A stretch of 32,000 bases of DNA from an uncultured archaeon. Its GTDB lineage: Archaea; Iainarchaeota; Iainarchaeia; Iainarchaeales; DATDZZ01. This document shows, one piece after another, positions 1-32,000 of this stretch. The notes beneath the pieces were generated by a model. That model was not told the origin of the DNA. It was given only the letters and a program-made list of their open reading frames with translations, and did not search any database. The stretch is taken from positions 29,383 to 61,382 of the forward strand of contig CAYJVY010000003.1 of NCBI GenBank assembly GCA_964373795.1, read 5' to 3'. The translations under genes were made by a program, and so were the position numbers. Numbering within the stretch: position 1 is the first letter of the stretch; each line of letters opens with the position of its first letter.

Positions 1-483
1 GCTGCAAAAAAATTTGCTGAAATAATTGGAGCTAAAACACTTATAGGAAGATTTATTCCTGGAACATTCACTAATCCTTCTTCAAAGCAATTTTTTGAGC
101 CAAGAATTATTTTCACTAATGAATCTGATTCAGATTTTCAAGCAATAAAAGAAGCTTCAATGATTAAAATCCCTGTTATTAGCTTGGTTTCAACAAATAA
201 TTCAATTAAAAATGTTGACTTAGTTATTCCAGTTAACAATAAAGGAAGAAAAAGCATTGCATTAGTTTACTGGCTTTTAGCAAGAGAAATGCTTAAATTG
301 AAAGGAGCAATTCAGAAAGACTCTGATTTCACTTATTCAGTTGAAGACTTTGAATACAAGTTAAGTGAAGGGCAAAAAGAAGAAATAGAGCAACAGCAAA
401 TGAGAATGCAAAAAGAAGGCAGAATGAGAAGAGGCAGAAAAGGTTTCACTCCAAGAAGAAGAAATCCAAATAATGATTATTAA
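1..483 (+). CDS. rps2: 30S ribosomal protein uS2 (S2), C-terminal part; 5' end lies outside the window
   Basis: Frame 1 is open from nt 1 (AAKKFAEIIGAKTLIGRFIPGTFTNPSS...IPVISLVSTNNSIKNVDLVIPVNNKGRKSIALVYWLLARE), so the track ORF at 160 starts at an internal Met. RFIPGTFTNP and the xPxNNKGRxS block are typical of archaeal/eukaryotic-type uS2. It ends in a basic R/K tail. Confidence 0.85.
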   Translation, partial: AAKKFAEIIGAKTLIGRFIPGTFTNPSSKQFFEPRIIFTNESDSDFQAIKEASMIKIPVISLVSTNNSIKNVDLVIPVNNKGRKSIALVYWLLAREMLKLKGAIQKDSDFTYSVEDFEYKLSEGQKEEIEQQQMRMQKEGRMRRGRKGFTPRRRNPNNDY

Positions 484-575
484 ATTTTTAAGTAAAATGT
501 TGAAAATACGTTAAATGTTTCCCAAACAAATCCTAATTATAACGTTTTCACTGAAACCAGTAACTTTATAAAGGC

Positions 576-607
576 AAATGCACAGAATATATATATTATT
601 TGCATTT
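576..607. promoter_or_regulatory. Inverted repeat AAATGCA-N18-TGCATTT bracketing an (AT)n TATA-like box upstream of the TrmB-like gene; a second TATA-like TTTATAAA lies at 565-572
   Basis: Read directly: aaatgca (576-582) and tgcattt (601-607) are reverse complements. The spacer contains atatatata. The ATG of the downstream regulator is at 631. Confidence 0.3.
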
Positions 608-630
608 TTTTCAATATTTAGAGTGGGATA

Positions 631-1377
631 ATGGTTTCAAATGTTACAACCTTTTTAGAGCAATTGGGTTTAACTGAGTATGAAGCAAAGGTAATGGATG
701 CATTATTTAAATTAAATGAATCCTTTGCTCCACAGATTAGCAGGAATGCCCAAGTACCTAAAACCAGGGTATACGATGTATTAGACAGATTAGTTGAAAA
801 AAAACTTATAATTGAAATTTATGGAAGACCTAAAAAATATAAAGTAATTCCTCCAGAAAAAGCTTTCACTACTTTAATTGAGGAAAGAAAAAAAGAATTA
901 TTCGAATTAGACGATAAATCTAATCAAGTTTTAAAGGAATTAAATTCTTTAAAAAAACCTGATGCTTTAACTGAAAAAGTAATGAAAGTCAAATCCGAAC
1001 ACGACTTTATTAAAATTTTAAACCAAGAAATCGAACAAGCAAAAGACTCAGTTACAGGATTCACTAAATTAACGGATAAGCATACAGCTTTAAGAGATGC
1101 TTTAAGAGTTGCATCAAATAAAAAGCTTCAAGTAAAATTACTTCATTCAATTGCAGACAAAAACTTGTTAAAAGAATTGACTTCAAATGGAGCTGAAGTT
1201 AAAAGCTTTGAACACGAATTAAATGCTTACATTATTGACGGAAAAAAAGTCATTCTAGCTTTAACTGATTTTGATAAAAACTTGCCTGAATACCATTTTT
1301 CTGTATGGAATAACAGTAAACAAATGGCTGATGTTCTGCAAAACTATTTTGAAAATTGCTGGAAAAAAGGAAAATAA
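631..1377 (+). CDS. TrmB-family transcriptional regulator (N-terminal winged helix plus C-terminal domain)
   Basis: N-terminus LGLTEYEAKVMDALFKLNESFAPQISRNAQVPKTRVYDVLDRLVEKKLI matches the TrmB wHTH pattern (LGLSxxEAxVY..L...G..ta.eIa...gvprsrVYdvL..L..kGlv). Length is 248 aa, with ATG after GAGTGGG. Confidence 0.7.
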   Translation: MVSNVTTFLEQLGLTEYEAKVMDALFKLNESFAPQISRNAQVPKTRVYDVLDRLVEKKLIIEIYGRPKKYKVIPPEKAFTTLIEERKKELFELDDKSNQVLKELNSLKKPDALTEKVMKVKSEHDFIKILNQEIEQAKDSVTGFTKLTDKHTALRDALRVASNKKLQVKLLHSIADKNLLKELTSNGAEVKSFEHELNAYIIDGKKVILALTDFDKNLPEYHFSVWNNSKQMADVLQNYFENCWKKGK

Positions 1378-1386
1378 CTTTTCTTT

Positions 1387-1407
1387 AAGCTTTTTAAAAA
1401 AAAGCTT
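1387..1407 (+). terminator. Perfect palindrome AAGCTTTTT-AAA-AAAAAGCTT (9-bp stem) with an internal T5 run, 10 nt after the TrmB-like stop codon
   Basis: Read directly from the sequence. The position after the stop and the oligo-T are compatible with an archaeal terminator, but the stem is AT-rich and weak. Confidence 0.3.
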
Positions 1408-1531
1408 GCAAAAACGAGCTTGCAAAAACGAGCTTGCAAAAACAAACTGGCAAAACAAACTGGCAAAAAACTGGCAAAAAAAACTAGCAAAAAACGTAGT
1501 AAAAAAATGTTGCAAAAAATGTGGCAAAAAC
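1403..1531. repeat. Degenerate head-to-tail tandem array, about 10 units of 11-14 bp, each ending in G(C/T)AAAAA (AGCTTGCAAAAACG x3, AAACTGGCAAAAC x2, then decaying variants)
   Basis: GCAAAAA-type cores start at 1408, 1422, 1436, 1450, 1463, 1474, 1487, 1499, 1512 and 1524. The first three units are identical. There are no spacers between units. Confidence 0.85.
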
Positions 1532-1560
1532 TTTTTAATGGAAAAAATTTTGTGATTAAA

Positions 1561-1737
1561 ATGTTGAAAATAACTCGTGCACTTCGAAGGTTTATTGACA
1601 GAGTAAAAAATTATCGCCTTATAAGAGAAGATGATGTTTCTGGTAAAAAAGAAAGAATTGGTTTTTTGAGATCTTGGAATATTAGAAAAAATCATCCTGA
1701 TTTGATTAAAGAAGGCCGCAAGCCAAGAAAAAAGTAA
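1561..1737 (+). CDS. Possible small basic protein (58 aa), family unknown
   Basis: ATG at 1561, in frame with track ORF 1420..1737 (MLKITRALRRFIDRVKNYRLIREDDVSGKKERIGFLRSWNIRKNHPDLIKEGRKPRKK). The upstream part of that ORF runs through the A-rich array and is probably not coding. I see no recognisable motif and no clear SD. Confidence 0.25.
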   Translation: MLKITRALRRFIDRVKNYRLIREDDVSGKKERIGFLRSWNIRKNHPDLIKEGRKPRKK

Positions 1738-1817
1738 ATTTTTTTAAACCACGCAGGCAGAGATTGTATACATAATCGCTAATCTTAATATTGTTTTCAT
1801 TATATAATGGATTAAAT

Positions 1818-3506
1818 ATGCCTTTAGAGGAAGACATTTACAGATATGCAGTTAAGAATGCTTTTTTGCATCAAGGAAAGGCAGATATTAATGCAGTTGT
1901 AGCTAAACTAATTGCTTTAGATGCTGAAGTAAAATCTAAAATGAAGGAAGTAATGCCTAAAGTAATTCAAACAGTGAAACAAATTAATTCAATGCAGTTT
2001 CAAGAAATTGAATCAGAGTATAAAAAATTTGAGCAATCATATGAATTAAAACCTAAAGAAAAAAAGGCTGGATTGCCTGAATTGTTTTGGGCTGAAAAAC
2101 AACCAGTTGTTACAAGATATGCGCCTAATCCTAATGGCCCGTTTCATTTAGGTAATGCAAGAGCTGCATTTCTTTCACATGAATATGCTAGAATGTATAA
2201 TGGAAAATTTATTTTACGATTTGAAGACACTGATCCAAAAATAAAAAAATCAATGAAGAATGCAGAAGAATTATTTAGAGAAGATTTAGCTTGGCTTGGA
2301 ATAACTCCTGATGAAGTGTTTTTTCAATCAGATAGATTGGAAGTTTACTATGAATATATTTCAAAACTAATTTTAATGGGAAAAGCTTATGTGTGTTTTT
2401 GTAAATCAGAGGTTTGGAGAAAACTAATTCAACAAAAACAAGCTTGTCCTTGCAGAGAAAAACTTCCTGAAATTCATTTAAATGATTTTCAAAAAATGTT
2501 GGCTCATGAAGTAAAACAAGGCGAAGCAGTTATTAGAATTAAAACTGATTTAGATCATCCAGATCCAAGTGTAAGAGATTATTGGCTTGCAAGAGTAATT
2601 GATTCTCCAAGTCATCCAAGAGTTGGATCAAAATATTTTGTTTGGCCAGCATATAATTTAGCTGCAGCAGTAGACGATCATGAAATGGGTATAACCTTTA
2701 TTTTGCGAGGCCAAGAGCATGCTCAAAACGAAGAAAAGCAGAGATTCATGTACAGGTATTTTGGATGGATTTATCCTCACGCAGTTCATTTTGGAAGAAT
2801 TAAATTAGGAAAAATTGTTTTAAGTACAAGCAAAATAAAAGAAGGAATTGAAAAAGGAGTTTACATTGGTTGGGACGATCCAAGGCTTGGAACAATTAAA
2901 GCCTTTAAAAGAAAAGGCTTTCAACCAGAAGCATTAAAACAAGCTTTAACTGATTTAGGCATTAACACTAACGATGCATCAATTGATTTAAAGAAATTAA
3001 TTGATTTAAATAAAAAATTAATTGATGAAAAAGCCGACAGAGTTACTTTTATTTCTGATCCAGTTAAATTAGATGTACAGTTTTCTCAAGATTTAAGAGT
3101 TGAATTTTCAATGCATCCAGATTTTCCTGAAAGAGGGAAAAGAGTTTACTATTTAAAGAAAGGTTCTCAGTCGTTTTTTGTTTCAAAAACCGATTTAGAT
3201 AAACTAGAATTAGGAGAAACAGCTCGTCTAAGAAATGCCTATAACATTAAATTAACCTCTAAAAACGATTTTAATGCAACAGCGGATTTTATTGGAGCTG
3301 CAACTCTTAAAAAAAATATTTTGTTTTGGTTAGTTGATCCAGTTGAAGTTGAAGTAATGCTTGAAAATGCTGAAAAAATTCGAGGCTTAGTTGAAAAAAT
3401 AATTGAAGAAAAACGTGAAGGAGATTTACTGCAGTTTGAAAGATTTGGATATGTGAGAATTGATTCAAAAAAAGATTTAATTAAGGTTTGGTTTACTCAT
3501 ACTTGA
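1818..3506 (+). CDS. gltX: Glutamyl-tRNA synthetase, archaeal type
   Basis: RYAPNPNGPFHLGNARAAFLSHEYA (HIGH-type motif), RFEDTDP, WPAYNLAAAVDDHEMGITFILRGQEH, and LSTSK (KMSKS-like). The track start at 1791 is TTG. The ATG at 1818 (MPLEEDIYRYAVKNA) fits archaeal GluRS N-termini better. Confidence 0.93.
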   Translation: MPLEEDIYRYAVKNAFLHQGKADINAVVAKLIALDAEVKSKMKEVMPKVIQTVKQINSMQFQEIESEYKKFEQSYELKPKEKKAGLPELFWAEKQPVVTRYAPNPNGPFHLGNARAAFLSHEYARMYNGKFILRFEDTDPKIKKSMKNAEELFREDLAWLGITPDEVFFQSDRLEVYYEYISKLILMGKAYVCFCKSEVWRKLIQQKQACPCREKLPEIHLNDFQKMLAHEVKQGEAVIRIKTDLDHPDPSVRDYWLARVIDSPSHPRVGSKYFVWPAYNLAAAVDDHEMGITFILRGQEHAQNEEKQRFMYRYFGWIYPHAVHFGRIKLGKIVLSTSKIKEGIEKGVYIGWDDPRLGTIKAFKRKGFQPEALKQALTDLGINTNDASIDLKKLIDLNKKLIDEKADRVTFISDPVKLDVQFSQDLRVEFSMHPDFPERGKRVYYLKKGSQSFFVSKTDLDKLELGETARLRNAYNIKLTSKNDFNATADFIGAATLKKNILFWLVDPVEVEVMLENAEKIRGLVEKIIEEKREGDLLQFERFGYVRIDSKKDLIKVWFTHT

Positions 3507-3507
3507 T

Positions 3508-4248
3508 TTATTTTACTTTTAATTTTTTCTTTAATTTTTCAAATTTCTCTTCTAGTCCTGTTTTCTTTTCTTCAGGTTCGAGCTCTTCCAATTCTAATTC
3601 TTTTTCTTCAATTAGTGATTCTTTTTCAAAAGAGATTGGTTTATTGTTTTTTTCTTCTTTTTCTAATCCGTCTTTAATTTTCTTTAATTCATTTAAGGCA
3701 TTTTCTGTTTCATCATTTTTTTCTTTGGGTTTTGACTTAAATTTTTCTCCCAAGCCTTTAAAGAATTCTCCAAACCCGAATTTTTTTTCTTTTTTTTCTT
3801 CTAGCAATTCAACTTCTTGTTTTTCAATTGAAGGAGTTTCAGTTTTTTCTTTAATTAGGGTTTTCGTTCTTGGCTCGTTTAAATGTTCATCTATTTTTTC
3901 TTCATCTAAGATTAAGTCATTTATTGGAAGTTCTTGTAATTGGCTTTTCTCAAATTCTTCTACCCTTTCTTTTTTTTTGGGAAGATTTGAAAAAATGCTT
4001 TCCTTTATTATTGGAGTTCTTGCATTAATTTTTTCTTCTTTTTCTAACGCTTTTCTAAGCATACTGTCTTCTTTCAAATTTTTTTCAGAACTGGTTTCTG
4101 TTTTTAATTGATTTAATACTGCATTAATTGTTTCCTCTTCATATCCCGCGGTTTCAAGTAATTTAATGCATTCTTTATCTGTTGCTCCTTTTTTTTTGTA
4201 TTTTTTTATTTCTTTAATTGCTTCAATTAGTTCTTCTTGGGAAACCAT
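3508..4248 (-). CDS. Hypothetical E/K-rich low-complexity protein with a short helical, possibly UBA-like, N-terminal module
   Basis: 246-aa ORF convergent with gltX (1-nt gap). The N-terminus is MVSQEELIEAIKEIKKYKKKGATDKECIKLLETAGYEEETINAVLNQL. The remainder is about 200 aa of E/K/L-rich, probably disordered or coiled sequence. The + strand ORF 3488..4111 is its S/F-rich antisense shadow. Confidence 0.6.
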   Translation of the reverse strand: MVSQEELIEAIKEIKKYKKKGATDKECIKLLETAGYEEETINAVLNQLKTETSSEKNLKEDSMLRKALEKEEKINARTPIIKESIFSNLPKKKERVEEFEKSQLQELPINDLILDEEKIDEHLNEPRTKTLIKEKTETPSIEKQEVELLEEKKEKKFGFGEFFKGLGEKFKSKPKEKNDETENALNELKKIKDGLEKEEKNNKPISFEKESLIEEKELELEELEPEEKKTGLEEKFEKLKKKLKVK

Positions 4249-4485
4249 TTAAAACCATCCGGCGAGTTTTAAAATTTTCAAACAATGTTTGAAATCCATT
4301 TAGTTCACTTTACTATTTATAGTGTTTTACTTATTAAAATTTAGCTTTTATTCAAATATTGGTTTTTTGATTAACGGAACTGTTTGAAGAAAATATTTAA
4401 GAAGGGCGAATCACTTTTGTCTATGATAAGTTAAGAATGCCTTAAAACGTTAGGTTTAAATAATTCTATTCAATATTTATTTAGC

Positions 4486-5655
4486 ATGAATAAAGCTCAG
4501 TTTTTTGCATTATTTTTTTTGCTTTTATTCTTAACTTCTAGTGCTAGTTCTTTGGTTTTTATTCCTGTAGGAGCTAGAGGACCTCAAGATAAAGGAGTAA
4601 TTACTGAATCGACTCAGGAATTGTTTGACAAAATTAATGAAATAAATAACGGTAAAGACACTATTAATTTATTTTTTGGAGATTTTTTTCCTCCTTTATT
4701 AATGACTGTTTTTGGAAATGAGAGAACAAATTTTTATATTGAAAGAAAAGATAAAAAGATTTGGTTTATTAGTTTAGAGTTAACAGATAAATTTGAATCA
4801 ATTTCTACTTCCAGAACTGAAAAACCTACAATTAATGTTTGTGTAACTGAAGACGCCTTTGATTCAATTCTTTCAGCTGAAAACATTAATGCATCTCTTT
4901 CAGAGGCAATTAAAAGCGGTAAAATGAAGGTTGAAGGATTAACTTTTGCTTCAGCTGTAAAGATTGCAATGCTTAAAGGAATTTCAACAGCTGATTTAAG
5001 TTTAGTTTTCAGTCAAGAATCTTGTGGCCCTAAAGCAGATGTTTTTTTGAATAAAATTGTTCAAGTTGGAACAAATCAATCTGTTTCAGTAATAGATCCT
5101 TCAAGTAAAGAAGGAAGAACAGCAGATGTACTAGTAATTGATCCTGCAAGAGAAGAAGCAGGATTTAAAACTGCTGCTGATGGAAAGCTTTCCATTGAAA
5201 CAAAGGCTTTAGGTTGGCATGCACTTAGAACTTTGGATGGAGAAGTTTTATTGAATCAAGAAAGATATATTGTTGTTGACTTGGGTTTTTTAAATGTGTT
5301 CGGAGCAAGCGGAGTAATACTTGATTCCATTAATACTCTTGAAAGACTTGGAAATAATTTAATTATTTTATTGTTTTTTTTAAGCTTATTTAGTGGATTT
5401 ATTTCTCAAAATAGGTCTTATATTTTCTTTCCGCAACAAGTGTTAAGTTCAAGGCAGGAAAAACTAGTTTTATTTGGAAGGTTTTTTTTAGGAGGAATTG
5501 CATTTGTATTGCCTTGGTTTGTTAACTTGATTTCTCTTGCCAGCATTGGAGTATTTGTAGCCTTAATTGAGGTAATAATTATTTTAATTGCGTTTGTAGT
5601 AATTAAATTGTTTAAAAAAGCTCAAGAATTCAAACCAGTTCATGTTAATCCATAG
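4486..5655 (+). CDS. Secreted, C-terminally membrane-anchored protein with an SCP2-like (sterol/lipid carrier) domain
   Basis: Signal peptide MNKAQFFALFFLLLFLTSSASS. The segment PTINVCVTEDAFDSILSAENINASLSEAIKSGKMKVEGLTFASAVKIAML follows the C-terminal SCP2 pattern (xCxIxMxDxDFxxLMxGKxNxxxAFxxGKLKIxGxMxxAxKL). About three hydrophobic helices sit at the C-terminus (NLIILLFFLSLFSGFI, FFLGGIAFVLPWFVNLI, IGVFVALIEVIIILIAFVVI). Confidence 0.7.
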   Translation: MNKAQFFALFFLLLFLTSSASSLVFIPVGARGPQDKGVITESTQELFDKINEINNGKDTINLFFGDFFPPLLMTVFGNERTNFYIERKDKKIWFISLELTDKFESISTSRTEKPTINVCVTEDAFDSILSAENINASLSEAIKSGKMKVEGLTFASAVKIAMLKGISTADLSLVFSQESCGPKADVFLNKIVQVGTNQSVSVIDPSSKEGRTADVLVIDPAREEAGFKTAADGKLSIETKALGWHALRTLDGEVLLNQERYIVVDLGFLNVFGASGVILDSINTLERLGNNLIILLFFLSLFSGFISQNRSYIFFPQQVLSSRQEKLVLFGRFFLGGIAFVLPWFVNLISLASIGVFVALIEVIIILIAFVVIKLFKKAQEFKPVHVNP

Positions 5656-5665
5656 ATTAACTGTT

Positions 5666-6736
5666 TTATAGAAATAGTTTTTTCATTAATTTAATTAATT
5701 TGCGTGTTTGAAAAACTGTGCCCACATTCATTCTACAATAGTGTTGGTTGGAATTTATTTTTGTAATATCGCGTACAAAAATATTGTTTTTTTCTAAAAC
5801 TTTTATTAACTTTTTTTTAGTTATTGTTTTATGCTTAAAAAGAACAAAGCCTGAATGAGTTGGTATAACTTCGAAATTCATTTTAGGTAGTTCAATATTT
5901 ATTAAATTTATTGCATTGTTAACTTCTTTTACATAGTGCTTTACAAATCTTAAATCTTTTAGAATTGCTTCTCCAGCTATTTGAGCTAGTACGTTAACGC
6001 TTTTAAAGTTGTGAATCTTAGATAGATTTTCTATTATTTTATTGTTTGCAATAATATATCCTAAACGTAGCCCTGCTATAGATAATGCTTTAGAGAATGA
6101 ACGCGTGATAATAATGTTATCAAATTTATTTATTAAATTGGTACAACTTTTTCCATAAAATTCATAATATGCTTCATCTATTAAGAATAAAGAGTTTTTT
6201 TTGGCTTTAGCCAATCTAGTTATTTCTTTGATACTGTAAACACAAATATATGGATTAACTAAGTACACAATTTTTGTTTTAGAATTTATTTTATTGAAAA
6301 TATTTTCTACGTTGTTCTCTGAATTTATTTCATAGGGCATTTCTATTATTTTTGCTCCACGTATTTTTGGCCATATTAAAAAATTTGTATAAGTTGGAAT
6401 TGGAACAAGTACTTGGTTTCCTTCTTCTAAATATGTATTGCATATTAATTCATGTGCTTGATCTGAGCCATTAGTAATTAATATTTCATTAAACTTGACA
6501 TTTGCGTATTTTGCTATTTTTTCTTTCAAGCTTTTTTGAGATGGATCTGCATACCAGTTTACATGTCCTTTATGGCTTAGAAAATGCTTAATAGCTTTAA
6601 TAACTTTTTTTGGGGGAGTTATTGTTGATTCATTCCAATCAAGTTTAAACACATCTTGACTTTTTGACATTTTATCTAAGGAGTGAACAAGTTTGTATGG
6701 AACAATTTTGGCAACAAATTTGTTTACAGAAACCAT
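5666..6736 (-). CDS. PLP-dependent class I/II aminotransferase, HisC-like (histidinol-phosphate aminotransferase / CobD-like family)
   Basis: LDWNESTITPP, ITNGSDQAHELI, DEAYYEF and the PLP-lysine motif RSFSKALSIAGLRLGYIIAN. The usual NPNNPTG box is degenerate (VNPYICVYS). Confidence 0.75.
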   Translation of the reverse strand: MVSVNKFVAKIVPYKLVHSLDKMSKSQDVFKLDWNESTITPPKKVIKAIKHFLSHKGHVNWYADPSQKSLKEKIAKYANVKFNEILITNGSDQAHELICNTYLEEGNQVLVPIPTYTNFLIWPKIRGAKIIEMPYEINSENNVENIFNKINSKTKIVYLVNPYICVYSIKEITRLAKAKKNSLFLIDEAYYEFYGKSCTNLINKFDNIIITRSFSKALSIAGLRLGYIIANNKIIENLSKIHNFKSVNVLAQIAGEAILKDLRFVKHYVKEVNNAINLINIELPKMNFEVIPTHSGFVLFKHKTITKKKLIKVLEKNNIFVRDITKINSNQHYCRMNVGTVFQTRKLIKLMKKLFL

Positions 6737-6954
6737 GAAATACTAATGTTTCAAGACTATTAAAGAATATCTTTTAGTTTTGCAGTTTAAGGTCGTGGAG
6801 CGCGTCTACGAGCAGATAAGGATAGTTGAGGGTTGTCTAATAGTTTTAAAAACCTTTTTTTGATAGAATATTTATAGTTTAAGTAAACGAATTTACTGTC
6901 TTTTTGCGGCTTTTTTTAAAGTTACGCCAATGACATTTTTTTGGAGGTGTAATA

Positions 6955-7320
6955 ATGGCTACACGAACTAAAATGGATGTGCCAAGTGAATTAAAATCAA
7001 GTCAACTAGAAATAGTTGAAAGAGTGAAGAAAACAGGGAAACTCAGAGTAGGAGTAAATGAATGCACTAAAGCTATTGAAAGAGGAATAGCTAAACTGGT
7101 TGTAATTGCTGAAGATGTTTCTCCTCCTGAACTAGTAATGCATTTGCCTTTGCTTTGCAAGGAAAAAAATATTCCTTTTACCTTTGTTTCAACTAGAAAA
7201 GAATTAGGGGAAAAAGCTGGTTTAAAAGTAGGAACTTCTTCTGTTGCATTGCTTGATGAAGGAGATGCAAAAAAAGATTTACTTGAATTAGTTGGAAAAC
7301 TAAGAGAATTACAAAAATAA
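6955..7320 (+). CDS. rpl7ae: 50S ribosomal protein L7Ae (eL8 family, K-turn binding)
   Basis: VGVNECTKAIERGIAKLVVIAEDVSPPELVMHLPLLCKEKNIPFTFVSTRKELGEKAG. GGAGGTG lies 6 nt upstream of the ATG. Confidence 0.95.
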   Translation: MATRTKMDVPSELKSSQLEIVERVKKTGKLRVGVNECTKAIERGIAKLVVIAEDVSPPELVMHLPLLCKEKNIPFTFVSTRKELGEKAGLKVGTSSVALLDEGDAKKDLLELVGKLRELQK

Positions 7321-7393
7321 TTTTTTTAATGGAAGTGTTTTTAAATGATTTCAAACAAGTTTGAAAACTTTAAAATTCCGGGAGGAATTTTAA

Positions 7394-7603
7394 ATGACTG
7401 AAAAAGGAACTCCTGCAGAAGTAGTTGAAATAGTGAAAAGAACTGGAGTAAATGGAGAAATAGTTCAAGTTTTATGCAAGATTTTAGATGGATTTGAAAA
7501 AGGAAGAGTTAAGAGAAGAAATGTTAAAGGAAACGTGAAAAAAGGAGACATTGTTATATTGCTTTCAACTGAAAGAGAAGCAAAAGAAATTAAAGCCAGA
7601 TAA
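7394..7603 (+). CDS. rps28e: 30S ribosomal protein S28e
   Basis: [27 protein letters not shown]...[38 protein letters not shown] upstream. Confidence 0.93.
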
Positions 7604-7624
7604 TGAAATGAAAATTATTTAAAG

Positions 7625-7888
7625 GTGTTTTTTGTGGATTGTAGTTTTTGTGGAAAAGCAGTTTTAAGAGGAACTGGAAAAATTTTTGTAAAAAAAGATG
7701 GAACAATTTTTAATTTTTGTTCCATGAAATGTGAAAAAAATTTATTCAAATTAAATAGAAAGCCTAGTCAAACAAAGTGGACAAATTATTATCATAAAGC
7801 GAAAACTGTTAATTTGAAGGCAATGCAGAGAAGAGAAAACCTTTCAACTGAAGCAAGTAATCCAAAAGTAAAAGTCGAATCTGAATAA
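7625..7888 (+). CDS. rpl24e: 50S ribosomal protein L24e
   Basis: CSFCGKAVLRGTGKIFVKKDGTIFNFCSMKCEKNLFKLNRKPSQTKWT (zinc-ribbon L24e signature). GTG start at 7625, with an alternative GTG at 7634. Confidence 0.9.
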   Translation: MFFVDCSFCGKAVLRGTGKIFVKKDGTIFNFCSMKCEKNLFKLNRKPSQTKWTNYYHKAKTVNLKAMQRRENLSTEASNPKVKVESE

Positions 7889-7896
7889 GTGGTTTT

Positions 7897-8355
7897 ATGG
7901 AGAAAACTTTAATAATTCTTAAACCAGATGCAGTTACTAGAAATTTAATTGGAGAAGTAATTCATAGATTTGAAAGAAAAGGATTGAAAATTACTGCAAT
8001 GAAGATGCAGTACTTGGAAGACAAGCTTTTAGAAGAGCATTATGCGCATCACAAAGACAAGCCTTTTTTTAAAAACCTTAAAGCTTTCATGCAAAAAACT
8101 CCTTCAGTTTTAATGGTTTTAGAAGGAAAAGAAGCAGTAGAAGTTGTAAGAAAAATGTGCGGAGTAACTAAGGGAACAGAGGCTTTGCCTGGAACAATTC
8201 GCGGAGATTTTTCTGTAAGCGTTCAAGCAAACATTATTCATGCATCTGATTCAATTGCAACAGCTGAAACTGAAATTAAAAGGTTTTTTAAAGAAAAAGA
8301 ATTGCATTCATATCAAAAAATTGATTCAACAATTATTTACTCAGAAGATAATTAA
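7897..8355 (+). CDS. ndk: Nucleoside diphosphate kinase
   Basis: EKTLIILKPDAVTRNLIGEVIHRFERKGLKI, GTIRGDF, and NIIHASDS (catalytic His motif NxxHxSDS). Confidence 0.95.
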   Translation: MEKTLIILKPDAVTRNLIGEVIHRFERKGLKITAMKMQYLEDKLLEEHYAHHKDKPFFKNLKAFMQKTPSVLMVLEGKEAVEVVRKMCGVTKGTEALPGTIRGDFSVSVQANIIHASDSIATAETEIKRFFKEKELHSYQKIDSTIIYSEDN

Positions 8356-8402
8356 TTTGTTTTCTGTTTAATGAATTATTTTTTCGTTTTAAGGCGTTTT
8401 AA

Positions 8403-8840
8403 ATGAAATTAAGAATTAAAAAAGAAGTTGAAGAAGCCATCATTCCAATTTATGTTCATGAAGGCGATGCTGGAATGGATTTGTATTCAGTTGAAGAAAT
8501 GATTTTATTGCCTGGAGAAAGAAAACTTGTTTCAACTGGAATTAGAATTGAATTAGAGCAAGGATTTGAAGCTCAAGTAAGACCTAAAAGTGGTTTAGCA
8601 TTAAATCATGGAATAACTGTTTTAAATACTCCTGGAACAATTGATGCAGGTTATAGAGGAATAGTTAAAGTAATTTTATTTAATGCGGGAAACGAATCAT
8701 TTAAAATAGAGAAAGGAAAAAAAATTGCTCAACTAGTTGTAAAAAAAATCGAGGTTGCAGAAATAGAAGTAGTGAAAGAATTAAGTGAAACTGTTAGAGG
8801 AGATGGGGGATTTGGCTCTACTGGTTTGCATAGGAAGTGA
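8403..8840 (+). CDS. dut: dUTP diphosphatase (trimeric, bacterial-type dUTPase)
   Basis: All five dUTPase motifs are visible: [43 protein letters not shown]. Confidence 0.9.
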
Positions 8841-10594
8841 GAAACATAATTAGAAAACCAATTATAACTGTATTAGGCCATGTAGATTCAGGAAAAACGA
8901 GAACACTTGACGCTATTAGAGGTACTTCTATAATAGACAAAGAAGCTGGAGGAATTACTCAACATATTGGAGCTACTGAAGTGCCAATTAATGTAATTAA
9001 AAAAATTTCAGGAGCCTTGCTTCAAAAATATGGATTTAATTTAAGTATTCCTGGATTGCTTTTCATTGATACTCCTGGACATGAAGCTTTCACTAATTTA
9101 AGGAAAAGAGGAAGCTCTATTGCTGATTTAGCTGTACTAGTTATAGATATTAATAAGGGTTGTCAAGAGCAAACATTTGAAGCAATTGAAATTTTGAAAT
9201 CATTTAAAGTGCCATTCATTATTGCTGCAAATAAAACTGATGCAATTTTTGAATGGAATTCAGTTGAAGGATCAATCACTGATTCATTGCAACAACAATC
9301 TAGTCAAGGCTTGGATAAACTTGATAGACTGGTTTACACTATTGTAGGACAATTACATGAAAGAGGTTTTCAATCTGAAAGATTTGATAGAGTGAACGAT
9401 TTCACTAAACAAATTCCAATAATTCCTTGTTCTGCTAAAACAAAGGAAGGATTTCCAGAGATTTTAATGTTTTTAGCTGGTTTAAGTCAAAAATATTTAG
9501 AGAAACAATTAAAGATTTCAGTTGAAGGTCCTGGAAAGGGAACGATTTTAGAGGTAAGAGAAGAAAAAGGTTTAGGGAAAACAGTTGATGTTATTTTATA
9601 TGATGGAACTTTAAAGGTTGGAGACAGAATTGCTTTAGGAGGAAAAGAAGGAGTAATAGAGTCAAAGGTTAGAGCTTTACTTGAACCAAAACCTTTAGAT
9701 GAAATTCGAGATCCTGAAAAAAAGTTTTCAAACGTTAAAGAAGTTTCAGCTGCAGCAGGAGTAAAAATTGTTGCAACAAATTTAAACGATGCATTAGCTG
9801 GATCGCCTTTAATTGTTGTTTCATCAGAAGAAGATATTGTAAAATTACAAGAAGAAATTAAAAGCATTAAAATTGATAGTGATGCAATTGGTCCTATACT
9901 GAAAACAGATACTCTTGGATCGCTTGAAGCAATTGCTTTAATGCTTGAAAAAGAAGGATTAAAGATTAGAAAAGCAGATGTAGGAGACTTAAATAGAAAA
10001 GATTTAATTGAAGCTGAAACAATTAAAGAAAAAGACAAGTTTAAAGGAGTAATATTTGTATTCAATGGAAAAGTTGATTCAGAGATTGAAAAAGAAGCTG
10101 AAAAAAAAGGATTAAAAATATTCAAATCAAATGTAGTTTATTCCTTAATTGATGGTTACAAGAAATGGATGGAAGAAGAAAAACAAAAAGAAAAAACGCA
10201 AAAACTTTCCTCAATTATTTATCCTGCAGAGTTTAAAATTTTGCCTGGAAATGTTTTTAGGAACTCTAAACCAGCAGTTGTAGGAGTGCATATTTTGCGA
10301 GGAAAACTTAAAACAGACATTAATGTAATGAATTCAGAGGGAAAAATTGTTGGAAAAATTCGAGCAATTCAATCAGAGGGAAAGGTAGTGAAAGAAGCCT
10401 TGCAAGGAGATGAAGTAGCAGTTTCAATTGATGATGCAGTTGTAGATAGAACAATTAAAGAAAAAGAAATTCTTTACACTTTTATTCCAAAAAATCAGTT
10501 CACTGAAATTGAAACTTTTTTGTCAGACTTTACAGAGGATGAAAAAGAATTATTAAATCAAATTAAATTAATTGAATTAAAAATTAAAGCATAA
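8837..10594 (+). CDS. infB: Translation initiation factor aIF5B (IF-2 homologue)
   Basis: GTPase motifs [24 protein letters not shown], and aIF5B-length domains II-IV. The GTG start overlaps the dut stop (GTGA). Confidence 0.93.
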
Positions 10595-10609
10595 TTGGAG
10601 AGTGAAAAA

Positions 10610-11128
10610 ATGAATATAGTAATTTCAAGTCCTAAAACAGCTAAAGCATATTCCAAGAAAATGGAGAAACCAGTTTTTTTAAGTAAAAAAATTGGTTCAG
10701 AAGTTGATTTATCTATTTTAGGTTTAGAAGGATATACTGGGAAAATAGTTGGAGGATCAGATAAAGATGGATTTCCAATGAAGTCTTCCCTTGAAGGAAC
10801 TTTTAGAAGAAAGGTTTTCATTTCAAAAGGCGTTGGATTTAATCCTAAAGCAAAAATTGAATGGAAGAAAAAAGACAAGAAAAAATTAAGACAAAAATTC
10901 ATTAAAGGAATAAGGGTTAGAAAAAACGTTAGAGGAAACACTGTTGCAGAAGACATTCATCAATTAAATATTGTTGTAGTAAAAGAAGGATCAAAACCTT
11001 TAGATGAATTATTTCACCGAGCAGCCGGTGGGGCTGAGGCAAGAGCAGGTGGGGCTGAGGCAAGAGCAGGTGGGGCTGAGGCAAGAGCAGGTGGGGCTGA
11101 AGCGAAAGCAGAGGGAAAAAAGAAATAA
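10610..11128 (+). CDS. rps6e: 30S ribosomal protein S6e with a repeat-containing C-terminal extension
   Basis: MNIVISSPKTAKAY...GYTGKIVGGSDKDGFPMKSSLEG...RRKVFISKGVGFNPK...KKLRQKFIKG. The ATG at 10610 follows GGAGAGTG (the track start at 10595 is TTG). The tail is AGGAEAR x3 plus AGGAEAK. Confidence 0.9.
   Translation: MNIVISSPKTAKAYSKKMEKPVFLSKKIGSEVDLSILGLEGYTGKIVGGSDKDGFPMKSSLEGTFRRKVFISKGVGFNPKAKIEWKKKDKKKLRQKFIKGIRVRKNVRGNTVAEDIHQLNIVVVKEGSKPLDELFHRAAGGAEARAGGAEARAGGAEARAGGAEAKAEGKKK
11024..11107 (+). repeat. Four tandem copies of a 21-bp GC-rich unit (GCAGGTGGGGCTGAGGCAAGA) inside the 3' end of rps6e
   Basis: Copies lie at 11024-11044 (1 mismatch), 11045-11065, 11066-11086 (these two identical) and 11087-11107 (3 mismatches). 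They are in frame and encode the heptad AGGAEAR. Confidence 0.95.
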
Positions 11129-11156
11129 TTTTTAAATTAATTTTTGGAGTGAAAGA

Positions 11157-12365
11157 ATGAGTAAAACAGAGGCAATTCCAATTCAAGCTGAAATGAATAT
11201 TGGAATGGTTGGACATGTAGATCATGGCAAGACAACTCTTACAAAGCTTTTAACTGGAGTGTGGACTGATACTCATTCAGAGGAGTTAAAGAAAGGAATT
11301 TCAATTAGATTGGGTTATGCTGATGCAGTTTTTAGGAAATGCTTGAAATGCAGTGGAACAGAGGCTTTCACTACTTCTGAAAATTGTTCTGTTTGTGAGG
11401 GAAAAACAAAGGTGTTACGTAAAGTGAGTTTTGTTGATGCTCCTGGACATGAAACTTTAATGACTACAATGTTAAGTGGAGCTGCTTTAATGCAGGGAGC
11501 AATTTTGGTTATTGCTGCAAATGAAAAATGTCCTCAGCCTAGAACAGTTGAACATTTAATGGCTTTAGAGATTAGTGGAATTAAAAACTTAGTTGTAGTG
11601 CAAAACAAGGTTGACTTGGTTGAAAGAGAAAAAGCTTTAGAAAACTTTAATCAAATAAAGTCTTTTTTAGAATCACATGGATATAAAGATGTTCCAATAA
11701 TTCCTTTGGCTGCAAATTTTGGAACAAATGTTGATTTATTAATTGAAGTAATTGAAGAAAAAATTAAAACTCCAGTATTTGATTTAAATAAGCCTTTGAA
11801 AATGTTTGTTGCGCGCTCCTTTGATGTGAACAAGCCTGGAATTGATCCAAGTAAATTAAAAGGAGGAGTTGTAGGTGGAACAATTATTCAAGGGAAGATT
11901 AAATTAAATGACAAGATTGAATTAAGGCCTGGAATTAATGGGAAAAAAATTGAAACAGTTGTTCAAAGCCTTGGAACAATTAATGGAGCATTAAAAGAAG
12001 GCGTTCCAGGAGGATTAATTGCAATTGGTTCTTCTCTTGACATGGGTTTAACTAGAAACGATCAAATGCGTGGACAAATAGTTGGAGCAGTTAATTCTTT
12101 GCCAGAGCCAATAACTAAATTGAGTTTAGAATTACATGTACTTAAAAGACTTTTAACTGATTCTTCTGAAAAAATAAAATTTAATGAAAGCCTTGTATTA
12201 ACAATTGGAACTGCTACAACAATTGGAGTAGTAGTGAAAGAAAAATCAAATGTTCTTGAATTAGATTTAAAGACTCATGTAATTGCTGAAAAAAATCAAA
12301 GAGTGGCTATTAGTAAAAAAATTGGAAGCGCTTGGAGATTATATGCTTATGGAATAGTTAAATAA
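11157..12365 (+). CDS. eif2g: Translation initiation factor aIF2 gamma subunit
   Basis: NIGMVGHVDHGKTTLTKLLTG, zinc knuckle CLKCSG...CSVCEG, DAPGHE, QNKVD. Confidence 0.93.
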   Translation: MSKTEAIPIQAEMNIGMVGHVDHGKTTLTKLLTGVWTDTHSEELKKGISIRLGYADAVFRKCLKCSGTEAFTTSENCSVCEGKTKVLRKVSFVDAPGHETLMTTMLSGAALMQGAILVIAANEKCPQPRTVEHLMALEISGIKNLVVVQNKVDLVEREKALENFNQIKSFLESHGYKDVPIIPLAANFGTNVDLLIEVIEEKIKTPVFDLNKPLKMFVARSFDVNKPGIDPSKLKGGVVGGTIIQGKIKLNDKIELRPGINGKKIETVVQSLGTINGALKEGVPGGLIAIGSSLDMGLTRNDQMRGQIVGAVNSLPEPITKLSLELHVLKRLLTDSSEKIKFNESLVLTIGTATTIGVVVKEKSNVLELDLKTHVIAEKNQRVAISKKIGSAWRLYAYGIVK

Positions 12366-12377
12366 AAGTTGAATGAA

Positions 12378-12767
12378 ATGAGTAAAATGATTGCATTGGA
12401 TTCAAACATGTTATTAGCAATACCTCAATTCAAGGTTGATGTATTCAGTGAAATAAAAAGGCTTGATGGGAATGTGAATTTTGTTATTCCAATTCAAATA
12501 AAAAATGAATTGATTAATTTATCAAATAAAAGCATTAAAATGAAGAAAGCTTGTGAAATAATTTTTTCTTTAATGAAGCAAAATAATGTTACCGTGAAAA
12601 AAGTGAATGCATTGAATGCAGATAATGCTTTACTAGAGTTATCAAAAAAAGGAATTGCAGTTGCAACGAACGACAAAGAATTGAAGAGAAGAATAAAAAT
12701 TTTTGGAGGAGAAATATTTTTTTTAAGGAAAAAAAAATTTATTGAAAAAACTGGAGGAGTGAATTAA
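12378..12767 (+). CDS. PIN-domain protein (Fcf1/Utp24-like, the family conserved next to aIF2gamma and rpoE in archaea)
   Basis: MIALDSNMLL (first acidic PIN residue), VIPIQIKNELINLS, VATNDKELKRRI. The conserved gene order aIF2gamma-PIN-RpoE'-Spt4-S24e-S27ae supports the call. Start choice is uncertain: TTG 12369, ATG 12378 or ATG 12387. Confidence 0.75.
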   Translation: MSKMIALDSNMLLAIPQFKVDVFSEIKRLDGNVNFVIPIQIKNELINLSNKSIKMKKACEIIFSLMKQNNVTVKKVNALNADNALLELSKKGIAVATNDKELKRRIKIFGGEIFFLRKKKFIEKTGGVN

Positions 12768-13379
12768 ATGTATGCAATTTATACTGTTAGAGACACTGTG
12801 AGAGTTCCACCAAAGGCTTTAGGAGAAGACTTGAATAACAAGATTTTGGAGTTAGTTCAAGAAGATTATGAAGGGGTAGTGGATGAAGATTTAGGAGTTG
12901 TTTTAGCAGTAATTAATGCTAAAAAAATTGGAGAAGGAAAAATTATTCCAGGCGATTCAATGGTTTACTATAGCACTGAAATTGAAATGCTTTTATACAC
13001 TCCTGTTTTACATGAAGTAGTTGAAGGAGAAGTAACAGAGGTAACAGAGTTCGGAGTATTTATTAGAACAGGGCCAATTGAAGGTTTAGTGCATAGAAGT
13101 CAAATAATGGATGACTTTAATACTCATGATGCTAAAAGTTCTTCTTTTATTGGAAGAGAGTCAAAGAAAAAAATAACTTTAGGAGACACGGTTTTTGCTA
13201 GAACAGTTAATGTTAGTTTAAAGGGTTCAATTTCTAGTTCAAAAATTGGTTATACTATGAGACAATTAGGTTTAGGAAAAAAGGATTGGCTTAAATTAGA
13301 TGAAAAAAAGAAAGAAAAAGTAGTAGTAAAAGAAAGAACTAAAGAAAAATCTGTTAAAACAGATAAAAAAGAGAAATAG
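12768..13379 (+). CDS. rpoE: DNA-directed RNA polymerase subunit E' (Rpo7) with a Lys-rich C-terminal tail
   Basis: MYAIYTVRDTVRVPPKALGEDL at the N-terminus and the S1 domain VVEGEVTEVTEFGVFIRTGPIEGLVHRSQIMDD. The ATG abuts the PIN stop codon. Confidence 0.9.
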   Translation: MYAIYTVRDTVRVPPKALGEDLNNKILELVQEDYEGVVDEDLGVVLAVINAKKIGEGKIIPGDSMVYYSTEIEMLLYTPVLHEVVEGEVTEVTEFGVFIRTGPIEGLVHRSQIMDDFNTHDAKSSSFIGRESKKKITLGDTVFARTVNVSLKGSISSSKIGYTMRQLGLGKKDWLKLDEKKKEKVVVKERTKEKSVKTDKKEK

Positions 13380-13387
13380 GTGGTTAA

Positions 13388-13582
13388 ATGTTGAAAGAAA
13401 AAGCTTGCAGGAATTGTAGAAACGTAATAGAAGAAGGAAGTAAATGCCTTAAATGTGATGGAAACGCTTTTACGACTTTTTGGAAAGGATATGTAGTTGT
13501 AATTGATCAAGAAAAATCTCAAATAGCTGCAAAAATGGGAGTGAAATCTCCAGGAAAATATGCTTTACGTTTATCAAGATAA
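13388..13582 (+). CDS. spt4: Transcription elongation factor Spt4 (RpoE'')
   Basis: Zinc ribbon CRNCRNVIEEGSKCLKCDG followed by FWKGYVVVIDQEKSQIA. Length 64 aa, in the conserved position after rpoE'. Confidence 0.85.
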   Translation: MLKEKACRNCRNVIEEGSKCLKCDGNAFTTFWKGYVVVIDQEKSQIAAKMGVKSPGKYALRLSR

Positions 13583-13594
13583 GGAGTGAATTAA

Positions 13595-13948
13595 ATGAGA
13601 ATAGAAATAGTTGATAAAAAAGAAAATGTTTTACTGCACAGAGATGAATTGTTTTTTCAAGTAAACGAAGTTGAAAAAACTCCTTCAAGAGAAGAGGTTA
13701 GACAAAAATTAATTGCTTTAACTAATTCAACTCCAAATTTAGTTGTAGTTCAAAAAATTAATTCAGAATACGGATCACATAAATTTAGTGGGCAAGCAAA
13801 AATCTATAAAGAAGAAAAATACTTGAAAGAAATAGAGCTTCCATATATTAAGAAAAGAAATTTTAAAGAAGAAACAAAAAAAGAGTCAACTGGAGAGACA
13901 GTGCCTGTAATACCTCAAGTAGAGCCTGAAAAGAAAGTAAAAAAATAA
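13595..13948 (+). CDS. rps24e: 30S ribosomal protein S24e
   Basis: MRIEIVDKKENVLLHRDELFFQV...TPSREEVRQKLIAL...VVVQKINSEYGSHKFSGQAKIY. Confidence 0.9.
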   Translation: MRIEIVDKKENVLLHRDELFFQVNEVEKTPSREEVRQKLIALTNSTPNLVVVQKINSEYGSHKFSGQAKIYKEEKYLKEIELPYIKKRNFKEETKKESTGETVPVIPQVEPEKKVKK

Positions 13949-13969
13949 TTCTATTAAAGGAGAATTTTA

Positions 13970-14146
13970 ATGGCAAAAGAACAGAAAAAAAAGAAAAAGA
14001 AAAATAAATCATCTTTTTACTCAGTTGAAGGAGCTAGTTTGAAGAGAACTAGAAAGTTTTGCCCTAAATGTGGACAAGGAGTTTTCATGGCCGAACATAA
14101 AAACAGGTTGTCTTGCGGGAAATGCTCTTACACTGAAATGAAATAA
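13970..14146 (+). CDS. rps27ae: 30S ribosomal protein S27ae (58 aa; below the length cut-off of the ORF track)
   Basis: My translation is [58 protein letters not shown]. It has the zinc ribbon CPKCG...CGKC, AGGAG upstream, and the expected position after S24e. The 14021..14203 minus-strand ORF is its shadow. Confidence 0.85.
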
Positions 14147-14148
14147 AG

Positions 14149-14682
14149 GTGAGGAATTTTCTTTTAAATTTTTTAATTGATTTGTTTCTACTTTTATTTC
14201 CATTTGGCTATCTTAAATTAGTTGACAAAGAAAAAAACTTAATTAAAGAATTAGGATTAGTTTTCCAAGGATTAAAGAAAACATTTCTTAATGCATTAAT
14301 TTTATTTCTTGCATTGTTTTTTGTTTCCTTTATTCTTTCAACTGTTTTTACTTTTTTAAATTTAAATGACTTGGAAAAGGTTAGCGAAATAGCTTTAGAA
14401 TTAAAAAAATCTTATTTATTGTTAGCCTATCTTTTAATTTTTCGGATTTTTGCAGAAGAAATTTTTTTCAGAGGATTTTTAGTTAAAAAAACTGGAGTAA
14501 TAATTTCTTCAATTTTGTTTGCTTTAGCTCACATTGGATATGGATCAATAATTCAAGTCTTTGGAGCATTTATTTTAGGATTAATTCTGGCTTTAAACTT
14601 TAAATTAAATAAATCTTTAATTCCAAATATTTTAGCTCACATGGCTTACAATGCAGTAATAATTTTCATAATTTTAAAGTGA
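14149..14682 (+). CDS. CPBP-family intramembrane glutamic endopeptidase (CAAX protease/Abi family)
   Basis: Polytopic membrane protein with the motifs FAEEIFFRGFL (EExxxR), FALAHIGYG (FxxxH) and HMAYNA. GTG start 2 nt after the S27ae stop. Confidence 0.8.
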   Translation: MRNFLLNFLIDLFLLLFPFGYLKLVDKEKNLIKELGLVFQGLKKTFLNALILFLALFFVSFILSTVFTFLNLNDLEKVSEIALELKKSYLLLAYLLIFRIFAEEIFFRGFLVKKTGVIISSILFALAHIGYGSIIQVFGAFILGLILALNFKLNKSLIPNILAHMAYNAVIIFIILK

Positions 14683-14686
14683 TTTA

Positions 14687-15328
14687 ATGACTGAAATAAT
14701 TAAGTTAACTAAAGAAACTGAAAAACAAGTTTTATTAAAAGCAGTTGAAGTGCTTGAAAAAGGCGGAATAATTATTTATCCAACAGAGACTTGTTATGGC
14801 ATTGGATGTGCAATTAATTTTCCTGAAGCAATTAAAAAAATTTATGAAATAAAGCAAAGAAATGAATTGCCAATGCTTGTGATAGTTGATTCAATTAAAT
14901 CAATTAAGCCTTATGCAAACATTAATGAAAAAGCAAATTTTTTGATTTCAAGGTTTTGTAAAGGGAAAAACTCTAGGCCTTTGAGCCTGATTGTAAGTAA
15001 ATCAAACTTGGTTCCGAAGGAGTTGACTAAGAGTAATGAAATTGGTTTTAGAATTACTTTGAATAAATTTGCAAAACAATTGTGTAAAAAACTTGGCAAG
15101 CCATTGATTTCAACTTCAGCGAATTTTCATGGAGAAAAACCAATTTACAATGCATTTGAAGTAAAACAAAAATTTAATGACAAAGTTGATTTAATTATTG
15201 ATTCAGGTTATTTAATTAAATCAAATCCTCCGAGCACTGTTTTTAATGTTAATTCAAGTAAAGTTTTAAGAGAAGGATTAATTTCTGAAAAAGAAATTAT
15301 TCAAGCATTAAATGAGGGCAAAAAATGA
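14687..15328 (+). CDS. sua5: L-threonylcarbamoyladenylate synthase, short single-domain YrdC/TsaC type (t6A pathway)
   Basis: GGIIIYPTETCYGIGC, ISTSANFHG, PSTVF. At 213 aa there is no room for the C-terminal SUA5 domain. Confidence 0.88.
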   Translation: MTEIIKLTKETEKQVLLKAVEVLEKGGIIIYPTETCYGIGCAINFPEAIKKIYEIKQRNELPMLVIVDSIKSIKPYANINEKANFLISRFCKGKNSRPLSLIVSKSNLVPKELTKSNEIGFRITLNKFAKQLCKKLGKPLISTSANFHGEKPIYNAFEVKQKFNDKVDLIIDSGYLIKSNPPSTVFNVNSSKVLREGLISEKEIIQALNEGKK

Positions 15329-16305
15329 TTTCGCTTGGAATAGAGTCAACTGCTCATACTTTTGGAGTAGGAATAGTTGATGAAAACTGTAAAGTTTTGG
15401 CAAATGAAAAACATGCTTTAATGAAAGAGTCAACTGGATTAATTCCAAGAGAGTTAATGGATCATCATTTAGAGTTTGCTGAAAAAGTATTAATTCAGGC
15501 TTTGGATAAAGCAAAAATTTCTTTAAAAGAAGTTGACTTAATTAGTTTTTCTCAGGGCCCTGGAATAGGGCAAGCATTAAAGGTTGGAGCAACTACTGCT
15601 AGAACGCTTTCGCTTTTACATGATAAGCCTTTGATTGGAGTTAATCATTGCATTGCTCATGTTGAAATTGGAAAAAAATTAACTCTTGCAAGAAATCCTA
15701 TTAGTGTTTATGCTTCTGGAGCTAATACTCAAATAATTGGATTTGAAGCTGGGAGATATAGAGTTTATGGAGAGACACTTGATATTGGAATTGGAAATTT
15801 ATTGGATTCTTTTGGAAGAGAAATTGGAATAGGTTTTCCTGCTGGCCCTAAAATAAGTGAAATGTATTATCAAGGGAAAAACTTAATTGAATTGCCTTAT
15901 ACTGTTAAAGGAATGGATTTAGTTTTTTCAGGGTTGTTTACTGAAGCAGTGCGAATGATTGGAAAAGTGAATGAAATTGATTTAGCTTTTTCTTTAATGC
16001 ATACTGCTTTTGCAATGCTTGCAGAGGTAACTGAAAGAGCTTTAGCTCATACTGAAAAAAATGAATTACTTTTAGTTGGAGGTGTGGGAGCTTCAACTGT
16101 TTTACAGGAAATGCTTAAAGAAATGTGTGAGCAAAGAAATGCAAAACTTTTTTTTCCTGAACGACAGTTTTTAGTTGACAATGCTGCAATGATTGCATGG
16201 ACTGGATTAATTTCTTTTGCAAATGGAAATAAATTAAATTTATTTGAAAGTGAAATTCTTCCTTATCAAAGAGCTGATCAAGTTCAAGTTAATTGGGTGA
16301 AATAA
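15325..16305 (+). CDS. kae1: tRNA N6-adenosine threonylcarbamoyltransferase Kae1 (KEOPS catalytic subunit), not fused to Bud32
   Basis: ISLGIESTAHTFGVGIV, GVNHCIAHVE (metal-binding His pair), LVGGVGAS, DNAAMIAW. The ATG overlaps the sua5 stop (ATGA). Confidence 0.93.
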   Translation: MISLGIESTAHTFGVGIVDENCKVLANEKHALMKESTGLIPRELMDHHLEFAEKVLIQALDKAKISLKEVDLISFSQGPGIGQALKVGATTARTLSLLHDKPLIGVNHCIAHVEIGKKLTLARNPISVYASGANTQIIGFEAGRYRVYGETLDIGIGNLLDSFGREIGIGFPAGPKISEMYYQGKNLIELPYTVKGMDLVFSGLFTEAVRMIGKVNEIDLAFSLMHTAFAMLAEVTERALAHTEKNELLLVGGVGASTVLQEMLKEMCEQRNAKLFFPERQFLVDNAAMIAWTGLISFANGNKLNLFESEILPYQRADQVQVNWVK

Positions 16306-16829
16306 TGTTTTCCCGTTCGACAACTACTGAAATTAGAATTCAAATTCCTGACATTAATGGTTTCAGAAAAAAATTGCATGCATTGAAAGCAAAAAAACTT
16401 TTCACTTATTATTTTAATGATTTTATTTTTGTGCCTAAAACAAAAAAATTTGATTTAAATAAAGAGTCAATGAAGTTGCGAATAGTGAAACTTAATGGCA
16501 AGAAAAGCTTTAAATTAATTTATCAGTTAGTGAAATGGAGTAAAGGCATTAAAGTTTTACAAAACGGTTTTAAAATTGATTTGAAGAGCTTGTCTCAAGG
16601 ATTTGAATTGCTTTCTCATTGGCAGTTTAAAAAACTTTTTTCTTTCACTAGAAAAGGAGAAAAATATTCTCTTAAAGACTGGACTTTTGTTTTAGAAAAA
16701 ATTCAAGGACTTGGATGGTTAATTGAAATTGATGGTTCAATTAAAAAAATTAGGCTTACTCAAGAAGTGCTTGGATTGAAGAAAACAGTTAACAAATCAA
16801 TCCCTTGGCTTGTAGAGCATTCTAAATGA
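16305..16829 (+). CDS. CYTH-like (CyaB/thiamine triphosphatase fold) protein with a degenerate N-terminal ExExK motif
   Basis: Block-by-block resemblance to archaeal CYTH proteins: TEIRIQI (in place of ExExK), YYFNDFIFVP, MKLRIVKLNGKKSFKLIYQ, FSFTRKGEKYSLKDWTFVLEKIQGLGWLIEIDG, VLGLKK. The ATG at 16305 overlaps the kae1 stop (TAATG). The track start at 16293 is TTG. Confidence 0.6.
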   Translation: MFSRSTTTEIRIQIPDINGFRKKLHALKAKKLFTYYFNDFIFVPKTKKFDLNKESMKLRIVKLNGKKSFKLIYQLVKWSKGIKVLQNGFKIDLKSLSQGFELLSHWQFKKLFSFTRKGEKYSLKDWTFVLEKIQGLGWLIEIDGSIKKIRLTQEVLGLKKTVNKSIPWLVEHSK

Positions 16830-17951
16830 TTTTCTTGATTTTTTTCTTCCTTTTCCTTCTTTCACTTTTCTTAAAAGAGTTGAAAGAGAGTCTTGAACTG
16901 CTGAAATCATTTTCCAATTAACTGCTTTTGAATTCATTGAAATTCCTGGAGCAGTTAACTGGCTATTAACTGTATGTTTTTTTCTTAATCCAGTTATATT
17001 ATGGTCTTTGAATTGAATTTTTAAAGCAATTTTGTTTTGACAAATTTTTTCAATTTTGTCATAAGTTTCATTTATTACATTTGAAACAATTTTTTCATCT
17101 ATTTCATCTAGTTTTGGAAGGTTAACGAATTGAATTTCTTTTTTTTCTTGCATTGAATAAAGGTATACTTCTATTAAGTCTCTTGGAGTAACTATTCCCA
17201 TTGGTTTTGTTCCTTCAAGTAGTACTACATGGCTTCCTTTTGGTTCATTTAATTTATTAATTATTATTGAAATGCTTTCCATTGGAGAAGAAGTTTTAAC
17301 GTCTAAAATAATGTCTCCACTAATTGGAGCTGATGATAATTCAATTTTGTTCAATTCATCTCTATTGAATTTTGTTTCTTTTCTTGTAATTGGTAGACTT
17401 AGGTGTTTCTTTAAAATGTCTCTAAAAGAAAGAACTCCACTTAAATCTCCTTTTTCATTTACTACAATTAGTCTATTAATGTTGTTTTTTTTCATTAAAT
17501 GAATTGCTTCCCCTAGGCTAGCATTTTCATTTACTGTGATTAGTTTTTTAGTGCAAACGTCTTTTGCTTTTAGTCCTTTAAGTGAGGGATGGTTTTTAAT
17601 TGCATTAATTATATCTCTTGCTAGAACAACTCCTCTTACTTTATTGTCTTTGTCGACTACTGCTAGCATTCTGGAATTAGCTGTATACATTAATTCTGCA
17701 ATTCTTTCAAGTGAATCATCTTTATTTAATGTGGGGAATTGTTGAATTATTTTTCCAACTTTTAATTTAGTAAAATCAGTTGAAACTCTGTACAAGTTTC
17801 TTTTTGAAGTAATTCCTAAATAAGTTCTTTTTTCATCTAAAACTACTGCAGCTCTTTCGTGAGTAGCTTTTAATTGTCCAATGAAATGAGTTACTACGTC
17901 ATTCTTTGATAAAGCCAAAAAATTAGTTTTCATTAAATTCTCTGCATTCAA
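16797..17951 (-). CDS. Four-CBS-motif (two Bateman modules) protein with a C-terminal RaiA/HPF-like domain and a basic tail
   Basis: There are four repeats of the CBS pattern (e.g. AAVVLDEKRTYLGITSKRNL, MLAVVDKDNKVRGVVLARDII, RLIVVNEKGDLSGVLSFRDIL, HVVLLEGTKPMGIVTPRDLI). The C-terminal ~95 aa resemble ribosome hibernation factors (see findings). The 3' end overlaps the CYTH-like gene by 33 nt (convergent). Confidence 0.85.
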   Translation of the reverse strand: MNAENLMKTNFLALSKNDVVTHFIGQLKATHERAAVVLDEKRTYLGITSKRNLYRVSTDFTKLKVGKIIQQFPTLNKDDSLERIAELMYTANSRMLAVVDKDNKVRGVVLARDIINAIKNHPSLKGLKAKDVCTKKLITVNENASLGEAIHLMKKNNINRLIVVNEKGDLSGVLSFRDILKKHLSLPITRKETKFNRDELNKIELSSAPISGDIILDVKTSSPMESISIIINKLNEPKGSHVVLLEGTKPMGIVTPRDLIEVYLYSMQEKKEIQFVNLPKLDEIDEKIVSNVINETYDKIEKICQNKIALKIQFKDHNITGLRKKHTVNSQLTAPGISMNSKAVNWKMISAVQDSLSTLLRKVKEGKGRKKSRKSFRMLYKPRD

Positions 17952-18023
17952 TTAATCACCTTAAAATAATTATTTGTCAAATAAAGTTTAATCCAAACAA
18001 CTTTTAAACCCTCAAGCAAAAAT

Positions 18024-18722
18024 CTAGTTTAGAGCCTTGTTTTGTTTTTGAAAATTTACTATAAATTTATACAGATACCAAATTCCTATAAATAAAATAG
18101 CTATAATAATTATTTTTAAATACTCTGGAAGGCTTTCCTGAGTTAAATGAATTTTTTCATCTATTAATGTCCATAAAATAAATGCAGTAATTAAAATAAA
18201 AGTTAATTCTAATAAAATGAATGCCAATGTCCTGGATTTTTCAGTTGAAGTGAAAAGTTTTTGTTTTAATAATTGTTTTTTTGCATTTGTTTTTTCTTTT
18301 ATTTCTTGCAATTTTTTGCTTTGAAAAATTCTTGCAAAAAGTCTAACAATTAAATCAATTAAAGTAATTATTGAATAATAAAATCCAAGTAAAAATACTA
18401 GGATAAAATTTTTTGAATTTTCTTTTGCTTTAAAGAGTTTTTCTTTTGTTTTTTGTGTATAAATTTCTCTTAAATCTTTTGGAGTTACTCTCCCAAACAT
18501 TTCGGGTTTAAGTTTTTCTTTTGTTACAATGAAATGCATTAAAAGAAATAACGCAAATAACATTATTGCAACAAAGTAGTGAAATCCTTCTCCTTGAAGA
18601 GCTATTTCAAATGGCTGGAGTTTTATTAAAAGAATTCTGAAAAAAATAACTCCGATTGAAATAGCTAAAAATATTGCTTCTAAGCCAAGCAAAATTAAAG
18701 GGTATTCGTTTTTTTCTTGCAT
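18024..18722 (-). CDS. Hypothetical polytopic membrane protein (about 5 TM helices, two Lys-rich loops)
   Basis: Hydrophobic segments LILLGLEAIFLAISIGVIFF, YFVAIMLFALFLLMHFIV, FILVFLLGFYYSIITLIDLIV, LAFILLELTFILITAFILW, IIIIAILFIGIWYLY. It lies 30 nt downstream of, and co-directional with, the cysteine-repeat gene. Confidence 0.65.
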   Translation of the reverse strand: MQEKNEYPLILLGLEAIFLAISIGVIFFRILLIKLQPFEIALQGEGFHYFVAIMLFALFLLMHFIVTKEKLKPEMFGRVTPKDLREIYTQKTKEKLFKAKENSKNFILVFLLGFYYSIITLIDLIVRLFARIFQSKKLQEIKEKTNAKKQLLKQKLFTSTEKSRTLAFILLELTFILITAFILWTLIDEKIHLTQESLPEYLKIIIIAILFIGIWYLYKFIVNFQKQNKALN

Positions 18723-18752
18723 GTTAATATAATATTTTTGTAATATTTAAAA

Positions 18753-21347
18753 TTAAGGTTGAACAGCGCTTTGGCATCCTTCCTTTAATTTTTCATCTTT
18801 TATTTCACGACATAATGACACTAATTTTTGATTTACTGCAACATACTTGTTACAGTAATCTTTTGAAAATAATCCTTCACTTGTCTGAGTTTTAATTGCA
18901 TTGCAAATAGAAAATTTGTCTGTTTTAATTTTTTTATTAATTAAACTTAAGCCAATTTTTGCATGACATTCCCCTAGTCTTTGAGTTTGATATGGATTTA
19001 ATTTATCACACCACTTACTTTGATCTAAATTAAATGCAATTGTTTCAAAACAAGTATAATTTGCTTCAGAGTTTTTATTTAACTTTAAACAAGTTTTTTC
19101 TTTTTCTTCATCTGAAACCATTTTTTCAGCTGCTTTTGCATAGCATTCTCCTTTAGATGGCTCGTTTTCTATAATGTCGCAAACGCTTGGATCTTTCTTG
19201 TTTTCAGAGAAATAAAATGCACATTGTTTCTTGTGTTGAGAAGCAACAGATTGAATGCCTGCACAAATGTTTGGATCGTCTAATTTTTTTGCCATTTCAA
19301 ATCTGCAAACATTTTGTTTAAATTCATCCTTTATTTTATCACAAGTTTTCAAATCAGGGTTTTTTAGAACTGCTGTTGAATAACAATTATCTCTATTCGC
19401 ATCTAAAGAAATTTTTTCACAAAAATTTGGGGAATTAAATTTAATTGCTACATCATAAATACAATCATCTCGATTGTTGCCTTCAAAGCTTTCTAGCCTT
19501 GCAGCTAGCGGAAGATTTAAACAAGAGGAAGGATTTTTTTCCCCAAATGCAGAATTATAATAGCATTTTCTTTGCTGTTTTGCATCTGAAATATTTTTAC
19601 ATAATTCACTGCTAGGAGTTTTTAATGCAACTGAATTCACACAATTTGCATAATCGTTTTTGTCAGCAGCAATTTTAATGCAAATCTTGTTATCCTCTAA
19701 TTTTAATGCTAAATCAGTAAAGCATTGGCTTCTTCTATTTCCATAAGACGTTGTTTTAATTTCCTCACATACTTCTGGATTTTTTGTTTTCAAAGCAATT
19801 TTTTTCAAGCAATCATCTCTAGAATCTACATTTTCTTGAATTTTTGTGCAAGCAGTTGCATCTAATACAAGTTCTGCAGTTGAATTCAAACATTCATTTC
19901 TAGCCTTTTTATCAGCAATTTTTTCACAAAAACTGTAATCAAATTGTTTTTTTGCAATAAAAGTTAAGCATTCGGCATTTAATTCTTTTTCTTCAACTTT
20001 TTCACAAAACTCTGGGGAATTAGATGTTTTAGCTAAATTCAAAAAGCATTGACTTCTAGGAGTTGCATCAAGAATTTCTTCACAAGTAGTTGAATCACTT
20101 AAAAGTTTTGCAATACTGCTAATGCAATTGTTTTTTTCTGAATCATTGTTTTGAATTTTGTTACATACTTGTGAATCTTGTTTTTTTAATGCCACGTTTT
20201 TATAGCAAGAGTTTTTTGTTTCAGTTAACTTAATTGAATTGCATTCATCTTCTTCAATGTTTTTTAATGCAATTTCTTTAAAGCAGTTATCTGTATTTGT
20301 TGGATTAATTGAGTTACTGCAAACACTTGCTGAAAGCTCTTTTAATGCAATTGATTTAATGCATTCATCTTGTAAATCGATTGTTGAAAGCTCTTTACAT
20401 GATTGGATATCTAATTTAAATGTTGCAAGAGCTTTAATGCATGAATCCTTTGATTTAACTTCACTGATTTTTTCACAAAGCTTTTCATCTTTTAAGCTGG
20501 ATGCAAGTGAATTCAAGCAACTGTCTTTTATTTTTGCATCAACGATGTTGCCGCAAAGCGTTTCTTGTTTTAATGCTAATGCAATTGATTTAATGCATTC
20601 ATCGCTTTTAGATGGAGTGTCAATTTTTTTGCATACCTGAAACTCCTTTAAACTTTTTGCAAGAGATCCAAAGCATGAATCTCGTTGCTTTAAATCTAAA
20701 ACGTTTTTACATGAGTCAGGGTTTTTGGATTTTTTTGCAACATTAATGAAGCAAGAGTCTTTTGCTTCACGGTTTTCAATTCCTCCGCAAACCTTTTCAG
20801 CTCTGGGGTTTTTTTCCTTTGATTTTTCTGTTTTACATGATTCTAATTCGCTTTCAAATTTTTCTTTATCGGTTTTTGAATCAATTCCTTTTTCTTTTAA
20901 TTGTTTATCGCATTCAGATTGAATTGAATCAATTAATTTTGCTGCAATTTCTTTGTCGCAGGATTCTTTTCTTTCTTGATTTGTTATTCTGTCACAAATT
21001 GTTTCATCTAACGCTTTAAGTGAAATATCTTTATAGCAGTTGTGTTTGTCTTTTTCTCCAGAAATTCCATTACAAGAATCTGCATTTAAACTTAAATCAG
21101 CTGTTTTTTTGAAGCAAGAGTCTTTTATTTTTTGTTCACTTATTTCTTGGCATTGAGTGAAATCTTTTTCTTGAACAGCTAATTCGTTGAAGCAAGAGTC
21201 TTTTTTTATTTCACTTAGCTTCAGGCAATCCTCTTTTTTAAGTGTTTTAGGAGGCTTGACTCCATTTTTTTCTGGTATAATGCATCCTGCAATTACAAGT
21301 ATTAAAACCAAAAACAATGGCAGTAAAATTTTGAAATTAATTTTCAT
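18753..21347 (-). CDS. Large cysteine-rich repeat surface protein with signal peptide and lipobox (864 aa, about 28 repeats of about 26 aa)
   Basis: N-terminus MKINFKILLPLFLVLILVIAGC (lipobox-like IAGC). The body is a regular repeat C-x2-[IL]-x5-8-[KR]-[DN]-x-C-[FYIL]-x2-[IVL]-A-x8-10, e.g. CEKISEVKSKDSCIKALATFKLDIQS / CKELSTIDLQDECIKSIALKELSASV / CSNSINPTNTDNCFKEIALKNIEEDE. Confidence 0.85.
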   Translation of the reverse strand: MKINFKILLPLFLVLILVIAGCIIPEKNGVKPPKTLKKEDCLKLSEIKKDSCFNELAVQEKDFTQCQEISEQKIKDSCFKKTADLSLNADSCNGISGEKDKHNCYKDISLKALDETICDRITNQERKESCDKEIAAKLIDSIQSECDKQLKEKGIDSKTDKEKFESELESCKTEKSKEKNPRAEKVCGGIENREAKDSCFINVAKKSKNPDSCKNVLDLKQRDSCFGSLAKSLKEFQVCKKIDTPSKSDECIKSIALALKQETLCGNIVDAKIKDSCLNSLASSLKDEKLCEKISEVKSKDSCIKALATFKLDIQSCKELSTIDLQDECIKSIALKELSASVCSNSINPTNTDNCFKEIALKNIEEDECNSIKLTETKNSCYKNVALKKQDSQVCNKIQNNDSEKNNCISSIAKLLSDSTTCEEILDATPRSQCFLNLAKTSNSPEFCEKVEEKELNAECLTFIAKKQFDYSFCEKIADKKARNECLNSTAELVLDATACTKIQENVDSRDDCLKKIALKTKNPEVCEEIKTTSYGNRRSQCFTDLALKLEDNKICIKIAADKNDYANCVNSVALKTPSSELCKNISDAKQQRKCYYNSAFGEKNPSSCLNLPLAARLESFEGNNRDDCIYDVAIKFNSPNFCEKISLDANRDNCYSTAVLKNPDLKTCDKIKDEFKQNVCRFEMAKKLDDPNICAGIQSVASQHKKQCAFYFSENKKDPSVCDIIENEPSKGECYAKAAEKMVSDEEKEKTCLKLNKNSEANYTCFETIAFNLDQSKWCDKLNPYQTQRLGECHAKIGLSLINKKIKTDKFSICNAIKTQTSEGLFSKDYCNKYVAVNQKLVSLCREIKDEKLKEGCQSAVQP

Positions 21348-21419
21348 TAAACCACTTAAAGTGTTATTAGGTATTAAATTACATATTGTATTTAAATTTA
21401 TTCTGCGTTATTGTTTAGC

Positions 21420-22250
21420 ATGAATGAGGTTTTCTTTAATACTTTTTCTGAGAGAATAAAATCTATTGTTGAATCAAAAGCATTTAATTTTCTTGTAACC
21501 TTTGTTATTCTTGTTTCAGTGTTTTTAGTTGGATTAAGCGTTCAACCTTCAACTAGTGCAGCTATGCATGAAATAATTTTTTTTGTTGAAGTAATTATTC
21601 TTGTTTTTTTTAGTATTGAAATCTTAATGCGAATTATTGCTGAAGGAAGCAAGCCTTTAAATTTTTTTAAAGATTCTTGGAATGTAATGGATTTTGTTAT
21701 TGTTTTACTGGCTTTCCTGCCTATTCAAAACAAGATGATTCTTTTAGTTAGACTTGTAAGAGTATTGAGAATCTTAAGGCTTTTTAGGGCTTTCACTAAA
21801 CTTCGATTGATTATTAATGGAATGATTAATAGTTTTGCTTCAATTGTTTATGTTGGAATGTTGTTATTGATTTTGATTTATTTTTTTTCAGTTATAGGGG
21901 TATCAGCTTTTTCTGAAATTGATCCAATTAATTTTGGAAGCATGTGGAAAGCTTTTTTCACTCTTTTTCAAGTTCTAACACTTGAAGGCTGGAATACGAT
22001 AATGGTGCCAGTTAACAAGGCTTATCCAATTGCTGGTCCAATTTATTTTACTTCATTTATTATTATTGGCACAATGGTTGTAATGAATTTAATTTTAGGA
22101 GTTATAGTAACTAATATGAATAAAGCCATGAAAGAATTAGATGAAAGCGAGCAAAAAGAGAAATCAAATGAAGAACTAATTCTGCAAAGAGTTAAAGAAA
22201 TTGAAAAAGAACTCAAATTAATTAACAAGAAACTTTCAAAAAATAGCTAA
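21420..22250 (+). CDS. Voltage-gated cation channel of the single-domain BacNav/NaChBac type (6TM, C-terminal coiled coil)
   Basis: S4 has Arg at every third position (LVRLVRVLRILRLFRAF, nt ~21741-21803). The pore is FFTLFQVLTLEGWNTIM (TLEGW at 21978-21992). S6 is IYFTSFIIIGTMVVMNLILGVIV, and the tail is heptad-like (ELILQRVKEIEKELKLINKKL). I prefer the ATG at 21420 to the track's TTG at 21411. Confidence 0.85.
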   Translation: MNEVFFNTFSERIKSIVESKAFNFLVTFVILVSVFLVGLSVQPSTSAAMHEIIFFVEVIILVFFSIEILMRIIAEGSKPLNFFKDSWNVMDFVIVLLAFLPIQNKMILLVRLVRVLRILRLFRAFTKLRLIINGMINSFASIVYVGMLLLILIYFFSVIGVSAFSEIDPINFGSMWKAFFTLFQVLTLEGWNTIMVPVNKAYPIAGPIYFTSFIIIGTMVVMNLILGVIVTNMNKAMKELDESEQKEKSNEELILQRVKEIEKELKLINKKLSKNS

Positions 22251-22426
22251 GCACTTAAGTTTAAGCTATTAAATAATTTATTTCTGAATGTTTTTAAATA
22301 CTGTCAAAGTAAAATAATAGTGAGGCTTTAATAAATGAGAATACTAATATTAATGTTACTTGTTTTATTGATTTTTGTGGTTGCGTAATTGATCAAAAGA
22401 AAGACACAGGAAATGAGGATGATGAA

Positions 22427-23794
22427 ATGGTTGCAAAGAATGCAAAAATTGAAGAAGTTTTTTCAATAGTGAAAAAGGTTGCACAAGCAAAGTCTGCAAA
22501 AGAAGTAATGGATTTGCTTGATGGAAACTTTGAAAGTCTACCTCTTACTGCAAATGCCATGGATCCTCATATGTATGTCAAAAAAAACACTGCCTTATTT
22601 GAACGCGTATTGATAACTGAGTACAGGTTTTTTGACAAACCAGGTGTAGGATTCAAGTTATTGCCTGAAATAAAAATTGAGAAAGCAAAAGTTGTTTCTG
22701 TTTTCGGAAAAGATTTCAATAATGTAAAAGGCAAAGATGATTCTGATTTTGATTATAAATTGGTTTATGAAATTAGTGACAAATTTGTTAGTTTCGAATT
22801 CAGCAAGGAATTGCTGAAAGGCATAAGTGTTGAGGACAAGAAATTTGTTGAGGATGAAGAGCGACAAAAAAAAGCAGTCGAAGAATACCAAGCAAGGGAG
22901 CAAGCAAGGCCAAAGACTGAAGACAAGGTTTTAGCCTATGTTGTAATGCAATTATTTGATATAGTAAAAAAAGAGCTAGACGACGATGTCAAAATTAACG
23001 GGCCTAGAAAACTCCCCATGAACTATTTAGAAACTGGCGTAGCGGAAAAATTGTCAAAACTTGGAACTTCAAAAACCGAAAAACAAGGATATTCTCCTGA
23101 AGAAAGAAAAGACGCAATTGATTTTTATTACAAGTTAAGGGATGAGAACAGGTTATCAGAGCTTTCAGGAGACTTGCAAGTAATTTATCCTGGGAGCAAG
23201 ATTCTTGAACGAATTTCTCCAAGAGTTGAAAAACTGGATTCTTTAAAGGATTTTGTTTTAAGCAGAAAAACAGAAGAAATAAATTTAAGTTATTATTTGA
23301 AATCAGATCCTGCTGGATTCTTTGTTTTAGGCTTTGATGCAAACAACAAAATTGTTTCAGATTTAGTTAAAGCGCTTGATGATAAAAACGTTCAAATTTT
23401 TGGTGGAGCAGCTTTACTGCTTGGCAGAATTGAAGATAAAAACTCTTTTGAAAAACTTTTAAAGAAATTAGAAGAAGTAAAAAAATTAGCAAAACAAAAT
23501 TCTGGAACTTATTCAGAGCCAAGGGCTTGGGCAGGAGAATCAGAGCCAACATATAATCCTTCTGATTATGAGTTAGCTGAATCAATTATTGGCGACGCAA
23601 TAATTTCCGTTGTCAAAAAAAATGAATTGAAGAAAACTGGGAAAATAAGTTTTAATAGATTCATGTCATCTCATATTGACGTAGTTGGATCTGCTAGATT
23701 ATTTTATTGGACAAAAATGGAAGTAGAATTTGATTTGGCAACGCATTTGGAAAAATCAAATAGTGATTTGAATTCTGGATTCATTAAAGGCTAA
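22427..23794 (+). CDS. Hypothetical soluble protein (455 aa), family unknown, with one HEAT-like repeat
   Basis: Long ORF with GAGGA upstream and no TM segments. The segment LVKALDDKNVQIFGGAALLLGRIEDKNSFEKLLKKL resembles a HEAT/PBS-lyase-type repeat. I recognise no catalytic motif. Confidence 0.75.
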   Translation: MVAKNAKIEEVFSIVKKVAQAKSAKEVMDLLDGNFESLPLTANAMDPHMYVKKNTALFERVLITEYRFFDKPGVGFKLLPEIKIEKAKVVSVFGKDFNNVKGKDDSDFDYKLVYEISDKFVSFEFSKELLKGISVEDKKFVEDEERQKKAVEEYQAREQARPKTEDKVLAYVVMQLFDIVKKELDDDVKINGPRKLPMNYLETGVAEKLSKLGTSKTEKQGYSPEERKDAIDFYYKLRDENRLSELSGDLQVIYPGSKILERISPRVEKLDSLKDFVLSRKTEEINLSYYLKSDPAGFFVLGFDANNKIVSDLVKALDDKNVQIFGGAALLLGRIEDKNSFEKLLKKLEEVKKLAKQNSGTYSEPRAWAGESEPTYNPSDYELAESIIGDAIISVVKKNELKKTGKISFNRFMSSHIDVVGSARLFYWTKMEVEFDLATHLEKSNSDLNSGFIKG

Positions 23795-23821
23795 TAACAC
23801 CATTTTTTTGCAGGTTTTGAA

Positions 23822-24265
23822 TTAGGCTAAACGTCTAGGTCTTTGTTTGAGTTCAGAATCAATTGTTTTAGATGCTTCTTTTAGTTTTGAAAAAATTCTT
23901 GAAACATCTTCTTCTAATTCAGAAATTGTTCCTTGCAAAGAACTAGAGCGAGTTAAATAATATTTTCCTGTTTTTTCAATCAAACCGGATTTACGTAAAT
24001 TATTTAAGTGATTAATTGTGGCTCCTCTGCTGATTTTAAGTCTTTTAGCTATTTGAGTAGAGGAAATCCTTTGCCCTAACTCAGTAGAAGAAACTATTTC
24101 CCTAAACGCTGAAGCAGCTGTTTTTCCTTTATCAATGTTCTCAAAAAAGCCAAGTGTTTTACAAATCCAATAAAATTCATCATCTAAGTCATAAGTAATT
24201 GGCTTTGGAATACGCCTAATAGTTAACTCAAAAGAAGGTTCAATTAATGAATGCATTAAAGGCAT
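23822..24265 (-). CDS. Winged-helix transcriptional regulator, divergent from the hsp20-grpE-dnaK-dnaJ locus (candidate heat-shock regulator)
   Basis: HTH segment ISSTQIAKRLKISRGATINHLNNLRKSGLIEKTGKYYL. The ATG at 24265 (MPLMHSLIEP...) is preferred, because the track start at 24307 is TTG and would run into the inverted repeat. Confidence 0.75.
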   Translation of the reverse strand: MPLMHSLIEPSFELTIRRIPKPITYDLDDEFYWICKTLGFFENIDKGKTAASAFREIVSSTELGQRISSTQIAKRLKISRGATINHLNNLRKSGLIEKTGKYYLTRSSSLQGTISELEEDVSRIFSKLKEASKTIDSELKQRPRRLA

Positions 24266-24297
24266 GTAATAGTTTAAAACAAAACAATTTAAAAGAG

Positions 24298-24342
24298 TTT
24301 TGTCCAAAAAATGCCTAAATTGTTTAAATTATTTGGACAAAA
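24298..24342. promoter_or_regulatory. 11-bp perfect inverted repeat TTTTGTCCAAA-N23-TTTGGACAAAA in the divergent regulator/hsp20 intergenic region (candidate operator)
   Basis: Read directly: 24298-24308 and 24332-24342 are exact reverse complements. The spacer contains TAAATT twice. The repeat sits between the regulator ATG (24265) and the hsp20 ATG (24419). Confidence 0.45.
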
Positions 24343-24350
24343 ATGGTTTG

Positions 24351-24390
24351 GTTTAAATTTGTTTTGGTAGTATTTTTCTTTTATATATTG
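24351..24390 (+). promoter_or_regulatory. TATA-like boxes (GTTTAAATTT at 24351-24360; TTATATAT at 24381-24388) upstream of hsp20
   Basis: These AT-rich TATA-like octamers lie 30-70 nt upstream of the hsp20 ATG, with GGAGG at 24406-24410. I cannot tell from sequence which box is used. Confidence 0.3.
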
Positions 24391-24418
24391 TTTAAAGATT
24401 TTTTTGGAGGCGATATTA

Positions 24419-24871
24419 ATGGTGTTTGATATTGAACCATTTAACTTTAAAAAGAAAAAGTTTTTTGAAAAATTCGATGATTTGTTTCCAGAAATTTTTT
24501 CAGAAATTAAGTCTTCCTGGTTGGATGAAAAAAATTTCGCTAGATTTCCTTTAATTGATTTAATTGATGAAGGAGCTAGCTTGAAAATTGTTGCAGAACT
24601 TCCAGGCGTTGACAAAAACGATATTAAATTAGATGTAAGCAATAACTCTGTAAGTCTTTCAGCTGAACACAAGCAAGAAGCTGAAAATAAAGGAAAATCT
24701 TTTTATAGAAAGGAAAGAAGTCTTCAAAAATTTTTTAGAAGCTTTTCCTTGCCTGCAGAGGTCTTGCCAAGCAAGGTGAAAACAAGTTTTAAGAACGGAG
24801 TATTAGAAGTGTCTTTGCCTAAAAAGCACCCAGAACACAAAAAAGACTTTGTCAGAGTAAAAATTGATTAA
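24419..24871 (+). CDS. hsp20: Small heat-shock protein, Hsp20/alpha-crystallin family
   Basis: PLIDLIDEGASLKIVAELPGVDKNDIKLDVSNNSVSLSAEHK...ERSLQKFFRSFSLPAEV...KTSFKNGVLEVSLPK. The ATG at 24419 lies 8 nt after GGAGG (the track start at 24404 is TTG). Confidence 0.9.
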   Translation: MVFDIEPFNFKKKKFFEKFDDLFPEIFSEIKSSWLDEKNFARFPLIDLIDEGASLKIVAELPGVDKNDIKLDVSNNSVSLSAEHKQEAENKGKSFYRKERSLQKFFRSFSLPAEVLPSKVKTSFKNGVLEVSLPKKHPEHKKDFVRVKID

Positions 24872-24889
24872 AGTGTTTGAGGAATTTTT

Positions 24890-25471
24890 TTGACTGAAAA
24901 ACAAAACTTAAACAAAGCTGAGGACAAGCAATTAAAGCAAGTAGAAAATGAAGAAAAAAAGCTTGAAAAAGAATTAATTGAAGCTCAAGAAAAATTAGCA
25001 GATTATACTGAGACTCTTCAAAGACTTCAAGCAGAATTTGAGAACTATAAAAAACGCGTTGACAAGGAGCGAACAAAATTGTTAGAGTTTGCAAATGCGC
25101 ATTTGATTTCAGATTTTCTTTCAATAATTGATTCTTTTGAAAACGCAATTCAAGTAGTTGAAAAAACAGAAAAATACTCTAAAGAAGATGCAGTGAAAGG
25201 ATTGAAACTGCTTTTCCAGCAAACACTTGATTTAATGAAAAGACATGGATTGAAGGAAATCAAATCAGAAGGAGAAAAATTTAATCCAGAATTTCATGAA
25301 GCAGTTTTACAGGAAAGCATTGCAGAAAAACCCGACTTCCTTGTATTACAAGAATTTCAAAAAGGATATTTATTGAATGGAAAGGTTTTAAGGCATTCAA
25401 AGGTTTTGGTGAATAAGCATCCAGAAGAAAAACATGAAGGCCTTGAAAAAAATGTAAAAGAAAAAAAGTGA
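24890..25471 (+). CDS. grpE: Nucleotide exchange factor GrpE
   Basis: LQRLQAEFENYKKRVDKERTKLLEFANAHLISDFLSIIDSFENA...FNPEFHEAV...VLQEFQKGYLLNGKVLRHSKVLV. It appears to use a TTG start after GAGGA, because no in-frame ATG lies nearby. Confidence 0.9.
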   Translation: MTEKQNLNKAEDKQLKQVENEEKKLEKELIEAQEKLADYTETLQRLQAEFENYKKRVDKERTKLLEFANAHLISDFLSIIDSFENAIQVVEKTEKYSKEDAVKGLKLLFQQTLDLMKRHGLKEIKSEGEKFNPEFHEAVLQESIAEKPDFLVLQEFQKGYLLNGKVLRHSKVLVNKHPEEKHEGLEKNVKEKK

Positions 25472-25475
25472 GAAA

Positions 25476-25604
25476 ATGGTTGAATTAAATTCATTAAAGT
25501 TTTCATCTGAAGAGCAAGAAAAATTTTTAGAAGATTTAAGGATTAAAAAAATCGTTCAACAAATGCGTTTACAAAGTGAAGTAAGAATTGGTTTTGCCGC
25601 TTAA
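25476..25604 (+). CDS. Possible 42-aa ORF between grpE and dnaK ([42 protein letters not shown])
   Basis: The ATG lies 5 nt after the grpE stop and the ORF ends inside the GC-rich island. It is below the track cut-off, has no recognisable family and no clear SD. Confidence 0.25.
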
Positions 25605-25648
25605 CGTGGCACGCGAACGCGCGCGAGACAGCGATGGAGGAAATTAAA

Positions 25649-27526
25649 ATGAGTAAAATTATTGGAATTGATTTAGGAACAAGCAATTCAGCTGCAGCTG
25701 TTTTAGAAGGAGGAAAGCCTAGAATTATTCCTTCAGCTGAAGGAGTTTCTCTTTATGGAAAAGCTTTTCCTTCAGTTGTAGCTTTCACTAAAGATGAACA
25801 AATGCTTGTAGGCGAGCCAGCTAAAAGACAAGCTGTTTCAAATCCAGAGGGAACAATTACTGGAGCTAAAAGAAAAATGGGATCAAATTATTTGTTTAAG
25901 GTTAGAAGAAAAGAATTCACTCCTCAACAAATTTCTGCATTTATTTTGCAAAAAATTAAAAAGGATGCAGAAGAATTTTTAGGCGATAAAGTAACTAAAG
26001 CAGTTATAACTGTTCCAGCTTACTTTGATGATAATCAAAGACAGGCAACAAAGGATGCAGGAGAAATAGCTGGATTAGAAGTTGTAAGAATAATTAACGA
26101 GCCAACTGCTGCTTCACTTGCATATGGCTTGGATAAGAAAGCAAAAAACTTGAAAATTCTTGTATTTGATTTTGGTGGAGGAACATTGGATGTAACTATA
26201 ATGGAGTTAGGAGAAGGAGTGTTTGAAGTTAAATCCACTAGCGGAGATACTCAGCTTGGTGGAAGAGACATGGATGACTTAATAGTTAATTGGATTGTTT
26301 CTGAATTCAAGAAAACAGATGCAGTTAATTTATTGAAGGATTCAATTGCAATGCAAAGAGTTAGAGAAGCAGCTGAAAAAGCCAAAATAGAGTTGTCAAC
26401 TACTCTTGAAACTCAAATTAATTTGCCTTACATTACAGCTGATTCTTCTGGGCCAAAGCATTTGAATATTTCTTTTAATAGAGCAAAATTAGAGGAATTA
26501 ATTCATCCATTAATTAAGAGATGCGAGCATCCAGTTCAACAAGCTTTAGCTGATGCAAAATTAACTGCTGCAGAAATTAGTAAAGTTATTTTAGTTGGAG
26601 GGCCAACTAGAATGCCTGTAATTCAACAATTTGTTGAAAAAGTTGTAGGAATTAAAACTGAAAGAGGAGTTGATCCAATGGAATGTGTTGCAATGGGTGC
26701 AGCAATTCAAGCAGGAGTTTTAGCTGGAGAAGTAAAAGATGTATTATTGTTAGATGTTACTCCTCTTACTTTAGGAATTGAAACCTTGGGAGGAATTAGA
26801 ACTCCTTTAATTCCTAGAAACACTACTATTCCTACTCGAAAATCTCAAGTTTTTTCAACTGCTTCAGATAATCAACCAGCAGTAGATATTCATGTATTGC
26901 AAGGGGAAAGAGAAATGTCTGCAGATAACAGAAGTCTTGGAAGATTTCAGTTAACAGGAATTCCTCCTGCTCCTCGCGGAGTACCACAAATTGAAGTAAC
27001 CTTTGATATTGATGCAAATGGAATAGTTCATGTAACAGCTAAAGATTTAGGAACAGGTAAAAGTCAATCAATTAAGATTGTTGCCTCTCAAAAACTTGGT
27101 GAAGACGAAATTGAGAAAATGAAAAAAGAAGCAGAAAAGTTTTCAGAAGAAGACAAGAAAAAAAAGCAAGAAATTGAAACAATTAATTTAGCTGATCAAA
27201 CAGTTTTTCAAACAGAGAAAATGCTTCAAGAATTAGGAGAAAAAGTTTCTCCTGCAAAGAAAAAAGAAGTTGAAGAAAAAATTTCAGAATTAAAAAAATT
27301 GCTTGAAGAAGAGAAAAAAGACGCAAAAAAAATTAAAGAAAAATTAGATGAATTAAATAAATCCTTGCAAGAAATTGGTTCAGAGATTTACAAAAACGTT
27401 AATCCTCAACAAGGAAATCAAACTAATCAGCAAAACACTCAAGAAGAAAAACCCGGAGATGAAAACGTTGTAGACGCGGATTTCAAAGTAGAAGATGAAG
27501 ATAAAAAAGGAAAGAAAAAACATTGA
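25649..27526 (+). CDS. dnaK: Molecular chaperone DnaK (Hsp70)
   Basis: [65 protein letters not shown], and an E/K-rich lid and tail. The ATG at 25649 lies 8 nt after GGAGG. The track's ATG at 25634 would include that SD. Confidence 0.95.
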
Positions 27527-27547
27527 AGAAATACTTAATAATTTCTT
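27526..27547 (+). terminator. Weak AT-rich hairpin AAGAAAT-N8-ATTTCTT followed by a T-rich tract, immediately after the dnaK stop
   Basis: Read directly: a 7-bp stem (27526-27532 / 27541-27547), an 8-nt loop, then TCCTTTCAATTATTTT. It could modulate dnaK/dnaJ stoichiometry or be a chance feature of AT-rich DNA. Confidence 0.2.
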
Positions 27548-27662
27548 TCCTTTCAATTATTTTAGGTGTACTATTGAGATTCAATTTTTTTAAGAGAAAG
27601 AAGGCATCAAAGGATTCTTCTACTTTAGTTTCTAATACTCGGATCTACTGAAGAGTGATTAA

Positions 27663-28811
27663 ATGGCTAAAGATTATTACGATGTTTTGGGTTTAAAGAA
27701 AGGAGCTTCAATTGATGAAATTAAGTCTGCTTACAAAGAATTAGCGAAAAAGTTTCACCCAGATGTTTCAAAAGAGCAAAATGCTGAAGAAAAATTTAAA
27801 GAAGTTCAAGAAGCTTACAGTGTTTTAAGTGATCCTCAAAAAAAAGAAAATTATGATAGGTTTGGGTCAAGCTTTGAACAGTTTGGGGGCTTTGGCCCAG
27901 GAACAGGTTTTGGGGGATTTGATTTTAGAGGAGGAGATTTTGGATTTGAAGACTTGTTTCAAGGCTTTGGAGGATTTGAAGACATTTTTGATGTATTCAG
28001 TGGAAGAAAAACTAAGCGAGGCCCTAGAAGAGGAAACGATTTACAGTTTTCATTAAATATTTCTTTTGAAGAAGCAGTTTTTGGAGTTGAAAAAACCATT
28101 GAGGTTTCAAGAATAGATTCTTGTGAGTCATGTCATGGAAGTGGAGCTGAAAAAGATTCAAAGAAAAAAGTTTGCAGGGAATGCAATGGCTCTGGAATAA
28201 AAGAAACTGTTAAGAAAACAATGTTTGGAGTTTTTTCAACTAGAACTACTTGCCCTGTTTGTAAAGGAGAAAAAGAATTAATTGAAAATCCTTGCAAGAA
28301 ATGCAATGGCCTTGGAATAATTAAAGTTAAAAGAAAAATTTCTTTAAAAATTCCTGAAGGAATTGATAATGGAAATTCTCTTAGATTGCATGGAGAAGGA
28401 AATGCAGGGGAAAGAGGAGGACAAAATGGAGACTTGTTTGTAGTAATTTTTGTTGAACCTCACGACGTGTTTAAAAGAGATGGTTTGGATTTGTTTTCTG
28501 AAGTGCCTTTAAGTTTTAGTGAAGCAGTTTTAGGAGCAGAAATAGAGCTTCCAACTATTAGAGGAAAAGCTAAACTAAATATTCCTTCAGCAACTCAAAC
28601 TTCAACTATTTTTAAATTAAAAGGACAAGGAGTTAAGTCTTTAGATAGAGAAAGAATTGGAGATCAATTTGTTAAAGTAATAATTCAAACCCCAAAGCAT
28701 TTAACTAAAAGACAGAAAGAATTATTTGAAGAACTAGCAAAAGAAGATGAAACTAAAACTCAAAGAAAAGGTTTTTTTGATTCAATTAAAAAAGCCTTTA
28801 AAGGACATTAA
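27663..28811 (+). CDS. dnaJ: Co-chaperone DnaJ (type I: J domain, G/F region, four CxxCxGxG zinc motifs)
   Basis: DYYDVLGL...KKFHPDV, G/F-rich linker, CESCHGSG / CRECNGSG / CPVCKGEK / CKKCNGLG, and the C-terminal substrate-binding domains. Confidence 0.95.
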
Positions 28812-28815
28812 TTCA

Positions 28816-29571
28816 TTAAATGAATTTAGGCGGATTATTAGTTGCAAGAGAATCTAAATCTGAAAGAATTCTCATTAATCTTTCCACTCCAAAAAACAAA
28901 CTAACCTTTGTTTGATGTTCTTCTCTTAAAGCTTTACAAAACTGTAAAACTCTTTTTTGCCTCCCAGTTTGACTCATTAACCTACTAAGCGCATTATAAA
29001 AGCTTTGAATTTCTCTATCAATTCTTTCCTTTGCATTCAAAACATGGCCTTGAAAAACTTCATTTCTAATATCTCTGGCATTTAATTCATCCATTAAAAT
29101 TCTTATTAATCGTTCTTCAATAAAGTCATGAAATTCTCTTTCTTTTTCTTCTAATTCAACTAGTTTGCCTAAAACATCACTTACTTTTTCTTGTTCTTCT
29201 GGAGCTAGCCTTGAGTAAATGCCTCTTATAGTGCTAGCTGCCTTTGCAGCTCTTCTATGAACTATTGATTGTTTTTTTAATAATTCATGCCATTCAACTC
29301 TTAAAGCAAATCTTAAAACAGTTCTAAAAGCATCCTTATTTCTAGTTCTTTCGAAAACAATTTCAGCAAAGTCTTTGATTTTTTTCCAGTCAACTAATAG
29401 TTTTGCATTTTCTTCATTCAATGAAATACTTTTTTTAATCGCTTGTTTTTCTCTTCTTCCAATTAAAAGTTTTCCTCTAAGCAAGGAATGTGCTTGTGAA
29501 GAAATCTGAGCATGTCTGTTTGTAGGAGGTTTTGGAAAACGTGTTGTAGTAGTTTTACGCATACAATCCAT
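28816..29571 (-). CDS. Hypothetical all-helical, Arg-rich protein (251 aa), family unknown
   Basis: Long ORF convergent with dnaJ (4-nt gap) and divergent from truD (61-nt gap). It is richer in Arg/His/Gln than its Lys-rich neighbours. I recognise no motif. Confidence 0.7.
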   Translation of the reverse strand: MDCMRKTTTTRFPKPPTNRHAQISSQAHSLLRGKLLIGRREKQAIKKSISLNEENAKLLVDWKKIKDFAEIVFERTRNKDAFRTVLRFALRVEWHELLKKQSIVHRRAAKAASTIRGIYSRLAPEEQEKVSDVLGKLVELEEKEREFHDFIEERLIRILMDELNARDIRNEVFQGHVLNAKERIDREIQSFYNALSRLMSQTGRQKRVLQFCKALREEHQTKVSLFFGVERLMRILSDLDSLATNNPPKFI

Positions 29572-29632
29572 AAAAATTGTAAATAATTAAATTTAAATTA
29601 GTGTTACATTAAAAATTTTTCAGAGTTTTAAA

Positions 29633-30688
29633 ATGCAGTTCAAATTCCTTCCAGAAGACTTCAAAGTAAAAGAACTTATTAGTTTTTCAAATGAAGGAAA
29701 AGGAAATTATTACTATTATTGGCTAACAAAAAAAGATTTATCGCATAACGAGTTAATTAAAATTTTAAAACAAAAATATTTAATTAATGAAAAAGAAATC
29801 TTTTTTTCCGGAATAAAGGATAAAAAAGCCTTAACACAGCAAATGGTTTGCTTGCAAAGAAAAATTCCTAATGCCGAGGAAGAAAATTATTTTTTAGAAT
29901 TTGTTGGACAAGCAAGGAAAAAGATTTTGATTGGAGCGCACAAGGCAAACGAATTTGAAGTTGTTTTACGCGACTTGAGTGAAGAGCAAGTTTTTGTTTT
30001 GAAAAAGCTTTTACATGAATTCAAGAAAAAAGATTTTCCAAACTATTTTGATGAACAAAGATTCGGCTCCGGAAACTTAGCACAAATACTTGGACAACAA
30101 ATTTTGAACAGCAATTTCGAAGAAGCTGTGAAGATATTTTTAACAACTGCCTCTGAAAAGGATTCTGAGATTTCTAAAAACTTGAAGAAGATTATTTTAC
30201 TTAATTGGAGTAATTGGAAAAAAATTTTGCAGGAAATTCCTATTGATTTTTCAAATAAACGGAAAGTGTTTGAGTTTTTACTTGTTAATTCAAAAGACTT
30301 TGAAAAAGCTTTTTGTTTTTTGAATCAAAATTTGTTGAAAAGATTTTTGAAGCAGTTTCAAAGTTTTCAATTTAATCAAGAGTTAAAAAATCAAATTTTG
30401 AAAAATAACTCTAAACAAAAATTTATTCAAATTTTGGAGGAAAAATTTCCACTGCTTGTTTCAAGGAAATCCATTAAACGATTTTTATTTGTTTCTGGGT
30501 TTAAGGATTTTAAAGTAGTTGTTCTAAAAAGAAATACTTGTTTTAAAGTTCAAAAATTAAAATTATTGAATGTTTCAAACGATGAATTGTTTTCTGAAAA
30601 GAAAAAAGCAATTATTTCTTTTGTTTTGAAAAAGGGTTGTTATGCTACTGTTTTTTTGAAATGCCTTCAAGCTTTTTTTGGTGAGTGA
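29633..30688 (+). CDS. truD: tRNA pseudouridine synthase D (TruD/Pus7 family)
   Basis: N-terminal FLPEDFKVKELI, the catalytic-Asp motif GIKDKKALTQQ, and NYFDEQRFG. Confidence 0.88.
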   Translation: MQFKFLPEDFKVKELISFSNEGKGNYYYYWLTKKDLSHNELIKILKQKYLINEKEIFFSGIKDKKALTQQMVCLQRKIPNAEEENYFLEFVGQARKKILIGAHKANEFEVVLRDLSEEQVFVLKKLLHEFKKKDFPNYFDEQRFGSGNLAQILGQQILNSNFEEAVKIFLTTASEKDSEISKNLKKIILLNWSNWKKILQEIPIDFSNKRKVFEFLLVNSKDFEKAFCFLNQNLLKRFLKQFQSFQFNQELKNQILKNNSKQKFIQILEEKFPLLVSRKSIKRFLFVSGFKDFKVVVLKRNTCFKVQKLKLLNVSNDELFSEKKKAIISFVLKKGCYATVFLKCLQAFFGE

Positions 30689-30778
30689 AAACTTATTTAA
30701 ATCATTATTGGACTCAAATTGATTATAACAATTTGTTGAAGGGGTTCATTGCTTAAACGAATTAATTTTAGGAGTAGA

Positions 30779-30973
30779 TTGTCAAATACTAGACTGTATT
30801 TTTCTAAAGTTAAAGAAAAAGTCGGTGAGAAAAAAAGAAAAGCAATAAATAGCGCTCGTGATACAACTCTTACATTGGCTTTTTTTGCAGGAGTAATTGG
30901 ATCTCTAATTGGCATGTTTTTTCAAGAAGGTAAAAGATCTATTGCTAGTAGATTTAAACGCAAAAAGAAGTAA
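30779..30973 (+). CDS. Possible small single-pass membrane protein, YtxH-like
   Basis: TLAFFAGVIGSLIGMFFQEGKRSIASRFKRKKK resembles the YtxH core (G..G...G.l.aP.sG...R). There is no ATG start: a TTG at 30779 follows AGGAG, and the track's start at 30749 is also TTG. An antisense ORF of similar size exists (30697..30915). Confidence 0.35.
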   Translation: MSNTRLYFSKVKEKVGEKKRKAINSARDTTLTLAFFAGVIGSLIGMFFQEGKRSIASRFKRKKK

Positions 30974-30982
30974 TTTTTTTGG

Positions 30983-32000
30983 ATGATCGAAATGGAAGCA
31001 GCTTTAAAAGAAAATAAATGGTTGAAGGAATTGGAGAAACCAATTATTGAGGCTTGGAAGAAAGAAGAAACATATAAGATTGACTTGAATTCTAAGAAAA
31101 AATTGTTTTCAATTGATACTCCTCCACCTTATGTTAATACTCCTATTCACATTGGGCATGCAACGACTTATGTGTTAATGGATATGTTTGCGCGTTTTAG
31201 GAGAATGAAGGAATTTGAAGTATTGTTTCCTTTAGGGCTTGACAGGAATGGTTTGCCTATAGAGATTGCAGCTGAAAAAAAATTTAATGTAAATTTTTCC
31301 CAGCTTTCAAGGGAAAAAATTTTGGAATATTGTGAAAAACTTTTATCAGAGTCTTCAACTGAATCAATTGATTCTTTTTTGAATTTAGGAATTGGATTTA
31401 ATTCTTACACTATTGGCACAAATTTAGGGCAAGTTTATTTAACTGATTCAGATGACTATCGAGCTTTAACTCAGGGAACTTTTATTGATTTGTGGAATAA
31501 AGGATTAATTTACGAAGACGAAAGAATTAACAATTACTGTCCTGGTTGTAGGACAACTATTGCTGATGCAGAAATTGATTATAAAGAAATTTCTTCACAG
31601 TTTTCAGATGTCATATTCAAATGCAAGGAAACAGGCGAAGATTTAATTATTGGCACTACTAGGCCTGAATTAATTCCTTCAATTGCAATGGTTATTTTTC
31701 ATCCAGAAGATGAAAGATATAAAAAATTAGAGGGAAAAACAGCTATTACTCCTTTGTTTGGAATTGAGGTTCCAATTAAGGCTCATCCTTTTGCAAAAAT
31801 GGATAAAGGAACTGGACTAGTAATGATGTGTTCAGCTGGAGACACAACTGATATATGGTTTTTTCGAGAGCAAGGATTGAAAATAATTATTTCCATAAAC
31901 CAAGATGGTTTAATGAATAAAAATGCTGGTTTCTTGGAAGGATTGAAAGTAAAAGATGCCCGCAAGAAAATGATTGAATTATTGCGAGAAAAAGGATTGA
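30983..32000 (+). CDS. valS: Valyl-tRNA synthetase, N-terminal part (3' end outside the window)
   Basis: My translation is MIEMEAALKENKWLKELEKPIIEAWKKEETYKIDL...FSIDTPPPYVNTPIHIGHATTYVLMDMFARFRRMKEFEVLFPLGLDRNGLPIE...YCPGCRTTIADAEIDY...IGTTRPELIPSIAMVIFHPEDERY...GTGLVMMCSAGDTTDIWFFREQGL. It has the HIGH motif and the ValRS-type editing-domain entry. It is missing from the track because no stop falls inside the window. Start is ATG 30983 or 30992. Confidence 0.9.
   Translation, partial: MIEMEAALKENKWLKELEKPIIEAWKKEETYKIDLNSKKKLFSIDTPPPYVNTPIHIGHATTYVLMDMFARFRRMKEFEVLFPLGLDRNGLPIEIAAEKKFNVNFSQLSREKILEYCEKLLSESSTESIDSFLNLGIGFNSYTIGTNLGQVYLTDSDDYRALTQGTFIDLWNKGLIYEDERINNYCPGCRTTIADAEIDYKEISSQFSDVIFKCKETGEDLIIGTTRPELIPSIAMVIFHPEDERYKKLEGKTAITPLFGIEVPIKAHPFAKMDKGTGLVMMCSAGDTTDIWFFREQGLKIIISINQDGLMNKNAGFLEGLKVKDARKKMIELLREKGL

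Follow-up and report, generated by a model that had tools for sequence, protein, structure and literature searches.

The analyzed window, a 32-kb stretch of an Iainarchaeota (DPANN) contig, contains a single copy of a minus-strand gene whose product (computed pI 9.8) joins an N-terminal tetrad of CBS domains to a C-terminal domain of the HPF/RaiA type (Table 1). The database call for this gene, P0001, is a protein of 378 aa starting at M7; however, the Shine-Dalgarno-like GGTGA and the alignment of the ortholog N-termini MNVKEIL and MNARDIL with the MNAENLM of the longer form both favor the 384-aa, TTG-start version. An initial annotation, made from the letters of this DNA, had placed residues 272-366 at nucleotides 16854-17138, in agreement with the coordinate arithmetic of the ORF. 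The gene lies tail to tail with a Kae1-Sua5-S24e-RpoE-aIF2gamma-S6e-aIF5B block on the opposite strand; the gene and the last member of this translation/t6A block share 33 nt at their 3' ends (16797-16829).

Table 1. Features of the hibA/AHA-like gene in window coordinates; residues are those of the 384-aa protein.
Feature	Coordinates	Strand	Residues	Basis or remark
hibA/AHA-like gene, complete	16797..17951	(-)	1-384	384 codons + stop 16797-16799; TTG start at 17951
Shine-Dalgarno-like GGTGA	17956..17960	(-)		4 nt upstream of the TTG start; from sequence
N-terminal CBS tetrad	17148..17951	(-)	1-268	Pfam CBS, AF2, Foldseek
CBS1			~1-55	
CBS2			~62-118	
CBS3			~126-184	
CBS4			~207-268	
CBS3 ribose/phosphate-site motif G-h-h-S-x-x-D (putative ligand site)	17418..17438	(-)	172-178	GVLSFRD
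Extended loop after last CBS3 helix	17325..17399	(-)	185-209	corresponds to HibA 'PTC loop' / AHA 'loop 3'
CBS4 ribose/phosphate-site motif G-h-h-T-x-x-D (putative ligand site)	17178..17198	(-)	252-258	GIVTPRD
C-terminal HPF/RaiA domain	16857..17144	(-)		AF2, Foldseek, family profile, PF02482 among relatives
Basic C-terminal tail, GKGRKKSRKSFRMLYKPRD	16800..16856	(-)	366-384	K/R 9/19, pI 11.6 (composition)

The CBS tetrad and its extended loop

Four stretches of the 384-aa protein matched the Pfam CBS family (E=1.6e-35), and the AF2 model of the whole protein (pLDDT 87.2) folds the same region into four beta-alpha-beta-beta-alpha units with pLDDT mostly >90, both in agreement with the four CBS motifs, or two Bateman modules, recognized in the initial annotation. 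CBS tetrads dominated the Foldseek matches of the whole model (~270-300 columns): The best was the ribosome-bound SriA (9znf_4; E=2.8e-21, TM 0.87 on the target), and the further top matches included AMP-bound sso3205, Dri, MJ1225 and AMPK-gamma (~1e-15). HibA, the archaeal hibernation factor discussed below, is absent from these matches because the structure library ends at 2026-04-08 and predates the release of the 9SR* entries.

The known proteins that share this module differ in what they carry besides it. The SriA-D or ARC-A/P factors of Methanosarcina (PDB 9ZNF, 9ZNG, 9ZNI), among which SriA is the closest structure to the tetrad of the window protein, and Dri of Pyrobaculum (PDB 9E6Q, 9E7F), which matches it as well and has two CBS tetrads, consist of CBS domains without an HPF domain, unlike the window protein, and their phyletic pattern is reported to be largely exclusive with that of HibA and AHA. 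Eukaryotic AMPK's gamma subunit has the same four-CBS adenylate-binding module, with nucleotide sites that correspond to those of AHA (PMC12934967), but it regulates a kinase rather than the ribosome and likewise lacks an HPF domain.

Within the tetrad, GVLSFRD in CBS3 and GIVTPRD in CBS4 are putative nucleotide ligand sites, and the equivalent motifs of CBS1 and CBS2 are degenerate. In HibA and AHA, it is the interface between CBS3 and CBS4 that takes up nucleotides. Among 34 relatives, G172 of the CBS3 motif is invariant, and position 175 holds S or T in 24 of them and position 178 a D in 12. At the CBS4 motif, G252 and T/S255 each recur in 30 of the 34 and D/N258 in 26, with D itself in 17.

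The extended loop of 25 residues behind CBS3 is modeled by AF2 with pLDDT <50 at residues 187-203, between helices 176-184 and 210-213, and aligns with residues 186-207 of HibA in the clade profile alignment. All 34 fusion-type relatives have such a loop, in a region of 33-46 aa whose sequence is variable; the region of the window protein, at 35 aa, lies near the short end of this range. In HibA, residues 190-207 enter the peptidyl-transferase center, or PTC (PMC13324472). As the loop of the window protein is short for the family and its sequence is unconserved, it need not reach the PTC.

The C-terminal domain and its basic tail

Modeled alone, the C-terminal domain (~115 aa, residues 270-384 including the tail) reached a pLDDT of 91.8 and a pTM of 0.78. 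AF2 places beta1 at 272-276 (IQFVN), alpha1, with KIEK, at 283-304, beta2 at 309-320, beta3 at 323-334, beta4 at 337-345 and alpha2 at 348-379, followed by a K/R-rich tail, thereby reproducing the secondary-structure elements of the RaiA/HPF layout proposed earlier from the sequence. Two positions, K315 and W346, are nearly invariant among relatives.

Two checks had been suggested for this domain, a structural search and a comparison with Pfam family PF02482 (Ribosomal_S30AE). In the first, the top 34 Foldseek matches of the domain model in the PDB were all HPF/RaiA/YfiA/pY proteins, with a highest target-based TM of 0.74, and the fold also gave weak dsRBD matches at E ~0.02. The second gave a divided answer: The match is near full-length (profile positions 16-87 of 88), but its 18.9 bits for the domain alone (E=0.0025) miss the gathering cut-off of 23.7, as do the 16.3 bits obtained with the whole protein, and TIGR00741 (yfiA) also remained below threshold, with a score of 14 against a cut-off of 40.9 (E=0.05). 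However, 63 of 125 family members match PF02482 individually (E<=0.01; best 3e-8), which, together with the sub-threshold score of the window protein, marks the domain as belonging to a diverged archaeal branch of the HPF/RaiA superfamily. No other Pfam family was matched by more than one of these 125 relatives; sub-threshold matches to ROF (PF07073) and NleE, considered as indications of a different fold, cover only 25-65 residues each and were rejected.

A profile built from 124 relatives, when searched against the PDB, retrieved first the C-terminal domain of Pyrococcus abyssi HibA (residues 283-373; E=1.2e-5) and then almost exclusively bacterial HPF/RaiA proteins (~15 chains; bacterial HPF at E=1.3e-4). 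The resemblance of the C-terminal domain to HPF/RaiA is thus far beyond chance. Bacterial HPF/RaiA proteins (YfiA, protein Y), with plastid pY among the closest known systems, bind the same site as HibA and AHA, the decoding channel of the small subunit, but are either standalone proteins of ~95-115 aa or long HPFs with a C-terminal dimerization domain; none has an N-terminal CBS tetrad, whereas the domain of the window protein is C-terminal to a tetrad of 268 aa. The archaeal domain further departs from the bacterial ones in its longer last helix and its specific insertions, and the window protein scores below the gathering threshold of PF02482.

These results bear on the reading of this gene as a generic CBS regulator that does not bind ribosomes and whose likeness to HPF arose by chance or convergence. 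Such a view would accord with single-sequence Pfam and NCBIfam matches below the curated thresholds, and with the NCBI annotation of the relatives, which are labeled simply "CBS domain-containing protein". However, profile searches, family-wide Pfam searches and structural searches all converge on HPF/RaiA alone, and the protein is homologous from end to end to HibA, which has been solved on the ribosome, so that this alternative is effectively refuted.

Relationship to the archaeal hibernation factors HibA and AHA

An exhaustive HMMER search recovered 128 relatives at E<=1e-3, 33 of them of fusion size and 85 standalone proteins of <150 aa, and the nearest relatives come from MAGs of Iainarchaeota/Diapherotrites. 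Other search modes returned far less: A word-indexed homolog search found no relatives with the C-terminal domain alone and only five proteins with a 125-sequence profile, and scanning genome contigs with the single protein yielded only generic bacterial CBS proteins (24-33% identity over ~110 residues). The best single-sequence match in the PDB is 9l96_a, an acidic protein of 406 aa and perhaps a homolog from a haloarchaeon; the code 9L96 turned up no paper in the literature.

Two fused factors of this architecture have been described. HibA, studied in P. abyssi and Thermococcus barophilus (PDB 9SR9-9SRF and 9T7H, with 9SRE showing HibA-PTC; Madru et al., Nat Commun 2026, PMC13324472; preprint October 2025), was visualized on 70S ribosomes by cryo-EM, inhibits translation in vitro, and has a delta-hibA phenotype. 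AHA (HVO_2384; Souza et al., bioRxiv 2026, PMC12934967), from Haloferax volcanii, whose tetrad its authors derive from a SriA-like ancestor, was found on 70S with two AMP at CBS3/CBS4, and its deletion also has a phenotype.

The window protein resembles both. A full-length clade profile aligned with HibA (9sr9_H) in one stretch, from 3-372 of the profile to 5-373 of the 392 HibA residues, with 213 bits (E=6.7e-62) as against ~120 bits for the CBS-only factors Dri, MJ1225 and SriA (~119-125 for SriA and Dri), and BLASTP also gave a co-linear match (2-363 vs 5-368; 22% identity, E=1e-15). Module order and size correspond, with CBS at 1-269 and the HPF/RaiA-like domain at 270-392 in HibA versus 1-268 and 270-384 here, and both proteins have a loop after CBS3 (190-207 vs ~185-209) and a basic C-terminal end. 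They differ in their low overall identity, in the loop, whose sequences are unrelated and whose lengths are not quite equal, and in their lineages: The window derives from a mesophilic, Iainarchaeota-like DPANN archaeon with ~29% GC. AHA, which we compared by its published description, likewise begins with a CBS tetrad, whose 'loop 3' extends into the PTC, and ends in an HPF domain that sits on the small subunit. Its AMP is bound where CBS3 and CBS4 meet, and at the corresponding positions the window protein has canonical G-h-h-S/T-x-x-D motifs; however, AHA is an acidic haloarchaeal protein, in contrast to the basic protein of the window. IMG already carries names for two close homologs, which we counted towards HibA/AHA membership.

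We conclude, at a probability of roughly 0.88, that this gene of an Iainarchaeota (DPANN) archaeon encodes an ortholog of HibA/AHA, the factor for ribosome hibernation in archaea. The central claim of the initial annotation, that a CBS tetrad and an HPF/RaiA domain together form a ribosome-silencing factor, is supported, also by this co-linearity with the characterized HibA. The initial annotation further called an archaeal protein with the HPF fold unusual, which is out of date: HibA is reported from 47% of archaeal genomes (PMC13324472), and AHA from 2,723 species of 17 phyla (PMC12934967).

It is unlikely that the protein is instead a diverged HibA paralog that was re-purposed, its HPF fold serving as a generic RNA-binding module in a protein that, for example, binds the small subunit alone, takes part in assembly or quality control, or acts as a regulator through other binding partners. 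Consistent with such a change in role are the 22% identity to HibA, the unconserved sequence of the CBS3 loop, the weak dsRBD matches of the HPF fold, the DNA replication and recombination partners that the HibA study mentions among its pull-downs (PMC13324472), and the several AHA/HPF paralogs reported per genome (PMC12934967). However, every defining feature of the architecture is kept and co-linear, structures of the HPF family outrank other folds in Foldseek by orders of magnitude, the window holds one copy only, and in the reduced genomes of DPANN archaea a canonical function would be the parsimonious assumption.

As a discovery, the CBSx4-HPF architecture offers little that is new, since it is that of the HibA/AHA family, for which cryo-EM structures, nucleotide-binding data and knockouts were published in 2025-2026 and which is reported from about half of archaeal genomes. 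What is gained is a name for a gene that escapes the Pfam threshold for HPF and whose public label, like that of most relatives, still reads "CBS domain-containing protein": It can be annotated as an ortholog of HibA/AHA, with its start corrected to TTG. Also gained is the documentation of a fused HibA in an Iainarchaeota-like DPANN genome, a group in which most HPF-like proteins are said to be standalone. The presence of the fused form supports the view that ribosome hibernation is kept even in reduced symbiotic archaea.

Possible mode of action and genomic context

By analogy with HibA and AHA, when translation stops, the HPF domain would occupy the small subunit's mRNA/tRNA channel, lying in the decoding center across the A and P sites, and the CBS module would cover the tRNA sites of the large subunit, with the CBS3 loop reaching the PTC and the basic tail probably placed on the ribosome as in HibA. 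70S ribosomes would thereby be held together in an inactive form that is shielded from degradation. The pI of 9.8 and the basic tail of the window protein lend indirect support to such binding. With less certainty, AMP, ADP or ATP at the CBS3/CBS4 interface might bias engagement or release according to the energy state of the cell.

This last step is where the published evidence diverges. The isolated CBS module of HibA (HibA-CM) binds AMP with a Kd of 12 uM, ADP and then ATP more weakly, and GTP and GMP not at all (PMC13324472). However, in the presence of 5 mM AMP or ATP, HibA bound ribosomes and populated its conformational classes largely as before, and native HibA complexes contained no nucleotide (PMC13324472), so that the gating step is unproven; for AHA, gating by nucleotides has been put forward as a hypothesis only (PMC12934967). 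The question concerns the HibA/AHA family as a whole and is not specific to this locus, and the label "energy-gated" can be extended to the window protein by inference only.

The tetrad could be a structural module that binds the large subunit and senses no energy state, in a protein of the same family. How many ribosomes this protein occupies would then depend on how strongly it is expressed and on competing tRNA and mRNA, and not on the AMP/ATP ratio. We regard this as possible, if rather doubtful. Besides the indifference of HibA to added nucleotides, the motif aspartates at CBS3 and CBS4 are only moderately conserved in the clade, as such a module would allow. Against it stand the selective binding of AMP by HibA-CM, the two AMP molecules in AHA on native ribosomes, the release of the related ARC factors by ATP, reported as a citation in PMC12934967, and the canonical motifs kept in both CBS3 and CBS4 of the window protein.

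The genomic context adds a smaller point. The initial annotation had the gene at the end of a 10-kb translation/t6A cluster, and its adjacency to the Kae1/Sua5/translation-factor block is indeed conserved; however, the convergent orientation, the opposite strands and the overlapping 3' ends indicate that hibA is not co-transcribed with that cluster. We had considered the association incidental, given that the genes are convergent and that ortholog L003 has no such cluster, but dropped this view: The convergent adjacency is kept in relatives L017, L018/L019 and L020. On its own strand, hibA is preceded in three of six contexts by genes for a large, Cys-rich, lipoprotein-like protein and for a small membrane protein. 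Tandem Repeats Finder, run on the Cys-rich gene, detected no DNA-level repeats.

The conserved convergent neighborhood is a small lead for studies of regulation, although it is quite improbable that the layout of hibA in Iainarchaeota is itself regulatory. If it were, transcriptional interference or antisense transcription might render hibA expression reciprocal to that of the translation-initiation and t6A genes or, alternatively, co-expression with a surface protein might let a DPANN symbiont couple the sensing of a host or surface to the dormancy of its ribosomes.

Gene model and the C-terminal domain

The window, with a GC content of about 29%, contains a single HPF-like/HibA-like gene (hibA), whose position and residue-to-nucleotide mapping were given accurately in the initial annotation. 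Because a GGTGA Shine-Dalgarno-like motif lies 4 nt upstream of the TTG at 17951, and because the resulting N-terminus (MNAENLM) aligns with those of orthologs (MNVKEIL and MNARDIL), we prefer the TTG-initiated form to P0001, the database version of the protein, whose start is probably mis-annotated by six codons.

Coordinates of hibA, its parts and its neighbours
Feature	Position	Strand	Remarks
Kae1-to-aIF5B block adjoining hibA	8837-16829	+	Plus-strand cluster in order: L7Ae, NDK, dUTPase, aIF5B, S6e, aIF2-gamma, PIN, RpoE/Rpb7, S24e, Rce1-like, Sua5, Kae1, weak CYTH-like ORF
178-aa ORF	16293-16829	+	Closes Sua5-Kae1 operon; overlaps ends of both Kae1 and hibA; weak CYTH (PF01928) match, E=0.0029, below cut-off
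hibA	16797-17951	-	TTG start, 384 aa
Residues 272-366	16854-17138	-	Within C-terminal domain
CBS3 G-h-h-S/T-x-x-D motif	residues 172-178	-	GVLSFRD, canonical
CBS4 G-h-h-S/T-x-x-D motif	residues 252-258	-	GIVTPRD, canonical
Public gene call P0001	17933-17960 region	-	378 aa, begins at ATG of M7
232-aa protein	18024-18722	-	Multi-pass membrane protein
864-aa protein	18753-21347	-	Cys-rich repeats
455-aa ORF	22427-23794	+	No Pfam match
HTH gene	23822-24307	-	ArsR/MarR-type
GrpE-DnaK	24890-27526	+	

Taken as a single sequence, the C-terminal domain is only suggestive of HPF: its 112 residues alone match PF02482 (Ribosomal_S30AE) nearly full-length (profile 16-87 of 88) at 18.9 bits (E=0.0025), below the 23.7-bit cut-off, and NCBIfam TIGR00741 (yfiA/HPF) at E=0.05. 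An exhaustive HMMER search with residues 261-384 against 1.84 billion representative proteins yielded 128 matches at E<=1e-3, among them 33 proteins of about 357-394 aa that match at their C-terminus and thus share the architecture of the window protein, and 85 standalone proteins of under 150 aa; the remainder comprised some fragments, a single protein of 573 aa and three artefacts of low sequence complexity. When the domains of 124 of these were aligned with that of the window protein, 63 of the 125 members individually matched PF02482 at E<=0.01 (best 3e-8), and no second Pfam family was matched by more than one member. The profile of this alignment, searched against PDB sequences, found first residues 283-373 of 9sr9_H, the Pyrococcus abyssi HibA chain (E=1.2e-5), then some 15 bacterial HPF, RaiA or "ribosomal subunit interface protein" chains, and almost nothing else down to E=0.05. 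When the AF2 model of the domain was searched against the PDB with Foldseek, all top 34 matches were HPF, RaiA/YfiA/protein Y, plastid pY, MPY or RafH, the best E-value being 1.2e-5 and the highest target-normalised TM 0.74, with unrelated folds appearing from rank 35 onward only. Because family-wide Pfam, profile and structural searches converge, we assign the domain to HPF/RaiA, as the initial annotation had proposed from its sequence layout: Pfam and structural matches are both present, the fold is no other, and no unrelated family is confidently matched.

The standalone relatives, about 100-120 aa long (e.g., database proteins P0007, P0010, P0012, P0017 and P0131), include several from Diapherotrites/Ainarchaeum MAGs whose scores interleave with those of fused forms, which fits a published proposal in which the CBS module was lost repeatedly, leaving standalone HPF-like proteins in archaea. 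The 573-aa protein (P0057) has a PurD-type GARS_A ATP-grasp segment (E=4.8e-51) ahead of three CBS repeats and an HPF-like domain, and could reflect either a gene call that ran through or a true fusion; PurH is reportedly repurposed in Methanosarcina ribosome inactivation (PMC13324472).

Relationship to HibA and AHA

HibA was discovered by cryo-EM of P. abyssi 70S ribosomes (Madru et al., Nat Commun 2026, PMC13324472; preprint October 2025) and consists of a CBS module (1-269), found in three positions on the 50S, and an HPF/RaiA-like domain (270-392) in the 30S mRNA/tRNA channel; its "PTC loop" (190-207) encloses the universally conserved A2834 of 23S rRNA. It inhibits translation in vitro, and its deletion delays recovery from stationary phase (PMC13324472). 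AHA represents the family in Haloferax volcanii, where "Loop 3" enters the PTC (Souza et al., bioRxiv 2026, PMC12934967). The initial annotation held that an HPF-fold protein would be unusual for an archaeon, and more so in this fusion; this no longer applies, and both fold and fusion are now known to be common. Madru et al. report HibA from 47% of archaeal genomes and give 8% for standalone HPF/RaiA-like proteins, which are "mostly DPANN and Nitrososphaerales" (PMC13324472); Souza et al. report 3,160 AHA homologs in 2,723 species and 17 phyla (PMC12934967). The CBS-HPF finding, although correct, thus rediscovers a family already in the literature.

The four CBS motifs read from the sequence were recovered both by Pfam (four stretches, E=1.6e-35) and in the full-length AF2 model (pLDDT 87.2), where four CBS units precede the HPF domain. 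In a PDB search with the window protein, the best matches were 9l96_a (406 aa), 9sr9_H (392 aa), SriA (9znf_4) and Dri (9e6q_3), the identified chains all being ribosome-bound archaeal CBS factors; 9SRE is the HibA-PTC structure by name (PMC13324472). A profile of 34 full-length fusion-type proteins aligned with 9sr9_H in a single co-linear stretch (profile 3-372, chain 5-373 of 392) at 213 bits (E=6.7e-62), as against about 119-125 bits for CBS-only factors. BLASTP against HibA residues 5-373, rebuilt from that alignment, was co-linear over 2-363 (22% identity, E=1e-15). By Foldseek, the structure nearest to the CBS tetrad is ribosome-bound SriA, followed by sso3205-AMP, Dri, MJ1225 and AMPK-gamma, in agreement with the published phylogeny, which derives the AHA tetrad from a SriA-like ancestor (PMC12934967). 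Residues 187-203, a low-confidence loop that connects the final helix of CBS3 to CBS4, align in the clade profile with the HibA PTC loop; all 34 fusion relatives have this region (33-46 aa; 35 aa in the window protein), with no sequence conservation found among them. The protein is basic (pI 9.8), K/R making up nine residues of its 19-residue tail.

The acidic 406-aa "CBS domain-containing protein" 9l96_a (entries 9l96, 9l98, 9l9c and 9l9v), whose alignment extends into the HPF domain and which scores 186 bits against the clade profile, is probably an independently solved haloarchaeal HibA/AHA homolog; a literature search found no mention of the code 9l96.

With its domain architecture, fold, HibA homology, loop and basic tail established here, the window protein very probably (about 0.88) belongs to the HibA/AHA family and shares its hibernation function, as an uncharacterised, rather divergent DPANN ortholog for which standard Pfam thresholds return only "CBS". 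By analogy, the HPF domain would block the decoding channel, spanning both A and P sites, the CBS module would sit on the tRNA sites of the large subunit, its loop lying at the PTC, and both would jointly stabilise and protect idle 70S ribosomes.

That adenylates might gate ribosome engagement, the "energy-gated" step of the initial annotation, is a weaker inference, closer to even odds. HibA and AHA bind ligands at CBS3/CBS4, where the canonical motifs of the window protein mark candidate sites, those of CBS1 and CBS2 being degenerate. The HibA CBS module has a higher affinity for AMP (Kd 12 uM) than for ADP and ATP, and nucleotides had no clear effect on ribosome binding (PMC13324472). The AHA CBS3/CBS4 junction holds two AMP, whose stabilisation of loop 3 is its authors' hypothesis only; they also cite evidence that ATP releases the related ARC factors (PMC12934967).

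Gene neighbourhood

The nearest named relatives are Candidatus Iainarchaeum, Diapherotrites and Ainarchaeum MAGs. The cluster context noted in the initial annotation is a conserved feature: tail-to-tail adjacency of hibA to Kae1(TsaD)/Sua5/S24e/RpoE/PIN/aIF2-gamma/S6e/aIF5B recurs at L017, L018/L019 (with CoaE and a nucleotidyltransferase intervening) and L020, loci of relatives 33-37% identical to the window protein over full-length alignments, and is absent at L003. In the window, hibA converges on the cluster, their 3' ends overlapping by 33 nt (16797-16829), and the two are therefore not co-transcribed. The conserved convergence may be simple lineage collinearity, or could be a regulatory arrangement; it and a recurrent upstream Cys-rich lipoprotein-like gene are the remaining leads.

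This Cys-rich gene, on the same strand as hibA, encodes a lipobox-like N-terminus (LVIAGC), with no Pfam match to the protein and no DNA tandem repeats found in the gene; the membrane protein gene follows it, immediately upstream of hibA. Large Cys-rich homologs occupy the matching position at L003 (2487-5357; 28% identity, E=1e-99) and L020 (2956-5436; 28%, E=7e-89), and small proteins there (L003 5357-5962, L020 5547-5996) match the 232-aa protein weakly (E=1e-6). After the 455-aa ORF come the HTH gene and GrpE-DnaK; an HTH/GrpE/DnaK/DnaJ set also lies a few kb from hibA at L017, indicating wider collinearity of the region.

Follow-up and report, generated by a model that had tools for sequence, protein, structure and literature searches.

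How an archaeal cell might use a protein that consists almost entirely of short units with two cysteines each, and where such a protein would be located, are the questions raised by a gene in the DNA analysed here, a stretch of 32,000 nucleotides referred to as the window. DPANN archaea and CPR bacteria need surface contact with other cells, and the majority of the surface proteins predicted for them lack annotation. In our judgement the gene probably encodes a rod-like cell-surface lipoprotein, namely a disulfide-stapled α/α solenoid that would act as a non-enzymatic scaffold for binding or spacing.

The gene is complete (Table 1). Its open reading frame starts with ATG, encodes 864 amino acids and cannot be extended upstream. 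The 72-bp divergent spacer towards a gene for an Ion_trans channel was described correctly in the original prediction, provided that the channel gene starts at the ATG at 21420. The spacer, a putative promoter region, contains a TATA-like element (AAATTTAAATA) approximately 45–55 nt 5′ of the ATG; directly before the start codon lies a GGT-containing stretch. Downstream, the gap of 30 nt to a gene for a membrane protein with five transmembrane segments (5-TM) was likewise accurate; the product has 232 amino acids with five predicted transmembrane segments and gives a weak, sub-threshold cytochrome b561-like match in Pfam. An identity of this neighbour as DsbB- or VKOR-like oxidase was rejected because its translation contains no cysteine, and no gene for a thiol-disulfide oxidoreductase or Dsb-like protein was found within the 32-kb window. 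A DnaK gene is also present in the window, and the DNA of the source archaeon has a GC content of approximately 30%.

Table 1. Features of the repeat lipoprotein gene and its upstream spacer (window coordinates).
Feature	Position	Strand	Basis
Cys-pair repeat lipoprotein gene, complete	18753..21347 (end including stop codon)	-	ORF list and unit HMM score
Main array, 25 Cys-pair units, residues 187–864	18756..20789	-	Unit parsing
K/E-rich interruption, residues 146–186, with one atypically spaced Cys pair (C146/C171)	20790..20912	-	Sequence and unit parsing
N-terminal block, four Cys-pair units, residues 41–145	20913..21227	-	Unit parsing; pLDDT 70–83 in single-sequence model
Pro/Lys-rich tether, residues 23–40, IIPEKNGVKPPKTLKKED, from lipid anchor to first repeat	21228..21281	-	Sequence; pLDDT <50 in full-length model
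Signal peptide and lipobox, residues 1–22, MKINFKILLPLFLVLILVIAG/C; lipid attachment predicted at Cys22	21282..21347	-	Sequence, lipobox motif
A/T-rich divergent spacer, 72 bp, common to channel gene	21348..21419	.	Sequence

The N-terminus of the protein (MKINFKILLPLFLVLILVIAGC) has two lysines in the n-region and a hydrophobic core of 15 residues, followed by I-A-G-C, which at positions −3 to +1 fits the lipobox motif [LVI][ASTVI][GAS]C (PMC12462473). It resembles the signal peptides of archaeal AliA/AliB substrates in the positively charged n-region, the hydrophobic core and the I-A-G-C sequence. Lipidation through an archaeol thioether that depends on AliA has been described, and DPANN archaea are reported to have AliA (PMC12462473); among archaeal lipobox lipoproteins, lipidation was demonstrated in Haloferax volcanii only, and that of the window protein is a prediction. 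Relatives of the protein point in the same direction. Nearly all family members carry an export signal, either a lipobox, as in the window protein, or a membrane anchor at the N-terminus: among the 150 best representatives (of 8,135) 89 have a lipobox-like N-terminus, and of 56 complete genomic copies 51 are anchored, 22 by a lipobox and 29 by an N-terminal hydrophobic segment. The lipobox signal peptide and the extracytoplasmic location that had been proposed are supported by the canonical IAGC together with these anchors.

The repeat itself is highly regular. Of the 61 cysteines in the protein, 60 follow Cys22 at gaps alternating between 12 and 14, which yields 30 pairs with a period of 26 residues. 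Gaps of 12 or 14 account for 46 of 59, whereas 10,000 shuffles average 3.5 and never exceed 11, so that the spacing is far beyond chance. Self-identity peaks at lags of 26, 52 and 78 (0.185, 0.149 and 0.154) over a background of approximately 0.07. The expected number of about 28 units is right, since 30 are detected by an HMM derived from the protein itself and 28 by one based solely on proteins of other organisms; against the latter the window protein scores 259.5 bits (E = 1.2e-74 at library size), with shuffled sequences reaching ≤9 bits. The family consensus reads C-E-K-I-x-D-x3-[KR]-D-x-C-[YF]-x2-[VI]-A-x4-D-P-x-[IL], and the tandem units of the window protein fit the C-x11-C-x13 pattern that defines membership. 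The units in residues 187–394 are exactly 26 residues long, those at the C-terminus (residues 780–864) are longer and degenerate, and the array is interrupted, as noted originally, by a single K/E-rich linker, which the full-length model renders as long helices of low confidence (pLDDT <50). The units are 25–45% identical to each other, and the absence of any DNA-level tandem repeat in the gene indicates that they are old and diverged and not an artefact of assembly or amplification. No CXXC or CXXCH occurs in the window protein, in which the minimum Cys-Cys spacing is 11.

Structure prediction agrees with the helix-turn-helix units and the α-solenoid that had been deduced from the amphipathic pattern. 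AlphaFold2 (AF2) applied to four units (residues 187–291) with an 80-row family alignment returned an α/α solenoid with helices at 7–21, 24–29, 33–47 and so on, at pLDDT 98.1 and pTM 0.88, values that may overstate certainty as the alignment consists of idealised gapless repeats. Each modelled unit comprises a 6-residue helix bearing the first cysteine (C1) and a 15-residue helix bearing the second (C2). The full-length single-sequence model is all-α as well, with pLDDT 70–85 across most repeats. The suggested Foldseek comparison for Sel1- or TPR-like geometry returned, for the full-length model, α-solenoids only, with TPR and HEAT giants at TM of approximately 0.1, i.e., a generic likeness of solenoids; the four-unit model with pLDDT 98 gave no match at E ≤ 1e-3, and nothing significant was found among viral structures.

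The cysteines behave as pairs in the family, in line with the original prediction. An even number of cysteines remains in 81 of 89 members once the lipobox cysteine is removed; arrays start with C1 in 80 cases versus C2 in 19, and end with C2 in 91 versus C1 in 4. Across 2,119 canonical C1/C2 alternations single losses are almost absent, and both clear cysteine-free units lost their two cysteines together, in one protein (P0125) by replacement with hydrophobic residues. Insertions cluster in the C1–C2 loop (16 versus 7), and the distance from C2 to the next C1 is fixed at 14. Pairing was judged by these array-terminus and gap-pattern tests because the unit HMM detects only units that retain both cysteines, which renders a co-loss test on HMM units uninformative. 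Multiples of four are not overrepresented among the cysteine counts (33 versus 48), which disfavours Cys4 metal sites common to adjacent units, and histidine makes up 0.7% of family residues. The even counts, the arrays running from C1 to C2 and the missing preference for multiples of four favour one disulfide per unit; a rough helix-register argument, which places C1 and C2 approximately one helical turn off the ideal register, counts against it. Many carriers are strict anaerobes (ANME-1, relatives of methanogens, groundwater DPANN), in which disulfides cannot be taken for granted outside the cell. An exported DsbA/MdbA-like oxidoreductase is widespread among CPR bacteria, and its gene often adjoins VKOR (10.1101/335083).

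The size of the family became apparent at the level of repeat profiles. With the single sequence as query, no match came from a 5.8-billion-protein database, NCBIfam, Pfam or PDB, and no relatives were found in genome and metagenome contigs. A word-indexed protein database queried with two family profiles (A1 and A2) yielded 0 and 2 matches, because copies of so degenerate a repeat have too few exact 5-mers in common. The repeat profile, in contrast, retrieved 8,135 cluster representatives at E ≤ 1e-3, and a hand-built degenerate DNA pattern of two units matched 16 times in genomes, 37 times in metagenomes and 0 times in viral contigs. Carriers are DPANN archaea, CPR bacteria, ANME-1/Methanophagales and Methanosarcinales; the episymbiont setting that had been assumed is therefore too narrow a context for the family, and its presence in both domains, in ANME-1 as well as in episymbionts, argues against a simple marker of symbiosis. 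Pfam contains no family matching the window protein at E ≤ 1 or ten relatives at E ≤ 0.1, A1 and A2 detect no PDB chain at E ≤ 10, and a literature search for an earlier description of the repeat returned nothing specific. As anticipated, neither a curated family nor a solved structure matches the profile (Pfam, NCBIfam, PDB, Foldseek). Of the initial label "unknown family" the uncurated and unmatched status stands, but the family is anything but rare, the repeat marking out a very large group of uncurated proteins. None of 31 family proteins scanned, including the window protein, contains a catalytic domain, and the recognisable fusions are to extracellular modules only (TSP3, weak Fib_succ_major and weak Ig-like SdrD_B). 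Arrays differ widely in length among members, and three paralogues lie in tandem in one CPR genome.

The gene neighbourhood adds no partner. At 52 other family loci the genes for the 5-TM protein, the channel and a CBS protein are never conserved beside the repeat gene, genes for pili, secretion or any other form of attachment are not linked to it, and no conserved neighbour of any kind was found. Given this absence from the other loci, the linkage to the 5-TM protein and the channel in the window is probably incidental. One locus (L042) has the order repeat gene, membrane protein gene, CBS gene; it was rejected as the same operon, its middle gene having no BLAST similarity to the 5-TM protein of the window and carrying a putative motif of GPR1/FUN34/YaaH-type acetate channels.

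From these data a picture of the mature protein can be drawn. A Sec-type signal peptide ending in the lipobox would export the protein, and Cys22 would probably become thioether-linked to archaeol, as for the archaeal lipoproteins of Haloferax. A short Pro/Lys tether would lead into the long α/α solenoid, each unit of which is predicted to consist of a 6-residue helix with a D-P N-cap and C1, a short loop that is variable and open to insertions, and a 15-residue helix with C2 on its hydrophobic face (C13, Y14, V/I17, A18), followed by a two-residue turn. C1 and C2 of one unit most likely form one disulfide that would staple the short helix and the loop onto the long helix, and a ladder of approximately 30 such bonds would stabilise a very thin solenoid outside the cell. 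The resulting rigid rod would present a ridge of hypervariable C1–C2 loops and variable helix faces, and would most likely serve as non-enzymatic binding or spacing scaffold, either between membrane and S-layer or at the cell surface; for this role we draw on the analogy with other α-solenoids.

Three other readings have to be weighed against the scaffold. The original prediction saw a prime candidate for adhesion to host or partner cells, in which the solenoid would project from an episymbiont and its variable loops would bind a component of the host S-layer or membrane. The predicted surface anchoring, the hypervariable and insertion-tolerant C1–C2 loops and the wealth of members in DPANN and CPR genomes fit such a role, the variable array length and the three tandem paralogues in one CPR genome are expected of diversifying surface binders, and the fusions of some members to TSP3 and, weakly, Ig-like SdrD_B modules are of the adhesion type. 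Against it stand the carriers that are not episymbionts (ANME-1/Methanophagales and Methanosarcinales) and the attachment, pili and secretion genes being unlinked at 52 loci. An adhesin is rather unlikely, and would in any case be a special case of a binding scaffold and not a distinct mechanism. A second reading concerns the cysteines: as stacked thiol pairs kept reduced under anoxia, they might take up metals (Zn, Fe, Ni, Cu) or polysulfide, or pass electrons or thiol-disulfide equivalents along the rod. The 60 invariant cysteines are predicted to line the hydrophobic faces of stacked helices, most carriers are anaerobic, ANME-1 and relatives of methanogens among them, a Dsb-like gene is absent from the window, and the 5-TM neighbour has its faint b561-like match. 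On the other side, the CXXC, CXXCH or clustered cysteines of thioredoxin-like, Fe-S or c-type cytochrome proteins do not occur in the window protein and histidine is rare in the family; Cys4 sites of adjacent units would require counts in multiples of four, against the observed 33 versus 48; the one clear substitution, from cysteine to hydrophobic residues, is typical of buried structural pairs; and the 5-TM neighbour contains no cysteine, stays below the Pfam threshold and lies beside no other family member. A metal- or redox-active ladder seems improbable.

The protein might also belong to one of the established repeat families (Sel1-like/Hcp, TPR, HEAT-like or leucine-rich-variant) and have drifted past detection, in which case nothing about it would be novel. 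It shares the general architecture of stacked antiparallel helix pairs, its best structural neighbour in PDB is the archaeal helical-repeat protein Ton1535 (3zpj), and Hcp repeats are bridged between helices by a disulfide, too (PMC1941758). This is opposed by the period of 26 residues versus the longer canonical units, by the lack of Sel1, TPR, HEAT or LRV matches in Pfam (E ≤ 1 for the window protein, E ≤ 0.1 for ten members), by the PDB profile search, empty at E ≤ 10 with HcpB and HcpC structures deposited (cited in PMC1941758), and by the empty Foldseek search with the pLDDT-98 model at E ≤ 1e-3; we hold drift from a known family to be very unlikely. At the other extreme, the C-x11-C-x13 unit might represent an undescribed α-solenoid class with a period below the canonical ones and a continuous ladder in which every 26 residues contribute one disulfide (or one pair of thiols) and, at the same time, one of the major conserved surface proteins that ultra-small DPANN archaea, CPR bacteria and methane-cycling archaea have in common across domains. 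It might have passed from one domain to the other by horizontal transfer, and if the stacked cysteines were redox- or metal-active in anoxic habitats and not purely structural, the rod could be an extracellular thiol-based device for binding or relay. We regard this reading as doubtful. The preferred reading remains the lipid-anchored, probably disulfide-stapled scaffold.

For this family of thousands of members, a clean sequence definition, a fold prediction of very high confidence and a consistent extracytoplasmic topology are now at hand, and a curated model would allow naming of these genes across metagenomes. The unit offers a natural case of a helical repeat that is unusually short and possibly stapled by disulfides, which makes it attractive for repeat-protein engineering.

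Among known systems, canonical α-solenoid classes have units of roughly 33–47 residues. These classes are listed in PMC11514114. Counterparts in design are the Helicobacter proteins HcpA/B/C (SLR), which are secreted α/α solenoids of tandem helix pairs in which a disulfide bridges both helices of each repeat (PMC1941758); the window protein likewise has one cysteine pair per unit. It differs from Hcp/SLR in its 26-residue unit, the C-x11-C spacing and one helix of only 6 residues. SLR units comprise approximately 36 or more residues and the cysteine spacing of Hcp is shorter, about seven residues. The window family is moreover anchored by a lipid or transmembrane segment and occurs in archaea and CPR bacteria, not in Epsilonproteobacteria. 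No Hcp entry is among the top 50 Foldseek PDB matches of the four-unit model, and PF08238 units of about 36–44 residues are not found, the period being 26 and Pfam giving no match. Of the loose analogy to Sel1-like repeats that had been drawn, the predicted helix-pair solenoid with cysteine pairs and a shorter period holds, but the searches detected no kinship in sequence or structure. Ton1535 of Thermococcus onnurineus is matched by the four-unit model with probability 0.99, a query-normalised TM of 0.48 and an rmsd of 3.4 Å over 73 columns at 22% identity, at an E-value of only 0.2 and over fewer than three units; the comparison is one of structure alone, and neither A1 nor A2 detects the protein. 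The LRV protein of Azotobacter vinelandii (PDB 1LRV) forms a right-handed solenoid of 24-residue units in which a longer α-helix alternates with a short 3-10 helix, resembling the predicted arrangement of 15- and 6-residue helices; it is not known to have a cysteine pair per unit and is cytoplasmic, the window protein has no Pfam match to its 24-residue units, and 1LRV lies outside the top 50 Foldseek PDB matches. In function, the scaffold reading follows BamD, LpoA, NlpI and PilF, lipid-anchored, non-enzymatic TPR-type scaffolds that organise envelope machinery via protein-protein binding. Such lipoproteins have 34-residue units not known to carry cysteine pairs, are detectable by Pfam TPR and are usually tied to a partner machinery, whereas the window family has a period of 26, no match to the TPR clan and no conserved neighbour. 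Taken together, we regard the protein as a new, uncurated variant of the disulfide-stapled α-solenoid surface proteins, in which the staples themselves are predicted from the cysteine pattern.

The repeat gene of the window encodes 864 residues, counted from the first possible start codon, and the N-terminus of the protein (MKINFKILLPLFLVLILVIAGC) contains a positively charged n-region and a 15-residue hydrophobic core followed by I-A-G-C, which fits the lipobox [LVI][ASTVI][GAS]C given for lipoproteins of bacteria and archaea (PMC12462473). Cysteine accounts for 61 residues (7%), and the 60 cysteines beyond Cys22 are spaced by 12, 14, 12 and 14 in alternation with hardly any exception. Gaps of exactly 12 or 14 make up 46 of 59, compared with a mean of 3.5 and a maximum of 11 when the mature chain was shuffled 10,000 times, and the self-identity of the protein peaks at lags of 26, 52 and 78. 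These data confirm the repeat lipoprotein described in the original prediction. The protein was parsed into 30 units with a cysteine pair each, C1 at unit position 1 and C2 at position 13: four units precede and 25 follow a K/E-rich stretch (residues 146-186) that interrupts the array and contains one cysteine pair of odd spacing, and the final few units are longer and degenerate. Since the units share only 25-45% pairwise identity and Tandem Repeats Finder found no DNA-level tandem repeat in the gene, the array is ancient and stems neither from recent amplification nor from an error of assembly.

Single-sequence searches with the window protein gave no match in a 5.8-billion-protein database, Pfam, NCBIfam or the PDB. 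The lack of a curated family thus holds, but the protein is not an orphan, which is the main correction to the original prediction: an exhaustive search of 1.84 billion cluster representatives with a profile of 26 overlapping double units of the window protein (A1) revealed a very large family in both domains, with 8,135 matches at E<=1e-3, 3,238 at E<=1e-10 and 313 at E<=1e-30. The top match is a 927-aa protein (E = 1.2e-96), and the repeat unit is visibly common to the matches and the window protein. The family unit consensus is CEKISDQELKDSCYKEIAKKKKDPSI, with conservation of I4 (67%), [KR]10 (78%), [DN]11 (67%), [YF]14 (76%), [VIL]17 (80%), A18 (81%) and [DN]23 (76%); C1 and C2 are cysteine in all HMM-aligned units with a residue there, the HMM detecting only two-cysteine units. 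The assignment of the window protein to the family is free of circularity, since an HMM built from units of other organisms only scored it at 259.5 bits (E = 1.2e-74 for the library size, 28 units), and composition-matched shuffles reached at most 9 bits. Neither Pfam nor NCBIfam has a family that spans the repeat in the window protein or in 30 relatives. We place the window protein in a large uncurated family of alpha-solenoid repeats, marked by a unit length and a cysteine architecture of its own, a clean, abundant and structurally confident example of microbial dark matter.

AlphaFold2 with the single full-length sequence yielded a modest, wholly helical model (mean pLDDT 68, most repeats 70-85) in which each unit consists of a short and a long helix, confidence being low in three regions (signal peptide, linker and last 80 residues); Foldseek related it only to generic giant alpha-solenoids (SKI3, Ctr9, CRM1, transportins; TM ~0.1). 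When 80 four-unit segments, five from the window and 75 from ~50 other proteins, were supplied as an alignment without gaps (A2), residues 187-291 were modelled at pLDDT 98.1 and pTM 0.88, all five models exceeding 97.7, and the helical repeat that had been proposed is borne out. In this model, a 15-residue helix covers unit positions 7-21, and its seventh residue is C2; a 6-residue helix, whose fourth residue is C1, runs from position 24 to position 3 of the next unit; and positions 4-6 form a turn; D23-P24 is a typical helix N-cap. Because C13, Y14, V/I17 and A18 of the long helix and I26, C1 and I4 of the short helix each fall on a single helix face, these conserved residues constitute the predicted core, and the variable positions are 5-9, 12, 15-16 and 19-22. 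For the four-unit model, Foldseek returned no match in the PDB at E<=1e-3 and nothing significant in a viral structure library, and the A1 and A2 profiles gave no sequence match to PDB chains even at E<=10. The sole high-probability neighbour was Ton1535 of Thermococcus onnurineus (3zpj; probability 0.99, TM 0.48, 3.4 Angstrom over 73 columns, E = 0.2).

Several features of the family sequences favour a single structural cysteine pair in each unit, for which a disulfide is the simplest reading. Excluding the lipobox cysteine, the cysteine number is even in 81 of 89 lipobox-bearing members. In classifiable cases the first array cysteine is of C1 type in 80 and C2 type in 19, and the last is C2 in 91 and C1 in 4, as expected if C1 and C2 within a unit are partners rather than C2 and the next C1. 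The 150 proteins contain 2,119 canonical C1-to-C2 or C2-to-C1 steps, and single losses are almost absent. Two clear cysteine-free units have lost both cysteines together, and in that of the representative P0125 hydrophobic residues stand in their place while the rest of the motif is intact (RDD-I-YESFA). The cysteines behave as pairs, in line with the original prediction. Long gaps are loop insertions, chiefly between C1 and C2 (16 vs 7), while the C2-to-next-C1 distance is nearly constant at 14, a pattern that reads as a stapled, insertion-tolerant loop. Multiples of four are not over-represented among the cysteine counts (33 vs 48), which speaks against Cys4 metal sites shared by adjacent units; histidine makes up only 0.7% of family residues, and the window protein contains no CXXC or CXXCH motif. 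Against a disulfide speak the anaerobic lifestyle of many carriers, the lack of an oxidoreductase gene in the window and a rough register estimate from DSSP boundaries, which places C1 and C2 about one turn off ideal apposition. However, CPR bacteria are reported to encode widely an exported DsbA/MdbA-like oxidoreductase, whose gene often adjoins VKOR (10.1101/335083). The predicted pair parallels the Helicobacter Hcp proteins, in which a disulfide joins the two helices of each Sel1-like repeat (PMC1941758).

Loss of the export signal in orthologues had been named as grounds for rejecting the original prediction; the relatives instead keep such signals, and the predicted anchor holds up. Of the 150 best representatives, 89 have a signal peptide with a lipobox-like [GAS]C at its end, and the others mostly carry one N-terminal hydrophobic or TM segment, judged from the first 60 in the list. 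Of the 56 complete genes that the 52 genomic loci contain, 51 encode an anchor, either a lipobox (22) or an N-terminal hydrophobic segment (29), and the other five are mostly artefacts of start codon or threshold. At loci of named genomes, archaeal copies tend to the lipobox and CPR copies to the TM anchor. Archaeal lipobox proteins were shown to bear thioether-linked archaeol attached by AliA/AliB, and AliA is reported from DPANN (PMC12462473); the window protein is probably lipidated at its lipobox cysteine.

One genome per GTDB species was scanned with a degenerate DNA pattern over two adjacent units, for which we estimate a chance expectation well below one match. It matched 16 genomes: DPANN archaea (two Iainarchaeum, two Woesearchaeota, two Micrarchaeota, one Altiarchaeales), CPR bacteria (Saccharibacteria, Paceibacterota, Nealsonbacteria), two ANME-1/Methanophagales, one Methanosarcinales, and one archaeon and two bacteria without classification. 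Furthermore, 37 metagenome contigs were matched and no viral contig, and one family representative is annotated by NCBI as Altiarchaeota. Based on these genomes and contigs, the family occurs in both prokaryotic domains and beyond episymbionts. The tandem paralogues at the Nealsonbacteria locus L015 (see table) point to local gene-family expansion in some lineages.

Accessory regions of the relatives are mostly without known domain; exceptions are a cytoplasmic zinc ribbon preceding a TM segment, DUF5667, a bacterial TSP3 repeat, and weak matches to Fib_succ_major and Ig-like domains, which are extracellular module types. Four representatives (P0013, P0017, P0033, P0070) form a sub-family of 900-970 aa with a common conserved N-terminal TM region and two arrays flanking a conserved non-repeat module of ~200-300 residues, no part of which is known to Pfam. 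As nothing enzymatic turned up and the gene neighbourhoods are uninformative, the most defensible mechanism is reached by analogy: a lipid-anchored, rigid, stapled alpha-solenoid with an exposed ridge of variable loops would be a scaffold for binding or spacing, either on the cell surface or beneath the S-layer. Alpha-solenoids typically extend by roughly 1 nm per unit, and ~30 units would thus have a contour length of a few tens of nanometres. Host adhesion, the role originally proposed, is unsupported; it is a possible special case of such a scaffold, weakened by the presence of the family in ANME-1 and Methanosarcinales.

Operon links to the neighbouring genes are unsupported. Although the 30-nt gap to the downstream gene is correct, as is the 72-bp divergent spacer if the channel gene starts at ATG 21420, neither the five-TM protein nor the channel has a counterpart beside other members at the 52 loci. 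There, no neighbour family recurs at more than four loci, and those recurring are housekeeping (PTH2, ABC ATPase, GIY-YIG) or stem from closely related contigs. The five-TM protein has a sub-threshold match to prokaryotic cytochrome b561 (Ni_hydr_CYTB; E = 5e-4, 20 bits vs a cutoff of 30) and is not a DsbB- or VKOR-like oxidase, because it contains no cysteine. The channel is encoded in a small, AT-rich archaeal genome. The CBS protein, with a weak C-terminal S30AE/ribosome-hibernation-factor match (E = 0.016), may be an unusual CBS-regulated ribosome-associated protein; its homologue at the metagenome locus L042 was rejected as a conserved partner and is regarded as coincidental. The window is otherwise an archaeal housekeeping region of ~30% G+C with translation genes (ribosomal proteins S2, L7Ae, S6e and S24e, aIF5B, aIF2-gamma, GluRS), Rpb7-like RpoE', TruD and the t6A synthesis pair Sua5-Kae1; no tRNA genes or Rfam families were found in it. 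A collection searched for exact sequences contains no verbatim copy of the repeat protein or of DnaK, and a DPANN-type origin of the window is plausible judging by its composition and genes.

Positions of the repeat gene, its neighbours and further features in the window and at two other family loci
Sequence	Positions	Strand	Feature
Window	631-1377	+	248-aa protein, TrmB-type HTH (E = 1e-17) and weak PLD-like domain (E = 7e-5)
Window	3508-4248	-	ORF without Pfam match at E<=1e-3 (one of five, 178-455 aa)
Window	4486-5655	+	ORF of the same set
Window	14149-14682	+	Rce1-like CAAX-type intramembrane protease (E = 1.3e-14), directly upstream of Sua5-Kae1
Window	16293-16829	+	ORF of the same set
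Window	16797-17951	-	384-aa protein, four CBS domains (E = 1.6e-35)
Window	18024-18722	-	232-aa protein, five predicted TM segments
Window	18753-21347	-	Repeat lipoprotein
Window	21420-22250	+	Single-domain voltage-gated-type cation channel, ~276 aa (Ion_trans, E = 1e-45), divergent from repeat gene
Window	22427-23794	+	ORF of the same set
Window	23822-24307	-	ArsR/MarR-type HTH regulator, divergent from chaperone cluster
Window	24404-28811	+	Contiguous HSP20-GrpE-DnaK-DnaJ chaperone cluster, archaeal context
Window	28816-29571	-	ORF of the same set
L042	4522-5688		CBS homologue, 22% identical, same weak CBS and S30AE pairing
L015	2-1342; 1396-3003; 3016-4191		Three tandem family paralogues in one CPR genome (Candidatus Nealsonbacteria)

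The unit period of 26 residues differs from the roughly 33-47 residues of canonical alpha-solenoid classes. The alternation of a short and a long helix recalls the leucine-rich-variant repeat, which has a 24-residue unit, but this family was not detected in the window protein by Pfam or Foldseek. Among the known systems, including the canonical classes listed in PMC11514114, no profile, PDB sequence or significant fold match places the window protein with the Sel1-like/Hcp or TPR proteins, yet by analogy it would work in the manner of a Sel1-like (Hcp) protein stapled by disulfides or of an envelope lipoprotein of TPR type.
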